Assembly (NCBI GenBank): GCA_047495785.1
Contig: JBLDXI010000002.1
Span: 806,001-870,000, forward strand
From: Lepidodermella squamata
Lineage: Eukaryota; Animalia; Gastrotricha
Direction of reading: 5' to 3'
DNA length: 64,000 nt
Shown: piece by piece, positions 1 to 64,000 of the stretch
Position numbering within the stretch: the first letter of the stretch is position 1
Layout: every line of letters begins with the position of its first letter
Program-made: the position numbers and the translations under genes
The notes under the pieces: model-generated
What the model saw: only the letters and a program-made list of their open reading frames with translations
Told to the model about the DNA's origin: nothing
The model's database searches: none

Positions 1-519
1 CAAAACTATAATGGGGGCCAAAACTACAATGGGGGCCAAAACTACAATGGTGGTCGAAACTACAATGGCTACTACAACCAAGGCCCCAATGTCAATAGTA
101 ACACGAATTATCAAGTACCAAACACCAACGGTAATAACGGGAATAGGAACTACCAGCCTCCCAATAACTACAGGAATGACAACCAACCGGGTTATTCCAA
201 TCAAAATGGCGCCGTAGGCGGTATCCAGCCTTCGAGTCCTGTGGTTATCTACATAAACACTCCAGGTTCCAATGGCAATAATGTGAACACAGCCCAGCGT
301 GGGCAAGGTGGGATGTACTCGGGAAGTATCGATAATGGTTACGTCAACACCAACCAGCGGCAAGGCTGGAGCGCGAATTCGAACACCAACAACAACGGAA
401 ATAACAATTACAATAACAACAACGGATGGAATCAAAGACAGCCGCAAGCTTCAGGAGTTGGCTATATGGGTAACAATTACAATAGCAATGGTAACCGGAA
501 CTATGGCGCCCGGAATTAG
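1..519 (+). CDS. 3' part of an Asn/Gly/Tyr/Gln-rich low-complexity protein (5' end outside window)
   Basis: Frame 1 is open from base 1 (QNYNGGQNYNGGQNYNGGRNYNGYYNQGPN...) to TAG at 517-519. Composition resembles the two downstream repeat-protein genes. Confidence 0.75.
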   Translation, partial: QNYNGGQNYNGGQNYNGGRNYNGYYNQGPNVNSNTNYQVPNTNGNNGNRNYQPPNNYRNDNQPGYSNQNGAVGGIQPSSPVVIYINTPGSNGNNVNTAQRGQGGMYSGSIDNGYVNTNQRQGWSANSNTNNNGNNNYNNNNGWNQRQPQASGVGYMGNNYNSNGNRNYGARN

Positions 520-1677
520 GGCAGAAATGAGCGAAAACGGAGACGATTTGTAAACTATGGATTCTTCTAATATTGGAGAAATATTAGCTGTTAGATAGTT
601 CTGTTATGCTTATGAATTAAAAGACCTAACAAATCTAAAGCTTTTACCCAAAGCAGAAGAATATTATTGGTAGCGAGCCAACATTTAAACCCAATTCATT
701 TATTTCTACAAATATTGCATTCAGATGACAACGGTGTTTGGTATTCAGTTATGCTCAATTGGCAAGGTTTACAGATTAAATGGTAAAACTGACGTGGACA
801 ACAAATTCGATTCATTCAATATTTCTGTTGCCAGAATGCTGAGCTTAAGATCATTGTGTTTCGAATATAATGAGAAGCTGATACGTGATTCATACGCAAT
901 CACGCGTCGTTACGCTTTTATTCGCCCAACAGCATATCGCATGCTTAATCATCCTGGATATAAACTTAATTTCCCGCAAGTTCTTATTGTTTTTTTCCCG
1001 ACTTCGCCGATTTTCGTTTTCGCTTTCGACTAGCTTCATCAGATGCAGTGCAATCGAAAAATTGGCATTTGCTGATTCTGTGCTGTTCTCTGCACTGCCA
1101 TCCGATTCATCAAATTCAGAAGACCCTGATTCGGCTGCGTACGAAGAATTGGGAAAAGACTCATGTCGCTCATCAAGCTGCTCTTAATTTCACGTTTTTT
1201 CGTAGCAATGATGAAATGACAGTAATTGGGCTTCAAAAATGATAAAATGCATTAAATGTGTTACCTTCGAGCGGGCGCCCGGCACGAAAGTAATAACACG
1301 CCTAGTGCAACCATGGCGCAACCCAGAAAATTTCGTTGAACGAGCAGCATTAAAAAGTTTGGCTAGCGCCAATCTTTTTTTGTTACAGCCGAAGTTCGCT
1401 AAAAGACCAGCTCGTTTTGACAAAGGTGCACTTCACGCCTCCGTTTTCGAGGATTTGCTGCGTTGGTGGCAGCGCGAAGTTGAGCGTAGTGAGCGGACGG
1501 GAAAAATAGGCCTCATTGTTTGCGAAATTTCGAAAAAAATCACGTGTTTATCATTATTTCGAGGCAATATATAGCTGAAAAAACCTGTTATTTCAGATTT
1601 CAGCTAATTTCTTCTTCATTTTATCTAAGACTGAAGTTTCCTTTCTACAATTGGAGAAGTATACCTCGTTTTACGCA

Positions 1678-3396
1678 ATGAAATCGATCTTGCATCTTAT
1701 AGCGATTTGCTGCCTGTTTGGTAAGCATTCATGTTGGGTTTTCCTTGCGTTGAACCAGAACAATTTCACAGGGCAATTGAACACGGCTAATGTCAGCAAA
1801 GCAAACCAAGGCAGCCAGCAAGGTGGCCAGCAAGGTCCCCCACAAGGAGGCCAACAAGGTCAGAGGGGCGGCCAGCAAGGTCAGCAAGGTGGCCAACAAG
1901 GTCAAATGGGCGGCCAACAAGGACAGCAAGGTGGCCAACAAGGTCAAATGGGCGGCCAACAAGGACAGCAAGGTGGCCAACAAGGTCAAATGGGCGGCCA
2001 ACAAGGTCAGATGGGCGGCCAACAAGGTCAAATGGGCGGCCAACAAGGACAGCAAGGTGGCCAACAAGGTCAAATGGGCGGCCAACAAGGACAGCAAGGT
2101 GGCCAACAAGGTCAAATGGGCGGCCAACAAGGTCAGATGGGCGGCCAAATAGGACAGCAAGGTGGCCAACAAGGTCAAATGGGCGGCCAACAAGGACAGC
2201 AAGGTGGCCAACAAGGTCAGATGGGCGGCCAACAAGCACAGCAAGGTGGCCAACAAGGTCAAATGGGCGGCCAACAAGGACAGCAAGGTGGCCAACAAGG
2301 TCAAATGGGCGGCCAACAAGGTCAGATGGGCGGCCAACAAGGACAGCAAGGTGGCCAACAAGGTCAAATGGGCGGCCAACAAGGACAGCAAGGTGGCCAA
2401 CAAGGTCAAATGGGCGGCCAACAAGGTCAGATGGGTGGCCAACAAGGTCAAATGGGCGGCCAACAAGGTCAGATGGGCGGCCAAATAGGACAGCAAGGTG
2501 GCCAACAAGGTCAAATGGGCGGCCAACAAGGTCAGATGGGCGGCCAACAAGGTCAGATGGGCGGCCAACAAGGACAGATGGGCGGCCAACAAGGTCAAAT
2601 GGGCGGCCAACAAGGTCAAATGGGCGGCCAACAAGGTCAGATGGGCGGCCAACAAGGACAGCAAGGTGGCCAACAAGGTCAAATGGGCGGCCAACAAGGA
2701 CAGCAAGGTGGCCAACAAGGTCAAATGGGCGGCCAACAAGGTCAGATGGGTGGCCAACAAGGTCAAATGGGCGGCCAACAAGGTCAGATGGACGGCCAAA
2801 TAGGACAGCAAGGTGGCCAACAAGGTCAAATGGGCGGCCAACAAGGTCAGATGGGCGGCCAACAAGGTCAAATGGGCGGCCAACAAGGTCAGATGGGTGG
2901 CCAACAAGGTCAAATGGGCGGCCAACAAGGTCAGATGGGCGGCCAAATAGGACAGCAAGGTGGCCAACAAGGTCAAATGGGCGGCCAACAAGGTCAGATG
3001 GGCGGCCAGCAAGGTCAAATGGGCGGCCAACAAGGACAGCAAGGTGGCCAACAAGGTCAGATGGGCGGCCAACAAGGTCAAATGGGCGGCCAACAAGGAC
3101 AGCAAGGTGGCCAACAAGGTCAGATGGGCGGCCAACAAGGTCAAATGGGCGGCCAACAAGGACAGCAAGGTGGCCAACAAGGTCAAATGGGCGGCCAACA
3201 AGGACAGCAAGGTGGCCAACAAGGTCAAATGGGCGGCCAACAAGGACAGCAAGGTGGCCAACAAGGTCAGATGGGCGGCCAACAAGGTCAGATGGGCGGC
3301 CAACAAGGTCAAATGGGCGGCCAACAAGGTCAGAGAGGCGGCCAACAAGGTGGCAGGCCAACTGGACAGCATGGCGGCCGGCCAGGTGGTCAGTAA
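1678..3396 (+). CDS. Secreted Gln/Gly/Met heptad-repeat structural protein; exons 1678-1720, 1772-3396
   Basis: ATG at 1678; 51-bp GTAAGC...CAG intron. Splicing gives signal peptide MKSILHLIAICCLFGQLNTA, then about 70 GGQQGQM/GGQQGQQ units (21-bp repeat). Confidence 0.85.
   Translation: MKSILHLIAICCLFGKHSCWVFLALNQNNFTGQLNTANVSKANQGSQQGGQQGPPQGGQQGQRGGQQGQQGGQQGQMGGQQGQQGGQQGQMGGQQGQQGGQQGQMGGQQGQMGGQQGQMGGQQGQQGGQQGQMGGQQGQQGGQQGQMGGQQGQMGGQIGQQGGQQGQMGGQQGQQGGQQGQMGGQQAQQGGQQGQMGGQQGQQGGQQGQMGGQQGQMGGQQGQQGGQQGQMGGQQGQQGGQQGQMGGQQGQMGGQQGQMGGQQGQMGGQIGQQGGQQGQMGGQQGQMGGQQGQMGGQQGQMGGQQGQMGGQQGQMGGQQGQMGGQQGQQGGQQGQMGGQQGQQGGQQGQMGGQQGQMGGQQGQMGGQQGQMDGQIGQQGGQQGQMGGQQGQMGGQQGQMGGQQGQMGGQQGQMGGQQGQMGGQIGQQGGQQGQMGGQQGQMGGQQGQMGGQQGQQGGQQGQMGGQQGQMGGQQGQQGGQQGQMGGQQGQMGGQQGQQGGQQGQMGGQQGQQGGQQGQMGGQQGQQGGQQGQMGGQQGQMGGQQGQMGGQQGQRGGQQGGRPTGQHGGRPGGQ
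1819..3350 (+). repeat. Coding 21-bp tandem repeat (GGCGGCCAACAAGGTCAAATG and variants)
   Basis: Directly visible; it also explains the long shadow ORFs in other frames and on the minus strand. Confidence 0.95.
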
Positions 3397-4280
3397 ACCA
3401 ACAGTTATAACAGAATTGGTAACTGAAATAATGTCGCCCGGGACTAGGACAGAAATTATCTAAAATGAGAACATTCGTTTCGTTTGTTTTTGACTGGAGA
3501 AATTACTAGGCTTTGAGATCCGGTATGCCTCTCATTGCTCTCATTTTAATTGCAATTGCATGCTTAACTCTGTTAAGGTTGTGAAGTAAAGAGTACAATA
3601 AGAAATCGAAGGCTGTTACACGAACCAAATGTGTATTGTTGCTTGCCAGCAGTTCTCTGAACCCAGGCTGTACGTTTCCAGTGTGAATTTTATAACCAAT
3701 TCCAATATCAATTTTATTTGTTGATATTTTTACACTATAGGTAACCCAATATTTGAATGAAATAATTTAGAATTTTTTTAACATGTATCAGAGCCGCCCG
3801 ATGACCCCGCGATAACATTTAACCTTTATCGATCTTCCTCAGCATAATCAGACTCGTTTGTCGATCTCTGTCCGTATTACGGAGCATTACACCGCCCGTA
3901 AAAATATAGACACAACATATTATATCGGTCATACAATTATTTGATTGATTCGTAATCATTGCTCTTTTCCGAATGCATGAATTCATTTGAAAAAGAGCAT
4001 TTTATTAGGTAAAAGATAATGCATCTTTCGGTAACGGAGGCACACTCCCACCTATTCACCCAGGGGATGACCCGGATGAAGGTCCGTTGTGTTACAAAAT
4101 TCTCCATCGGGTTGATGTTAAGCTGTCCACAAAGTATCTCCACTTCTGGAGCGACCGTTATTGAGGAGAACTTCTTAGAAGTTTTCAAAAATGGGCAAAA
4201 CTCTGTCGGTATGTGTGGATTCGCCCATGATTTAAGAGTTGAAAAAACATTCAGTGGTGATCGGTGAGTTTTTCTCATTT

Positions 4281-4375
4281 ACTACAACCAACTATTTCAA
4301 TGCCGACTATAACCAAGGCCCCAATGTCAACCGGAAATTATCAAGTTGCTAACGCCGACAGCAATAACGGGAACA
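4281..4375 (+). pseudogene. Relic fragment paralogous to the gene at 1-519
   Basis: aaccaaggccccaatgtcaa...aattatcaagt...aataacgggaa matches about 75-143. Following sequence (about 4395-4550 and 4690-4870) matches about 820-995 and 1435-1630. Confidence 0.65.
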
Positions 4376-4933
4376 TGACTGATCCCACATGACGATTTCT
4401 GCTGCCAGAATGCTGAGCTTCTGATTAGAATTTTTCAAATCCGGAAGCTGAAATGTGATTCCTACGCATTCACGTGTCCTTATGGTTCATCCAACGGTAT
4501 CGCATGCTCCTGCAAATAAACTTCGTTTTCCGCAAAAGTTCTCATTGTTTTTTCTGCACTCAATGAAACCGTTATATCAACAAAGACATGAAAGGTTAAG
4601 AGATTCGTGCTGCTCTTGACGCTTATACCTGAAAACATTGTAAAAACTATAGAATAAAACACCCACGTTCTGAGTCTTGGTAATGCCAGTACGCCTCCGT
4701 TTTTGAGGATTTGCGGCTTTACTGGCAGCGCGAAGTTGAGCGTGGTAAGCTGTCGGGAAAATTAACGCTCATTGTTTGCGTAATTTCAAATGAAAAATCG
4801 CGTGTTTTTCCTAATTTCGTGGCAATATAAACCTGAAAAACACAATAGTTATTTCAGCCAACTGCGACATCATTTTATCTTAAATTTAACTTTCGTTTGT
4901 TCAGCTAGAAAAGCTTGTCGTATATTTTACGAA

Positions 4934-6109
4934 ATGACATCGGTCTTGCATCTCATAGCGATTTGCTGCTTTTTCGGTGAGAGTTAAGGTTGAGCAATAC
5001 TCGACCTATATTGATTGAGATCGATCGATATAGTAGGTTGCTTGGACGCTGCTGATAATCAGCAGACGGGGCAGAATGGCAATGGCAGGAATAATAATGG
5101 AAACAGCATATATGGTCAGAACAACAACGGGAACGGATACTATCGCCAAAGTTTTGGTCAGATGGGGGGAAATGGATTCGGCGGAATGGGATATGGCCCA
5201 GGTCAAGGGGGCTCCTCACAAGGCAGACAGCAATACCCAGGTCAAGGGGGCAACACACAAGGCATCCAGCAGAACTCAGGTCAAGGGGGCAACTCACAAG
5301 GGGGCTCCTACACACAAGGCATCCAGCAATACCCAGGTCAAGGGGGCAACTCACAAGGGGGCACCTCACTAGGCAGCCAGCAATACTCTGGTCAATGGGG
5401 CAACTCACAAAGCCAGCAACGCCCGGGTCAAGGGGGCAACACACAAGGGGGCTCCTACACACAAGGCAGCCTGCAGAACCCGGGTCAAGCGGGCAACTCA
5501 CAAGGGGGCTCCTACACACAAGGCATCCAGCAATACCCAGGTCAAGGGGGCAACACACAAGGGGGCTCCTACACACAAGGCATCCAGCAGAACTCAGATC
5601 AAGGGGGCAACTCACAAGGGGGCTCCTACACACAAGGCATCCAGCAATACCCAGGTCAAGGGGGCAACTCACAAGGGGGCACCTCACTAGGCAGCCAGCA
5701 ATACTCTGGTCAATGGGGCAACACACAAGGGGGCTCCTACACACAAGGCAGCCTGCAGAACCCGGGTCAAGGGGGCAACACACAAGGGGGCTCCTACACA
5801 CAAGGCAGCCTGCAGAACCCGGGTCAAGGGGGCAACACACAAGGGGGCTCCTACACACAAGGCAGCCTGCAGAACCCGGGTCAAGGGGGCAACTCACAAG
5901 GCATCCAGCAATACCCAGGTCAAGGGGGCAACTCACAAGGCCAGCAACGCCCGGGTCAAGGGGGCTCCTCACTAGGGGGCAACTCACAAGGCAGCCAACA
6001 GTACTCTGGTCAAGGGGGCAACTCGCAAGGCCAGCAACGCCCGGGTCAAGGGGGCTTCCAACCGAGTGGCCAGCAAGGCGGTAGACCTAACCAGAACCAG
6101 CGGCAATAG
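4934..6109 (+). CDS. Secreted Gly/Gln/Tyr/Pro repeat protein; exons 4934-4976, 5037-6109
   Basis: Signal peptide MTSVLHLIAICCFFGCLDAA is paralogous to the 1678 gene, with the same phase-1 intron (60 bp). Repeats are GQGGN(S/T)QGGSYTQG(I/S)(Q/L)Q(Y/N)P. Confidence 0.85.
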
Positions 6110-6514
6110 GCAATGGTATCAGATGCGATTACTCGAACTACATCAGCAGTGGCAATGTTCAGTTTATGACTAACAACAATAACTACGTTTATGCCAGAAG
6201 TAGCTAAGAAAATGCATGCATGAAAGACGAAGATAATGATTTTCGTAAGCTAAGCGCAGGTCTCAAATTCCTACTCAATAAATGAGGTTATATAACAAAA
6301 TTCAACGGTTTTTGAATTTAAATCATTGAAGTTACTAACTGTACTGTATTCAGGTTTATTTTTAAACATTGAGAACACTTCCCTTGATTTTCTCGACCAT
6401 GCAATACTCATGAGACAAATAGCTGCGATTTATTCAGACGGAAAACACGGAAACAATAATAGATAATAATGCAAAAGAATAATAATATCAATAATTTCAA
6501 TGTCTTTGTCATCG

Positions 6515-9500
6515 TCATTTCGCCAGATGCTTCCTACGCATTGTCCGATGGCCGGCATTGTTGAAACGTTTGGCTGGTTTCATTTCGATCTGACCAATTG
6601 ATCCGACCGCATTCGACGGTGCCAGATTTGCAGCAGATGCGCTCAACGCAGCTCCTTAATCGAAATAAATACGGATTATTCTAGATTTTTGGTTGATTTG
6701 ATTTCATACCTATGGCTAGATGAACTTGAGCCACGGAAAATCTGGATATTTTTCGAAATCCCTTAGCAAAGGGATTGTTGTCGATTTTCAGTTTCGTTAT
6801 CTGGAAGTTTTGCCATGGATTAATTTTATAAAAATTATTGTTAAATTACCAGTTGATTTTGGTAAGCAGTGACGGCCATAAATCTTGCCTCCGGAAAATT
6901 GAACGTCCAAACGGTGTTGGCTGGTGGTAGCATTTTCCCGACGCCAAAGAGACCATTCGGCTGAATGCTGACCTGATCAGGTGGACTCAGCTCGATCAAA
7001 TGAATGCGGGGCTCGTATTGATGCATCGACTTCAAAACCACCTATAAAATCAAAATTAAAAAGAATTATACTTGAATCATTCCCAATCAATATTCCAGGG
7101 TTTTATCATGTGGAAAGTTGAGATATAAATGAAGATTGAAAACTCGTTAATTGGTTATTTACAAATTTTCCCATTTTTCAGGATTTCGGATTCCAAACAT
7201 CAATTTAAACAAAATTATTAAAAATTATATTAAATCGAATTATTTATTTAATTTCAGAATTTAGTTGAATTCAAAAGTTGAAAAAGTTGAATTTTTCCGA
7301 ATTTTCAAAAATTTCAAAAAAATTAAATTAAGGTTAAGATTTATTTTTGAATTTAGCACAAAAATGTCAACTAATTTCGCTCAGTTTTTAATTAATAATT
7401 ATTATGGAATATTTTTCCAAGAGAGAAACCCAAAACGTCGCGCAATTTAATTCAATAAGCGCGCAAAGTAAACAATAACGCGCGCAACATAATTTAAGGT
7501 GTCGCGCAGGAGACCGTCGCGCAGAAGAAATTAATCCGTGCGCACTTCACTTCAAAAGCCGCGCATTCGTAATCACAAAGTCGCGCAATAAGATAAATTT
7601 GTCGCAGAGGTAAAACAGAACGTAGCAAACCCAATTTTATCGAAATTTCATCAGCAATCACAACAAATTATTTAAAATTTAAAATTTAAACAAATTAATG
7701 CAAATAATTGTTCCAATTAGAACAGGAGCAACCCGAGCCGCATTTAGAATTCAACAAGAACATTTACGGCCTCGGCCGCCAGTTTTACAGTTTTACAACC
7801 GCACCGTGATTGCGAAGGGGCAGCAGACGTTGGTTAAATTTCAGATCGTGTTTCGACGAAGCCAGGCGTGTCATCAAAAATCCTGGCTTCGACTCGGCGC
7901 ACTTTTGCCAACGTTGCCACAGCTGGAACGTCAACTTATAAAGTTGAATTGTCTCTCGGTGGACGCCCGGGCTTGTTGCGCTTGAAAGCTACAACTAAAT
8001 TAAACTAACTTTCGTCCCGCCGCCATATATAGACCCCATGATATCGACGAATCGATATGTCTTTGGCGAGAAAAACTATGAGAAATCGCCTGTCTCGGAG
8101 CATTTATTGCTCCAATCACGCGCAATCCGCCCAATCAATCCAACACACGCACACATACGCACCCGCTGCGCACCTCGACACGCACCTTGCGCGGCTTAGC
8201 ACTAGCTGTTTACTCGCCGGTTTAGCAACTAGCTGCGTGAAGAGCTACGGACCGTGTCCGGTCATTAAACTGGGTCGCTATAAACGTGCTACCAACAGCT
8301 ACAACAACAAATCAACAGCTACAACTTATCCTAGAATTTTTTTAAGAAATCAGCAAAATGCGATATTATTATTAATTTCAAGTAATTGAATTGAAAAATG
8401 CGTCGACCACTGGGCCGCTATCTTCCATTAAACTATTCGCATAATTCAGTAAAAATAAGTGATCTAGCATCCAATACGAGAAAACATTTTTACGCCGACG
8501 CCCTCCCGTAGCACAGCCATAGTATTCTACGTAGCAACCTCTTCTCTCCTCGCCGCCTCGTTGCCAAAACAATAGGCCCCTATTACCAAGGAAAGCCTGG
8601 GCTTCCTCATACCACCCGGAGAAAACAGGTTGCCAGTTGTTTTTCAACTCACCGTAGCCTTCAAAAATTTCACCTGTTGGTAATTTTACATCATCTGTTC
8701 AAGCCGTTCAAGCTCAATAATCAATTCTTCAACTTCGTCGAGAAATCTCATGTTTCAACGTTGAGAAATAATGAAATAAGGGCATGCTACGTGATTTATA
8801 TTTTGCGCGACTTGGGTTATTATCCTGCGCGACGGGTGTTAATATTCTGCGCGACACATTCTGCTAGTGCGCGACGCTTTTGTTTACTTTGCGCACATCT
8901 GTTTGTTTTGCGCGTTTACTGAATTTATTTGCGCGACGCCTGTCGAAGACCCTTTTTCCAACTTCCAACTTTAATTTTAATGGTGTCTAATTGACGGCAT
9001 ATATAGATTTGATGGGAACCCTAATATTATTTTTTTTTAATTTCAATATTTCAATATTTTTTCTATATTATTTTTGGGTCTTCCTGTTACCGGAACCAAA
9101 TTTACAGTGAGCGGAACCAAATATGCTGTTAGCGGAACCAAATTTTAGAATTTTCTAGTGGCCTGAAATCGTTTTTCGAATATTTATTGCATGCCAAAAT
9201 CGGCCGCAATAGTTCTAGATAATTCACCAGTGAATTCAGCGCAACATTCTCCATAAGACGCAGTGTTCAATTCCGAATTTATGCTTAGCCTTAAATTCTT
9301 AGAAATATTCAAAAAATGACTCTTGGCATATTTCGAGTTTGGTTCCGCAACAAGCAAATTTCGTTCCGCTACAGCATATTTGGTTCCGATACAGCGAATT
9401 TGGTTCCGCTCACTGTAAATTTGGTTCCGCTAAAAGATATTCCCATTATTTTTGGGGAAAAAAGTAATTAATTTTGTCAGCTTACGTGATCGCTGAATTT

Positions 9501-10082
9501 AGCCAAATTTTCGTTATTAGTCAGCTTGATGCGCTCGAACGACAGCAGCCGGTCCATCAAATTGCTGCCACTGATCGGGCATTCAGGGTGGACATAAAAC
9601 TTATTACCGCACATTTCACGGCCGAAATCACTCGCACTCGCACGTTTCGCAAAGCAATTACCCATCGCCGCTTGATTGCCACCACTCGACGAAGCGGCGG
9701 CCGGGTCAAGGGCGGTCCATGACGATTGCAGGTAAGAATATCGAAACCGCTTCCCGCTAGCTGGTACCACCTCGAAGACGATCAGGTAATTCGAGGCTGA
9801 ATTCAGCCCATCGCCGCTGAATTGCACCTGCATTGTCGGAAACATTCGCCGGCCAGCTTTCGTTATAATCATTTCGGTGCCAATTTGCGCGAATTGATGC
9901 CACAATTCCGGCCGGGCTAAATCGCATTTAATGACATCGCTAGCTTTCTGAGTAATTAAATTAAGTGGGGGCGATGATTCATCACGGGATGAGTCATCAT
10001 CAACAGTTATCTCCTGATCTGAATTGTTGCTAACCAGCGATTCGATCATAAAAGCGCGGCAATTTCGCGATAAATTCGCCAT
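6515..10082 (-). CDS. tbx20: T-box transcription factor, Tbx20/H15-like; exons 10082-9486, 7041-6850, 6800-6710, 6654-6515 (last exon tentative)
   Basis: ELWHQFAQIGTEMIITKAGRRMFP, RFRYSYLQSSW, SFERIKLTNNE, SMHQYEPRIH, AVTAYQNQL|ITKLKIDNNPFAKGFR. N-terminal eh1-like AFMIESLV. GT-AG introns are in consistent phase. Confidence 0.85.
7421..8952. mobile_element. Non-autonomous Mutator/foldback-like element in T-box intron 1
   Basis: 9-bp direct repeat TTTTTCCAA at 7412-7420 and 8953-8961. Degenerate inverted ends built from GTCGCGCA / TGCGCGAC subrepeats. Confidence 0.7.
9076..9444. mobile_element. MITE (Mutator-like), GGAACCAAAT family, copy 1
   Basis: 9-bp TSD ATTATTTTT (9067-9075, 9445-9453). 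Inverted arrays of GCGGAACCAAAT / ATTTGGTTCCGC. Related copies at 16.4 kb and 50.6 kb. Confidence 0.8.
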
Positions 10083-10720
10083 GATACTTTTAGAAATAAT
10101 TTCGAGAATTTGAGGTCAAATTTTGGTGAGTCCTTAATCAATCGAATTTTGATCCGCGAGTCAAAAGACGCCGCTTTGTTGTAATTTATCATTTTTATTC
10201 TCGATTTTATCCTTCCATCTGTAACGCAATGTCTCACAGGCACAAGTATATAGGTGACAATAATAATAACAATAATTGACCGATTTTCTGATGGTGTAAT
10301 TGAGCGTGCGCGCGCGCGATGTTAATTTATGCGCGCGCTCGCGCACACCAAAAGCGGCAAAAGATCACAAGAAATGATGTGCGCGCGCACAAAAAGCGCC
10401 GCACGACAATATAATCCAGCCTAAAATATTACATGGCACGCGCAGTCAAGTATAATCGATCACTCGAAAAACAGCAACCGCAATCAATCACGATAATTTC
10501 GGCTAATAATGATAATAATAACAAGTTTTATTGCGCGAGACAAGAAAAAACTAACAATATTTTCTTATACCTCGAAAAACATGTTTGACAATATGCTATT
10601 GTTTTTGTTGGCTCATCATATTTAATGAAAAACAGAGCGAGAGAGCGAGAGGGAGAGAGAGAGAGAGAAAAAATTGCCAACAACTCTGTAAAATTCTGTA
10701 TATCAATATTATTAAAATAA

Positions 10721-11226
10721 TCAGCTATTTGAATCAGGAGTTGTCGATGATGGCGATAGTGATTGAGCCGAATCGGTGGGAAATGAGGCAGAATTCGAGT
10801 CGATTTCTTGTTGGCGCTCTCTCGCTCTCCTTTCCTGTTCCTCCTGCTCTTTTAGCCTACGCCGCTGAACCCATTCCTCGAGCAACTAAAATTGAAAAAA
10901 TAATGAAAATTTAAAATTTATTTGAATATTTCTTACCGAAGCAGTGTCGACCTCTTCTTGACTGAGGCTGACTACGGGTGAATTAGTGCTCGATCGAGAC
11001 GCATTTCGCAGCTCTTCGCGCTTGATCTTCTCCACCTCGGTAATAGCAACAATTTCTTCAGCTTTTTTCTTGAGCGTAACACCAGCCGATCCCTATGAAA
11101 GAAATCCACCTTAAACAAAATATTTTCCTCTAAAATAATCGCACAAACCTTGATAAATTGATTAGGATCGGTCTTTTTGCCAGGCTCCGAACAGCCATTT
11201 GTAGCGCGTGGAGGATAGCGAATCAT
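10721..11226 (-). CDS. Small orphan charged/coiled-coil protein (132 aa); exons 11226-11149, 11092-10937, 10885-10721
   Basis: Two phase-0 GT-AG introns (56 and 51 bp) join an open frame: MIRYPPR...QFIK|GSAGVTLKKKAEEIV...DTAS|LLEEWVQRRRLKEQEEQERRARERQQ...*. Confidence 0.65.
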
Positions 11227-13943
11227 TCGTAAAATTCGTAAAATATATTATGAAAAAACCTGTGAATGTGATATTTTAAATTTACGTTACGCGTAAAATA
11301 TTATATAGCCAGAGTTGTATGAAAAAAACGTGAGTAATTAGCATTTTTTGCATCCCATATTAGGAATACACGAAACAAAATTTACGCAAACAATTTTCAT
11401 GACTAAGCGGCGATGAGTCATCCAGAAATTATTGGATTAAAGCCACGGCGAAAAAATTCCGAAAAATCCTAAAATAGCGATATCAACTGCTAATTAAGAT
11501 TAAAATGACTAAACGCCCCTTATATTTCGGGTTTTTACAGCTTCTGGTCGTGTTGTTGTTATTGTTGACTGTTAGCGAGTGTGATATATTGCATTAGACA
11601 AGCAAGCGATAACAGCGACGTATAAACAAACCGGCCGCACAAATATATTATTAGGTGCAGGGTCTCTAATAGTAAAAGTCGACGAACATCTGTTCGACGC
11701 GCCTCGAAAAGCATATGGCGGCGAGGCGACACAGACATCATCATCATCATCATCATAACCGCCGCGGTCAAAGCCGCACAGCAATAAAATGTAATGCGCG
11801 AAAATAATATAGATCATGTGCGTAATAAAAAATTTGACGCTCGCTAAAATCGCAAAATTCGAGAAGTGATGATGAGTAGGTATATCGAGTCTCGCTCGTT
11901 ATTACTATTATTATTTGTTCACGGCGCGGGGAAAAAGGGCAATTTTTTCGTTTATTTATATTTTTATTTATATAATAAAAGGTTCTTGTGCGCGTAAAAC
12001 AGAAAACGCGCTTATTGATTGATACTACCTGCCTGCATACACCTCATCATCAATGCACTTTGCGGCCTCTTTTTGAGCGCATGTTGACAAAAAAAATATC
12101 AGCGCGAAAGGAAAGAAAAAACCTGCCTCGCGGCTATTCATTAAAATGGCTGGTTTTCATGGTGCCGCGGTAAAAAAAAAAATTAAAATTTTTGAATGAG
12201 CAATAAAAGTTGCAATCAAAGTCCACTTTTTTATGCACTTCAAGGTCCGCGTTTTTTCGGATTGGGGTATAGTCTTTCCCTGGTCGTGCCTGTGGAAGTA
12301 AGAAAAGTAGGTCATGATATTATGTAAAGCGATTTTGTTAATGTTGGAAACGCGATCAGTAATGGAGCCATATGGCTCCTAATTCGGCTACTTTGGCTAG
12401 CAGTTTTTTTTGCGAATATTATATAACTGATTCTCCCATTTCTTAACCTTATTCTGGTCGATAACTAGGCTATTATCGCATATATTCTACAAAAAATATA
12501 TAACCGCAGTTATTATAGCCCGAAGAGTATTACCTCTTGGAATAATAAATCGGTTCCTATAAAACAGCCCAGGCTACTAAATTTCAACCTCAACATTTTG
12601 AAAAATTCTAATTTAATTGTCGGGGAATCTTTCATTTTTTGAAATTTTCGTACCCACTTGACCCCTCAACCCTGGGCTAGGGATGGGTAATTATTAGCGA
12701 CTGGGCTACGATTGGAACAAATATACGGTATTCAAAGCCTGAGTTACCAGTAAAAATGTAAGCTAAATATTTTGAAAATTCAAACTGCAAATGATCGGAG
12801 GAATTTTTCCAATTCAATAAATAATTTTTAAATTTAATAGTTAATCTCGCCTCGAGAAAAATGAGCCAGTATATCATAATTTCCTAAAAATAAATATTCA
12901 GGTAATTTTTCCATAATTTTCCAGCATTAATTATAACTTCCGAAGAACGAATCTCTATTATGATGAATAAAATTCCTAATATTTTTCTTATTTTTATCTA
13001 AAAAATAGGGGAGGGAATTCAGGTATTTGGACACTTCATAAAATAACCCGACGGGGTCGTTCCACCCATTGTGACGCAAACAAAAGGGTGGCTTCTGTTT
13101 CCGCGAAAATGGGCCGGAGATAAAGCAAAAAAATTCAACTTATAATGAAAAGACAACAAAATTACCTAATTTCAAAAAATTGGAAAATTAACGGGCCGTA
13201 ATCAGTTTAATGCCAGAAAATTCCATTTCCCGAGGTAGAAACAGAAGAAATAATTTATATGCCTATTAAATTAAATAGATATTAAAAATGCGAAAAAATT
13301 GAGAGAAAACATTTATCATTTCGCAGCCCAGGTTTCTGTTGGCAAGTAGTCTGGGCGAAAATGCGTCGTGTGATAATAATGCGGTGTACTACAAGCTTCT
13401 TACAATATACTTAACAAGGTATCAAAAAACCCGCCTACCTATACGCGCATTACTGCTGCTCGTATCACTCCACGTCGGTCGGTCGTGCAATAAGAAGCGA
13501 GGCTACCTACCTACCACTGCTGGCGGTGAAAAAAACTGACGGTGTGTTGTGTTTGTTGTTTGAGCACGAGAGAGCAAGATATTATTATCGTACACGTTGC
13601 CTGCTGTCCTCGGAACGGGTGGAGTTTTATTACTATTGCCAGATTTTAATCATCACATATATATTTTTTCTACTACGCGGCGATATGCAACACCTGCGTC
13701 ACAATAATTTTCGGCCGAAAAATGCAGCAGACCTGGGTATTTATAATATAATATTACTACACTGAGCTGTGAAGTGGAATAAATGGCGAAAATAATATTA
13801 TAATATACTTGATGAATGTATCGGATCCCACGCCCATTTTTACCCATCATTTACGCCTTAAAAACAGTGCCCGGTTGTTCGGTACATTTCCACCGAAACG
13901 TAAAATTTATTTATTTACAAATGAGAAATTGAAATGAAAAAAT

Positions 13944-14369
13944 CTAAATTATGAAGGAAGCCTGCATTCTGCGGCGTTCGTCGTAGTTAGCAGCCTGGAT
14001 AGCGACTTCTTCGCGAATTTTCGACATTTTACTAACTGTCGGCGGCGGTTTGTTCGGCGATTTCTCGGGGCACTGATCGTTTTTGTAAGCAACGTTCGGC
14101 TCTTCGAGGCGGTTTAACGGGTTAGGCAGGACGGTTTTGTTGAAATCGATCTTTTCCTTCCGCGAATTTTTCTTGTGATTGCCGTCGAATTCTTTTCTGG
14201 ACTTTTTGCGAAATTTCAGCGATTTATCGCGATCTTCAATTAGAAAAAAGCCAATTTACAAAAAATGATGCGAAAAATGAGATGAAAAGGTACCTTTCGA
14301 AGAAGCGATGTTGCGGCTGAGATAATGGCGCAAATCCTGATGCGATGATTTTTCGGACTTTTTAGTCAT
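13944..14369 (-). CDS. Small basic orphan protein (121 aa); exons 14369-14294, 14233-13944
   Basis: A 60-bp phase-1 GT-AG intron gives the open frame MTKKSEKSSHQDLRHYLSRNIASSK|DRDKSLKFRKKSRKE...RRRMQASFII*, followed by AATAAA on the minus strand. Confidence 0.65.
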
Positions 14370-14799
14370 CTTAAAATGCGATTTTTATTGCTTTTAACAA
14401 CAGACAACGAAGAGGCCGTATTGCGGTGGCACGGCGATCACCGTTCGTGTGCGGTCTCATATTAATTACACCCTGTGCCGCCGTGACCTGACGTCGCATT
14501 ATTACTTTGACCCAAATTGCAAGAATTGCGAGAACGAAAACTAAGATAGCCGTCTAGAAAATTTAAAAAATTATCGAAAATAGGAAATAAAAATCGCAGA
14601 ATAAAAATAGAATAAATGAAAGTATGTAATTTTCCGTAAATTCGAACCCACGGTTATTTATAGTTAAATTGACGTAAAAGAATGCATTTGAATTCAGCGC
14701 GTGCTGTGCTTTTTGTCTGCAGTTCGTAAAATATGACACCTCCCACGATGAATTGAATTTCAGAACGCAGAAAATAGGAGCTGGGCTCAGAAGATAATT

Positions 14800-17700
14800 A
14801 TGTTGTCGAAATCCTTGAGCTTCCAGCTGTTGATAGTCATTATAATAACCTGCTTATTCAATACACTGGTTTACCTCCACTATTTTCAGCCAGAACCTTT
14901 CACCTCATCGTATGCAAGTGTATTTGGCGGGAGTTCGTATCAGCCGAGCCATTTACGATATTCTGAACCAAACAGCAGAATATCGACGAGGTTCAGTTAC
15001 AAGGATGTTCGGCTTTTGAAAGATCGGCTCCAACGACTCGCCAAATTTCCCCTGCCGCCGGCTAGCGAGGCTTCAGATTTTCTGGCCAATCACACTTCGT
15101 ATCACGGGAAATCTGGTGACGGCGACCTGGACGCGATTCAACACTTGGGCGATTTTTCGACGATTTATTTAGCTATCTTGCGAATTCTGGTTGGAAATCG
15201 AAAAGGTAGACCACTGAACATGGCTTTCATAGGCGGCTCAATCACCGCTGGCCATGGAAATTTGGTGAGTAAAATAAATTTTAATTTGAACCCTGATCTT
15301 CTTGCAGTTCATCAGAAGTTCGAACAGATTTTATGCAAATTTATGAAAAATTTCTAGACTAAATTCTGTCATCGGCTTATTTTAAGCGTTGCCCAACAAT
15401 TTTTAATGATGGAATTTTCGTAAATTTTCATATAAATATTTTATTTAATTTAATTTTGATTTTTTTTCCGCCATTGAATCTGATGATTTGTCCGAAAATC
15501 AATAATTCGATAATTTTCGATAATTTTTAAAATTTTCGCACTGATTATTGATTATCGATTATAGGAAACCAAATCACCTATAATAATTTTAAGATGCCCT
15601 GTTTTAATTACTGATCACTAATTACTGCTATTTTTTGATAGCCTAATGAAACGATTGCCGCTATTATTGAAAATTGGTTTTCAAGAGCGTTATTTCGGTT
15701 CAAAGTCAACGTTACATCAGACAACATCGCTCTTGGCGCTCATGCGAATCACTACTTCACGGCTTGCATGAAAGAGCACCTATCAATGAGCCTGCAAAGC
15801 TACGATTTGATCTTCATCGACGCTGCTGTAAATGCTGATATATCCATCCGCCAGCACCAGGCCGACTATCAAGATAACTACGGCCGGTCGATGGAGGAGC
15901 TGATCCGCGTCATTCGCCGTGCCAACCCTTTCGTTCACATAGTTCTGGTCAACTTTGCTTGGCCGCCGTTGTTGTTCAAGGCTGGTGGCCCTGATTGCTC
16001 GTCAATCGCCGACACGGATTTTCAAAATTTGGCGCTCAAATACGATTTGGCGTCCATTCAATGGAAGCATCGAATCTGTAGCGCCAGACTAGAAAATTGG
16101 CCGAACATATGGCTGAATTTGTCAGGTAAATTCTCTCCAACTGAGGTATAGTGTAGCAATTTTCAAAGTCCTGATATTTTTTAGAAAAATGGCTTAAAGA
16201 TCCATCATCTCATCCATTTTGTAAAAAAATTGAGACCATTGTTTTGAAGAATTTCGGTTTTTCATCGATTTTTCAAAAATTTGAAAACAGTGTGCGACAT
16301 CGGATTTCGTTTTGATACCTTTATTTACTGAAGAATTCGATTTTCATAAATAAATTTGATAATCAATGAAATAATTTAGAGTTGATTATATTTCGGCATG
16401 GGTACCTCCGACGTATAATCTCTTGGGACCTCTTGGTAGCGGAATCAAATTTTGGAATTTTCTAGTGGCTTGAAATCGCTTTTCGAATATTTCTTGCGGG
16501 TCAAGATTGGCCACAATAACTGTAGAAATATCACCAGTAAATTCAGCGCAAAATTCTCTATAAGACAGAGTGTTCAATTCAGAATCCATGTTTCGCCTAA
16601 AAATCGTAGAATTATTAAAAAAATGACTCTTGGCATATTTCGACTCTGTTTACGGAGAAAGCAAATTTGGTTCCGCAAAAGATATCCTGTAATCTCTTTA
16701 AATTCGATGAAATTACTCAATTATTAATGATTTTGATCCAATTATTTACCTGAAATTGAGATACAATTTTGAAGTAGCCCTCCAATTTTCTCGAATAAAA
16801 TAAATAATTTTTTTTCGATTTTCTTCAAAATTCAACCGAAATTTCATAAAATCTTACATTATAAAAGGCCGTTGCATATGCTAATTAGCGTGAAAATTTG
16901 AGGAAAAATTGCAACTTACTAAAGCATCAGGTAATATTAGAAAAATTCCTTTAAATAGCAAGAAAATCAGCGATAACGCTCCACATTTTGGGTTGAAATT
17001 TCAGATTTTTTCGAGGAAAATCCGGATATTTCAACATTCAAAATGCTTGTTTTCGCCCGAACCCCTCGTTAACTTATTCAGTCATTGTTTTTGCTATTTT
17101 TTTATACTTTATACAGAGCTGTACGTTACATCGGCAGATGGCATCCACCCATCCCCTCTAATGTCTGCAGAGATATCGATTTCACTGTTGAAATACTTAC
17201 GAATTACGTTCTCAACACTCCTGGCCGTCGTTCGAAACATCAACACGGGCAACGATCTGGAAAACCTGGTTACCAGCATCAAAGAACGTCTCACCGTCCA
17301 AATCGAGGACGCGCCGAAGTTGTACCTGAAAGAGACCAACATCGTCGCCGCGGATTGTTTTGTCTCAATGAGGCGCGATAAACTGCGAACATCGACTCGT
17401 CTAAGAGATGCGGTGATGAGCTTTTCGGGCACTACCCGTCTCGTCCGCATAGATAATTACGGTTCAAACTTCACAACGAATAATTTCATTCAAACGTTCC
17501 AGCTGAATGGTACAGATTCGGCAATTTCATTAAGATTCAACCGCGAGGATTTTCTTATGAATTGCGAGGCGATTTGCCTGAAATCTCGCGGCTTTCTGCC
17601 AAGAATCGGCTTGGTCTACAAAAGTGGTGGCAGTTGCTTCAAACACGGCTGGCCGTTGGCTCTGAACGTGAATCTAACCCTGGTGGTCGATGAAAATGGA

Positions 17701-17922
17701 AGAAACCGAACTTGGACGGTTCAGTATAGGAACTCGAATTTGCAATGTTACGAGTTCCTTTACAACGCGTTGCACCATTTCGACCCGATCGAATATCCGG
17801 ATAATAGATGTTGGAATTCTGATGTGACTCTGCAGACCCTGACGATTGACATGAAACTCGCCTACACGGGCAGTAACTTTATATTTCACGCAATAACAAT
17901 GGCATATCAATGTTGCGAATAA
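14800..17922 (+). CDS. Type II membrane SGNH/GDSL-type hydrolase; exons 14800-15264, 15642-16125, 17117-17922
   Basis: N-terminal TM anchor; block I FIGGSITAG; block II ALGA; block III DAAVN; block V DGIHP. Introns are in phase and shared with the paralog at 53-55 kb. Confidence 0.8.
16425..16689. mobile_element. MITE, GGAACCAAAT family, copy 2 (in SGNH intron 2)
   Basis: 9-bp TSD TAATCTCTT (16416-16424, 16690-16698). Internal sequence is homologous to 9076-9444. Confidence 0.75.
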
Positions 17923-17974
17923 ATTTATTCTCATATTCAGAAAAATAAGTCTTTGTTTTTCCTATCGTTCACGC

Positions 17975-18573
17975 TTATTTCGGAGCTTTGTCGAATTGGG
18001 TCAGAAGGCCGCACGATTTCTTGCAGTCGTCCAATGAGTTGAAGTTGTTGGCATTGCCTTGACATCCCTGGAAGAAATAAAATTACCAATTAATCTGTTA
18101 CATGGTAATTTAATCTTCTTACGCCGTAGTTGAAGGGTTTGCAAGATTTGCTGTCAATGTCGTAGTAGAACCGCTTGAGGCTAGCTTTGCACGGTCCGAC
18201 CTTCTTCGGCAACTTGCACATCTTCCTCAGTTTCTTGTAACCGTAAGAACACTTGAAGTAGCACTCGGCAGCTGATTCGAATCGATTGTCGTTTCCCTTG
18301 CAGCCCTAGTTGGAATAATTTATAATATAGATGATTTCTTGCTTAGGCTTCAACTCATACCCCATAACCAAATTCTTTGCAGAGACCAGAGACCGGGTCG
18401 TAGTAGAAGCGGGGGATTGCGATAAGAGGGTTGCAGGGGCCTGGATCTACGTCTTTGAAGCAAAATTTCGGTAGAATCATCTTGAGAATGTTTCGAGCAT
18501 TTTTGTCCTTAGCCTCATCGCAGGCTGCCAATCCAAACAGAGCGGCAAAAGTTAGAAAAATACAGAATTTCAT
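17975..18573 (-). CDS. Secreted two-domain Kunitz/BPTI protease inhibitor; exons 18573-18361, 18305-18123, 18067-17975
   Basis: Signal peptide. GPCNPLIAIPRFYYD...C..FGYG|GCKGNDNRF and GPCKASLKRFYYD...C..FNYG|GCQGNANNF...C...C. Domain 2 has P1 Lys. Confidence 0.9.
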
Positions 18574-18768
18574 ACTTAATTTCAGAGTGTAAAAAAATTG
18601 AATGATTGAAGTAATTGTTTATTTTCAAAGCAATTTATTTCACGAGATCTCGCACGCGATTTTCTTGAGAAGACGCATTGCTGGATCAAAACAACAAATT
18701 CACAATCATTTCCATCATTAAACCTATCCAAAATAAGGTTCATAAAGTAATCAAAATTGAGATGAGTT

Positions 18769-20017
18769 TTAAGGTTTCTGAGCATTCTGAGGAATCGATT
18801 CAATGAAAACTGACATCGATCTCACTTTCGCTCGAGATTTACGCACAATTCGGCCCAGGGAACTGATAAAACCAGGCCTTATGTGTCGAATGGCCACTGA
18901 AATTGTCAACTCGGCCAGGACAAACATATTGCCAATCTTCATGGACCAACTTGTAGCTAGCCGAGGTCCGATATCGTTGTAGAACAGTTCGAAGATGAAG
19001 TGGAAGGTCAGGGGTAGATTGCAGGCCATATACACGAGGAAAGCTATGAGCGACTGTTTCGCGATGAAAATTTCACGCTTCTGCCGGGCCAATGCGATGT
19101 AATTCGTTTGCTGGGATGTCCCGAGATTGCTTGCTTGAGCTCCACTACCTTCGCTTCGCCGAAATTTATACCGAGTGAATATATCCCTGGAAACAGAAGG
19201 TGACAGATTTTGTAGAGATCTACCTTAAAAATCTCACCAATAATTCTTGCCGAGTACTACAGAAACGGCTTGAGCGAAAATTAGGTTGTAGATCATCATA
19301 ATGACTAGGGTGTCCGCATTTCCGATGAAGCGGTAATCAAACGTGGTGCAAAGTGGAATGGCTGTGTCGTTGTTGAATCCTGGAACTTCAATGTACCGCA
19401 TACTCAGAGACTGGTACGGCCAAATTGTTAGCAATGATCCAGCTAATCCACTCAGGATGAAACATCCTACAGCCATTGAAATCAACTAAGGAAAAATCCA
19501 CCTCAAGTTTGTTATATATCAAGATTTATACCTTTTTAGAGCTGGATTGATATCGAGTTGTTGATAGGACGCAAAGCCTTCTTTCATAGCTGATCAACAT
19601 ATTTACAAAGCAACCAAACGCTCCCGAAGTGATGTTTATCCACAGCGTAGCCGTGCAACTTTCAGCCCCTGCCTCCCAGTAACCGGTTGGCAATGTAATC
19701 AAAATCCCAATGCACCAATTCAGCGCATAGCAAATATTCCGAACGGCTTGGATCGAGCATAAAATAAGAAAATCTCGATTTAGATTTCGTTTAACATCGA
19801 CCAGAATGTTCGCGATGTTCGCTGCGATGGCGATAAAGCTGAGAAGAACTGTTGGGGCGATGAAACTCAGGCGATCTGAGATTGTTCTTGCGTTGAAGTC
19901 GTGGAAGCAGCCTGCGATGAAGTAAGGCCTTGAGCCGTTAAAGCCTCGGTCAGGGATGTCAGCTATCAGCCAACCAGAACTTAACAGGATATTCCTTGAT
20001 AGTGAAGTTGAATTCAT
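18769..20017 (-). CDS. Divergent rhodopsin-like 7TM GPCR (383 aa); exons 20017-19532, 19485-19238, 19186-18769
   Basis: About seven hydrophobic segments; Cys at the top of TM3; ISYERR in place of DRY; YMACNLP in TM6. Introns are in phase. Confidence 0.7.
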
Positions 20018-20246
20018 AGTATAAAGCAAATGAAGCGAAAAATGATATTGCGGGCAATGTTCCAAGGCTTTTTTCGTCTGAAAAGGAAGTAATGCCATTT
20101 CCTTCACGAGTATCAAGGCTTTTAAAATCGATGTTGAGTGCTAGTTGAGATGTCCCCTTCCTGAGTTTAGCGATTTCGGTCCTATTTTCATGATGTTTTC
20201 AATATTTATTAATCTGTCATTCCTTAAGGTAGCATTTGCGAGTAGA

Positions 20247-21486
20247 TCAAGACCAAATTTGATTGTATTTAATGCACGTGATCTCGCACTCAGCTTTTGT
20301 TTCAAAGTTGTTGCCATCCGGACTCCAGCCACAGTCCTAGCCCGATACGGGTTTCAAGAGAAATCATATGTAAATCAAGTCACTCACCCCAAATTTCGAA
20401 AGTTCGCAATTTCCGGATTTTGTGTCGTAGTAAAAGCGTGGCAATGATAGTACGCACTCCTCGACTCCATGATGAACATCTTCCAACCGGCATCTACTCG
20501 GCTGCGATTCAGCAATGTGTTTTAGGTCTTCAGGACAGGAATCTATACACTCCCACCTCGTCTCAAAAATTGCTTTATTGCAGCCCTGAAACCAGGATGG
20601 ACGAGTTGTTAGGGAGTAAGATTGAAGGATCATTTACCCCAGAGAAAACACGACGGCATTTGCGGCCGACTGGGTAGTTGTTTGTGATGCAAAAGTCATC
20701 CATTGGAAAGCAACTTTGAGCCAAATCTATCCTGAAAATTGTTATATCAATCCCATTCGGTGTTTTTGGATTTCTTACCTGTTTGGCGTTTCTCGTCATA
20801 AATCAGCGGCTTTTGTTCCTTGCCAAAACACGACCATTCACACTTTTGCTTCGACTTGAAGTACTTTCGCTCATTTTCGCATCCCTTTGAAATAAAAGAT
20901 GAAAGTTGAAGTCGCAAAATTAAGAAAGTTACCCCGTAGTATGCCCACCAACATTCTTCGAACATTCGTTCATTGCTATTCCACTGCTTGAGGCAAACCG
21001 TCTTTGCTGCGCAGTTCTCTATGAGCAATGACCATGTAGCGATAAACAAACCGAGCTAATAGCTCATTGGCGAACCTTCCTTTGGGCTAGCATTACTAAG
21101 CTCTTTCTCTCGATCTCGATCTGCCTCAGTTACACACGATTCTTCACATTGTTCCCTTGTTTTATAAGAAATCGCTTTGCCTTGACAGCCCTGCGAGGTT
21201 AGTCAAATTATAAACAAGGAACATATTGGACAAAAATGTACCCCGACGAAAAATCGCTTGCACTTCATCCTTGTACTGTCATCTTTCGCTTCCTTGCATA
21301 GCATTCTGGACCTACATGGCTCTTAATAAATTTCGAAAAACTGAAATCGCGTGAACAGTAAGAGTCTGGTAACTGACCCCTAGGGTGAAGGGGATCGGGG
21401 CTATTTCGTGGAACATAACGACGCCTTGAACAAGCCAGATGAACCAGAAATAAGAAGAAGAAGGTGAGAATCACAAATTTACTCAT
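20247..21486 (-). pseudogene. Degenerate multi-module Kunitz-like gene(s)
   Basis: Signal peptide MSKFVILTFF...; repeated G|GC or G|DC intron position; RFYYDTKSGNC, NNFETKAECEITC. Frameshift near 21285 and in-frame TAG near 21056. Confidence 0.55.
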
Positions 21487-22374
21487 GGTTCGAGGTGAAT
21501 AAAGCATTATTAATGACGTAAGGAGGATCAAATTTCAGACGAATCCGAAATTCCTCGATATGAATTAGTATTCTGCGAGCACAGCCTGAAGTTTGTTAGA
21601 TAATTCTCATGGTTCTCAAAGAAATAGAGATTGCATTCAACAGAATGGGCGCTGGATGCAGTACACAGAAATGGTTTACCGTAATCCGGTACAACTTTGA
21701 ACATTTCACACAAATCAGCTTTTCTCTGGAACCGTGTAACCTCTTGGGAATTTTACTGAATATAGGGTACTTGAAATAACTGGAGCAAAATAGTTTTATC
21801 CTTTGATTCAAATGATGCTCAATAATCAGCTGGAACCAATTTTTTGAAAAGGCTTAGCCTCCGTTTTGCGGCTTTTGATATCAGTTTTTGATGCCAGTCA
21901 AATCCACGGTCTCTCGCAACTATTTTCTATTTGCCTTTCGAAGCTATCATAATTTTAACCCCTTTTAACTTAGTCGAAGGGGATTCATTGTATAAAGTAT
22001 GACCAATATTCTTCTTGCCTCGAATTAAATTAATAACCATGGGGAATTTTCTTAAGCGATTTTCACCAGGCGATAGATAAGGTCTCCGGTAAATTTTCGT
22101 GTACCTTCGTTAGGCTGGGTTTCGAGAGAAGGAATCGGCGACGAAAATCAAACTGCCGGTTTTAATTGAAAATTCCCATTTTTGAAAAAAACCTTATGTA
22201 TCGACTGGTCAAAGCCGCTTTACGAAGTAACCATAAGGTAAGGGAAAAAGAATATTGGCCTTGCTTTATTTCAAATCCGCTCGTTGAAATTCAAATGTAT
22301 GATATTTCGCATCCCAAAATGATCAACAAGACGTTTATTCGTGAATGTAAAGCCTTTTACTTTCGATGTCAACT

Positions 22375-23362
22375 TTAATACGGCACTATGTCTGGCTCTG
22401 GTAAAATACATCGCTCCTCGCATACCTCCTTTGAGGGGAAGTTGTTTTTGTTACCTCCGCAGCCCTGTTTTCGGAAAATGAGCACAATGTTTTGGAGTTG
22501 GTAATTGGCCTCTAAGCGGCTTACCCCATATATGAATTTCCGGCATGAGCCTGATTCCGGATCGAAGTAGTAGCTGGGTATATAAGCTTTGCAGAACCCT
22601 TTTCTCTTCGGCAAATAACACTCCTTTGGTACGACTCGCTCCAGCGAAGCAGGTTCGAGATCACCTCTCCCCACGACCAAGCATGAATCTTCGCAATCGC
22701 TCTCTCTGATGTAGATTCGACGCTTGGCACAGCCCTTGTGGAAGTAATAACATCATTATGCATTACCCGTACGTAATAAATGCCTTACCCCCTTGAAGTA
22801 TGTGGCGCACTTTTCCTTTGCCTTACCTCTGCGTTTAATGCATAATGTTTGACGAATGCAACTCCCTGAAACTGATAGCAATATTGTGGACAGGCCTGAG
22901 AACCAAATGCGACAAACCTTCCGCAGGACGATCGTAAGGTTCCTCAATTGATTTTCGCTCGCGCGAATTGCTGCTGCAGTATTCTTCACATCCCTCTCTA
23001 GTTTCAAAGTCTCTGTTCGCCCCGTCGCAGTTCTAATTGAAGTTGGAACCAGAATGAAATTCATGCGTCTTATTTTCACAAATTGTAAAATTACCGCACG
23101 GTAAACCTTCGAGCATCGACCATCTATAGTTTTGTAGCACGTTATGCGCAATGAGCATTTTTCTACAAAGTAGATGTTGGGATTTGAAGCCCTTTGCGAG
23201 CAAATGCGAACCTTTCCTTGAAATCGGGAACCCAGGCCGCTCCTCAGACGAATCATCACCCCGATGTACCCTTCGCCGCCCCGAGTACCATCGCTTGGCC
23301 GAACATGAATCTTGAAGGAGAACAGCGACGATAAGGCAAGAGCAAAATAAAAGTCTATTCAT
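22375..23362 (-). CDS. Secreted Kunitz-domain protein with canonical C-terminal domain and degenerate N-terminal modules (exon structure uncertain, possibly disrupted)
   Basis: Signal peptide MNRLLFCSCLIVAVLLQDSCSA; CYLPKRKGFCKAYIPSYYFDPESGSCRKFIYG|GCGGNKNNFPSKEVCEERC. Confidence 0.65.
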
Positions 23363-23937
23363 TTTTGCTGCAAAATCAGCGCAATATATCTGCAAAAGGA
23401 AGGTTGGAAAAGTTTGGATTATACCTATTAGTATTCTCAAAGCGCCACAGTCTGGCCGTCTCGCCAATTTAAAGTAATCCAACCTCTGAACCTATTAAAA
23501 AACTTCACCTATGTTTGGAGAAAACAACCATTAGCTTCACAAGTCCCAGAAGTTGCGCAATTGTTTTTCGAATTTCGATTTAACCGAAGATATAACAAGT
23601 TGAGTGCAGAAGACCCGGTAAACCCGATGGTAACTGGCTCGATAATTTTCGGTATTTTACACGGTTGGTCGAAATTTCTCCGAATTTTCTAACCCCAATG
23701 ATAAGTGGCAGCCTTGATTAAAATTCTCGTGATTTTTGAAATTTTCTGGTCGATCTATAATTTTAGAGCTTCTGAAACCTTTTCCGTGGTTTTTCTCTTA
23801 TTGCGTTACTTGTGAGACTCACAGTAGGACAGATGCCCATGTTGCAGTTATGACAGAACTGAAAAAATCCATCTTAATCGTGCCAAGAAAAGTGAGAAAT
23901 AATTGAACGTTTTTGCACATATCAAGTCAAAAGTGGA

Positions 23938-24750
23938 ATGCGGCACCGCAGACAAATTTGCCTAGCACTTTCAGTGCTGATTTTAAACCAACAATTCCTG
24001 CCATGCTATTCTACTGATAAGTATCACATCGATGGTAGAGGAGGCTCCCACAGTAAACTGCCATTTCAAGAAGTGAACGTTGACAGGACTTCGTACGAGC
24101 TATTTGATAGACTTGTTCACGGCGAGGTGAAACCTAAGCATCTTGATGATACAGCGAAGAATGTTTTGAAGAAATTCGAAAAAATTGAATATCAATACGC
24201 TTTTGGCAAGACTTGGAAGGGGAAGAACAAATCTGGGTGCTGCAGCGGGTGCTGCAAGACATTTGCTTTTGTACTTCTCGCTATCCTCGTCGCTGCAGCT
24301 GCCGCTACCGCTACTTATTTTATTGGAGAGATGATCGGGAGGCAGGAAGCTCTTGCCGAAATGGGGGCTACCCGCCCGACCGCAAGTCCCTCAGTTCCAA
24401 GACCACCGCCGTCGGGAAAGTACAACAACACAGACGACTTCGGCCTTCGAATGCTAACCTTAACGAGCAGCTCGGTGGAAGGGCGAATTGATTACGAGAA
24501 GACCGATACCTGGCTGGTACCACGAATTCTGAGGAACATCGAAAATCTTGACGGGCTTGAAAAAGGGTCGGCCACTCTTGAATACCTAGGAAATTCAGGG
24601 CATTTACTGGCATGGCACTTTCAAGGTCAATCAGTGTTGGCGGATAATTCGGAAGTAGCCAACGATCAATTCCTAAGCATCGAAACAATTCGAAATTCGG
24701 ATTACTATCTCGAGCCTCTTGGGGAAAGCTTCAGCTTTCTGAGCGATTAG
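23938..24750 (+). CDS. Uncharacterised intronless membrane protein, family member A
   Basis: N-terminal hydrophobic stretch; central TM preceded by GCCSGCCK; VEGR motif and D.FL...Y tail shared with members B-E. Confidence 0.75.
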   Translation: MRHRRQICLALSVLILNQQFLPCYSTDKYHIDGRGGSHSKLPFQEVNVDRTSYELFDRLVHGEVKPKHLDDTAKNVLKKFEKIEYQYAFGKTWKGKNKSGCCSGCCKTFAFVLLAILVAAAAATATYFIGEMIGRQEALAEMGATRPTASPSVPRPPPSGKYNNTDDFGLRMLTLTSSSVEGRIDYEKTDTWLVPRILRNIENLDGLEKGSATLEYLGNSGHLLAWHFQGQSVLADNSEVANDQFLSIETIRNSDYYLEPLGESFSFLSD

Positions 24751-24847
24751 ACTTTGAAATTCACAAAACCTTCCTGCTACCAAAATAAAAAATTCCACCT
24801 TGAATTATTTTATTTGTTTTGCAATGTTTTGTTCTCGATGACTGGAA

Positions 24848-25612
24848 ATGCAAAGCCGGTTGATTTACGTTGCTTTGGTTTTAAGCCGACAAATAAGTGG
24901 CGGCTCGATGCAGCAACCAGTCCAGCAGTCTTTCTACTTTTCAAATGTTCCCGGAACTGAGTTTCAATGGTACGCGAACGCTCATGAAGTACCAACAATC
25001 GAAAAGACGGTATTAACACCTCAAGCCTATAAATTAGGTAAAAAGCTGTTCATTTCCAAAGTTCCGGACAGCGATCTAGCCCCGATCGAGATTGAGCTGG
25101 GAGAACGGTTTCGTTTTGGCGCTAGAAAGTTGATTTTCGACAGGATGTATGCTGAAGAACAGCAGCGAAAAAAGAACATAGTTTTCTATGTTGGAGTTAC
25201 GCTTCTTTCGCTAGCAATATCAGCCGGGTTCACGGCTTTAACCGTATTTGTCCGAAACAAAATATTCGAGTCGATATACCCTCAACCTCCGGTTGTAACG
25301 CAATCTCTTGACCGTGATTTTCGTTTGAGGTCACTTAGTACGAACAGCCATGGCGGCATTGAAGGAAGGATCGGCGAGGCGGAGGAAGATTACCAGCTGG
25401 CTGGCAGGATTGCTTCGAACTTCGTGGATGCAGATGTCTCAGGAATTACGACAAAACTTCTCAGTGAAGATCAATTCCCAATTGTCAGCAGTTACGTTGA
25501 GCCAAATTATTCTGAAGCTAGTCTGGACACGTTTTTAAACTCTGTTATTATGAACGACCGGAGCTACGATTTGAATGACATCGTTTCTCAAAATAATAAT
25601 CTTTTCTTTTAA
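24848..25612 (+). CDS. Uncharacterised intronless membrane protein, family member B
   Basis: FDRMYAEE, TM IVFYVGVTLLSLAISAGFTALTVFV, GIEGR. Confidence 0.8.
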   Translation: MQSRLIYVALVLSRQISGGSMQQPVQQSFYFSNVPGTEFQWYANAHEVPTIEKTVLTPQAYKLGKKLFISKVPDSDLAPIEIELGERFRFGARKLIFDRMYAEEQQRKKNIVFYVGVTLLSLAISAGFTALTVFVRNKIFESIYPQPPVVTQSLDRDFRLRSLSTNSHGGIEGRIGEAEEDYQLAGRIASNFVDADVSGITTKLLSEDQFPIVSSYVEPNYSEASLDTFLNSVIMNDRSYDLNDIVSQNNNLFF

Positions 25613-25781
25613 TGTAAATCAAATAAAATCAGCATAGCTAGATTTTTACTCCACCCCCCTCTATGTCGATGAGTATTCTTTAAATGACTTTTCTTAGACA
25701 TTAAAGTAAGTTTCAAAAAATCCACCATAAATTATGTAATCTTCATTATTGTTGAACAATTCTTGTTATCGATGATTGACA

Positions 25782-26501
25782 ATGCAAAGCTGCCTCCAGT
25801 GGATTTATATCGCTTTGCTTTTGAGCAGACAATTTCGCCGAGGCTTAGCATTCCAATGGTACACGAACGGTAATGATGTAACTGAAGTCGAAAAATTGGA
25901 ATTGACGCCAGATGTCTATCGTTTGGGTAAGAGGCTATTTCATTCTAAAGTTGCGGACAGCGATCTAACGTTCATCGAGCGTGAGCTGCGAGATCGATTC
26001 TCTATTGACTCGAGAAGGACAGTATTCGACAGGATGTATGCTGAAGAACAGCAGCGAAAAAGGAAAATAGTTTTCTATGTTGGAGTTACGCTTCTTTCCC
26101 TTGCGATCTCGGCTGGGTTCACTGCTTTAACCGTCTTTGTCAGAAACAAAATAGTCGAGTCTATATACCCGCAAACCCCGGTGGTGATACAATTTCCTGA
26201 CCGTGATCTTCGTTTGAAGGCACTCGGCTCAAGCAGACACGCCGGTATTGAAGGACGACTTGGAGACCTGGAGGAAAATAATCGGCTGGTTGGCAGGATT
26301 GCTTCGAACTTCGCGGATGAAGATGTCTCAGGAATTACGACAAAGCTTCTCAATGACGATCAATTCCCAACTGTTAATAGTTATGTGGCATCAAATTATG
26401 TCGGAGCTAGTACGGACACTTTTTTAAACTCTGTTTTTGATAATGACCGGATGTACGACATGGACGACTTTATCTTGCAAAATCGCAGCCTGTTCATTTA
26501 A
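25782..26501 (+). CDS. Uncharacterised intronless membrane protein, family member C
   Basis: Clear paralog of B and D; ATG at 25782. Confidence 0.8.
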   Translation: MQSCLQWIYIALLLSRQFRRGLAFQWYTNGNDVTEVEKLELTPDVYRLGKRLFHSKVADSDLTFIERELRDRFSIDSRRTVFDRMYAEEQQRKRKIVFYVGVTLLSLAISAGFTALTVFVRNKIVESIYPQTPVVIQFPDRDLRLKALGSSRHAGIEGRLGDLEENNRLVGRIASNFADEDVSGITTKLLNDDQFPTVNSYVASNYVGASTDTFLNSVFDNDRMYDMDDFILQNRSLFI

Positions 26502-26723
26502 TAAAAATAAAAATCGCTATGCATATTTCGATTATTTTCCGCGTTGATACACTCCTAAAATCAGTTTTAATATCTGTATATATTCGAGTATTCGAGGATC
26601 CAGCGAAATTTATTGCAGGTCAACCTACTGTATTTTTGCTAGGGATTCTCTTGGAATTGGCTTGCCAGTAAACTCAACATTGTCCTCCCAACTGAGAAAA
26701 AACTTGGTGGCGCTTTTTTTATG

Positions 26724-27629
26724 GCACATTTCCCCATCCGCCGGTGTTTCCTCCGCGCGCGCGCTCCTATTGGCTGGGCCTTGTTGCGCAACAACTAAGA
26801 TAATTACAGCCTTCGTGCGCACGGACGAGAGCAAAGACGACTGCGCCCTGCGCTCAGTCAGCGAAGGCTTTCAAGAAAATTAAATTAAGGCAGATTTTGT
26901 TGTCACAAAATTTGACAAAATTTGGATTATCATGTAATTTATTCTTATTTACATATCGATTGAATAGAAAATAGAAAATAGTGAGCGCGCAAAATTCAAA
27001 TTTTACCTAACGAATTGCGAAAGCGCGCACCGTTAGCACGAGCTATTTTCGGTGAATTTGGGGTAATTTCATCAAAATATAGTTTGAGACTCTAACATTT
27101 GATTTTTTCGCGCAACATCGCATTGATTGAAAAATGTGTCTTACCCTTAGAAGTTTGTGCGTTTGAAAAGTTACCGCTCATTATCGGAGCCGCTTATAAT
27201 ATGGGGTGGATGTAAAATTTCCTTAGAATGATCAAAACTCAAGCGCTTCTAAAAATACAGAAAAATTGCGATTTCAAAAAGCTACATAATATAATGATGA
27301 TTCATGATTGTGCGATTTTATTTTGCTTGGAAATATTTTTAAGCGCCCTGTCGATTGTAGGGCATCATTCTTTCTCGCTATATTCTTGATTTGAAATTTT
27401 TCGGAACTTGGTACTAATTGAAAAATGTACTCTCGATGCGCGCGTTTCACTGGACTTGTTCAATTCGGGCTAGCTGACTTGTGGTTTTCTTGTGATTTTG
27501 CAGCGCGCGCGTAGAAAGCTGCAATTATTTGTTGCGCAATAAATGCGCGCGACGTGCGGTTACGCGTAAATTTAACCGACCAATAGGAATGCGCGCGCGG
27601 AGGAAACACCGGCGGATGGGGAAATGTGC
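26724..27629. mobile_element. Non-autonomous Mutator-like element
   Basis: About 50-bp TIR GCACATTTCCCCATCCGCCGGTGTTTCCTCCGCGCGCGC...; 9-bp TSD TTTTTTATG (26715-26723, 27630-27638). Confidence 0.85.
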
Positions 27630-27745
27630 TTTTTTATGATAAATTTACCTTAAACATTCAACTCAAAATAAGTTGCAAAAATGCCACCTTAAAAAATGGA
27701 ATCAGCAATAATAACGGTACAAATTCTTATTATCGATGGTTGACA

Positions 27746-28516
27746 ATGCACAGATTTTTCCATTTCATTAACATCGCTTTGCTGTTGAGCCCACAAATAC
27801 GTCGAGGCATATTACAACCTTCAAGTTCGAAAGAAATCCCTAAAGATCCAAGCATCTTGTTCGAATGGTGGGAGAAAGGTTATGAAACAGACAATATTGA
27901 TTTAATGGTATTGACGCCGCAGACCTATCGTTTAGGAAAGCGGCTATTTCATTCCAACCTTGCGGAAAGCGATCTAACGCCCGCCGATCTTGAGTTTCGA
28001 GAACGAATTCATTTTGGTTCTCGAAAAGTTGTTTTCGATAGGATGTATGCTGAGGAACAGCTTCGAAAGCAGCGAAATAATAAAATAGTGTTCTACGTCG
28101 GAGTTACGCTTCTTTCGCTAGCAATCTCAGCCGGATTCACGGCATTAACCGTATTTGTCAGAAATAAAATAGTCGAGTCGATATACCCTCAAACTCCCGT
28201 TGTAACGCAATCTTTTGACCGTGATCTTCGTTTGAGGTCACTTAGTACGAACAGCCATGGCGGCATTGAAGGAAGAATCGGCGAGACGGAGGAAAATTAC
28301 CTGCTGGTTGGCAGAATTGCTTCGAACTTCGCAGATCACGATGTTTCGGGAATTACGACGAGACTTCTCAATGACGATCAAATGCCGACTATCAGCAGTT
28401 ATGTTGTGCCAAATTTCTCCGAGGTTCTTCACGACAATTTTTTGAGCTTTGTTTTTGCAAATGACCGCAGCTACGATTTTGATGTTTTACAAAATGACTC
28501 TCTGTTTACGTTGTAA
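27746..28516 (+). CDS. Uncharacterised intronless membrane protein, family member D
   Basis: Paralog of B and C; ATG at 27746 by alignment. Confidence 0.8.
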   Translation: MHRFFHFINIALLLSPQIRRGILQPSSSKEIPKDPSILFEWWEKGYETDNIDLMVLTPQTYRLGKRLFHSNLAESDLTPADLEFRERIHFGSRKVVFDRMYAEEQLRKQRNNKIVFYVGVTLLSLAISAGFTALTVFVRNKIVESIYPQTPVVTQSFDRDLRLRSLSTNSHGGIEGRIGETEENYLLVGRIASNFADHDVSGITTRLLNDDQMPTISSYVVPNFSEVLHDNFLSFVFANDRSYDFDVLQNDSLFTL

Positions 28517-29158
28517 TCAAAAATAAAAATCATCACTGTTAGATCATTTCCACTACTGATACTTCTGTTCATTGAATGTTCACAAGAAATTGTTTTTTTT
28601 ATCCAGAATGATGATATACCTTTCAGCAACGCCAGAGATCGCATCGCTGCCGGTATTTTTTGCTGCATCGCCGTGCTAAGCATATTAGCATGATTCATCT
28701 TACGTAAAACTCATACTATCAAGATGAATCATCGCACCGCTCATACTGCGGTTTCATTCTGATAATGACTTATACTGGCTTCAGATTAAGTGCACAATGG
28801 GCCAAACCTCCATTTTCCTTCACTCTCTCCTATTTTATTATTCGAATAATCATTCTCAATTTATTATCACCACTTGTAGAACTTATTGCTTGCTGGCGTT
28901 GTGTAAGCGCGAATTTTTGTGAATGTAGGAAATACTGCTCTTACTGGGATAAGGCTCTAGCTCTTTTTTTCTTCGATTGAAAAAGTTGAATCGAATCAAT
29001 GCATTCGAACTTTCGTTTGTAACTCGTTCTATTTTGACTGAGCATATGGCCAAGTGCCAATGCGCCGCATTTTTTTGCAAAATCAAGAAGCAAACACGAG
29101 TTTGTGAGCCGCTCTTTAACTATTTATTTTTCCACTTCTCTAGTGGTTTTAATCGATA

Positions 29159-31629
29159 ATGAGCGGCAAGAAACCGTTTCACGATTGGTACTCCATCCCT
29201 GGCAATGCTCGAAGGGACATTGAGAACATTACCAACGATATCAAGAAGCGTAGTGGCAAGGACGTCTCTAAAAAGTGCCACGACCGAATTTGCAACGGTG
29301 TCTACCAACTGGAAGAAGAGCCTGAATCTTGGCCGGCTGCCCTAACTAAAATCGTGAATTCTCTCGAGGAAATTCCACCTGGTCTGAAGGCTTCGCTGCT
29401 CCGCGACCGTAAATGGACGTCACCAGGCAGTGCTTGGCTATCGTTTCAAGATGCGGTCTCCAAAAAGTTGAATGAAGCCTCGAACGCTGCGAAAGCTTTC
29501 GCTCGCTCTGTTATGGGTTATCTGCGCGATAATCGTGAGAAGAAGGGAGAAGACAATGGAACTCCCTTGGACGAAAAATCAACGCTACGTGAAGAAGATC
29601 TCGCTGAGCCTGATGCCGGAGATAAGGGCGATGTTCAAGCTGAGGAAAAACCTAAGATTTCGGTCCACGTAAACGCGCGCAACAAGTCTGCCGAAGCTTT
29701 TGCCGCCGATGCATCTGCCTCAGCAGATGTCGCTGAGGTGAATGCGCTCAATGCGTCGGCGAAATTCGGGACAGCGAGTGCAACGGCCAATGCTACCGGA
29801 GCCGAAGCCAATGTGTTGAACGCATCGGCCAGTGCCTTGACCGCTCAAGCATCTGCAAGTGCTACTGGCGCATCCTTCAACGCTGGCAATGCTTCAGCCC
29901 AAGCTGGAGCGGTCAAGGTTGGGGCGCATGCAACTGGAGCGTCCGTCAACACCTTCAATGCAACAGCCGAGGCTGGGACTGCTTCATTTCAAGCATCTGC
30001 CCACGGTTTGCAGGTCAATGCTTTCAACGCGTCAGCTCGAGCTGGAACGGCCAGTGCTGCGATCGATGTCGGGCCCTCTGTCAGTTGCTTCAATGCTTCA
30101 GCTTCGGCTGGCTGTGTTAGTGCAAGCTCAAATCCATTGGCCGTCTCTTTCGGAAACGTATCTCTTGGTGTTGGAACTTTCAGCGCATCCCCGGCTATGT
30201 TAAACCCGTTAAACTGGTTTAACATCGGCCTGGGCTTTGGAGCTGGAGGCGGTGGAGGCGGCGGGGGTTCCAGCGGCCAATCCGGCGGTGATAACGCAAG
30301 TGGCGGGGCCAGTGGAGATCCTGGAGCTAGTTCCGGTGGCAATCAAGGTTCCGGACAGAATGGAAACGGAGGAGCTGGTAACTCTGGTAATCAAGGCGAT
30401 GGTAACGTCATTGCTCAATGGATTCGGGCTCAGGAAGAGAGGCTACAGCAGAGTTTCCCCAATCGTCATTATGACGGTAAAGGAAACGTCTACCACAACG
30501 GCAAACTCGTTAAGGTAGCTGGAACTCGAAAAGGGGGCTTAGCTCGACTGCCAGACTACGTTCCTCGCCACACTACCCCGATACCCGGTGAACCAGCTGA
30601 CAACGATACGCCCGACCCCTTAGGGATACCCGGCGATAAAGCTGAGGCGGACAAGGTGCTAAGCAATATGAGGTGTCCTGATGGCTCTCAGGCAGCCGAT
30701 GGCGATGTTAATCCAACGAGTTGTGCGACTTGGGCTCAAGTCAGTTCGACCTGTGCAACAGATTTGCGCATAGTGCAAGGCGTCGATAATTCAAACTTGG
30801 GCAAGGTGCTTACGTCGCAACTGATCCAGCCTGGCACTTTCACAACGGTTGAGATTGCCGAGGGATCCAACCATTTCTTCATTGCTACTGGCCAACCTAA
30901 TGACCAGGTGCTGATAACCAACGCTTGGCAGGACGTTCATGGCATCCGGAATGAGCCTCTTATCCCGCGGGATGAATTCATAAAACACATGGAAACGATG
31001 ACTTCACCGCAAGCGACTGGCGATCAGCGTCAGGAGTCGATGCAGCGATTGTTCAACGTTGAGAAGAAGGATATCGGTGACATGGGGAAGAATCGGCCTC
31101 TTAGAGTGAAGTAAGTTTCCCTGCGCTTCACAATGGTTATATCTCCAATTTTCATATGATTAGAAATGTTTATCACGGCCGAGTTGGAATTCCGTTCGTA
31201 GATCGCCCAGGTGCTAATCGAAAAGTCCCTGGTACTGGCTACACTCCGTACACGAAAAAACCCGTGAATGACGTGGGAGATTTGCCTCCTGTCTATGTGA
31301 AGAATGGCGATAAGAAGAAATCAGGGAAGAAATCGAATTCCAGCCAGAAGCGAGAGCTCAACATCCCTGATGGCGCTCTGGAGCTTGCAACGGCTGCAGC
31401 TGGAGCTGAAGGCTACACTTTTGAAGAGCTTCGTGATGCAGCTCGAAATGTGGCTTCAAACTGGGCGGAAAACGAGGAGCAGGCGGTTGAAGAGCTGGAA
31501 AAGACCGAACTGTGTGGCTTTTGTAAGCCAAAAGGCTCGCCTCACTGCTTGAGCTGCCTTAATGGAAATGGCAGTAAGAAGATTGTCAAGTTGCCCGGTG
31601 ATGGAAACATTCATGGCTTTGGGAGCTGA
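29159..31629 (+). CDS. 805-aa multidomain toxin-like protein (23-aa Ala-rich repeats, Gly linker, papain-fold-like domain, C-terminal CxxC-x7-CxxC); exons 29159-31110, 31164-31629
   Basis: A 53-bp phase-2 GTAAGT...TAG intron joins the two track ORFs. Domain calls come from motifs SCATW and NHFFIATG...LITNAW. Confidence 0.75.
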
Positions 31630-32007
31630 TTATTTTGACATACATATCTCTTTCGTTATTTAGTAAAACTATGCAAAAATGTACAAGCATGAACTTTGAT
31701 CTATCCACTTTGGGAATCTGCTCTTACTTACAGCGCCGGTTGAAATTTACCGTTAAACTAGTCCGAAATGATGTTTGATAACTTTAAATTCGTGCTCCGA
31801 AGGTCGATACTGATAAATAAAGCAATTTGAGTGATAAATGTTGATGAAATTTGAAAAAATTGTTCCGTTCAATCGATACAGTGAAATTTGGGTCATTCAG
31901 ACTAAACAGTAGCCCACATTTCGAGCCACTGAAAACATATAATAAAATCCTCCTTAAGTAACCGAAAAGCTCATTTATAACAGAATTGAGTAATATGTTG
32001 CCTACTT

Positions 32008-32853
32008 ATGCGTTTTCTCCTCGGATACCTTGGGATCTTGTTGCTCCTAGTGCGACGCCGCTCAGCTCAGTCGAGGTATCCAGTTGTTATCAACAAATTT
32101 TCCTATGATTTCTCCGCTGATGCTACTGGCAAGTTGGACCCGGAAATCTATCGGCTCGGTGTTGACTATTACAAGCGCAAACTCCCGCCGAATCATTTCA
32201 CTCCTTTCGAAAGGAAAATAATCAAGCAGCTGGGGGAAGGCGAGAAAAAGAAGATGTTCGAAAGAATGTTCGCTGAAGGCGACGCTGTTGACTATCGCAA
32301 TCCCAACAAGCTAAAAGTTATCACTTTTTATGAACCGCCCAAAGTCCAAACTCCCAAGCCAAACAGTGAGAAAAAATCTCAAGGTGTTTGGCAAAAATTG
32401 AAGAATTTCGCTAAAAATAACTATAAAACGGCCCTGATAATTGTAGGAGTTGTTGCGTTCGCGGCACTTATCTACGCAGGCGTGTCATTATTGAGAATGG
32501 CTTTAAATGACAATCAACAATCGGACGTTAAGAGAAATGACGACATTCGAATAAATGCGGACAGAGAAGCGCGTTTAACCTTGCTGCAAGTCAATTCAGG
32601 GAAAATCGAAGGCAGAAGTTATTACCAGAACGCAGATTACTCTCTACTAGGTCGCCTTCTGGAAACAGCGGACGATCTTAGCGGAAATTCCTTAGATTCA
32701 GACTTAGCCAACCCAGATAATTTTGGTACGATGCAGATCGCGATCCACCCTGACTTGGCAAGCATTTCCTCGGATACTTTTCTCAAAATGGCTAGCCTTA
32801 CAACTTCCGATTATGGTGAATTGTCAACCTCAGATTTTAGCGCGATTCTTTAG
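32008..32853 (+). CDS. Uncharacterised intronless membrane protein, family member E
   Basis: LDPEIYRLG, FERMFAE, central TM, GKIEGR and DTFL motifs shared with A-D. Confidence 0.75.
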   Translation: MRFLLGYLGILLLLVRRRSAQSRYPVVINKFSYDFSADATGKLDPEIYRLGVDYYKRKLPPNHFTPFERKIIKQLGEGEKKKMFERMFAEGDAVDYRNPNKLKVITFYEPPKVQTPKPNSEKKSQGVWQKLKNFAKNNYKTALIIVGVVAFAALIYAGVSLLRMALNDNQQSDVKRNDDIRINADREARLTLLQVNSGKIEGRSYYQNADYSLLGRLLETADDLSGNSLDSDLANPDNFGTMQIAIHPDLASISSDTFLKMASLTTSDYGELSTSDFSAIL

Positions 32854-33029
32854 ATAAATACTGTGTTTGAAGCCAATAAATTTCAATAAATTGCATTTAG
32901 GGTTGACAGAACTCGAAAGAATAAAAAGCGTACCCCTGAATCCTGAAAAGTCCTAAAAACTTGTAAAAACTAGAGTGTGCCAATTTATGTTTAGGGTTCT
33001 AGCGCTAAATTTGAGACTCAAGCACTGGA

Positions 33030-33340
33030 TTTCCCCTGAATATGGCGATAAGAAGAAGGTGTTCGATCGAATGTACGCTGAAGGCAAGTGGCCGGTCTTT
33101 GACCATCAAGATCCCAGCCAGCCCAAAGCGTTCATTGCTCATGGGAAAAATTCGCGCCAAATAGCCCTCAGCCAAATAGCCAGATAAAACCTCCGAGTAT
33201 TATACCGAAATTGAAAATTTTGCCAAAAATCACGGTGAAGCAGCCCTGAAAATTGCAGCAGTGGTTGTAATCGTGGCAGCAATTGCTACAGCCGTGGCAT
33301 TTTATCATCAGATTTTAGCGTCATTCTTTAGAAAATACAC
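33030..33340 (+). pseudogene. Relic of the same membrane family (closest to E)
   Basis: GDKKKVFDRMYAEG followed by a frameshifted TM (ALKIAAVVVIVAAIATAVAFY); no intact ORF. Confidence 0.6.
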
Positions 33341-33534
33341 GGGAAACAAATCTTTGGTCAGAATAAAAAAAATCAAACAATTTCGGTTTTGTTCCAAATT
33401 CCGAAAGACAATTTTGAGACGCGGAAATGAAAATTCTCTTTAATTTCTTTCCAGCATTACTTTTATTGAATATCATTTTAAATATAAATTACAAGCATCT
33501 TTGTTTCATATCACTTGAAAGTCTCAGTTTTTGG

Positions 33535-34282
33535 TCAGACACCGCCAATCAAATGGTTGTAGCCATACGAGCATTTGTAGTAGCAGTCCTCTCGCGAATC
33601 AAAGTTGTTCTGATTGCCTTGAGGTCCCTGATAAATCATCAACAGAAATAAGAAACTATTACGGGTGATTCAAGTCTTACATAATAGTCGAATGGGTAGC
33701 ACAGGCCAGATGCCAAGTCGTAGTACCACCGACGGCGTGGCCGACCATTCCCATTACCGGAGACCACGCGTAGCCGGCAGAATCTAGGCAGCAGCAAGCG
33801 GAGGCACTCATCGACTCGACGATTGCTGGGGGCGCGCTGTTCCAGGGTCTGAGCTTGTTCGGGCGTTACGTCAGCTGGGCCTTGCTTCGGGCCAGTATCA
33901 CTTTCTTCTCGGTAATTGCCAATACAGCCCTGGTAGCAGTTGCGATAGCTCGCCCACATGTTCCAGTTGTTGTAGTTGTTCACGCAGCCCTGTACGACAA
34001 ATTGAAGATGAATAACGAAAATCTAGGATTTCAGGAAATAACCTTGTACTGATAGGACTTGCAAGTCTTCGAACGCCTGTCGTAGTACCAAACTTGAGGA
34101 TTCGGGTTGCCAGGGCAGTTCGAAGAGAAGTCTGTGTTCTTCGAGCATTTCTGATTTTGGTACCAGCCGCCACCGCCATAGCCACCACCGCCACCGCCGC
34201 CTTGAGCTGTAGCCAAGTCGCAAAAGCTCGCTAGAATTCCAACGGCCAAAAGAGCCGCCAAGCTACTCGGAGATAAAGCCAT
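33535..34282 (-). CDS. Secreted two-domain atypical Kunitz protein with Gly-rich N-terminus; exons 34282-34043, 33989-33681, 33627-33535
   Basis: Signal peptide; WYYDRRSKTCKSYQYK|GC; WYYDLASGLCYPFDYY|GPQGNQNNFDSREDCYYKC. Phase-0 introns. Confidence 0.8.
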
Positions 34283-34429
34283 TACAAATGATGATGTTTC
34301 ACTTGAATAATTTCGAATCTTTTATAGCCATTATCTCAATTATTGCCAATTCAACTGCGCATTTTCGATTTTGATTTAATGAGAACAATTTAACAAAAAT
34401 GTTTTTTTTTTATTTGAAAGACATCAAAA

Positions 34430-35626
34430 TTATTCGGCAGTATCAGAATCACTAGCCGTTGCGTCATGATCTTCATCCTGGTCCTGTTCACTCATCGACG
34501 TCTCCATTTTAGGCGACTCGTTTACTAAAGGTTTCTCGATTAAAGCCGAATGAAGAATCTCATCCAAGTGTTGAATCACCATTTTAACCGCCTCGGGCTC
34601 TTGTTGCGGCTTGACCGAAAGAAACTTCGCAATAGGAGGGCGAAGGTCGAGTTGCATTAGCTCCTCATCGTTTAAAGCTTGATAAGGCGCACAGGTGCAT
34701 CGAGGAATCCAGTGAACTGCTGTCAGAGGCCAAGTTTGAATTCCTTGTTTCTGGCTAAGCCATGCATGGGCCTCGGCTACAACGCGGTTGATAGTATCCG
34801 CATCAAAGCTCTTCACTTCATTTCGGAACTTCTCCAGATCACAGAGGGCTTTGAACATCGCAATTTCATCTTCAATGCCCAACTTTTCTTTGAAAGAACG
34901 ATGAGCCGCAGCGGCTAGTTTTGATTGGAATGTTTCAGGGCAAGCAGTTCTCGGCTCGAATTCCTTGACGAAAGACTTGAGCTTCTCCTCGTCTTCCGTT
35001 GACAACTTGCCCAGGGCGCGATGGGTGACAATTCTGGCGCAATGAGCTGCGTTTGACATGAAAATTCCGCACAGCTTCTGCGCCTCTCTCGTGTCGTAAT
35101 TCTCGGTTTTAAGGACAGGCGGTAACACTTGACCAGCCTCGCGTTGGAAAAACGCCTTAACCTCATCGAAAAGCCGATTCCTGGAATCAGACGCCGGCTT
35201 CTGCAGCAGCTGGTCAGACGATGACGTGCGTTTCGTCATGTTGATAGGCTGGATGTTGAGCATTGAAGGCTGTCGCTTCTCGCGCATACCGGCTTTGATA
35301 CACTGCTCGAAACGGCACTTCCGGCAACATTTTCGCCACACCTGGCCGCTTATGGTGAAGCTTGACTGAACAGAGGCGTTACACATGCTTTCGTCGTGTT
35401 CCAAAGCGTTCTGCGAGGCAACTTGCCGCAGGTAGAACCGCTTACAGGCCTCGCAGGCCATAACTCCACAGCGCTTCTTGCCATCAGTTTCCGTGAAACA
35501 GACCTGAAAAAAATGATGAAAGAATAATTGATTTGTTATGCCTGGTATCTAAGCAAGTACCTGGCACAATGATCTGCCGATATTTCCAGGATTAGGGCTG
35601 AATTCAGCGAAATTGTTGCCTGCCAT
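34430..35626 (-). CDS. Divergent nuclear-receptor-type zinc-finger protein; exons 35626-35561, 35503-34430
   Basis: CQ|VC...GVMACEACKRFYLR...C...RKCCRKCRFEQCIKAGM. Helical C-terminal region with no clear canonical LBD signature. Confidence 0.8.
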
Positions 35627-35674
35627 TTTTCTGGTGACAATGCAAGGCTATATTTTTGTTGATAAAATTGAGTA

Positions 35675-35907
35675 CCGTAGAGCGGTACAATTTTGAACAG
35701 GGTACAACTTTGAACATTTTTTCAAAAGTACAATTTTGAACGAACGTTTGCATTGAAAATTTCGTTAATGTTCAAAATTGTACTTCACACTCATGAAAGT
35801 ACAATTTTGAACACTTTCATTTTTTTCAATGCAAACGTTCGTTCAAAATTGTACTTTTGAAAAAATGTTCAAAGTTGTACCCTGTTCAAAATTGTACCGC
35901 TCTACGG
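35675..35907. mobile_element. Palindromic MITE (Tc1/mariner-pogo-like ends, TA TSD)
   Basis: TA|CCGTAGAGCGGTACAATTTTGAAC...GTTCAAAATTGTACCGCTCTACGG|TA; about 85-bp near-perfect inverted arms. Confidence 0.85.
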
Positions 35908-36609
35908 TATGTCGCGTTTTACTAGAAATGAATAACATGAAAATGCTTTAATGTCAGATGTGTCAGGCAACGACGCTCGCTCTTTCTAGCCGCAGTACAC
36001 ACATGCACATACACACAGCGTGCGCTATGTGTCGTCCGTCGCTGCATTGTGCTCGTTTGTGTGTGAGTACTATGACATGTCACGTCCTATGCCCACGCGC
36101 TCGCCATAATGGTGCGATAACACTGCTGTCACGTTCTCGCCGCCGCCGCTGCTGTCGGCATGACACATAATCAATATTTACAGCTTGTCACGTAATGTGA
36201 ACGCTGGCCTGTAATAAAGGGATGTAGTAGTGGTAAAACTGAGTTGTACTTCGTGACACGCAATTTGTGAAGAATACTCCCAAATGACGGAAGGCTCAGT
36301 TGATTTGTCACTTTTCAATATGGCCTAAAAAAAGTAGGTTTTTCGATGATTAAAAATCATTCCTAATTCAGAAATCGATGATTTTTTGCAAAAATGTGTG
36401 ATTGCCGAATTATCTGAAAAATGTGGTGATTTTACGATTTTTACCCAATTTTTGTTTGCGATTTTAATGATCGAATCAGTATATCTCATAAATAAAATGG
36501 GACATCAATTTACGGGTAATTTTGGACACTCATTTGCATACTGAATTTTCCAATTTTCCCTGACCCTTGGGTCTAATTTATGAAAAATTTATCAACCAAT
36601 GGCTCATCA

Positions 36610-36953
36610 GTTCTATGCTAATTGCGCAAAAGAAAATAGAGCAACGAAAATAGAGCAAGGGCTTTATAGAGTAAAACGACAAAAGAGCAAGTTTAACAAT
36701 TAATTTTAGCTCTTATTTATTGTAAACAATATTTGCTCTTCTGTCCTTTTGCTCTAATTTCATGTTGCTCTTTTTTCGTTTTGCTCTTTTTTCATTTTGG
36801 TCATTTTTAGTTGCGCTAATTTCGTTGCTCTAATGTCACAGTCATAATAATTAATTGAATTTGCTCTTTTGTCGTTTTGCTCTTATATCGTTGCTCTCAA
36901 GTCGCTGCTCTACTTCCGTTGCTCAATTTTCGTTGCTCAATTAGCATAGAACC
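36610..36953. mobile_element. MITE (Mutator-like) with GAGCAA/TTGCTC subrepeats
   Basis: TIR GTTCTATGCTAATTG...CAATTAGCATAGAAC; 9-bp TSD GGCTCATCA (36601-36609, 36954-36962). Confidence 0.8.
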
Positions 36954-37414
36954 GGCTCATCATCTTTTTGTCCAAAAATACAAATAAAATTACAAATCTT
37001 TCCAAATTTCGAGAAACCACTATATTATTCGAAAGCATGACAGATTTAGCAATTTTGTGACGTGCAACCCAATTGATGAAACGAACTATTTTCAGGTTTT
37101 CTCAATGAATCTCAATGAATCAATTTTATCATGTCAATAACCGATAGTTCGTTCTACTTCACGAGCTGGAGGTACAGAACCGATATCGATTCCAAGTATC
37201 GATTTTATTTATCAGTGCTTTTTCATGAAGTCTGAGCTAAAATTGAAAATCTTCCTAGAAGGCTTTACTATTGATCAGAAAAAGTCGAAATCGCAAGAAA
37301 ATCGGTAAGTAATCATGTTGACCCAGATTCACATTTATTTCAAAAATGCGTCAATAGTCAATAATCGCAATAGTCAAAAGGTAATAATTCATCATTTTAT
37401 AGCTTCAAAATAGG

Positions 37415-39246
37415 TCACAAGTCTCTAATCATGCTTTCATATCTCCGTGAAAGACTTAGAATATAACAATAGACGCAACTTTTCGACGTATCGTCGTGTA
37501 GATGTAAGCCTCGATTTTCCGTCCAAACTGGCTGATGGTCCTCGTCCAACTCAAGCGACGGGTGAAGCTCGAAAAATGCGTGGCCCAACTTGAATGGATG
37601 ATGAAAATCAAACAAGGGCGAGTAGGTTTCGGCAACCATTTTGTGGCGAAATTGCTTGTAATTATCAAAACCAGTTGTATTCAACTCAGCGACTACGTCC
37701 CCAGGAGCTACAACTGCAGCCATGCTACTCTGCAACGCAATTTACAGCCATAATTCATGCCTATTTTTCAAAAATAAAATGAGGGAAAAAATAATTAAAT
37801 TTAACCAAACCTGGCAAACATTGATGAAACAGCTCGGAAATCTGACCAGTAATTATTGGGAATGTAAAACATATCGGCGGGTCCAGTAGCTAGGCGCCTC
37901 AACCCTCCAGTTTTTCGAACTAATCGGTTGAGCCTTTCTTGCCAAAATTTAGATTTTGCGGCTAGTTGCTGAAGTTCGTTGTAAAATTTAATGGCATGTT
38001 TCTGATACAGCCGAGTGTAGTACCACTTCGATTTCTCTGGGCAGTCGATAGTGTTGTTCCCTGTAAATCCGGTACAGACATTGGCCTATCAAAATATTTA
38101 AAAAATGTTGATAATTACCGGGCTGCAAATAACAAGCAAATTATTTAAAAAATTGGCAATAAATTTGAAAAATTTTGATTTCAATTTTTTTTAATTTTTT
38201 TTAATTATTATGTTTATTTCGAAAAATATACTTTCGTATAAAAATTTGGTACAAAAAAATTCGTGTTTTCAAAAGGGCACGCAGGCCGCTAACTTTGAAC
38301 CAATTAAATTTTTAAATTAAAAAAATTGCATTATTTAAACCGTTTAATATACAAATTTGAAATTTCATTGAATTTTTTTAATTAAGCATGATTTTTTTAT
38401 TTGGACGAACTGTATCAATGTCGTAAATTAACTGCGACCCGCCATGTTCGCGCATCGCCCACACTTTGTCGAGCGTTTTATTGCTATTACCCGCCGACCA
38501 TGTCCAAAAATTGAGCATCACATCATCCGCGACAACGAACGCCCCCACAAATTGATTGCTTATGCCTAGTTGATCGGTTAATTCCAGGGCTGAATCGAGA
38601 CATTTATAAGACATCTGACCAGACTCCATATTCGGGGTAGGGTGTCTAACGACGAGGGTATCCTCGGTAAGCTGTACATAAGGATTCGATTTCCACTCTC
38701 GTGATATCGGCATAAATTGTGTCGCATTCGAATCAGTTATGCAGAATATTATTTTCCCAAATATTCTGCAAAAAAATTACAAATATTTTAATTATTAAAA
38801 GAAATTTATTTACCCTTCGTAGAGTGTGTGCAATTTTTTCGCCGACGTAAATTGCGCAATATTGAAGTAAATGACCAAAATCGTTTTTCGATAGTCATTC
38901 ATCTTCGAGCCGAATTCGTTGAACAACGCGGCCATTTCGTTGTTAGATGCCGACGAATTCGGCCAGGCCGATTGGCTGATTTTATAATCGATAAATTGCT
39001 GACAGGTCATGTTTTTCCTTCCAATTAATGTCGCGTTTTGAGACCTCAAAACGCTGGAACAAACTTGATCATAAATGCGCAGAAGTTTCTGGAATTCGCT
39101 GCCGCCAATTTCAACACCAGCCAATCGAGCGATACTTGCGGTCGATGTCGATGGGTCAAAATAGAATGATAGAGAGTAAAAAATTGCGACTATGAAAACT
39201 AGAGCTAGCGAGCGTTTCAAAGGAGTATCTCTCTCGCCAAAATCAT
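37415..39246 (-). pseudogene. STELLO/DUF288 C-terminal-domain-like type II membrane protein, disrupted copy
   Basis: Same four-exon layout as 40323-41958. A 2-bp excess in a (GA)n run just after ATG shifts the frame, and TAA at 37742-37744 replaces the Glu of the paralog's WLEIA. Confidence 0.65.
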
Positions 39247-40322
39247 TTTATAAATTACTATGAAAAAATAATAATATCAGTGATAAAAATTAGGTGTTTT
39301 CAACTTTAAGGTTTACCAATAATTAATCAGTTTTATATCATCAAAAATTATACATTAAAATTGTTTACATGAATCGAATATCCCAAGAAATTTTTCACAT
39401 TCGACTGGCGTCCACGTTGAAATATTAACCTTGGCTTTTTTATGCGATATATATATTTTAGCGTCTCCTGACGCGTGTCAGCGAGAGGACCAGGCACGCG
39501 AAGTCTATTACTTATCATACAGAATTATGAACAGCATTGCTAAACTTGCGTGTGGAAAGTTGAATGAATCGTAAAAACGTACGATTGATTTTTTCATATT
39601 ATTTCAAGGTTTTTTTTAAATTAATTTTTATTTCATTTAAAGCCGAATGGTAGCTATTTAGCCCACTCTATATAGGGTGACTACAACCCCAGGGTGTCTA
39701 AAAGGCATACATCTGCGCTGGGAAATCGTATAAATTCGATGAAATTGGATAAATGTATCGGCTTGGTGATAAGCTGGGACCCGTTTATTGGGACTGTCAC
39801 CACAGTGTCATAATCAAAATCGATTTTACACCTGTCACCCAATTGAATGCATCGCTAGGTAGATCTCATCGCGTCATTTTTTTCGAAATGCGACCTTTAA
39901 TTGCCAAGAAGTAATAAAACTTTGAAATCCGATACTTTACATCGGATCCGATAATTACACCGAGTCAAAAATATTTTTGATGGAGCCCGAAAAGTATTTT
40001 TAATCGAGGAAAAAAAGTAGAATGACTCGTGTCGGGCGCTTTTTGAACCGACAAATCAGGTCTAAAACAAATCGAATGATTGAGGATTCACTGGTTCCAC
40101 CAAGTGTAGCAGCTCAGGTGTTGGTTATCTAAGCCTGATCTGGGTTAATATCTCCCGAGTTAACATCTCGGAATTCTGGAACCCTTTGACCTGTGATTGT
40201 GACTGGCCCATGAATCACCATTGTCCTAGGTTTCGCCATTCTCATGTTACCCCAATTTGGGCGATCTCGTTGATCGATCTCATCTAATCGCCAACAATTC
40301 TCACCAAGGATCTTCAAATAAT

Positions 40323-41958
40323 TTATTTTTGCTTCATTTTTTCGAATTCACGACATAATTTAAGAATATAACAATAAATGCAAGGCTTAGAAGAGTCGCT
40401 CTGCAGATGCCGGTCGCGGTTGTCGGTCCAAACCGGCTGGCGATCTTCATCGAGGTCGTAATTGCTGTGATATTTCGCGAAGGCACTACTCATTTTAAAT
40501 GGGTGCAGATAATCCAGGTAGGGTGAGTAAGAACTGGCGATCATTTTGTGCCTGAAACCGTCCCAATTGTCCAAACCAGTCGGATCTAGCACGCTAATTA
40601 CATCATCGTGCGGCACTATGGCTTTTATTGCACTATGAAGCGCGATTTCAAGCCACATCTCATGCCTAAAAAATTGGAAATTAAAATTAATTATAAATTA
40701 TAATTTAAATAAAAATCTTGACTCACTTTGCAAATAAGGATAAAACAGGCCGGAAATATGTCCAATAACGCTTGGGAATATAGAAGAAATCGGCTGGGCC
40801 GTTAACAAGCCTCCGAGGCCCTCCAGTGGCGCTGGTTAATCGACTCAAAGTCGCGTTCCAAAATTGAGAAATTTCCGCCAATTTCTCGAGTTCGTCGTGA
40901 AAAGCGGTGGCGTTTGGTTGAAACAGCCGGGTATAGTACCATTCGGCGTCAGTTCGGCAATCCTCCTTATTGTCCCACGTTTTTCCCGTACATTCCTTTG
41001 ACTATAATGCAAACATTTACATGAGTCTAAATAATATCTGTACCCCTAAAACGAAGGTTCCAGCACTACATTTTTCAAGTGCCTCAAGCGATGTGTTGAA
41101 AAATTATTTTCAATTTTTTAAATATTTTACCGTGTCCACTTCGTAAATTAACTGAGACCCGTTATTTCGCATTGCCCAGATATTGCCGAGGGTTTTATTG
41201 CCATTATCTGCCGTCCAGGTCCAAAAATTGAGCAGCACATCATCCGCAGCTACGAAAATTCCGTCGAAATGTTGACTGATGCCCAATTGATCGGTTAGCT
41301 CTAAAGCTGAATCTAGGCACATGTACGACATTTGACCTGATTCGTACGTTGGCAACGGGTGGCGGACGTAGAGAGTGTCCCCAGGCAGCCGAACGTAAGG
41401 ATTCGAAGCCGTCACCGGCCAAAATTGCGTCGCGCTCGAATCAGTGATGCAGAAAATTATTTTCCCGAATATTCTATTTAAAATCCTATTTATCGTGAAT
41501 TTCTCAAAAAAAAATCAGCCTCACCTGTCATAAAGAGCAAACAATTTCGCTGCTGACGTGAATTGAGCTATGTTGAAATAGACAACAAGAATAGTTTTCC
41601 GATAGTCATTCTGCTCGCCAAAATCGTTGAAAAATCGCCGAATTTCATCCCGCTCCGAAGAAATTGAAGGCCACGCAGAAGACGAAGCTTTAAATTCCAG
41701 TAGATCGCTGCATGTCAGTGATCCGTCTTTCGAATAGCTCAGCTCCTTAGGAATGATGAAATTCTTCGAACTCAGCACTCTATTGCAAATTTTGTCGTAA
41801 AAGCGTGAAGGGTCCGCTGTTATCGCCTTGAATTTCGCGGTTGATTGAGGTAATATTTGAGCTGATTTATCCCCGATAAAAGTCGAAGCGATATAATAGA
41901 CAGGTGTGAAGACAGCTATTGTTAAAATGACCCATTTACTGACTATTTTAACACCCAT
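40323..41958 (-). CDS. STELLO/DUF288 C-terminal-domain-like putative glycosyltransferase-fold protein; exons 41958-41525, 41473-41131, 41001-40727, 40665-40323
   Basis: TM anchor; ILVVYFN, SYMCL, FVAADDVLLNFW, ADFFYIP, WLEIA and HPFK motifs. Confidence 0.7.
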
Positions 41959-42727
41959 TTCACTGCGTTGTTAAAAATGGGGATTATATTTTCACAAATT
42001 TATTTGCTTGTCTTCCTGATTTTATTTATTTTTCTTCTGTATTTAAGGGGGAAAATGAGGCACGTGTCAAATTATCACATCTTCTCTTTTACGCTAATGA
42101 ATGAATCAATTTGACAATACATTTCTAGACAGTCATTTGCGTATCTTCTTCGTCGTCGTGTTCCGCTTTCATGTTTTAATGAGTGTATCATTTTATTGCT
42201 TTTGGCACTGAGCAATAATGCCTTGCATTGATTTATTGTTTGCCAATATTTGAGTCTCTCTTTCTATATTTTTGCGTTTTTTAATTGTCTAGAATTTAGC
42301 CCAAAATTGCGCGTATTTATACTGAAAAATGTCAGGAATTGGACCATCCAGCCTCTTAGTCCAATTTCATTCTGGACACCTGTATTTATTTACCCAGGGT
42401 TTTTTCTATTGAATACGCTATATACGCATTAGAGCTGCAAAAAATGTAATACTAGAAAGCCGCCACGCGATAAAAAATTCCAGCTCAATTTGCTCGCACG
42501 CTTGTAGCATTCATACTGATGTATAGCAGGGTGCTTGATAAAACACTTTTTTTGCTATCGCTTTGTATGGTCGGACACGCGCACGCAAAACGAGCATAAA
42601 AGGCGGACGAATGCTTTGTCTTCGTCATGCACTACTTTTATTTTCCATAAAACCGCAATAATTTTCGCCTATTTGCTTATACCCACTTTCTTTTCGATTG
42701 ATTTAGTAAATTATTTGACTCTGAAAA

Positions 42728-43207
42728 ATGTTCGAGGAAGGCACAACGCTCGGTTTGTTGAAGGCGACCAGCCTGGCTGGTGCTGGCCTGTTCGCCGGAG
42801 CCGCTTTCAACGCGTCATCCGCCGACGTCCCAGCTCGCAAATCACTCACCCTTGAGCACTCTGTCATGCAATTTCAAGCCTGGTTCAAGAGCACAGCCAT
42901 TCAGCAATCGGTTTGGTCCGTCGCTGGTGGATTAGCCGGTATCGCGGCCGGTAAAATCATGATGAACCAAGGCGATGAGGCCGGCAAGACGTTTCTCGTC
43001 GGTGGTCTAGTGCTTTTCAGCGTTATGCCATGGACTGTTATCGTTATGAAGCCGACGCTGAAGTATGTGCTGGATCCTAAGATTGACAAGAAGTCGAAGC
43101 AAACTGAGGAAATGATGGATCATTGGGCCAACTTGCACCACGTTCGCACTGTCCTGGGCTTTGTCTCACTGGCCATCTTAGTCAAGGCTGCTTTCCTTCA
43201 AAAATAA
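42728..43207 (+). CDS. DUF1772/anthrone-oxygenase-like 4-helix membrane protein, copy 1
   Basis: GLFAG, DVPAR, PWT..M, HWANLHHVRT motifs; intronless. Confidence 0.8.
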   Translation: MFEEGTTLGLLKATSLAGAGLFAGAAFNASSADVPARKSLTLEHSVMQFQAWFKSTAIQQSVWSVAGGLAGIAAGKIMMNQGDEAGKTFLVGGLVLFSVMPWTVIVMKPTLKYVLDPKIDKKSKQTEEMMDHWANLHHVRTVLGFVSLAILVKAAFLQK

Positions 43208-43399
43208 CCATCCAATCGAGCAATATCGATTTTCAGGGAAAGATTCTTTTGATAGTATCAAAAATAATCAGCAAATAAAAAGATGAATTTTCTCTGCAAG
43301 TTATTCAATTTTTCAACAATTATTTTTTCAATTTTTCTAATTTAATTTCGAATTAATTTGATTTATTAGGAAAATATGTTAAAATGTTGAATTAATGAA

Positions 43400-43868
43400 A
43401 TGCTGAATGAAGACACCGTGATTGCTTTGTTGAAGGCGACCAGCCTGGTCTTTTCACCGGAGCTGCTTTTAACATATCACCGCCGACGTGCCAGCTCGAA
43501 AATCGCTCGGAGTTCAGCATTCGATTACGCACTTTCAGGCATGGTTCAACAGCACAGCCATCCAGCAAGCGGTTTGGTCAACTGCCGGAGGCCTGGCTGG
43601 TGTTGCGGCCGGTAAAATCATGCTGAACCACGGCGATGAGGCCGGTAAGCCTTTCATCGTCGGCGGTTTGGTTCTTTTCAGCGTTGTACCATGGACGGGT
43701 ATTGCTATGAAGCCGACGCTGCGGTACGTGTTGGACCCCAAGGTTGACAAAACGTCGAAGCAAACGGAAGAAATGCTGGACCATTGGGCAAATCTGCACC
43801 TTGTTCGCACAGTTCTTGGCTTTGCTTCGCTGGCCATTTTTACGAAGGCTGTTTTCTTCCAAAAATAA
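43400..43868 (+). pseudogene. DUF1772-like copy 2, frameshifted
   Basis: About 10-bp deletion near 43447 and 1-bp deletion near 43480 relative to copies 1 and 3. Confidence 0.75.
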
Positions 43869-44213
43869 CCATTCGATCGAGCAATATCGATTTATCAGGA
43901 TAAAAAATGATTTTTGCCATAGATGATAGTTATCCTGGCTATCAAGAGAATAATCAGTAAATAAAATGATCAGTTTTTCATTTTTTTTCATTTTTTTCAT
44001 TTTTTACTTTTTTACTTTTTGAATTTTTGAATTTTCTACATTTTTGGATACTATTTTTGAATTTTTGAATTTTTCACTTCTTTTAAATGTTGAAATTTTT
44101 GCTTTTTATTTTTCCTATATTATTTCTCAATTTTCCTAATTTAATTTGCGAATTAATCAGACATTTTAGGAATTTATTTTTAAACTTTAAATTCAAATTT
44201 CAAATTTTTGAAA

Positions 44214-44696
44214 ATGTTCAATGAAGATACTACGCTCGCTCTGTTGAAGGCCGCCAGTGTGGCCGGGGCTGGTCTTTTCGCTGGCGCCGCTTTTAACATA
44301 ACAACCGCCGACGTGCCAGCTCGCAAATCACTCGGCCTTGAGCACTCGGTTACGCACTTTCAGGCCTGGTTCAAGAGCACGGCCATCCAGCAATCGGTTT
44401 GGTCGATAGGAGGAGGTTTGGCCGGTATTGCGGCCGGTAGAATTATGCTGAAGCACCAGGGCGATATTGCCGGCAGGCCTTTTCTCCTCGGCGGTTTGGT
44501 TCTGTTCGCCGTTTGCCCATGGACGATTATTGTCATGAAGCCGACCCTGCAGTACGTGCTGGATCCGAAGATTGACAAGACTTCGAAGCAGACTGAGGAA
44601 ATGATGGACCACTGGGCTAATTTGCACCTTGTTCGCACGGTTCTTGGCTGTGTTTCCCTGGCTATCTTAGTCAAGGGTGCCTTCCTCCAAAATTAA
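44214..44696 (+). CDS. DUF1772-like copy 3
   Basis: Intact paralog; ATG at 44214. Confidence 0.8.
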   Translation: MFNEDTTLALLKAASVAGAGLFAGAAFNITTADVPARKSLGLEHSVTHFQAWFKSTAIQQSVWSIGGGLAGIAAGRIMLKHQGDIAGRPFLLGGLVLFAVCPWTIIVMKPTLQYVLDPKIDKTSKQTEEMMDHWANLHLVRTVLGCVSLAILVKGAFLQN

Positions 44697-45589
44697 ACAC
44701 GCGATCAAGCAAGATTAATCTATTAGGAACTGACGTTTGATGTAGATGATAGAATCCTTGGCAATCATCAAGAATAAAATGAGTATATCCTGTGCTGGAT
44801 TTTTCTAACAATTATTTATATATCACTTTGTTGTTCCAAGTGCCATTTCATAAATTCAAGGAACTGATCACGAATTAGGAACTATTTGTTTTTGCACAAA
44901 TTACAACAACTTCTTCGAAAAAGTTTGATTGAAGATCCAAGAGCTGCATTTTGAACTTGGAGCGAACTTGGATGATATCTCCCTGATTGTCGTTGATTTT
45001 CCAGAATCTTATCAGCAATCTGGACCTCCTCACACGACTTCACCCTATGTACTTTTGCGTCACACGTGCTTTAGAAAAAGGTTCAGCGGCATTTGCATTA
45101 TTTAACCTTTTTCCTCAACTTCTTTGGAAATTTCCAGAAAATCAGAAATAATTCTACAGCGGAATTCAACGTTTGACCCGAATTCTGAGTTGGCGAAGTT
45201 TCAGGGTGCCCACAGACAATCGAACGAGGATTTTTCGCCTCATAATTTCTTTTCGAATGTTTTTTTGCTTTTTTGCTTTTTTGCTTATTGTTTTTTTATT
45301 GTATACGGACAATCATAAATAAAAAATATACTCGCGCCTCAAATGTATTTGAAACATGGCCGCAAACGATTTTTTCACAATTCATAATTCATAAAGATCC
45401 TCAACCATTTTGTGCGCGTTTTGCGATGGGAATGCCCCAGCTTCAGCGCTTTTATAGAATTCACATCAGCCAATATAAAACCTACGATTTTCGATAATTA
45501 ATATTCTCTTTCATTTTCCCTTTTGCCTTTTTTGCTAGGAAAAATTTATCCAATTTAAAATTTGGATATTTTCTCTAATTTTATTGAAA

Positions 45590-46071
45590 ATGCTAAATGA
45601 TGACACCATTCTTGCTATGCTGAAGGCGACCAGTCTAACCGGGGCTGGTGTCTTTTCGTCGGAGCGGCTCTTGCTGCCACAGTCGCCGATGCTCCAGCTC
45701 GAAAATCGTTAGGAATCCAACATTCGGTCGCGCAATTTCAGGCCAAGTTCAAACGCGCGGCCATCCAACAGTCGGCTTGTTGCCTAGCTGGAAGTTTGGC
45801 CGGTATTGCGGCTGGTAAAATCATGATGAACAATGGCGATGCGAGCGGCAGGCCGTTTTTTGTCGGCGGTCTAGTTCTTTTCAGCATTGTGCCATGGACG
45901 GTTGTTGTTATGAAGCCGACGTTGAATTACGTGTTGGATCCTAAGATCGACAAAGCTTCGAAGCAAACTGAGGAAATGATGGACCATTGGGCTAATTTGC
46001 ACCTCGTTCGCACTGTTGTTGGCTGTATTTCTCTGGCCATCCTAGCCAAGGCCGTGTTCCTCCAGAAATAA
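45590..46071 (+). pseudogene. DUF1772-like copy 4, frameshifted
   Basis: 2-bp GT insertion near 45650 (GCTGGT-GT-CTTTTC); the rest is open. Confidence 0.75.
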
Positions 46072-46683
46072 ACGCTCGACCGAGTAATATCAATGTAACG
46101 GGAAGAGACCTATTAATTAAAAAAATAATAGCAACCTCAGGAAAAATCTGAATAAAATATAAAATGATATAAAATATGAATATAAAATCATTTCCAAGTT
46201 CAAGGTATCATCCAGACAGAACGATACTTCTTGCTCTTGGGCTAACAATATTTATGTCTTTGATTTCGGCCGGCCAAACCGTGCTACACGCGGAATTAGT
46301 GGGTATTTTTCGGGTTTAAAATTGGGAGCGCATCGTCGTTGCTAACTCCACGCGAGCTAATTTTCAAGGCACGAGTCTTCCCGCATTTTGAGCTTTATAT
46401 TTCAGAATTCTTCCAAATGTTATTTCTCGGAATTAGCGTCGTTAATTTCGCTCTTCATATTTTAATCCATGAATTTTTCTAAAATTTCAATTTTCATTTT
46501 TGCTATTTCGAAACTCAAACGGAAGGATTTTATGGGATTTGTTTCGATAAGAATTCACTCACGGCCTGACCCTTACCAATTTAGCATTTTCCAGGTGTAT
46601 TTATCCTGCATACATTTTTGAGCTTCAATTTTTTATAACATTGAAAAGTTGCTTCTTAGAAAATATTCCTAAATTCAAAAATT

Positions 46684-47178
46684 ATGCTGATTGATGAGGA
46701 CACCTTGCTGCGAGGCCTGCAACTGACCAGCATTGCTGGCAGCGGTCTTTTCGCCGGCTGCGCTACGCACCACTCGTTATGCGATGTTCCGGCCCGAAAA
46801 TCGCTCGGACCAGCTCATTCGATCAGCCAATTTCAAGCCTGGTTCTACACAACTGGCAAACTTCAAATTTCTTACGCTATCATCTCAGCAACTGCGGGCA
46901 TTTGGGCGGGTAAAATTCTGCTAAAATCATCGAAAGAAGCCGCCAAGCCATTTTTCCTCGGTGGCGCCCTGATTCTTGGCATAGTGCCATGGACTGGTAT
47001 TGTGATGAAGAAAACACTGGTTTATTTACTGGACCCGAAGATCGACAAAAATTCCGCGAAAACCGGCGAACTGCTGGACTATTGGGCCAACCTTCACGCT
47101 GTTCGATCGATCCTTGGCTCGTTAGCCTTAATTTCTTTCTGCAAGGGCGCTTTCAACACTTCGAAGCCTTTATTTTAA
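46684..47178 (+). CDS. DUF1772-like copy 5
   Basis: Intact paralog, YWANLHAVRS. Confidence 0.8.
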   Translation: MLIDEDTLLRGLQLTSIAGSGLFAGCATHHSLCDVPARKSLGPAHSISQFQAWFYTTGKLQISYAIISATAGIWAGKILLKSSKEAAKPFFLGGALILGIVPWTGIVMKKTLVYLLDPKIDKNSAKTGELLDYWANLHAVRSILGSLALISFCKGAFNTSKPLF

Positions 47179-48138
47179 CAGACAACACTCTGCCTATATC
47201 GCCTAAGCTCGATGAAATTTTCCTTCTGAACTAACCATTGTATGATATTTCGATTTTGATTAAAATTAATATAGGTGAAATTACGGCTGTTTAAATCAGG
47301 GCAAAATATGCAATTTAAGTTCTCCAATAATCACTGATCAGTAATAAGAAAATCAAGTCTTTTTGCGCCACTTTTTTGCCTCGATTTTCAGCAATCAAAA
47401 TCGAAGATTACTTTTCCCCTCTGTATCGACCAAAAGCTCGTTTTTTTGACCCAGACATGCTAGGAAAAAAGGATCTAGAACGCTAAATCATTCTTGCATT
47501 GGGAATAATTATTGGAAATTATGGAAATTATTATAATATATATTATATTATATATATATATTATATTATATACGATAATTAAAAATCCATCTTAAAATGT
47601 TTCCACCTTGAATTCTCCTTAAAATCTCTCAAGGCAATTTAACGTGGATTTGTTATCATTTAACCTCGATTAGGCCTCGAACCAGCTTTTATCGCCTTTA
47701 TCGGCCGAGTTTTGTCTAAAATCGTAAGTTTTGACCTCAAAAACACGTGTTGACCTATTTTTATAATGAATCGTAGCAATAAACGTAGCTAGCTAAAAGT
47801 AGGTCACGGCTAAAATGCTGAATAATTAGTAACCCCATTTCGATATTTCGCTTGCCCTCTTCTCTAGGAAAAATATCCGAAAAGGAGAGTTGTAGCTCAA
47901 AATTTAGGAGTAATTTTTTACGATGAAAGGTTTTATACCAATATTTTAGATATTTCCGAGATCCCTTCCAGAATACTTCTAATGCCGCACGATTACACAT
48001 CTACAACTTTCAAAATTCTTCAACGGAAATCATAGACATAATTTAGAATTTAGGATTATATGTCTACGACGGCAATTTACGGAATGTCATTTTTTATGTA
48101 GGTAGGATTGCTTTTTATCCTAACGAAACCTCTTATCC

Positions 48139-48633
48139 ATGTTTATCGATGAGGAAACGCTGCTCAAAGGTCTACAACTGACCAGCATTGTAGGATCGGG
48201 GCTATTCGCCGGCTGCGCCTGCCATCACACGCTGTGCGATGTTCCAGCTCGAAAATCACTCGGAACACCGCATTCGATCAGCCAGCTACAAGCCTGGTTC
48301 TACACAACTGGCAAGCTTCAAGTTTTCTACGTTTTCACCTCAGCCACTGCCGGTTTATGGGCGGGTAAAATTCTGCTGAAATCATCAAAACAAGCCGCTA
48401 AGCCGTTCTTCCTTGGCGGTGCTTTAATTTTTGCCACTGTGCCATGGACTGGTTTTATGATGCGGAATACCGTGCATTATCTGATGGACCCGAAAGTCGA
48501 TAAAAATTCCGCGAAAACCGGCGAACTACTGGATTATTGGGGCAATCTCAACGCTGTTCGAGCGCTTCTCAGCTCGCTGGCCTTGATTGTGTTCTGCAAG
48601 GGCGCTTTCGGTACCTCAAAGCCCCTGATTTAA
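48139..48633 (+). CDS. DUF1772-like copy 6
   Basis: Intact paralog, YWGNLNAVRA. Confidence 0.8.
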   Translation: MFIDEETLLKGLQLTSIVGSGLFAGCACHHTLCDVPARKSLGTPHSISQLQAWFYTTGKLQVFYVFTSATAGLWAGKILLKSSKQAAKPFFLGGALIFATVPWTGFMMRNTVHYLMDPKVDKNSAKTGELLDYWGNLNAVRALLSSLALIVFCKGAFGTSKPLI

Positions 48634-49498
48634 AACATTAAAATTTCTCTTATGAAGTAAAAATCGAAAAATCGCTTGTCCTATAATTTTGACTCTTCTG
48701 TCGAAAAATTCTAATCACGCCACTGTAATTTTACATAAAAATTGCAGATAAATTCAAAAAATTTATATAGGGCTCAACAAAAATCACTTAAGTCTCAGTT
48801 AATTGATTTTTTCAATAATTCGATTATCGATTATCGATTATCGGAAAAAAGACCAATATTAGACAACAAAGTATTGAAAAAACGAGATTTTGCTAAAATT
48901 TAAGATTTTCAGTTTTACTATCCTGGTGTGTAAAATAAGCGGAATTTTCAGGTAAATGTCGTCGGAATTGAAGAAATTGGCAAAAATTTCGAAAAAATGT
49001 CTTCTCCAAACCGGTTCATCCTAATTTTCTGCCAATTTATTTCTAGAGGTTTCAAGGAACGGGAAATACTATGGCAACATCAATTTGCTGCAATAATTTA
49101 ATAATTACTTGAAATTCGAAAAAAATTGAAATTTCTCCGAATTCGAAAAATGGTAAAAGCCATTCAAGCGCCTTACCAGAATTAGTAGGAATCTGTCAAA
49201 AATTTATTTAAAAAAAAACATCACTTGGCACTTCATCTCGCTATTTTATTAGGCTTACGATTTCTTTAATTAAATCGGTCAATTTCCATAACACTAAAAA
49301 TTAGCGTAACAAAGTGGGGTCGCATTATTATTGCGCAACAAGTCGAATAAAGAGGTCAGAGTTGCATAATATTTGGACTCATTAGACAGAAAAATCTCGC
49401 TTTCACTAATCATTCATTTGAATTCGATTCCTCATTTAAAAAATTTAAAATTTATTTTCCTGAATTTTTAGAACATTTTAAATTTGAAAACCGTGAAA

Positions 49499-49993
49499 AT
49501 GATGAACGACGATACGTTATTTCGCGTCCTGAAGCTGACCAGCATTGGCGGAGCGGCGCTTTTCACCGGTCAGGCAATCAATACGGCGCTAGCTGATGCT
49601 CCGGCCCGCAAATCGCTCGGAACAACGCATTCGATCAACCAGTTCCAGGCGTGGTTCAAAAGCACGGCGAAGATGGAACTCGGCCTGACGCTGATTTCTG
49701 GCACTGCCGGTCTGTGGGCTGGCAACATTTTGATGAAAACCTCGAAAGAACACGCACAGCCGTTTTTCCTCGGCGGCATTTTGATCCTAAGCACGCTGCC
49801 GTGGACTGGCGTTGCGATGAAGCGAACGATTGTCTATTTGATGGATCCGAAAGTCGACAAGAATTCAACGCAAACCACCGAAATGCTCGACCACTGGGCC
49901 AAGTTGCATGGCGTTAAAACTCTGCTAGGCGCCCTGGCCTTGGTTGTTCTCTGCAAGGGCGCCTTCGCCCTGCCCCTGGTCATCCGGAAATGA
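49499..49993 (+). CDS. DUF1772-like copy 7
   Basis: Intact paralog, HWAKLHGVKT; ATG at 49499. Confidence 0.8.
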   Translation: MMNDDTLFRVLKLTSIGGAALFTGQAINTALADAPARKSLGTTHSINQFQAWFKSTAKMELGLTLISGTAGLWAGNILMKTSKEHAQPFFLGGILILSTLPWTGVAMKRTIVYLMDPKVDKNSTQTTEMLDHWAKLHGVKTLLGALALVVLCKGAFALPLVIRK

Positions 49994-50609
49994 AATGAAC
50001 TTGGCCTCGATTTTTAATAATTTTTCTCCAGTGCTGATTTAAGATCAAGTCTCTTTCTATTCATACGGATGCGCTTTAGAGGCAATTTCCTTTCGAAATC
50101 GGGACTTTTTTGTATTAAAAATTTGTAAAAAAAAATCAGCCTATCGATATGAAATCTAATAAAATTCGCGATCGATGTTGTATTTTTTGGAGTATTTTTG
50201 TGTTTATGATGCAACTGAACTTAACTTTCTGGTAAATCGATTGAACTGAACAAGGAAGTTTTAGGCTTTAGGCATAAGAATCGGTTTAAACTTCAGGCTC
50301 GTGGCGACGAGATTTCAAGCCCAACGATAAATCATTTGAACGATATCATAGGTCATCGATAGGTATCTGGTTGTGGCTATTGAGCTATTCGCTTCTTCAA
50401 CAAGTAAAAACGCTATTTCTTCATGGTTCAAAAATTATTATTATCTGAATTTTCGGACACAAATCCGAATTATATTTTCGAATTATTTCAATTTTCCATT
50501 TCGAATAATTTCTGCGCGATTTATTTGCGATGACCTGGTTTTTCGTCTTTTTCCAGGTCGTTTAGCATTCGTCTACACCATGGCTTCGACCTTATTATTT
50601 TCCTTATGA

Positions 50610-51090
50610 AAATTACTTTTAGAGGAGCCGAATTTGCCTGTTGTGGAACCAACAATTTTGGCATATAACGGAAACCTATTTATTAAGTGCCATTTTCGAA
50701 TAATTTCTTTTAAATTACGACTGCGCCGTTTCTGAAAGTGGGGAAGAGACCTTAAGCTGAAATTCACAGCGAATTTTACCGTAATTATTTGACCGTAGCG
50801 GAACCCAATTTTGGAATTTTCAATGGGCCTGAAACCACTTTTCGAATTTTCGAAGGATGTCATTGATTGATCAGCATAATTTGAAATAAATCATCTTCAA
50901 ATTCAGCGTAAAATTCTGTATAAGACGCATTCGTCACAGTAGAATTCACAATTGTCCTCAATTTCGTAGAAATATTCGAAAATCGACCTTTTGTCTATCT
51001 AAAATTAGATTCCGCAACTTGCAGATATGGTTCCGCTACAGTCAAATTTGGTACAGCAACAGGCAAATTTGGTTCCTCTAAAAGATATTC
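50610..51090. mobile_element. MITE, GGAACCAAAT family, older copy (ends approximate)
   Basis: Inverted ends TTTTAGAGGAGCCGAATTTGCCTGTTG / CAACAGGCAAATTTGGTTCCTCTAAAA; core homologous to 9076-9444. Confidence 0.65.
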
Positions 51091-51679
51091 TGATTATTTA
51101 TATGCTCTTGTGAATAATACGTGAAATTCCCAAAAATTCAGAAAACGCATTTTTTGGCTAAAATTAATTATTTATTTTGCTCAATTGCTCAATTGCTCAA
51201 TTGACATAGAACCATATTTTATTGTTATAAACAACAAAAACCCGCTGTTATTTATAAATAACAGTTGCCATAACGACACTGGAGTAACTAGAATTTCTTT
51301 GGATATGTGTTTTAAGGTTTAGGATTATTTCATTTAACAGGTTCGTAGGGTTCAACAACAGGTAATTTTGGTTCCGCTAAAAGTAAGATCGGTTATTTGA
51401 TACAATAAATTTCATAAATTCCTCTGCGGTCGAAATGATGATGTAGTCGAATTGCAAGATTACCTGAGAAAAAACGAAAAGACACTTCATTTTACAAATA
51501 AATCACGCAACAATGGTATACTTTTGGCACAATATGTTGCGCAACATACAAATTAAATGTTCAAAAATCGATATTTCACAAAATTCTTCGTTTTTAATTT
51601 TAATTTCAATTTTTCTTCCAGCATCAATAGGTACCTCTATTCCCCAAACTGTTTTGTTTCATTAGATTGTTCCATTATT

Positions 51680-52186
51680 ATGTCAAAACTGATGACTGAA
51701 CCAGACACGTTGTTTCGACTCCTGAAACTGACCGGCCTCACCGGGGCAGCTCTCTTCACCGGGTGCGCCCTAAAAATTACCCTAATCGACGTTCCAGCAC
51801 GAAAATCGCTTGGAATAACGCACTCGATCAATCAATTTCAAGCCATGTTCGCAAATACGGCAACTCAGCAAATTGTTTACTCGATCGCGTCAGGCTCAGC
51901 CGGTATTTTGGCCGGTAAAATACTGGCGAAATCCTCGAAGGAAACAGCTCAGGCGTTTTTCATCGGCGGGGTTCTCATCCTAGGCGTTCTGCCCTGGACT
52001 GGCATTGCGATGAAAAACACCCTGGTTTACCTGTTGGATCCGAAAGTTGACAAAACTTCGTTGCAGACGAGTGAAATGCTGGATCACTGGGCGAACTTGC
52101 ATGCCGTTCGAACGGTTCTTGGCTCATTGGCTTTGCTGGCTTTTTGCAAGGGTGCTTACGCCCTACCCCTTGTCATCGTCCGCTAA
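51680..52186 (+). CDS. DUF1772-like copy 8
   Basis: Intact paralog; ATG at 51680 (or 51692). Confidence 0.8.
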   Translation: MSKLMTEPDTLFRLLKLTGLTGAALFTGCALKITLIDVPARKSLGITHSINQFQAMFANTATQQIVYSIASGSAGILAGKILAKSSKETAQAFFIGGVLILGVLPWTGIAMKNTLVYLLDPKVDKTSLQTSEMLDHWANLHAVRTVLGSLALLAFCKGAYALPLVIVR

Positions 52187-52783
52187 ACATGACAGTGATA
52201 ACAACAATTTTCATTTGACCTGTAAATTTTTAAATGAATAAAAATCCAGCATTTAGCTTGACAAATTTCGGAAAAACCCTGATTTTTGTGGCTATAAAAA
52301 TTTGAGATTTCCATAATGAATAAAAAATCTGAGATGTTAAGCGGCGCATGGTTATTTGATGCTGTCTACCGAGAATAGGTCAAAATATGTCTACAACTCG
52401 CGAGAGTCGTAAATTGGTTTACAGGCGACAGGTCATTTTTTGTTGCATTTTTTTGAATCGGCGCTCACGTCAACACGCCTATTTTCAAGCATAAATAGCT
52501 GCAAAATCTTCACTCGCCTCACTCCAGAATTTTGTTGGGTATTAGATACTTCTAGCGGAACCAAATTTTATAGAATTACTTCTCCCATTCAAAAAATTGA
52601 ATCTAAAAAGTCTAATTAAATATTTTGTAATTTCCTTTTGTTCTGAAATTTGGTTTTTGTAAATTTTGGTTCCGCTAATTGGTTTTCATTTTTTAAATAA
52701 TTTATACTTGAGCTGTCAGTTTTATTGTAACTAAGAATCTCACGAACCTTGAATCTTACTATAGAATTTGTATATTTTCGAAA

Positions 52784-53281
52784 ATGGTTAATGAAGACAC
52801 GTTGCTTCGAATCCTGAAAGTGACCAGCCTGGGTGGAGCGGCACTTTTCACAGGCTGCGCGCTTCACTTCACCCTAATCGACGTTCCGGCTAGAAAATCA
52901 CTCGGAACAACGCACTCGATCAATCAATTTCAAGCCGTTTTCACGAACACGGCAACCCAGCAAATCCTGTACATTTTAGTGTCAGGCTTAACTGGTCTTT
53001 GGGCAGGCAAAATTCTGGCAAAAACCTCCAAAGAACTAGCTCGGCCGTACTTTATCGGTGGAGGCCTGATGCTAAGTGTTCTGCCCTGGACTGGGATTGC
53101 CATGAAAAGTACCCTGGCCTACCTGTTGGACCCGAAAGTTGACAGAAATGCGATCGAAACGAGTGAAATGCTCGATAAATGGGCCAATTTGCATGCTGTC
53201 CGAACTATTCTGGGCTCCTTGGCTTTGCTGGCTTTTTCTAAGGCTGGTTTCGCCACGTCATGGTGCGCAAAAATCAAGTGA
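52784..53281 (+). CDS. DUF1772-like copy 9
   Basis: Intact paralog, KWANLHAVRT. Confidence 0.8.
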   Translation: MVNEDTLLRILKVTSLGGAALFTGCALHFTLIDVPARKSLGTTHSINQFQAVFTNTATQQILYILVSGLTGLWAGKILAKTSKELARPYFIGGGLMLSVLPWTGIAMKSTLAYLLDPKVDRNAIETSEMLDKWANLHAVRTILGSLALLAFSKAGFATSWCAKIK

Positions 53282-53369
53282 AGAAAAAATGCATTGTAAT
53301 TCTTGAAATAAAAAAATTAAAATAAAAAAATCCAGCTTAATTGATGTTTTTTCTTCGAAAAATAATAAT

Positions 53370-55461
53370 TTATTCGCAACATTCGTATGACATTACAATG
53401 CTATGAAATTCAAAATCACTGCCAAAAAACGCCAATTTCATATTAATCACCAGCGATTCAATGTTCAAACTATTCAGCCAGCATTTATTAGGGTTCCTCG
53501 ACTTCGGATCTTCAATCGGTTCGAAGTAATGAATCGCGTTGTAGTTGAACTCGTAACACTGCAAAATCGCCTCCTTGTACCTCAAATCGATCGTTCGATT
53601 TCCATTATCGAAATCACTTAGCACCAAAGTAGCGTTGAAATTTACAGCTAAAGGCCAGCCATCTTTGAAGCATTTCCAGCCAGTTTTGTAGATCAGCCCA
53701 AGCCGGGGCAGAAAATACGGCGTTTTCGTACAAATTGTCTCGCTATTCAACGTAAAATCAGTTCGATTGAATCGCATCGAAATCGCCGAACCATGGGTCA
53801 TGTGAAAATGGTGGATAAATTCGCCGGACGTTACTTTAACCTTTTTCCGGCCGTAATTAGCCAACCATAACGGGTTGTTCAGGTTGATATCATCCGAATG
53901 GCTGATAATGCCAGTCAATAGCCGTTTTGTACTACGCAACGTCGGTCGTTCCATTGAAACAAAGCAATCAGCTGCGATGATTTTCGAATCATTCGGGTAA
54001 AGCTTAGGGACATTTTCAATTTGAACCAGCGATTTTGTTCGGAATTTTGAAAATATGTCGTTAAGCTCGTTTCCGGTTTTGATCTGTTGGAGCTTAATGA
54101 GCAAATCGTTGAATGATTTTTTGAAAAATTTCAACAGGGATATTGAAATTTCCCACTCGAGTAGTGGCGATGGATGAAAGCCATCTTCGTTCGTAATATA
54201 CAATTCTGGAAAAATTAAAAAAAAGTATTGAAGTTCAAAATTGAAACTAAAAAAGTGGAGTTTGAAAATTGAAAATTGAAATTGAAATTGAAAATTGAAA
54301 ATTGAAATTAAATTGAAAATTAAAAATTTGAAATTGAAAAATTTAAATTGAAAAAAATATAAATAGGAATTTTAAATTTTAAAAATTAGAATGAAAAATT
54401 TAAATTAAAAAAATTGGTCAATAACTTGAAATTTTAATAATTAAAAAAATTGACCTGTGAGTTTAGGCTGGACACTTGTCCAATTATCGAACTTGTAGTT
54501 GCAAATTCGATGCTTCCATTGAATTGAAGTCATTCCGTAAATTTTCGCCAACTTCTGATACGCTGTATCTGCGACAGACGAACATTGCGGGCCATCATCT
54601 CGCAAGACAAGGGGCGGAAATGGGAAATTAACTAGGATAATATGAATAGCCGGGTTCATGCGGCGAATTACTCGGATAAGTTCCTCTAATGGCCGGCCGT
54701 TATTTTCGAAATAATCAGCCTGGAACTGGCGAGATGAGCCGTCGTCGTTAATTGCCGTGTCGATGAAGATCACGTCGTAGCTTTGAAGATTCATCGGCAA
54801 ATGTTCTTTGATACAGGCTGTGAAGTAGTGACTAGCAACGGCGCCGAGGGCTGCGTTATCGGTTTTGACCTCAATATCGAGCGGGCGAAGTGCTTTCGAA
54901 AACCAATCAGTGATAATCGAGACATACGTTTCATTAGGCTAAAAAAATCTAATTTTTTTCAATATTTTTTGAGAAATAATTAAATTATACCAAAATTCCA
55001 TGAGCAGCAGAAATCGACCCGCCAATCACGGCAAAATTCAGCTTTTTCTTTTGCTTGTTTAGAAGAAGGTCGATAAGAGTTGAGTGAAGTCGGGATAAAT
55101 CGCCCATATTTTGAATTGCCTCCTCGTCCAAGTCATTTTTGAAGTGTTTCCGCCGCTTTTTCGCGCTGTTTGCCAACAAATTTGTGAGGAATTTCGACGC
55201 TTCGTCGGCTGGAATCAGTGGATAATCGACCAGTCCCTTCAACTTCCAAGTTAGGAATCCGACATCTTTATCGGTGAAACCTCGTGAGACGGCTGAGCTT
55301 CGAGCATATTCTATGCCTGGGTGAGGCTTCGAGGCGTAATTCGAGGCAGATTCCAAGGGATCATAGGAAACCCGGTAGATGGTAATTAGGCCTAGCAGAA
55401 AAATGTTAAAAGCCAAAATGGCGATCGTCCTTAGTTTTGGCAAGTGAATTCTCGCTCTCAT
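53370..55461 (-). CDS. Type II membrane SGNH/GDSL-type hydrolase, paralog 2; exons 55461-54991, 54938-54455, 54205-53370
   Basis: VIGGSISAAHG, DTAIND, DGFHP. Same 484-bp exon 2 length and intron phases as the 14.8 kb gene; both proteins end in CCE*. Confidence 0.8.
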
Positions 55462-56064
55462 CTTGAATCTTCACAAATCAAAAAACCCATAAATTCAAAG
55501 AATTTAGACTAGCTAGTATTTTCAGGCACGCGCCGCTATTCAAGGATAAAAAACAAGGAGCAGTGAAGAAATTTTATTAAAAAAAAATCAATTATTCACC
55601 CCTTCTAAACCTTTACCGAATGAATTTTTCTCATCCACTAATAACGTTTACAGCGTGCCTACAAACAAAATACACGGAAAACGGATCAGAAAATATAAAA
55701 TTAAGTCTCATGACCAGAAACTTTTTAAAAATTGAGAAAATTAAAAAAATCAAACGATTAGTAATGAATATAAATTTTGAAAAATGGCAACACGCACTTC
55801 TTTGACAACTTCTTAAAGTGGATCTGTTTGAAATAAGATCTTAGGGAATAATCAGACCAAACCGGCTCGTTAATTTGCTGAAACCGCGTCTTTCCATCAC
55901 TTATACGGTTGGATCGGTTGGTTAGTTATTAAAAAAGCTAGGCAAAATAGTCTGCGCACACTTTATTCTCATCGTTCTCTATCAACAACATTTGATTATT
56001 GAATCAGCTTTTGGTGCACAAGTTGTTAAATAAACATTTTTTTTATTTTAACCTCACATCGTGT

Positions 56065-56262
56065 TGCATGTCAGCTTTGGACTAAACGAATCCAGCAACT
56101 GTTGTTGCAGTTCATCCGCCGAGTACCTTTCGACGTTCGAACCAGCAACGATCCAGTTCTGGCATTCAAATGCAGACTTCTTCCAGTGCATCAATGCCAT
56201 TAGGACGCATCTCATTTCAACGTCTGACATGACTTTCAGGTCATCGTGGAAACCGTCCTCGC
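56065..56262 (-). pseudogene. Inverted partial copy of the 3' end of the ubiquitin-fusion gene
   Basis: Reverse complement matches about 58106-58293 (EDGFHDD...[17 protein letters not shown]...[11 protein letters not shown]). Confidence 0.8.
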
Positions 56263-56274
56263 ATTTTTCGTATT

Positions 56275-56549
56275 AGCTGGTATTTGGGAAATGCTTCCCC
56301 GCGGCTTAGCCTCCTGGTAATTTTCCCCACCACGTTGGGCTTCTTGGTAGTTGGCTCCATGATATTGGCTGTCACGCCTCATGCTCTCCATGAGTGGATA
56401 TGGAATGACGGCTGCTACCTATTTCAAAAACGCATTTATCATTGCCGTGTCATCTGATAACGTCCATCAATTGCAGAAACTCACCAAGCAGGCAGCTATC
56501 ATTAGGCATGAGACGTAGCTACGTCTCATGTCATTAGGTTGCAGATCAT
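56275..56549 (-). pseudogene. Disrupted paralog of the KR-repeat prepropeptide gene
   Basis: MICNLM[insertion]IAACL|VAAVIPYPLMESMRRDSQYHGANYQEAQRGGENYQEAK; same intron position as 60666-61733. Confidence 0.75.
56507..56530. mobile_element. 24-bp perfect palindrome insertion with 8-bp TSD (hAT-like minimal element or footprint)
   Basis: TCATTAGG-CATGAGACGTAGCTACGTCTCATG-TCATTAGG. Confidence 0.7.
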
Positions 56550-57495
56550 CTCCCGGCTTTGAAGAAAAGGGCTGATGAAATATTAGAAAGAAAAATTCCT
56601 TTAATGAAATTGTGATTCGATGCATAGACAACTCTATACATATCGGAAACTAGCGATCTTCCTATACATAGTAAATAAATTCACACCAAAACGTAAAAAA
56701 GTGGACACGCGACCTTTATTTTTATTCACTCATCGCCCTATCCGCCCATTGTAATTTTTGAAAATTTGAAGCGAGCCTACCTAATCTTTCCTACATTTCT
56801 TATTCAGGTCAAAATCTCGTATCATTTTCGTACTTGTCGTTTAACTTTCAGCTAAACCTGCCGGCCACAATCGCTATGTGTTGAAGATACGTGTACACTC
56901 AGGCTGCATTGGTTTTTATCGTCACAGGCTGCAGTTTAATTCATTGCCATGAATCCGCCTATTATTATAGGGTTTACAATGATTAAAAATCAAAATAGCC
57001 TTCATATTCATATTATTATATTTAATTTTTTATTCCACTTACTTTTAAAACTTCAAATTCTAATTTTAAACAGGCTTAGACAAAATAACCTCTATCCGCC
57101 CTCTTGCCAACATATCTTCCTATCAACTGATCTTAGTGGTCTTATATGATTTATTCATTTTTATTGATGGTATATTTTCGGCAACACATAAGTATTAACA
57201 GTGATGGCCTAGATCATTCATCTCGCCTTGAAAACATTCGACGTTAATAACGATAGGGAAGGCGTCTCATGGGATGTTATTCCAGATAGTTTCCAGCATT
57301 CGCCTGCAAGGCTTTGTCGCTGATCGGCGGCTTTTTACTTTTTCCGCAGGTTGATTTGATGCCAGCGTTTCCTTGCGGTCGCACCGCTTAAAGGCAACTT
57401 TGGTTCCGCTAAAGACCCATTAACAATAAACATACTTATTTGTCTCTGGCATTAACAACATATACGTGTTTTTGTTGTTGCATTCATTTTAGATC

Positions 57496-58302
57496 ATGAA
57501 AGTTTTTATTAGACATATCAATGGGAAGGAGGACACGTTGGAAGTTGAACTATCGTACACAATCGGCAAAGTGAAGCATATTGTCCAAGATGTAGACGGT
57601 ATACCACCAGACCAGCAAAGGATACTATTCGTTGGGAAAGAACTTGAAGACGAACTGACATTAGAACAATGCAACATCCAAGAGGAGAGCACACTGTTCT
57701 TAGTAGTGCGAATGACTGGTGGTGGGACCACGGCGTTCTTTCGTGGCGATTGTGCTGTTTTTACTTCAAATGGGCCCCCGAGACATAGAATTGAAATTGC
57801 CGTCGAAAAGTTTCACGTTTCCTGTAAATCAGACAAATTGATTTACGGCGAAAACTTTGCTGGCATGATGCTGCTCATGTACAACGGTCAAACAGATTGG
57901 CGTTTGAACGGCGTTCACTGTAAGGCTGGTTATATTTATTTGAGGAAATCGTCATCGATTATGTCCATCGACGCCGCAGAGGGTCAAATTCATGGGAAGC
58001 TCTACAAATCGCTGTTCGGCGTTGAACTCGACGATAAAATCGTGGGTGCTGGTTTCTCGTTTCAGCGCAACAAACTTGTCTGGAATTCGGCTACACTGAA
58101 TACACGCGAGGACGGTTTCCACGATGATCAGAGAGCCATGTCAGAAGTTGAAATGAGATGCGTCTTAATGGCACTGAAGCACTGGAAGAAGTCTGGATTT
58201 GAACGTCAGAACTGGACTGTTGCCGGCTCGAACGTCGAAAATTACACGTCGGATGAATTGCAACAACAGTTGCTGGATTCTTTTACATGCAACCTGATCT
58301 AA
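57496..58302 (+). CDS. Ubiquitin-like domain fused to an uncharacterised 192-aa domain
   Basis: Residues 1-76 are ubiquitin-like ([41 protein letters not shown]), with di-Gly at 75-76; intronless. Confidence 0.85.
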
Positions 58303-58597
58303 GAATTGTCGGACAAAAACGATGAATGCAAAATTGTATATAAAATATCAGTTGGCCCGCTGCAAGCAACTGAAAGGACAACATAAACGAAACTATTACC
58401 AATGTGCTTTACATATAGCTACATATTACAAATGTTTTACATATAGCTAAGTCGAAAATTACGCTAGGGCAAATTTCCGAACAATTCTCGATCTGTCGGA
58501 AGCTCAACAGGAATATCAATTCTGGGATCCTTTTTATTCAGAAAAATAATAAAAATTAGAATTACTAGCGTATGTTTAAATTGTTTATCTTTGTCTA

Positions 58598-59345
58598 TCA
58601 TTTTCCACTATATCGCTTCTTGAGCACGACAAATGAGTTGTCCCAAGTCAGCGACATATCCTCCGCTCGGCGATTTTCCCGAGCCAGAACCTTTTTGTAA
58701 AGGCCCCACAGCCTCGAACAAATCGCCGTTTTCTCATCAGTTGTCCTCTCATTGGAAAGGGCTGCTAGAAACGAAGGCTCGCAGCACGGTTCCAAAATCG
58801 ATGCGAGATCTGTTACAAACCGATCGTAATCGCCATGTGTTTCATAAGCTCCTGAAACTCCTGAAAAAACCATTCGCTTTTTCTAATAATTCAAAAATCA
58901 TTAAATAATTCACCGGAAACCTGAAACGGAACTGATACTATAATGGCACTCTGACTACTCTCTGACTACTGCGGCTGCACTTTTTTTTCACTATCGAGCT
59001 TCCTTCGTGCTCATTAAATAAATAAATAAATAAATAAGCTTCGTAAAAGACACTTTTCGAAACGAAGGCTCGCAGCACGGTTCCAAAATCGACGCGAGAT
59101 CTGTTATAAAACGATCGTAATCGCGATGTTTTTCATAAGCTTCGTAAAAGACGCTTTTCGGGGTCGGGCAAAGCTCGGCTGCAACTACTTCCAAGCCAAG
59201 CGGCTCCAAACTATCAGTATTCGTTATATCAATGCCCGGAAAACTAAATGCATAGTGAAATCTTCCAGTTCTCGGCTAGTGATAAACCTAGAAACTTCAA
59301 GCTCTTTCGCTGCTTTGTAGAGGCCGTCGAACAATCGATCTGAAG
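58598..59345 (-). pseudogene. C-terminal relic of a SABATH (Methyltransf_7)-like methyltransferase with internal duplication
   Basis: AKELEVSRFITSRELEDFT, GLEVV, EPSFLAAL...SFVVLKK patterns. About 59060-59145 duplicates about 58768-58852. Frameshifted; no SAM-binding N-terminus seen. Confidence 0.5.
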
Positions 59346-59496
59346 TATAGCCTCCTGTTATTCATTCAGAATCAACACACCTCCTTTTCTTAGTTCCTTC
59401 GATCTCGACTCGAGGAACCTTCTCCACTGACAAAATGTTCACATAAGAGAAACTATTGAAAATCGATGATATGCCCAGTGGCGATCAACCTAATTA

Positions 59497-60333
59497 CCGT
59501 AAACTGCAGTATAAAGGCCGCGGCGACTAATTTTCCTGATTTTTGAAAAAGACGCAAAAAGTGCGGCGATTATTTGAGTGCGGCCATTATTCGAGTGCGG
59601 TCTTTATTTCCCTCAATTTTTCAAAACTTGAGTTGTAGCAGGCGTAACAGGTGCAACAAGGGGCTTGCGCCGCCAATTCACGCGCGGCTCTTCGGATAAT
59701 CCGCCTCCTCGACGTCACTCCCTTGTGAGTAGGGAGTAGGTCGGCGTAGCGGTAGGAGTCGCAGTGGGGGTGCCATCTGGCGATTCGCCTGGGTGGCTGT
59801 TGATCACGTGCTTATGTGCGGCGATTATTCGCGCGCGGCCTTTATTTATGCTGAATTGATGAAAATAGAGCTATTTTGCCGGGGTCCCCAACAGAGTAAA
59901 AGGCTTTAAAGCAGTATAAACCCAAAAAGCGGTGCAAACGCCACGCAACAATAAATCGAATTAATTACGATAAAATTCTGCGTAATTTTCTGCATTTGGA
60001 CTCATCGTAACTTTAAGAGCCCGGCTGATGGATTTTGAAAAATTTTCAAAAACGACTTTTTCGACCAAATTGAGGTCTGAGCAAATTGACCAAATTTTGG
60101 TGTGGAAAGCTAAAATAGCAGACCATCATATTAGTCCATTGGTTGAAAATCCGAGGCTAAGCCTGGGCGCCTACTGGGAAGACTATTTAGTGCGTTTACC
60201 CTGCTTTGAAGCCTTCTGCTTCGTAGGGGACCCTTTTGCGGCGATTATTCAGATGCGGTCTTTATTCAGGATGCGGTCTTTATTCAGGATGCGGTCTTTA
60301 TTCAGGATGCGGCCTTTATGCTGTAGTTTACGG
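59497..60333. mobile_element. Non-autonomous pogo/Tc1-like element
   Basis: TA|CCGTAAACTGCAGTATAAAGGCCGC...GCGGCCTTTATGCTGTAGTTTACGG|TA; 18-bp subterminal repeats GCGGTCTTTATTCAGGAT. Confidence 0.85.
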
Positions 60334-60665
60334 TAAGTAGCTATGGGGCCTTCGCTTTCAGGTGCGATTTGTTACCGGGATGCCTCATCAGAAATCTGAA
60401 ACAGTACGAAAGCAAAAATTCATCATTTAACTGCATTATTTATTCACGCGGCAAGGCGACAGGGATGACAAAAAGAAGCGTTTGATTCCATGATTGCAAG
60501 GAGAAAAGTTTCACTTTTTCCAGCAATAATTGAGTATGAACAATAAAAAGGATTATGATTTATGAGAGGAATTAGGGTTTAAAGAATAAAAATATCTCGG
60601 GCGAAAGCACATAATACAAGTCTCTTCCCTTGTAATGTAAACAGAGCAGCCATCGCTGAAATTAT

Positions 60666-61733
60666 TCAAGCCTGCTCATAGGCGGCTTCACCACGTTTGG
60701 CCTCTTCGTAGCCAGCTTCACCACGCTTGGCCTCTTCGTAGGCGGCTTCACCACGCTTGGCCTCTTCGTAGGCGGCTTCACCACGCTTGGCCTCTTCGTA
60801 GCCAGCTTCACCACGCTTGGCCTCTTCGTAGCCAGCTTCACTACGCTTGGCCTCCTCGTAGGCAGCTTCACCACGCTTGGCCTCTTCGTAGCCAGCTTCC
60901 CTGCGCTTGGCCTCTTCGTAGCCAGCTTCACCGCGCTTGGCCTCTTCGTAGCCAGCTTCACCACGCTTGGCCTCTTCGTAGCCAGCTTCACCACGCTTGG
61001 CCTCTTCGTAGGCGGCTTCACCACGCTTGGCCTCTTCGTAGCCAGCTTCACCACGCTTGGCCTCTTCGTAGCCAGCTTCCCCGCGCTTGGCTTCTTCGTA
61101 GCCAGCTTCACCGCGCTTTGCCTCTTCGTAGCCAGCTTCACGGCGCTTGGCTTCCTCGTAGGCGGCTTCACCACGCTTGGCTTCCTCGTAACCAGCTTCC
61201 CCGCGCTTGGCTTCTTCGTAGCCAGCTTCACCGCGCTTTGCCTCTTCGTAGCCAGCTTCACCGCGCTTGGCTTCCTCGTAGGCGGCTTCACCACGCTTGG
61301 CTTCCTCGTAACCAGCTTCCCTGCGCTTTGCCTCTTCGTAGCCAGCTTCACCGCGCTTGGCTTCCTCGTAGGCAGCTTCACGGCGCTTGGCTTCCTCGTA
61401 GGCGGCTTCACCACGCTTGGCTTCCTCGTAACCAGCTTCCCTGCGCTTTGCCTCTTCGTAGCCAGCTTCACCGCGCTTGGCTTCCTCGTAGGCAGCTTCA
61501 CCACGTTTGGCCTCGTCGTAGGCAGCTTCACCACGCTTGGCCTCTTCGTAGCCAGCTTCCCCGCGCTTGGCTTCTTCGTAGGCGCTCTCACGCCTCATGG
61601 TCTCCCCAAGCGGATTCGAAAGGACCACTGCTACCTAGTTTCAAAACAAATGTGTCATGCCATTAGTTATATGATATGCACATCGGTTGCAGAAACTCAC
61701 CAGGCATGCTGCTATCGTTAGCTTGCAGATCAT
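60666..61733 (-). CDS. Secreted multi-copy prepropeptide (333 aa); exons 61733-61701, 61634-60666
   Basis: A 66-bp phase-0 intron gives signal peptide MICKLTIAACLVAVVLS, pro-segment ending in RR, then 30-bp repeats encoding (G/R)EA(G/A)YEEAKR. Confidence 0.85.
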
Positions 61734-62516
61734 AATTCGGCTTGAATAAAATGGCTGATAAAATATTCGAAAAAGGAAATTTTGATGAAACGTTGGTATT
61801 CAATGAAGATTGAAATTTTCACCTTTTCAGCTATGGTTTTATAGGCGAGCGATCGTTAGTTGCGCTAGATGAATTGTCTATTATGCTTGCGATCCAGGGT
61901 TGCTGTTAGTCATGGCACATCTCCAAGCAAGTTCAGCTGTCATTTCTATCTCACGTGTCAGCCGCAAAAAACCTATTTTAGCATCATAAAATTAACAATA
62001 ATATTTGAATAATTATGAATAGAATATAATCGCGTATTATTTTCTTTAGCGATGAAATTTTATTCCACACCGGCATTTTCATTTGTCGTTAATTCAACTA
62101 GGCTGGCATTTCCTTCTATGAAAGCTTCCTTACGCGAAGCTGATTTTCCCTACAGGATTGCATTCAGAGATCTTTCATTTTTACCGATCGCTGTCATTTC
62201 ATTTGTCTTCAATAATTTGTAAAAAGTCGCGTTCCGACGCAAAAATGATCCATTGTTATGGGCGCGGCTAATAGTTTCATGTCGATCAAGTCGAAATTGA
62301 GGTTTTTAAGTTACGAACGGCCCCCCTCACCGATCGATATCAAAATCAATTTCTTATTTGGGGGAATTTTCTAACAAATATCTCCATATGTTTCACAGGG
62401 ATGAAAATCCCTATTTCCAAACGTCGGAAAAGTGAAGAAAGTGGGAGGTGAAGGTCGAGTGACATTTTGTAAAACCCCCTAGAGCCAGTGTGTTAAGTCG
62501 ATAGCACAAGATCGTT

Positions 62517-63664
62517 TTATTTCATCGAGTTTGTTTTATCCAAGATACCGGTTCTGGACTGGTATCCTATTTGAAACTTCAAATAGTTGCGCAAGGCTAA
62601 TGGTAGGTAAGGTTTCAGTCCTTCGTCGATAGCCGTCATTCGACTGACGTAACCTATCGGTAAGCTATTGAGCACAGCCATGCGGGCCATGAATTGCAAC
62701 CGCATTGGAAAGACAAGGTGAGCCGACGATCTCGCCAGTTCATGTATTTCCCGCATCTCATGACTCTCGAACTTCTTGTACGATGAGTCGCGCTTTGTCA
62801 TAAGTAAAACATCGATGAAGTCGACCTCATAGTCGTAAATCGGGAGGCGATTCGCAGCAGCAGTTGCTAGCCTGGCTACTGCGACAAATTGATAATACGA
62901 GTGAGAAGTTCGACAACCAGCTAGGACCATCGACTTGATAAACTCGACCATGCTTGAGTCGTCTTCGCCGTCGGGAATCGCACTAATTCGACTGGAAACC
63001 CAGTCAAGTGGTGATTCCAAACAAGCGGATCTCACAGCTTCTTCTGATAAACGCGCGAGGCATTCCGTTTTAGGGTTAATGACTAGCCAAGATGCCGTAT
63101 CGAGCTCGCCACTATGAACCATCCACGTCAAAGTGTGATCACCCCCAAGTTTGACGAGCTGGTCACTGTTTTCTAGGTCCAACAGCTTCATTATGAGATC
63201 GTGTCTTCCTTCGGTGCAGGCGTAAATTGTATAGAATGTGCCGCGTCCGATTTCCAGCAGATTAGCTCCGTTTTTGATCAGTGTCATCAATGCATTATCG
63301 CAGCAGGAACAGCGAAATGCCCGGCATAACGAGCCAATGACGCCGAGTTCGATCAGCTCCTCTGCGAATATTGTGTTGCAATCGGCAAACGCCTTCGTCA
63401 AGTACGACTTCAGGAACTCGGTCTTCGCTAGCCCGGAATCGATTCTCAATATTCTGCTTAGTTTGGAGTAGCTGGAATTGACATGGCCATACTGCAAGTT
63501 ACGCAGAACTCTTCTGATACCACATCGTCTTACCGAGCGAGGGAACAGAAAGTAGTGATGAGTGAGTTCATAGTTGGTCTTGCATTTGTCGAAAATAGCT
63601 AGAAACCTGCTGGTTTGGCGATGATCTTCATTTCGATCCTCCTTTGCTCCATAGTAAGTGTAAG
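62517..63664 (-). CDS. Degenerate ankyrin-like + SOCS-box protein (5' exon uncertain)
   Basis: LIKNGAN, ACTEGRHDLIMKLL ankyrin-like segments; C-terminal PMRLQFMARMAV...LPLALRNYL SOCS box. Frame is open from an acceptor at 63664. Confidence 0.65.
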
Positions 63665-64000
63665 CTGTGTAAATGTGAAAACATGAATAGTGGAGCTGTG
63701 GTATGACGCCGATACTGTATACCTATTTGTTAAAACCTGACGCAATACGTATGATTCATCTGGCATGAAAATATCACTGCGCGAATGACTCATCTTGCGT
63801 TGGTAGAAGGGCTTAAGAATATGTATCTAAATTGTGCGTTGGAGACTAGAATGATATAGCTGTAGGCTGTCAAGCTGATGTAGAAATTTTATTGTAAAAG
63901 CAGCATCTATGAATTTAAATTCTATATGCGAACTATGAAAGTTGTCAAGATGCGCCAATGTCAAACATGAATCACAATCGGTAAAATAAGCGTGTAAGCG

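Follow-up and report, generated by a model that had tools for sequence, protein, structure and literature searches.

We describe here an intact, resident, two-exon animal gene for a protein of about 805 residues. Its family, small and unnamed, is scattered among eukaryotes and is, so far, eukaryote-only. On balance, we lean towards a cytosolic protein whose working part would be a minimal papain-like thiol-enzyme domain, a reading that draws on conserved residues and on a predicted structure. The family appears to be a new one, with a predicted papain-like fold set in an unusual architecture; its catalytic activity and its target are inferred.

Gene structure and genomic setting

The gene lies at positions 29159-31629 on the forward strand of the window, by which we mean the whole 64-kb stretch of DNA analysed, and its two-exon structure was confirmed at these coordinates (Table 1). 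An ATG-initiated ORF at 29159-31114 encodes 651 amino acids and the next ORF ends at 31629; between the two exons, a GTAAGT donor starts at 31111 and an acceptor ending in TTAG extends to 31163, and splicing restores the frame through a split Lys codon. Exon 1 is homologous to the relatives over its entire length, and both ORFs are collinear with single proteins, matching residues 347-554 and then 566-709 of P0001, and residues 72-284 and then 297-504 of P0002. The relatives read continuously across the position of the intron at 31111-31163, which is thus not common to them. This lack of an intron at the same point in the relatives is what speaks for a decaying or mis-joined locus, in which the 53-nt interval would be a frameshifting lesion and the gene either a pseudogene or two separate ORFs. 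We give that reading very little credence: a perfect GTAAGT donor falls exactly at the end of the exon 1 homology, an AG falls exactly where the tail homology restarts in the other frame, both ORFs are otherwise unbroken and keep all of the family-invariant residues, and a neighbouring gene has an intron of 57 nt. That neighbour is a nuclear-receptor gene within the window, and its intron indicates that short introns are normal in this genome. The initial annotation had called the locus an intron-containing animal gene, which is borne out by the junction as read, by the T-box and nuclear-receptor exons that the window also holds, and by the short receptor intron. The GC3 of the gene (0.48-0.54) is similar to that of host genes in the window, which counts for the gene as a resident. 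No convincing terminal repeats surround it, and a mobile element was rejected. The window also carries tandem arrays of possibly acquired genes.

Table 1. Features of the gene, with positions in the window and residue numbers of the protein
Feature	Positions	Strand	Basis or remark
Exon 1	29159..31110	+	650 codons plus two bases of the split Lys codon; starts at the start codon
Conserved N-terminal region, residues 1-175	29159..29683	+	Hydrophilic, without signal peptide
About seven 23-residue Asn/Ala/Ser/Gly repeats and conserved closing motif, residues 182-362	29702..30244	+	
Gly/Ser/Asn-rich low-complexity linker, residues 361-419	30239..30415	+	Composition; matching linker in relatives
Conserved short helix and beta-hairpin, then disordered spacer, residues 420-485	30416..30613	+	Alignment A1, model
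Compact predicted papain-like domain, residues 486-636	30614..31066	+	From conserved DPxGIP motif to last helices
Cys522 codon, candidate nucleophile	30722..30724	+	Conserved in 9/9 relatives covering the column
His572 codon, candidate general base	30872..30874	+	Conserved in 10/10
Asn588 codon, candidate third polar residue	30920..30922	+	Column N2/H6/D1/Q1
Intron	31111..31163	+	53 nt, GTAAGT..TTAG; in-frame stop of exon 1 falls within the donor
Exon 2	31164..31629	+	Includes TGA stop at 31627-31629
Four-Cys knuckle CxxC-x7-CxxC	31513..31557	+	All four Cys invariant in four aligned tails
Conserved extreme C-terminal motif	31600..31626	+	Stops a few residues ahead of the stop codon; common to P0001, P0002 and P0005

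Architecture of the protein

The N-terminal region is 29-31% identical to the N-termini of the relatives P0005 and P0008 (E 1e-12 to 1e-16) and has no Pfam match. Neither a signal peptide nor a membrane segment was found by hydropathy (mean KD of the first 30 residues -1.21, maximum 19-residue hydropathy 1.01), which confirms the initial annotation on the absence of a signal peptide and suggests a cytosolic location. The Ala-rich repeats that had been described downstream are real and periodic, rich in Ala, Ser and Asn, with a period of 23 residues (lag-23 autocorrelation z = 8.8 against shuffles) and with copies 69 nt apart at the DNA level; the same lag gives z values of 15.8 in P0005, 8.4 in the Ectocarpus ORF and 4.8 in P0008. 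They match no RHS or haemagglutinin profile and presumably form a scaffold of the beta-solenoid type. Their N-x-S/T pattern was considered as a set of glycosylation sites and rejected, since there is no signal peptide and the pattern is largely missing from the repeats of Ectocarpus.

The Gly/Ser/Asn linker is likewise present, as is the CxxC-x7-CxxC tail, whose four Cys are invariant among the relatives; the knuckle has no Pfam match and is presumed to bind metal. The compact domain does not end the protein: about 170 residues follow it.

The compact domain and its predicted fold

The compact domain finds its relatives at E-values as low as 2.6e-23 (alignments A1 and A6). The positions and spacings proposed for its Cys, His and Asn were recovered, with 50 residues from Cys522 to His572 and 16 from His572 to Asn588. 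Cys522 is the sole conserved Cys of the domain, and His572 is among five invariant columns of an alignment in which the mean column identity is 26%. Conservation in homologs, on which the initial annotation made the triad depend, is seen for Cys522 and His572 in every relative that covers them and is not seen for Asn588 itself; position 588 is always polar (N/H/D/Q), which is the pattern expected of the third member of a papain-type triad. Two further residues, the invariant Asn598 and the near-invariant His594, could belong to some other active site. No candidate for an oxyanion-hole residue was seen in the alignment.

An alignment-based model of the domain, built on 8 sequences, has a mean pLDDT of 65 and a core pLDDT of 77-91, compared with a pLDDT of 45 for the single-sequence model. 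Residues 420-485, ahead of the domain, show a helix at model residues 2-13 and strands at 17-19, 25-27 and 30-33, after which the pLDDT falls below 50. Cys522 (model residue 103) lies at the N-terminal end of a helix (102-113), His572 (model residue 153) within a strand (151-160), and residue 588 (model residue 169) at the end of a strand (164-169) that is the antiparallel neighbour of the His572 strand. The secondary-structure layout predicted by the model is that of the papain fold.

At least 22 of the top 25 Foldseek matches among solved structures are ones that we take to be papain-like, as judged from entry titles and general knowledge; they include AvrPphB, phytochelatin synthase, LegA15, Cif/CHBP, the Josephin BpJOS and MCF, as well as a papain-like toxin, the ComA peptidase domain and tegument-like deubiquitinases. 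The best of the solved structures, AvrPphB (1ukf), is matched over 106 columns with an E-value of 0.1 and a probability of 0.87; none reaches 0.001, and the TM-scores are 0.2-0.33. The papain-fold layout and the minimal papain-like neighbours, Cif included, that had been anticipated from the sequence are seen in the alignment-based model with Foldseek, with no E-value below 0.1 among the solved structures.

At the level of sequence, there is no link to papain, Pfam or any solved structure. No papain-type match at E <= 10 was found when the protein or the family profiles were compared with all solved-structure sequences, papain included, and what the protein and two profiles did match was low-complexity noise only. 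Pfam Peptidase_C1 gave no match at E <= 1 to the window protein or to any of 10 family members, and neither the two exons nor the relatives had a real match in Pfam, NCBIfam, PADLOC or PHROGs; no housekeeping family matches, which agrees with the initial annotation. Chance-level lines were the sole exceptions, for example a match of one rotifer protein to ZorE/HNH (E 0.004 over 37 residues) that is absent from every other member.

With all Foldseek E-values against the PDB at or above 0.1 and a mean pLDDT of 65, the papain-like matches could be an artefact of a mediocre model, and the domain might be no thiol enzyme at all, its conserved Cys, His and polar residues being metal-binding or structural. 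The additional conserved His594 and Asn598 nearby would fit such a reading, as would the fact that the best matches in the viral library are uncharacterised giant-virus proteins. Asn and Gln at position 588 are, on the other hand, poor metal ligands, and a single conserved Cys that opens a helix, followed some 50 residues on by a His in a strand, is the papain-like signature. Furthermore, papain-like entries are enriched among the top matches far above their share of the PDB, as we estimate that share. We regard a domain that is not a thiol enzyme as unlikely.

A small eukaryotic family and the question of a toxin origin

An exhaustive search among 1.84 billion representatives recovered relatives in only 7 clusters (50%-identity clustering), and every labelled match was eukaryotic: the labels are those of two bdelloid rotifers, the brown alga Ectocarpus and a protist transcriptome, next to unnamed environmental samples. 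The rotifer-labelled contigs are short, at 3-7 kb. Full-length relatives repeat the same order of N-terminal region, repeats, Gly linker, compact domain and four-Cys tail, an architecture that is common to the window gene, the rotifer-labelled proteins, a metagenome ORF and an 858-aa Ectocarpus ORF. No bacterial or archaeal relative was found in 185,579 genomes (pattern and tblastn), no relative in plasmid and phage collections or in two metagenome scans (one with the domain pattern, one with the tail pattern), and no sequence relative among IMG/VR viral contigs. Word-indexed protein searches with domain residues 441-651 and with N-terminal residues 1-175 gave no match. The corresponding profile search, which had two known members only among the matches listed, says little because it was swamped by low-complexity words.

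The initial annotation had proposed a delivery module with a protease or deamidase payload, possibly a domesticated toxin or immune effector. In its fuller form, this would be a domesticated polymorphic-toxin-like or conflict effector, horizontally acquired, with a part in immunity or a selfish role; delivery or presentation would fall to the N-terminal region and repeats, and the papain-like domain would be either the toxic payload or a releasing peptidase. Several observations are consistent with such an effector. The phyletic pattern is patchy, with so few clusters among so many representatives, and the fold neighbours AvrPphB, Cif, MCF and 9l5u are injected effectors or toxins. The window contains the tandem arrays mentioned above, and the succession of repeats, linker and internal papain-like domain recalls the releasing-peptidase template (PMC3482391).

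These have to be set against the following. First of all, a signal peptide is lacking, Pfam, NCBIfam and PADLOC revealed no trafficking or secretion domain, and the repeats match neither of the profiles named above. Second, payload swapping among homologs, which the initial annotation had suggested as a check, was not seen, every full-length or near-full-length relative keeping the same domain and tail, a point that is limited in that the searches were seeded with the domain and the relatives were found through it; the search with residues 1-175 gave no match either. Third, there is no adjacent immunity gene: the membrane-protein family that flanks the gene in the window is absent from the relatives' loci L001-L003, no shared neighbour gene was seen, and the flanking genes are not conserved partners. 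Finally, bacterial, archaeal, plasmid, phage and viral-contig relatives were all missing from the collections searched, and codon GC3 is host-like. We thus consider both the domesticated effector and the delivery-and-payload roles proposed for its parts improbable, and the delivery module of the initial annotation is not supported. At present nothing points to toxin delivery, and we leave this more dramatic reading aside unless the front end turns up joined to other domains.

Proposed mechanism and its meaning

Returning to the tethered thiol enzyme that we favour, the papain-like domain would be expected to cut or deamidate a protein substrate. The substrate may be a different protein of the cytosol, perhaps ubiquitin-like, or it may be the protein's own flexible linkers, in which case the enzyme would process itself. 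The 23-residue repeats probably stack as a rigid rod of the beta-solenoid type. Rod and N-terminal region would jointly serve to position or assemble the protein, and the Gly-rich linker would tether the enzyme domain. The four-Cys knuckle probably binds metal and would serve in recognition.

If the prediction holds, the family would represent a hitherto unnamed branch within the papain-like superfamily (clan CA-type thiol enzymes) that matches no Pfam or NCBIfam entry and no solved-structure sequence. Its architecture of head, 23-residue repeat rod, glycine tether, minimal thiol-enzyme domain and four-Cys tail is fixed and unusual, and organisms as far apart as a brown alga and an animal have it. 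Whether genes have moved between eukaryotes is a concrete, checkable question that follows from this scattered distribution. A bolder version, which we consider quite unlikely, is that of a eukaryote-restricted module that moves horizontally among the distant lineages of animals, brown algae and protists, with giant viruses that have the bare domain as possible carriers, and in which stacking or polymerisation of the repeat rod activates the tethered papain-like enzyme. Were activation through the repeat rod true, assembly would be what turns on this protease, a kind of enzyme that would be new and would serve in cell-autonomous defence or genetic conflict.

Comparison with known systems

We compare the protein here with five groups of known proteins. 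Papain itself (family C1) has the same catalytic order, and the spacing from His159 to Asn175 in papain is 16 residues, as is that from His to Asn here. The distance from Cys to His, on the other hand, is 50 residues here and about 134 in papain; the top 50 fold matches include no C1 entry, and the protein has neither the signal peptide nor the propeptide.

In the minimal papain-like fold of the Cif/CHBP proteins, Cys and His lie a short distance apart and the third residue follows the His by roughly 16-20 positions. They appear at Foldseek ranks 7, 8, 19, 20 and 35, with TM-scores of 0.27-0.33 and E-values of 0.3-0.8, which are not significant. The Pfam CIF family matches neither the window protein nor the family members, the Gln typical of Cif is found at position 588 in only 1/10 of the family members, and Cif proteins are bacterial type III effectors.

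The AvrPphB/YopT-type (C58) and MCF effectors show the same order of Cys, His and an acidic or polar residue, and self-processing is known for enzymes of both types. MCF effectors are within the top 25 Foldseek matches and AvrPphB is the best solved-structure neighbour. These are, however, bacterial secreted effectors, whereas the gene described here encodes a eukaryotic protein without a secretion signal; there is no sequence or Pfam match to either type, and the Cys-His spacing of 50 is much shorter here. AvrPphB has been listed among the papain-like toxins (PMC3482391).

In some bacterial polymorphic toxins, internal papain-like domains are releasing peptidases (PMC3482391), and the linear logic of those systems, with a front end, repeats and a papain-like domain, is similar to that seen here. 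The present protein differs from them: a trafficking domain, RHS or haemagglutinin repeats and an immunity gene are lacking, the C-terminus is not variable among the relatives seen, and prokaryotic relatives were absent from the collections searched.

Finally, the best structural matches overall are giant-virus proteins, namely Klosneuvirus A0A1V0SJV5, Powai lake megavirus A0A167R3C0 and Pithovirus A0A481YQZ8, with E-values of 1.2e-3 to 7.5e-3, probabilities of 0.99-1.00 and target-normalised TM-scores of 0.46-0.58. They differ from the protein described here in being single-domain proteins of 145-177 residues, without repeats or tail and at 13-16% sequence identity, and they are uncharacterised. 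With such orphans as the closest structural matches, giant viruses are one place in which the bare domain might be circulating as well.

Gene structure and layout of the protein

The gene is read from two ORFs of the window, an ATG-started ORF of 651 aa and a second one downstream. A GTAAGT donor lies at their junction, with the stop codon of exon 1 falling inside it, and removal of 53 nt up to the acceptor AG restores the frame via a split Lys codon. The two ORFs align to consecutive stretches of single proteins from rotifer-labelled relatives (residues 347–554 and 566–709 of P0001; 72–284 and 297–504 of P0002). This collinearity, together with the consensus splice sites, supports the intron, which is absent from the relatives. 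Its length is ordinary for the window, since a nuclear-receptor gene carries a 57-nt intron immediately upstream of its zinc-finger exon. The intron-containing gene proposed in the initial annotation is thus upheld, and the alternative that the locus is simply broken is highly improbable.

The layout described from the sequence is likewise present. Cys522, His572 and Asn588, the candidate triad of the compact domain, lie exactly where they had been placed, with spacings of 50 and 16 residues. The Ala-rich repeats are truly periodic (lag-23 identity 0.35, z 8.8 against shuffles). In the DNA of this region, four copies are spaced 66–69 nt apart; Tandem Repeats Finder detected almost nothing, which marks the repeats as old. 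They are followed by a Gly/Ser/Asn linker (residues 361–419), and the tail of the protein carries CxxC-x7-CxxC. There is no signal peptide; the N-terminal end is hydrophilic, and hydropathy nowhere rises to that of a membrane segment.

Features of the window
Feature	Position (nt)	Strand	Remark
First ORF of the gene	29159-31114		
Whole gene	29159-31629		second ORF ends at 31629
Donor GTAAGT	from 31111		
Acceptor AG	31162-31163		
Codons of Cys522, His572, Asn588	30722-30724, 30872-30874, 30920-30922		
CxxC-x7-CxxC tail	31513-31557		
T-box exon	9477-10082	-	
Nuclear-receptor zinc-finger exon	34430-35461	-	
ORF with N-terminal ubiquitin fold	57496-58302	+	
Single-pass membrane proteins, tandem family	24848-25612, 25776-26501, 27626-28516, 32008-32853	+	unannotated
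Membrane-protein fragment	32975-33187		
Anthrone_oxy-type (PF08592) tandem array	42728-53281	+	seven single-ORF genes; Pfam E 1e-8 to 1e-11
Anthrone_oxy array members	42728-43207, 44208-44696, 46684-47178, 48139-48633, 49484-49993, 51557-52186, 52784-53281	+	
Overlapping long ORFs	1651-3463, 4953-6109, 60662-61666	both	probably low-complexity or repeat DNA

Genomic setting

The window is animal DNA, as its T-box exon, nuclear-receptor zinc-finger exon and ubiquitin-fold ORF indicate. Third-position GC of the gene (0.48–0.54) matches that of host genes in the window and no terminal repeats were found bracketing it; it thus has the look of a long-established gene rather than of a recent insertion. 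No paralogue occurs within the 64 kb. The gene is flanked on both sides by a family of membrane proteins with one hydrophobic segment each, three copies of which share 61–62% identity while the fourth is distant (~25%); this family has no Pfam match and was not found beside the gene's relatives at other loci. Further downstream, the Anthrone_oxy array belongs to a family that is mostly fungal and bacterial, so that its expansion in an animal genome may reflect acquisition. Three stretches with long ORFs overlapping on both strands show raised GC and strong AT skew, and are probably not genes.

Relatives and their fixed architecture

An exhaustive HMMER pass with residues 441–651 over 1.84 billion representatives matched only seven clusters (E 2.6e-23 to 4.5e-6; identity 29–39%), labelled as two bdelloid rotifers (Didymodactylos carnosus and Rotaria magnacalcarata), Ectocarpus sp., a EukProt transcriptome tagged 'Hpha', one JGI metagenome contig and two Logan assemblies. 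The rotifer-labelled contigs are short (3–7 kb) and carry the family gene alone, so contamination is possible. In every case the order is identical: a conserved head is followed by the 23-residue repeats and a closing motif, then by a Gly run, a short hairpin, the compact domain and a spacer, and last by the four-Cys knuckle and a conserved C-terminal motif. The metagenome relative is a single ORF of 818 aa, the Rotaria relative is likewise continuous, and the Ectocarpus relative has the whole layout in one uninterrupted 858-aa ORF (L002:8435-11011, CAXNAM020000784.1). That record shows no more than a 249-aa partial gene, drawn with an 'intron', and the model of an upstream UBA-domain gene extends into the front part of the ORF; this is probably a mis-annotation. 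In the short Logan contigs (L005, SRR28720669; L006, SRR28720670), the gene caller splits the gene into separate ORFs with the tail in a different frame; here the gene is either interrupted or spliced.

The compact domain

The initial annotation had proposed a papain-fold triad. Neither the protein nor family profiles gave a papain-type match against all solved-structure sequences and Pfam. A single-sequence model of the domain reached pLDDT 45, and a model from eight sequences a mean of 65 with a core of 77–91. In the latter, Cys522 is the second residue of helix 102–113, His572 lies within strand 151–160 and Asn588 closes the next antiparallel strand (164–169), which would place it roughly opposite His572. 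Foldseek of the model against the PDB gave a strikingly papain-like list, but nothing significant (best E-value 0.1). The list is one-sided: AvrPphB, phytochelatin synthase, LegA15, Cif/CHBP, the Josephin BpJOS, MCF, a papain-like toxin, the ComA C39 domain and tegument-like deubiquitinases, with calpain, RavD, vasohibin and AdPLA at lower ranks. The best matches among predicted viral structures are orphan proteins of 145–177 residues from giant viruses of protists (E down to 1.2e-3; TM to target 0.46–0.58), the closest in BFVD being A0A1V0SJV5 (Klosneuvirus), A0A167R3C0 (Powai lake megavirus) and A0A481YQZ8 (Pithovirus). Together with the conserved residues set out below, the eight-sequence model and its matches support a minimal papain-like fold well, though not conclusively.

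Conservation bears on the same question. Cys522, the sole conserved cysteine, is kept in all nine covering sequences and His572 is invariant (10/10). At position 588 polarity is always kept, although Asn itself varies (N, H, D or Q); the third catalytic residue of papain-like enzymes is similarly variable and polar. Also fixed are a DPxGIP motif ahead of the domain, an H-x-F-x-x-T-G strand and a W-Q pair. His594 is near-invariant and Asn598 invariant, and the papain-like reading explains no role for either; a non-catalytic or metal-binding domain might accommodate such residues, and is itself considered unlikely.

Predicted mechanism and comparison with polymorphic toxins

We lean slightly towards a cytosolic thiol enzyme, predicted to be a peptidase, isopeptidase or deamidase, that would hang from a rigid rod of repeats by a flexible glycine tether; the head and a putative metal-binding tail would serve placement or recognition. 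Among the fold neighbours, many have ubiquitin-like proteins as substrates or self-process, and by analogy both activities are plausible here; the enzymology is a prediction.

The initial annotation had inferred a delivery module with a protease or deamidase payload, possibly a domesticated toxin or immune effector. Polymorphic toxins (PMC3482391) are marked by trafficking domains, repeats of the RHS or haemagglutinin type, releasing peptidases, toxin domains that vary at the C-terminus, and immunity genes next to them; these hallmarks are absent here wherever testable. Scans of bacterial and archaeal genomes, plasmids, phages, viral contigs and JGI metagenome contigs returned no relatives. 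Payload swapping was not borne out, no domain variation being seen among the relatives, though this is a weak test since they were all found via the domain itself; a search that took the N-terminal region as its seed returned nothing, which carries little weight as the method needs shared words. The toxin-delivery reading is thus unsupported, and a conflict effector, or one derived from a toxin, which toxins among the fold neighbours might recall, seems unlikely. Whereas polymorphic toxins possess trafficking domains, vary at the C-terminus and adjoin immunity genes, this protein has no secretion signal or known domain, its relatives all carry the same domain and tail, and no neighbour is common to the family loci. 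The family is without a name, profile or solved relative; its fold class is known, while its architecture and distribution are new.

Follow-up and report, generated by a model that had tools for sequence, protein, structure and literature searches.

A nine-copy tandem array of DUF1772 genes in the genome of the gastrotrich Lepidodermella squamata

The window analyzed here, a 64,000-nucleotide stretch of Lepidodermella squamata DNA, lies 806–870 kb into a long contig that carries spliced genes. At positions 42728–53281 of this window, the plus strand holds nine co-oriented, head-to-tail, intron-free genes of the PF08592 family (DUF1772, or Anthrone_oxy), much as the initial annotation had described them from the letters of the DNA. 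That annotation had called for a profile search, and all nine copies pass the curated Pfam gathering cut-off of 27.3 bits (Table 1), with scores of 33.3–46.8 bits and thus by a modest margin of 6–20 bits. Scanned in full, once with the Pfam model and once with a custom profile, the 121-Mb assembly yielded exactly these nine PF08592 genes each time. Within the window, tblastn detected no further relics or degenerate copies, the long spacers included, and tRNA and Rfam scans gave no matches. Upstream, the nine copies have no motif in common; they share only AT-rich words and A-rich sequence ahead of the ATG.

Elsewhere in the window are a zf-C4 nuclear-receptor exon (34430–35461), a ubiquitin-domain ORF, and a GDSL-like exon. 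Coding GC content is 49%–55%, versus 21%–35% for intergenic DNA, and the GC3 of the array overlaps that of the neighboring genes while lying slightly above it. Because the contig is large and the array adjoins the nuclear-receptor exon, the array belongs to the animal genome. The claim of an animal host is thus borne out by this exon, by the size of the contig, and by the AT-rich intergenic DNA, and the array genes are resident genes of that host.

Table 1. Members of the PF08592 array, in window coordinates
Copy	Position	Strand	State	Length	Subgroup	PF08592 score (bits)	Remark
c1	42728–43207	+	intact	159 aa	A	44.8	
c2	43400–43868	+	broken		1–4	45.6	score on the 43488–43868 piece
c3	44214–44696	+	intact	160 aa from ATG	A	42.3	
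c4	45590–46071	+	broken		1–4	46.8	score on 45796–46071
c5	46684–47178	+	intact	164 aa	B1	39.8	copy used for structure model
c6	48139–48633	+	intact	164 aa	B1	40.3	
c7	49499–49993	+	intact	164 aa from ATG 49499	B2	33.3	
c8	~51680–52186	+	intact	~168 aa from ATG 51680	B2	34.6	
c9	52784–53281	+	intact	165 aa	B2	33.4	

Seven of the nine copies are intact; in the other two (c2 and c4), small indels in the region of the first helix disrupt the frame. The count of seven intact and two frameshifted genes given earlier is therefore correct, except that c2 carries two indels and not a single frameshift: a 10-bp deletion near 43444/43445 and a 1-bp deletion near 43479/43480, beyond which the C-terminal 126–127 codons are still open. 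In c4, a 2-bp GT insertion at ∼45648–45649 causes the frame of the start codon to end at a TAG (45710–45712), and the frame downstream from the lesion is open through to the normal stop. Provided that this is the published HiFi assembly, a read error is an unlikely source of the 10-bp gap in c2. We considered introns hidden behind these frameshifts and rejected them, since the shifts amount to 10 plus 1 bp in c2 and 2 bp in c4. Indeed, no introns are required in any copy, because every open frame can be aligned over its full length with homologs. The mechanically called ORF of c3 starts upstream, at TTG 44208; those of c7 and c8 start at TTG 49484 and at 51557, respectively.

The copies fall into the collinear subgroups 1–4, 5–6, and 7–9. 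Nucleotide identity is 76%–81% among c1–c4, 79% between c5 and c6, and 65%–75% among c7–c9, compared with 54%–67% between groups. In one tree, c1–c4 (98/97) and c5–c6 (95/97) are recovered, and c5–c9 form a single group (89/96) within which c7–c9 are not resolved; in another, c7–c9 group together at 99/86. Synonymous divergence (dS) is 0.68–0.84 for the closest intact pairs and 0.55–0.98 within c1–c4, or ∼0.55–1.0 overall. The duplications are thus old and arose by tandem duplication, very probably within the present lineage. The dN/dS ratios of 0.12–0.39 among copies show that the genes have been kept by purifying selection. For the broken copies, the ratios are 0.12–0.24 (c2 against c1, c3, and c4) and 0.17–0.24 (c4), and both genes were disabled recently by their first-helix indels, in the usual pattern of birth and death. 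Identities, trees, and dS values here agree with the earlier proposal of collinear subgroups shaped by birth and death through tandem duplication. The array represents a lineage-specific expansion of the ordinary sort, in a family that is known but whose function is obscure.

The product of c5 is predicted to fold as a four-helix bundle. Its AlphaFold2 model has a mean pLDDT of 96.6 and four long helices, at residues 5–39, 43–80, 84–115, and 125–157; hydropathy supports helices 2–4, and helix 1 is weakly hydrophobic. A Foldseek search of this model against the PDB gave no match at E ≤ 0.001, and a wide structure search with VIA-align returned only generic or designed helical bundles, with Z ≤ 13.5, which is helical-bundle background. 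In a set of 33 sequences, with fungi, protists, and algae among them, F23, G25, P36, Q61, P102, T104, W134, H138, and R141 show no variation or a conservation of at least 90%, and most of these nine residues were also kept in a second comparison. The polar residues sit at defined places: a Pro-Ala-Arg after helix 1, a Gln in helix 2, a Pro-x-Thr in helix 3, and a Trp...His-x-Val-Arg at helix 4. The window proteins share these features, along with the four-helix layout and a length of ∼145–170 aa, with PF08592 proteins of bacteria and microbial eukaryotes. They and their close kin differ from other family members in an acidic N-terminal stretch, a Pro-Ala-Arg-Lys-Ser-Leu-Gly motif, and an Asp-Pro-Lys-x-Asp-Lys loop; their identity to proteins outside the clade is 22%–38%, and nine genes stand in array in an animal.

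Judged from the sequences, the window copies belong to a small, distinct clade. Their best match (P0002) is 53% identical and belongs to a tandem series of at least five copies in the eukaryote-like part of a metagenome contig, L010; after the L010 copies, the next-closest relative (P0003) comes from one short read contig, and these are the only close kin. The window copies are monophyletic with respect to the L010 copies (99/98). The clade as a whole is sister to a sequence from the chytrid Gaertneriomyces, a EukProt sequence, and two unlabeled sequences, P0086 and P0123 (99/90). Both L010 and a second metagenome contig, L019, which has three copies, resemble our locus in carrying head-to-tail PF08592 genes in gene-sparse, eukaryote-like DNA, whereas the L019 copies belong to another subclade. 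Synteny between the window and L010 is absent: A small Cys-rich ORF of L010 has no match. With c5 alone as the query, a word-index search found one match. The A2/A3 profile word searches for named animal homologs returned no animal matches; their only matches were Chara, Basidiobolus, Gaertneriomyces, EukProt entries, and bacteria.

Other animals nonetheless carry the family. In bivalves, DUF1772 forms a multicopy, bivalve-specific orthogroup (OG3835) with ∼3.3 genes per species (PMC8382680), and a DUF1772 gene is listed among the putative transfers in the root-knot nematode Meloidogyne graminicola (PMC7593179). Compared by description only, these genes resemble those of the window in being DUF1772 genes in animal genomes, in multiple copies in bivalves. 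Among ESM Atlas look-alikes, one top cluster is mostly molluscan. The initial annotation had held that its reading would be refuted if similar arrays were common in animals and lacked activity; the bivalve orthogroup and the molluscan cluster go part of the way toward this.

With a probability of roughly 0.6, we favor the explanation that this is an old, selected, and resident tandem array of an old eukaryotic gene encoding membrane proteins that handle small hydrophobic molecules. Since polar residues within or next to the helices are invariant across distant relatives, the proteins most likely bind small hydrophobic molecules in the membrane and may oxidize them without a cofactor. The paralogs would then have diverged to cover several such molecules, and these ligands would probably come from food or the environment instead of an endogenous anthraquinone pathway. 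A more specific version is speculative, and we consider it unlikely to hold in full. It supposes that an old eukaryotic DUF1772 lineage survives in a few animal groups (gastrotrichs and perhaps molluscs), that it was tandem-amplified independently in several small eukaryotes, and that it provides a set of membrane proteins, either oxygenases working without a cofactor or binders, by which dietary quinone- or anthrone-type compounds of algal, fungal, or bacterial origin are neutralized.

To our knowledge, the biochemistry of DUF1772, a large family, comes from only a handful of microbial proteins. Nine selected paralogs in an animal, together with parallel arrays in other eukaryotes, therefore offer natural variants for learning what the fold does. 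The array also adds a data point, from the little-studied meiofauna, to the question of whether microbial-type genes are patchily retained or were transferred. It overturns nothing and does not, on its own, point to a new mechanism.

The copies could instead be noncatalytic small membrane partners or scaffolds that stabilize or recruit another enzyme or a transporter, a role that we regard as possible but doubtful. The precedent is ChrI, a DUF1772 protein on which the DUF692 enzyme ChrH depends during peptide biosynthesis in Chryseobacterium, and for which no catalysis of its own has been reported (PMC10214503; PMC12452194). Like the window proteins, ChrI is a PF08592 member and a predicted integral membrane protein, and a plain four-helix bundle with no match to a cofactor site would suit such a role. 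However, the setting of the window is eukaryotic and offers no precursor-peptide context. A search for DUF692 (PF05114), the known partner family, found nothing in the whole assembly, whereas it gave a match in a control genome, that of Caulobacter; nor does any candidate partner gene lie between the array copies. Moreover, nine diverged paralogs with invariant polar residues in their helices fit ligand handling better than they fit a single scaffold role.

The age and source of the gene bear on a second alternative, a fairly recent horizontal transfer from bacteria followed by amplification. In its favor are the lack of introns, the patchy distribution of the family among animals, the putative transfer in M. 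graminicola, the slightly elevated GC3 of the array, and the bacterial appearance of most of the 1953 homologs, an assessment based on source annotations and on gene context at a few sampled loci. At depth, the tree of this 150-column protein has poor resolution, and eukaryotic sequences are intermixed with bacterial ones. However, the next labeled neighbors of the clade are eukaryotic and bacterial proteins are only ∼30% identical (26%–31% in a pattern scan of bacterial genomes that yielded only four loci), so recent bacterial transfer is not supported. A dS near 1 makes the duplications themselves old; the array is like the host in its composition and its AT-rich spacers; and the sister array is held by a second, unrelated eukaryote, whose Sina protein, encoded on L010, is 38% identical to its best match in this genome, which lies on another contig. 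We therefore regard such a transfer as improbable. By the sequences compared, an old eukaryotic gene since lost from most animals is a more likely origin than recent acquisition from bacteria.

It is useful to contrast the preferred reading, membrane proteins handling hydrophobic molecules from outside, with the chemistry for which the Pfam family is named. Under that alternative, the copies would be true oxygenases of the HypC/EncC type, converting endogenous polyketide anthrones to anthraquinone pigments or defense compounds. HypC does oxidize norsolorinic acid anthrone, with no known cofactor, and a catalytic Trp motif, QLxxQWSRIFY, was tentatively proposed for it by Ehrlich (PMC3202775). 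The window proteins share the Pfam family and a similar size with fungal HypC, EncC, and TpcL, every one of them exceeds the Anthrone_oxy threshold, and in seven of the nine a Gln...Trp stretch starts helix 2. Against this, c8 and c9 lack the helix-2 Trp, and the Pfam scores clear the threshold by little. The helix-2 start reads Gln-Phe/Leu-Gln-Ala-Trp/Met/Val-Phe in the window copies and Gln-Trp-Arg in their relatives, which does not reproduce that tentative motif letter for letter, the comparison being with the motif as proposed. The nearest relatives are uncharacterized protist, chytrid, and bacterial proteins, and among 150 listed matches, ∼30 of them labeled, no fungal cluster enzyme was identified. 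An automatically assigned tpcL label is attached to one sequence, which falls in the eukaryote-rich portion of the first tree.

The genomic context likewise speaks against this chemistry. Fungal anthrone oxidases differ from the window genes in that the array has no linked polyketide cluster and the genome shows no aromatic PKS signature. The genes flanking the array are not biosynthetic, and an exon-wise search of the incomplete assembly found no association with an aromatic (nonreducing) PKS cluster. A six-frame, exon-by-exon search found no SAT starter-unit domain in the assembly, whose published counterpart has ∼81% BUSCO completeness. Three ketosynthase matches were found: two strong, stand-alone KAS-like ones on contig C45, and a third on contig C32 that is weak and partial. 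We rejected the two C45 loci as PKS genes; both are free-standing KS ORFs, and an NSD-like gene comes after them. The suggestion that the array serves anthrone-to-anthraquinone chemistry for pigment or defense thus fares poorly, given the missing SAT domain, the nonbiosynthetic neighbors, and a member of the same family, ChrI, with no reported catalysis, and we judge it very improbable.

Finally, there is a negligible chance that the array stems from contamination or from an error of assembly: The published L. squamata assembly was made from amplified DNA of a tiny animal, with 370 nonmetazoan contigs removed, and the metagenome contig of the closest relative is visibly chimeric, but here a metazoan nuclear-receptor exon and spliced genes share the same long contig and the composition is host-like. 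The copies also differ from one another by 19%–46% in sequence and hence represent neither collapsed nor duplicated reads.

In a mechanical ORF list of the window, positions 42728-53281 hold nine reading frames of the DUF1772/Anthrone_oxy family (PF08592), here c1-c9, all on the forward strand and in the same orientation. Seven of the nine run intact from start codon to stop, with 159-169 residues each, and since these seven align with homologues end to end along their full length, introns are not needed to account for them. The remaining two, c2 and c4, were read as separate open pieces with their frames unrepaired; c2 is spread over three frames because of its 10-bp and 1-bp deletions. PF08592 scores are 33-47 bits in all nine copies, with c2 and c4 scored on their open C-terminal pieces, and thus exceed the Pfam gathering cut-off of 27.3 bits throughout. 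A tblastn search detected no further relics of the family within the window, and when the whole 121-Mb assembly was scanned with Pfam and with a custom profile, only the nine array places matched. ORF list, alignments, and whole-assembly scans together confirm the nine intronless, co-oriented paralogs, seven intact and two interrupted, that the initial annotation described, and its family assignment holds for each of them.

Array copies and annotated neighbors in the window
Feature	Position	Strand	Description
zf-C4 nuclear-receptor exon	34430-35461	-	metazoan marker
c1	42728-43207	+	intact ORF
c2	43400-43868	+	broken: -10 bp then -1 bp vs sisters, near 43444/43445 and 43479/43480
c3	44214-44696	+	intact ORF
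c4	45590-46071	+	broken: extra GT at ~45648-45649; start-codon frame stops at TAG 45710-45712
c5	46684-47178	+	intact ORF
c6	48139-48633	+	intact ORF
c7	49499-49993	+	intact ORF
c8	~51680-52186	+	intact ORF
c9	52784-53281	+	intact ORF
GDSL-lipase-like exon	54441-55461	-	adjoining ORF with N-terminal hydrophobic stretch
268-aa ORF	57496-58302	+	ubiquitin domain at start

The array is resident in the host genome. The window spans bases 806001-870000 within a long contig, the copies differ from one another at 19-46% of nucleotides, and their GC3 of 53-68% overlaps at its low end with that of neighboring genes; contaminant DNA or an assembly artifact is a very unlikely source. GC content is 49-55% in the coding sequence of the copies and 21-35% in the spacers between them. 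Of the ORFs directly bordering the array, at 41110-41958 (-) and 53370-54203 (-) and 101, 145, and 277 aa long, none matches a Pfam family, and tRNA and Rfam scans of the window returned no matches.

The array is real, old, and under selection. Nucleotide identity is 76-81% among c1-c4, 79% between c5 and c6, 65-75% among c7-c9, and 54-67% across groups. A tree built on the shared C-terminal 127 columns supports c1-c4 (98/97), c5-c9 (89/96), and c5-c6 (95/97), and a larger tree recovers c7-c9 (99/86); identities and tree supports thus bear out the collinear subgroups 1-4, 5-6, and 7-9. By the Nei-Gojobori method, dS is 0.68-0.84 in the closest intact pairs and >1.2 across groups, and dN/dS is 0.15-0.39. 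Where c2 and c4 are still open they have no internal stops, and against their sisters these stretches give dS of 0.55-0.98 and dN/dS of 0.12-0.24. The duplications are therefore old, with selection on all nine copies for most of their history, and the breaks in c2 and c4 are recent. The copies show no sign of recent homogenization. Old dS, selection on nine copies, and two recent breaks agree with the birth-and-death pattern that the initial annotation proposed. The 127-column tree groups all nine copies (99/98) against those of the closest outside relative; in the larger trees, nine-copy monophyly has a support of 92 in one and is a trichotomy in the other, so expansion within this lineage is probable rather than certain.

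An exhaustive HMMER search returned 1953 homologous proteins at E <= 0.001. The best match (P0002; 179 bits, 53% identity to c5) comes from metagenome contig L010. In its first 7.5 kb, where GC is 42-45%, this contig carries a Sina/SIAH gene and a head-to-tail run of at least five PF08592 copies, some of which are broken. The best match of this Sina protein in the host genome is only 38% identical and located elsewhere, so the L010 organism is not a close relative of the host. L010 itself (ENA ERZ25039521 contig_69317, 1-11865) changes at ~7.5-8 kb from a eukaryote-like part of ~43% GC, which also carries two small Cys-rich paralogous ORFs, to bacterial genes of ~60% GC, including two-component genes (HAMP, response regulator), IS256-type transposase pieces, and OEP; the join is probably a chimeric metagenome assembly. 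The next match, P0003, comes from a 980-bp read-assembly contig.

In our careful tree of 75 rows, the window copies, L010, and P0003 form a clade (100/94) that joins the chytrid Gaertneriomyces, a EukProt transcript, and the unlabeled P0086 and P0123 (99/90). Further labeled eukaryotic homologues occur in Basidiobolus, Pseudocohnilembus, Gocevia, Coccomyxa, Cyanophora, and Chara. In the first tree, of 151 rows, these eukaryotes where included (Chara was left out) and the window clade fall in a 35-row clade with no known bacterial members. Homologues with a clear bacterial gene context or name are only 26-31% identical. Given these values and the eukaryotic nearest labeled neighbors, recent bacterial transfer is unsupported. 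In the 75-row tree the other labeled eukaryotes interleave with bacteria, and so short a protein resolves the deepest branches poorly. An old eukaryotic gene retained patchily is compatible with these data. A second metagenome contig, gene-sparse L019 (ENA ERZ26165887 ctg118454), carries three head-to-tail PF08592 genes at 2391-6360 that belong to another subclade than the window copies and form a further, independent array; tandem amplification therefore recurs in the family.

An AlphaFold2 model of c5, from a 33-sequence alignment, is of very high confidence (mean pLDDT of 96.6, pTM of 0.89) and predicts four long helices and one short helix. Hydropathy marks helices 2-4 as likely membrane-spanning segments and gives weak support for helix 1. 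Foldseek found no match to the model in the PDB at E <= 0.001, and a wide VIA-align search returned only designed or generic helical bundles (Z <= 13.5), a level that the tool itself treats as background for folds of this kind; neither result offers a functional clue from a solved structure. Several residues vary little or not at all among the window copies and the homologues from fungi, algae, one ciliate, one amoebozoan, and unlabeled sources: helix 1 carries a Phe-x-Gly and is followed by Pro-Ala-Arg, helix 2 has a Gln, helix 3 a Pro-x-Thr, and helix 4 opens with Trp...His-x-Val-Arg. Polar residues conserved within or beside hydrophobic helices suggest that the protein has a site for binding or catalysis.

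Our best guess is that the array encodes diversified small membrane proteins that would bind, and perhaps oxidize, hydrophobic small molecules of outside origin. The main rival, which we consider rather unlikely, is that they act as noncatalytic partners, as may the DUF1772 protein ChrI, an integral membrane protein required by a DUF692 iron enzyme and with no reported catalysis of its own (PMC10214503, PMC11252979, PMC12452194). Exon-wise six-frame searches of the host assembly, which is incomplete (BUSCO completeness of its published counterpart is ~81%; PMC11660948), detected neither DUF692 nor a SAT domain, a component of aromatic polyketide synthases.

Far less probable is the conversion of endogenous anthrones to anthraquinones, which the initial annotation had linked to pigment or defense. 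The family owes its name to fungal enzymes; one of these, HypC, oxidizes norsolorinic acid anthrone, and a Trp-centered motif was proposed for it, explicitly tentatively (PMC3202775). The helix-2 Trp is common to seven copies and missing from c8 and c9. The only two strong ketosynthase matches in the assembly are near-identical ORFs 46 kb apart on one contig (C45:355694-356425 and C45:401965-402696); we ruled them out as polyketide synthase genes and class them as KAS-like because they stand alone and an NSD-like PWWP/PHD gene comes after the one examined, the former. A third match, on contig C32, is weak and partial. Genes flanking the array are non-biosynthetic. The lack of SAT domains and polyketide synthase genes in the exon-wise searches, these flanks, the ChrI precedent, and the Trp absent from c8 and c9 therefore make endogenous anthrone chemistry improbable, and that part of the proposal is unsupported. 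The ketosynthase pair itself suggests segmental duplication of a KAS/OXSM-like gene.

There is animal precedent for multicopy DUF1772. Bivalves have a bivalve-specific orthogroup averaging 3.3 genes per species (PMC8382680), and a DUF1772 gene of Meloidogyne graminicola is among its putative horizontal transfers (PMC7593179). Profile word searches returned no named animal homologues. In an ESM Atlas look-alike search, the cluster ranked second (score 0.92) is annotated "anthrone oxygenase domain" and consists mostly of molluscan sequences, which makes it a lead. The array adds to a family already multicopy in bivalves and is most useful as a panel of natural variants for working out the role of the DUF1772 fold. 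As a separate observation, a Sina zinc-finger query of the host assembly matched 21 loci on many contigs (20 at 27.2 bits, one at 27.1), each a 128-aa open frame (e.g., C66:773824-774126, C34:1304510-1304812, and C45:10764-11066), which look like a multicopy, probably mobile element with a Sina/TRAF-like zinc-finger ORF.

Follow-up and report, generated by a model that had tools for sequence, protein, structure and literature searches.

Judged from sequence comparison, the gene on the minus strand at positions 61733 to 60666 of the Lepidodermella squamata DNA analyzed here (the window, a stretch of 64,000 nt) was shown to be a spliced-type coding gene of two exons under strong purifying selection. 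Its product is probably a secreted polyprotein precursor that would be cut into acidic octapeptides and made in bulk, with gland cells a likelier source than neurons. The precursor is of a known kind in its design, a dibasic-delimited multicopy secretory precursor, and it has no homology to any described family and is unusual in product chemistry and scale.

Splitting the translation at basic pairs by script yielded 31 units (ESAYEEA, 29 ten-residue units, and a terminal GEAAYEQA), with 30 KR sites after an initial RR; five of the KR sites are KRR and one is KRS. This reproduced the unit count given in an earlier note on this DNA. The predicted products are GEAGYEEA (14 of the 31 units), GEAAYEEA (8 units), (R)EAGYEEA (4 units), and the single-copy peptides GEAAYDEA, (R)EAAYEEA, SEAGYEEA, ESAYEEA, and GEAAYEQA, so that the two octapeptides named in that note as the main products do predominate. 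Because the residue ahead of the basic pairs is always Ala and Gly stands before none of them, an amidation signal is absent, as had been expected. At the DNA level, Tandem Repeats Finder described the array as a repeat of period 30 with 29.9 copies, 88% matches, 0% indels, and a score of 1290. The 29 ten-residue units comprise 17 distinct DNA units, whose order (ABCDEFGDEFDHIFJHAKLKMMNOPKLLQ) reflects block duplications.

A hidden 33-bp first exon, separated from the repeats by an intron at 61700-61635, had also been proposed. The sequence agrees exactly, and the same exon/intron layout is common to nine paralogues (Table 1). Translation would begin at the ATG at 61733 (minus strand). In all paralogues, the start exon is 33 or 30 nt long, ends at GT, and encodes M[IM]xKLTIAACL, MMYKLALTAFL (L008), or MVFKLMIAACL. 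The intron of the nine genes lies in the same place, in phase 0, with GT..AG ends and a length of 60 to 67 nt, and in four of them (L005, L007, L008, and L010) its sequence has diverged despite the conserved place and phase. Exon 2 opens with [VI]A[AVT]V..NPL in the nine paralogues, among which residues A2, V4, N7, P8, L9, and R14 are invariant. The hydrophobic core of the putative signal segment is thereby divided by the intron into LTIAACL (exon 1) and VAVVL (exon 2), with mean Kyte-Doolittle hydropathies of 2.5 for residues 5 to 11 and 3.64 for VAVVL. M-I-C-K precedes the core and SNPLG follows it, an arrangement conserved in all paralogues, and the signal peptide would be cleaved after ..VLS or ..PLG.

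The flanking DNA is conserved as well. The nine paralogues share TATAAAA about 104 nt before the ATG and AATAAA about 225 nt past the stop codon. The E-box and the block downstream of it (ACCCTGGATCGCAAGCATAATAGACAATT...) could be aligned in eight of the nine, the exception being L008, which lacks the block. A search of the genome with a 217-nt upstream piece returned 12 other loci, every one of which precedes a family member, and it turned up members that had been overlooked by the protein search.

Table 1. Features of the gene under study (window positions) and members of its family in the genome (contig and approximate position)
Feature	Position	Strand	Remarks
Exon 1, coding part	61733-61701	minus	33 nt, 11 codons; translation MICKLTIAACL
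Phase-0 intron	61700-61635	minus	66 nt, GTGAGT...CTAG; closing AG at 61636-61635
Branch-like CTAAT inside the intron	61666-61662	minus	
Exon 2	61634-60666	minus	Opens VAVVLSNPLGETMRR, then array, then TGA
Start of exon 2	61634-61590	minus	VAVVL core end and SNPLGETM pro-piece up to the first RR
Peptide array	61589-60669	minus	307 codons; ESAYEEA-KR, 29 x [G/R/S]EA[G/A]Y[E/D]EA-KR, GEAAYEQA
Stop codon TGA	60668-60666	minus	Abuts the last peptide, without a basic tail
E-box CAGCTG	61934-61939	minus	Opens the conserved promoter block
Promoter block (putative)	about 61950-61837	minus	About 130 nt; from paralogue alignment, promoter role inferred
TATA box TATAAAA	61837-61843	minus	About 104 nt before the ATG; GCCTATAAAAC conserved among paralogues
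Polyadenylation signal AATAAA	60439-60444	minus	About 225 nt past the stop; gaataaataatgcagtta aligned in nine paralogues
Array gene	C2:866.7 kb		31 units; the gene under study
Array gene	C2:884 kb		36 units
Array gene	C2:892 kb		48 units
Array gene	C2:986.5 kb		21 units
Array gene	C2:987.4 kb		5 units
Array gene	C2:994.6 kb		13 units, GEAAYEEA and GEENYQEA mixed
Array gene	C54		28 units, GEENYQEA
Array gene	C19:3086 kb		32 units, GEENYQEA
Array gene	C29		24 units, EAGYEEAQ bounded by RR
Array gene	C40		9 units, EAGYEEAQ bounded by RR
Array gene L045	C19:2910 kb		18 x YRPREEN[VL]QEA and three 8-mers, all KR-delimited
Short members L035, L046, L047	C2:895.6 kb, C2:924 kb, C24:3306 kb		
Short member L036	C19:2339 kb		Three units, KR and RR sites kept, different ending

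An open frame alone is uninformative here because three of the six reading frames stay open across the array of 30-nt repeats. The variation among the units is more telling. Over the 29 full units, the minor-allele sums at codon positions 1, 2, and 3 were 6, 10, and 54, respectively, so that 54 of 70 fall on the third position. In the proposed frame, pS was 0.389 and pN was 0.042 among the 29 units, and the resulting pN/pS of 0.108 is descriptive and overstates the number of evolutionary events because block duplications make the units nonindependent samples, while its direction is unambiguous; the remaining scorable frames gave ratios of about 3. The nonsynonymous differences are limited to unit positions 1 (G/R/S) and 4 (G/A) and to one E-to-D change. 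The same pattern appears between genes: the arrays of L005, L007, and L008, which lie on different contigs, have an identical majority peptide, GEENYQEA-KR, and differ by 3 to 4 synonymous changes per 30 nt. By these comparisons the 30-nt repeat is a coding gene, and a reading as satellite DNA can be set aside.

The window also encodes a nuclear-receptor zinc finger, which marks the source as an animal, and a search for nematode SL1 found none, so that a typical nematode is not the source. The family was collected by a six-frame search of the organism's own assembly (121.2 Mb, 151 contigs), and nine intact paralogues were then compared. At least 11 array genes are present, with about 270 peptide copies in total; the C2:884 kb gene recurs on contig C135 with 100% identity over 3,807 nt, and this second copy is an assembly duplicate. 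Unit residues E2, Y5, E7, A8, and R10 are invariant over the nine arrays. The basic pairs vary least of all features and occur at 228 of the 229 junctions of the nine genes (KRG, 176; QRR, 31; KRR, 19; KRS, 1; KRK, 1; and QRG, 1), a count that overstates the number of evolutionary events for the reason given for pN/pS. In L006 and L014, K9 has changed to Q and the next residue to R; because the two changes are paired, the basic pair is preserved. KRR, which is present in the gene under study, is a plausible intermediate to QRR. The paired change of K to Q and of G to R also keeps the net charge and so is not specific to cleavage; under concerted evolution, moreover, it amounts to a single event. 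All nine paralogues finish in ...Y[EQ][EQ]A-stop, so that translation stops precisely where a peptide ends, without a basic tail.

The peptide itself drifts among the paralogues, from GEAGYEEA to EAGYEEAQ, GEENYQEA, and YRPREENVQEA. In L045, with its 13-residue unit, the peptide is altered and KR is retained. The short members L035, L046, and L047 have lost the dibasic sites; each retains three degenerate NY[QH]EA motifs next to a nonrepeat tail that all three share, and this short nondibasic subfamily showed dN/dS values of 0.53 to 0.77. Codon choice in the family (GCC, AAG, CGT/CGC, TAC, and GGT) runs in the same direction as that of actin with a stronger bias, and synonymous variants are confined to the preferred codons. 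This bias suggests very high expression.

We also looked for relatives outside this genome. A Pfam scan of exon 2 gave no match at an E value of ≤1, and a word-index protein search with the whole of exon 2 and with its first 80 residues gave none. The best match in the ESM Atlas, a fungal protein labeled "WD40" with a score of 0.76, was judged to be noise. Neither the ATG-started exon-2 product nor a neighboring ORF had an exact entry in a public gene-call collection, from which records of this genome may have been withheld. A HMMER profile built from the nine paralogues returned 560 matches among 1.84 billion representative proteins; about 20 of these, the top matches and a number of small ones, were inspected, and all of them were unrelated period-5 or period-10 repeats rather than homologues. 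The rejected matches included repeats of ETTRPEKTYP and EAGRV, GASPYLESKR inside a CNK-like cytoplasmic SAM/PDZ/PH protein, and NDGYHSAKR and SAGYEQAKSR on short metagenome contigs, where no signal peptide was found. A degenerate two-unit DNA pattern searched against the JGI metagenomes had one match, a high-GC actinobacterial FHA-type protein with RPEDQYPEAQ repeats, which was attributed to chance. Across 8.4 million papers, a literature search for the peptide strings gave no relevant match, and NYQEAK appeared only in unrelated proteomics and other papers. The earlier note had not recognized this peptide family, and none of the protein, metagenome, or literature searches gave a relative. Short reads give poor assemblies of tandem repeats, so that a lack of matches in transcriptome-derived collections carries little weight. 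No homologue turned up elsewhere, and the family appears to be specific to this genome.

The processing that we favor would begin with removal of the signal peptide, after which the chain would be cut after each KR or RR in the regulated secretory pathway by a convertase of the PC2, PC1/3, or Kex2 type. Furin is an unlikely cutter, since the P4 residue is not Arg but Glu or Ala. A carboxypeptidase of the E/D type would then trim the basic residues, and each molecule would release about 31 nonamidated octapeptides, mainly GEAGYEEA and GEAAYEEA, with a net charge of about -3 each. The calculated [M-H]- values are 823.31 for GEAGYEEA, 837.33 for GEAAYEEA, and 766.29 for EAGYEEA, and those of the paralogue peptides are 894.35 for EAGYEEAQ, 937.35 for GEENYQEA, and 1388.66 for YRPREENVQEA; sulfation would add 79.96 Da. 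Candidates for this machinery are encoded in the genome, with 10 matches to the P_proprotein domain of proprotein convertases (8 of them with E values below 1e-17) and a match to 7B2/secretogranin V, whose presence implies a PC2 system.

Sulfation of the Tyr by the genome's TPST may follow. The TPST orthologue (G000:C21:1457473-1458229) matches PF13469, and its first coding piece matches the human TPST1 and TPST2 chains in the PDB with E values of about 1e-21; a second Sulfotransfer_3 locus (C42) was not TPST-like by PDB search. According to the Hortin/Huttner rule, a sulfated Tyr has at least three acidic residues within -5 to +5 and a turn-inducing residue nearby, together with an acidic residue at -1 and at most one basic residue in -5 to +5; CCK shows that the rule is not absolute. 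The earlier note had placed the Tyr in a sulfation consensus. The acidic part of this claim stands, since Glu occupies -3, +1, and +2, and Gly is found at -4 and often at -1. The rest of the rule does not fit, since G, A, or N stands at -1 in place of an acidic residue, and before processing three basic residues (R-5, K+4, and R+5) lie within ±5. In L045, the Tyr in the acidic context is gone and Tyr is shifted into a basic context. Sulfation of the peptides is therefore a tentative proposal, somewhat on the doubtful side. Compared with the Tyr-sulfated peptides (gastrin/CCK/sulfakinin and the hirudin tail), the array peptides have a Tyr flanked by Glu in common, and a TPST orthologue is available; in contrast, they lack an amidated C-terminal pharmacophore and an acidic residue at -1.

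We propose that the peptides are the bulk product of a gland-type secretory cell, in which they might serve as a defensive, pheromonal, adhesive-release, or anionic granule-packing secretion. A gland is favored over a low-abundance neuronal transmitter. Bulk secretion of a gland type is indicated by the size of the family (about 270 copies), a codon bias beyond that of actin, and a diverging core behind a conserved signal segment and promoter. Exocrine peptide families such as the frog-skin peptides, conotoxins, and apidaecins likewise keep their signal and promoter while their repeated peptides diverge. To our knowledge, there is no known receptor class here for acidic nonamidated octapeptides, and any assigned function is a guess.

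Among known systems, exocrine polyproteins (honeybee apidaecin, yeast alpha-factor, and Drosophila Baramicin) likewise free many identical peptides at KR or RR for bulk secretion, and they share an amplified gene or copy number and a conserved signal/pro region with varying peptides. The peptides of these precursors carry positive charge or are hydrophobic, and their activities are known; those of the array are strongly anionic, and the array gene also lacks dipeptidyl (EA/EP) spacers and shows no homology to them. Granins (chromogranin A/B and the secretogranins) are similar in being acidic and soluble, in passing through the regulated secretory pathway, and in their many dibasic sites, and they contain sulfated Tyr; a granin-like role in granule packing or as a counter-ion is conceivable for the array peptides. 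However, granins are nonrepetitive vertebrate proteins with defined N- and C-terminal motifs, and no Pfam or HMMER match was obtained for the array gene.

The best-surviving alternative, which we consider rather unlikely, is that the product is exported uncut as an intact secreted polyanionic repeat protein of roughly 35 kDa with a net charge of about -30, long and flexible or helical. Such a protein could possibly be a granule or matrix scaffold, a binder of Ca2+ or other cations, a lubricant or hydration layer, or a Tyr(/Lys)-cross-linked part of the cuticle, scales, or eggshell. AlphaFold2, run with the nine-sequence alignment on exon-2 residues 1 to 107, drew a single long helix, continuous over residues 8 to 106 at moderate confidence (pLDDT 71.7, pTM 0.34), and this model would suit an intact helical protein just as well as a precursor. 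AlphaFold2 often draws helices for sequences rich in E, A, K, and R, and the array is net negative in charge; the 1 to 2 Gly per 10 residues, like the pTM of 0.34, speak against a stable helix. The Tyr at every 10th residue recalls Tyr-cross-linked elastic or shell proteins, of which resilin and the flatworm eggshell precursors are examples; the units of the array, very soluble and charged, are unlike the known insoluble matrix proteins. In L045, moreover, Tyr-5 of the unit is replaced by Val or Leu, yet KR stays.

KR sites with Glu or Ala at P4 would escape the ubiquitous furin, so that a specialized cell type would be needed for cutting, and the Tyr motif may act inside an intact chain because L035, L046, and L047 keep NY[QH]EA without dibasic sites. 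On the other hand, Lys is dispensable, with none in the L006 and L014 arrays, and the basic pair is kept all the same at all but one of the junctions counted above. Every array also stops exactly on a peptide boundary, which argues for cleavage. The high codon bias would suit an abundant structural product as well. If the protein does stay intact, it would simply be an acidic repeat protein confined to this lineage, and its interest would be modest.

Less likely still is a classical neuropeptide precursor with neuronal or endocrine expression, the octapeptides of which would signal to a receptor as transmitters or hormones. The layout is like that of multicopy proneuropeptides (FMRFamide type and C. 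elegans nlp-14 type), with a signal peptide followed by tandem short peptides bounded by KR or RR, and the machinery is alike in that a convertase and the PC2 helper 7B2 were matched in the L. squamata genome. Acidic, nonamidated, multicopy neuropeptide-like precursors also exist, namely, those of the C. elegans nlp-14 type and the placozoan ELPE precursor. In contrast to multicopy proneuropeptides, the array gene shows no sequence similarity, spacers, or amidation signal, and its peptides have a net charge of -3. With an extreme codon bias and about 270 copies spread over 11 or more genes, the family goes far beyond the usual signaling capacity. The drift of the peptide between paralogues would be hard for a single receptor to tolerate, and neither amidation nor another typical protective modification is seen. 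The earlier note had suggested a novel neuropeptide, pheromone, or gland secretion. Its gene model and the precursor-like layout hold, and bulk secretion is now favored over the neuropeptide.

A more specific proposal, which we regard as improbable, is based on analogy. Gastrotrichs use duo-gland adhesive tubes, and the octapeptides, possibly sulfated, would be the "small negatively charged releasing factor" of this adhesive system. They would be stored in the granules of the releasing gland of the tubes and discharged in bulk, whereupon they would compete with a cationic, Lys/Arg-rich cohesive glue protein and the animal would detach. If true, the proposal would account for peptides that are polyanionic and not amidated, as well as for the very high copy number, the high-expression codon bias, and the lineage restriction. 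In flatworm duo-gland adhesion, release has been proposed to act via a small negatively charged molecule whose molecular identity was never established (PMC6410801), and the genome study inferred that gastrotrichs and flatworms are sister groups (PMC11660948). The array peptides, as predicted, would resemble the flatworm factor (PMC6410801) in their small size and strong negative charge as well as in their apparent bulk production; the likeness is a functional analogy alone, and nothing ties the array genes to adhesive organs.

Finally, a 30-bp satellite with accidental frames, or a cytosolic acidic repeat protein that starts at Met-13 of exon 2 and leaves exon 1 unused, would fit the three open frames of six, the in-frame ATG at 61598, and the lack of an exact entry for the ATG-started exon-2 product in a public gene-call collection, but is very improbable given the three-periodic variation with a low pN/pS in the proposed frame only, the conservation of exon 1, the splice sites, the TATA box, and AATAAA in all paralogues, and the absence of any ATG ahead of the repeats in exon 2 of L008 and L010, because of which the start exon is required for translation.

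If the octapeptides of the favored precursor are released, the family would have among the largest peptide-coding capacities for one small motif in an animal genome of such size (about 270 copies in 121 Mb). The chemistry of the products would be unusual for secreted animal peptides, which here would be strongly anionic, nonamidated, and possibly sulfated. For a phylum with almost no molecular physiology, the family is a testable entry, offering predictable peptide masses, a conserved promoter module, and clustered genes, and the roles open to testing include gland secretions, temporary adhesion and release, chemical defense, and signaling in meiofauna. The case also indicates that an apparent 30-bp satellite, likely masked by genome annotation pipelines, can be a gene family.

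A search with the promoter DNA of the family, the paralogues of the acidic Tyr octapeptide gene in the same assembly, brought in further members, among them L045, which was not picked up by the protein search for family relatives. The start exon of L045 reads MVFKLMIAACL, and its units are 13 residues long (YRPREEN[VL]QEA-KR, n = 18), with the Tyr shifted to the peptide N-terminus and lying in a basic context. In addition to these units, L045 encodes GEEYFQEA, GEENYQEA, and GGENYQEA.

Family members and other features (G000, L. squamata assembly; C, contig)
Feature	Location	Strand	Description
L045	G000:C19:2909300-2911300	minus	family member; promoter, start exon, intron as in family
L035	G000:C2:894800-896800		short-subfamily member; promoter, exon 1, intron as in family
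L046	G000:C2:923800-925900		short-subfamily member; promoter, exon 1, intron as in family
L047	G000:C24:3304100-3306250		short-subfamily member; promoter, exon 1, intron as in family
L037	G000:C42:486300-488300	minus	two-exon repeat precursor, differs from family
L020	G000:C25:1259293-1262718	minus	open frame, 403 aa
ORF, 268 aa	window 57496-58299	plus	no intron; N-terminal ubiquitin domain PF00240, E 2.7e-20
ORF, 343 aa	window 34433-35461	minus	zinc finger of the nuclear-receptor C4 type, PF00105, E 3.9e-5

Three other members (L035, L046, and L047) form a short subfamily in which exon 2 encodes just 65 to 78 aa, with three degenerate NY[QH]EA motifs each, no dibasic sites, and a common C-terminal tail (..FV..NF). 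Pairwise dN/dS among the three was 0.53 to 0.77, indicating that these genes are under weak constraint or decaying.

The array gene L003 (G000:C2:882653-886459) and L004 (G000:C135:3811-7617) are reverse complements, 100% identical over 3,807 nt. C135 seems to be a redundant contig that duplicates a portion of C2 in the assembly, and its copy is therefore to be left out of the family counts.

A separate precursor, L037, may be a distant relative of the family or an analogous gene. Its start exon has the 11-codon design of the family (MAKLASALAFM, followed by ALVAVVAC... in exon 2), and its repeat comprises seven full units of 20 residues, EAEANL[IM]EAQR[GS]ISGRRPRR. The RRPRR sites are furin-like, and the predicted peptides would be amidated, as Gly precedes RR. 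L020, with approximately 15 copies of a different decapeptide, GLRHPDGNPQ, followed by hydrophobic segments, has no relationship to the family; period-10 repetition was the sole ground for its detection.

Within the window, a 102-aa ORF (60028-60336), probably noncoding, lies directly downstream of the poly(A) signal of the gene under study; an 18-bp tandem repeat inside it (60245-60319, plus strand; 4.2 copies, 96% matches) makes its tail an MRSLFR repeat. In the 268-aa ORF, the approximately 190 residues fused behind the ubiquitin domain had no Pfam match. The 343-aa ORF, which served as evidence for an animal origin of the window, starts inside its zinc finger.
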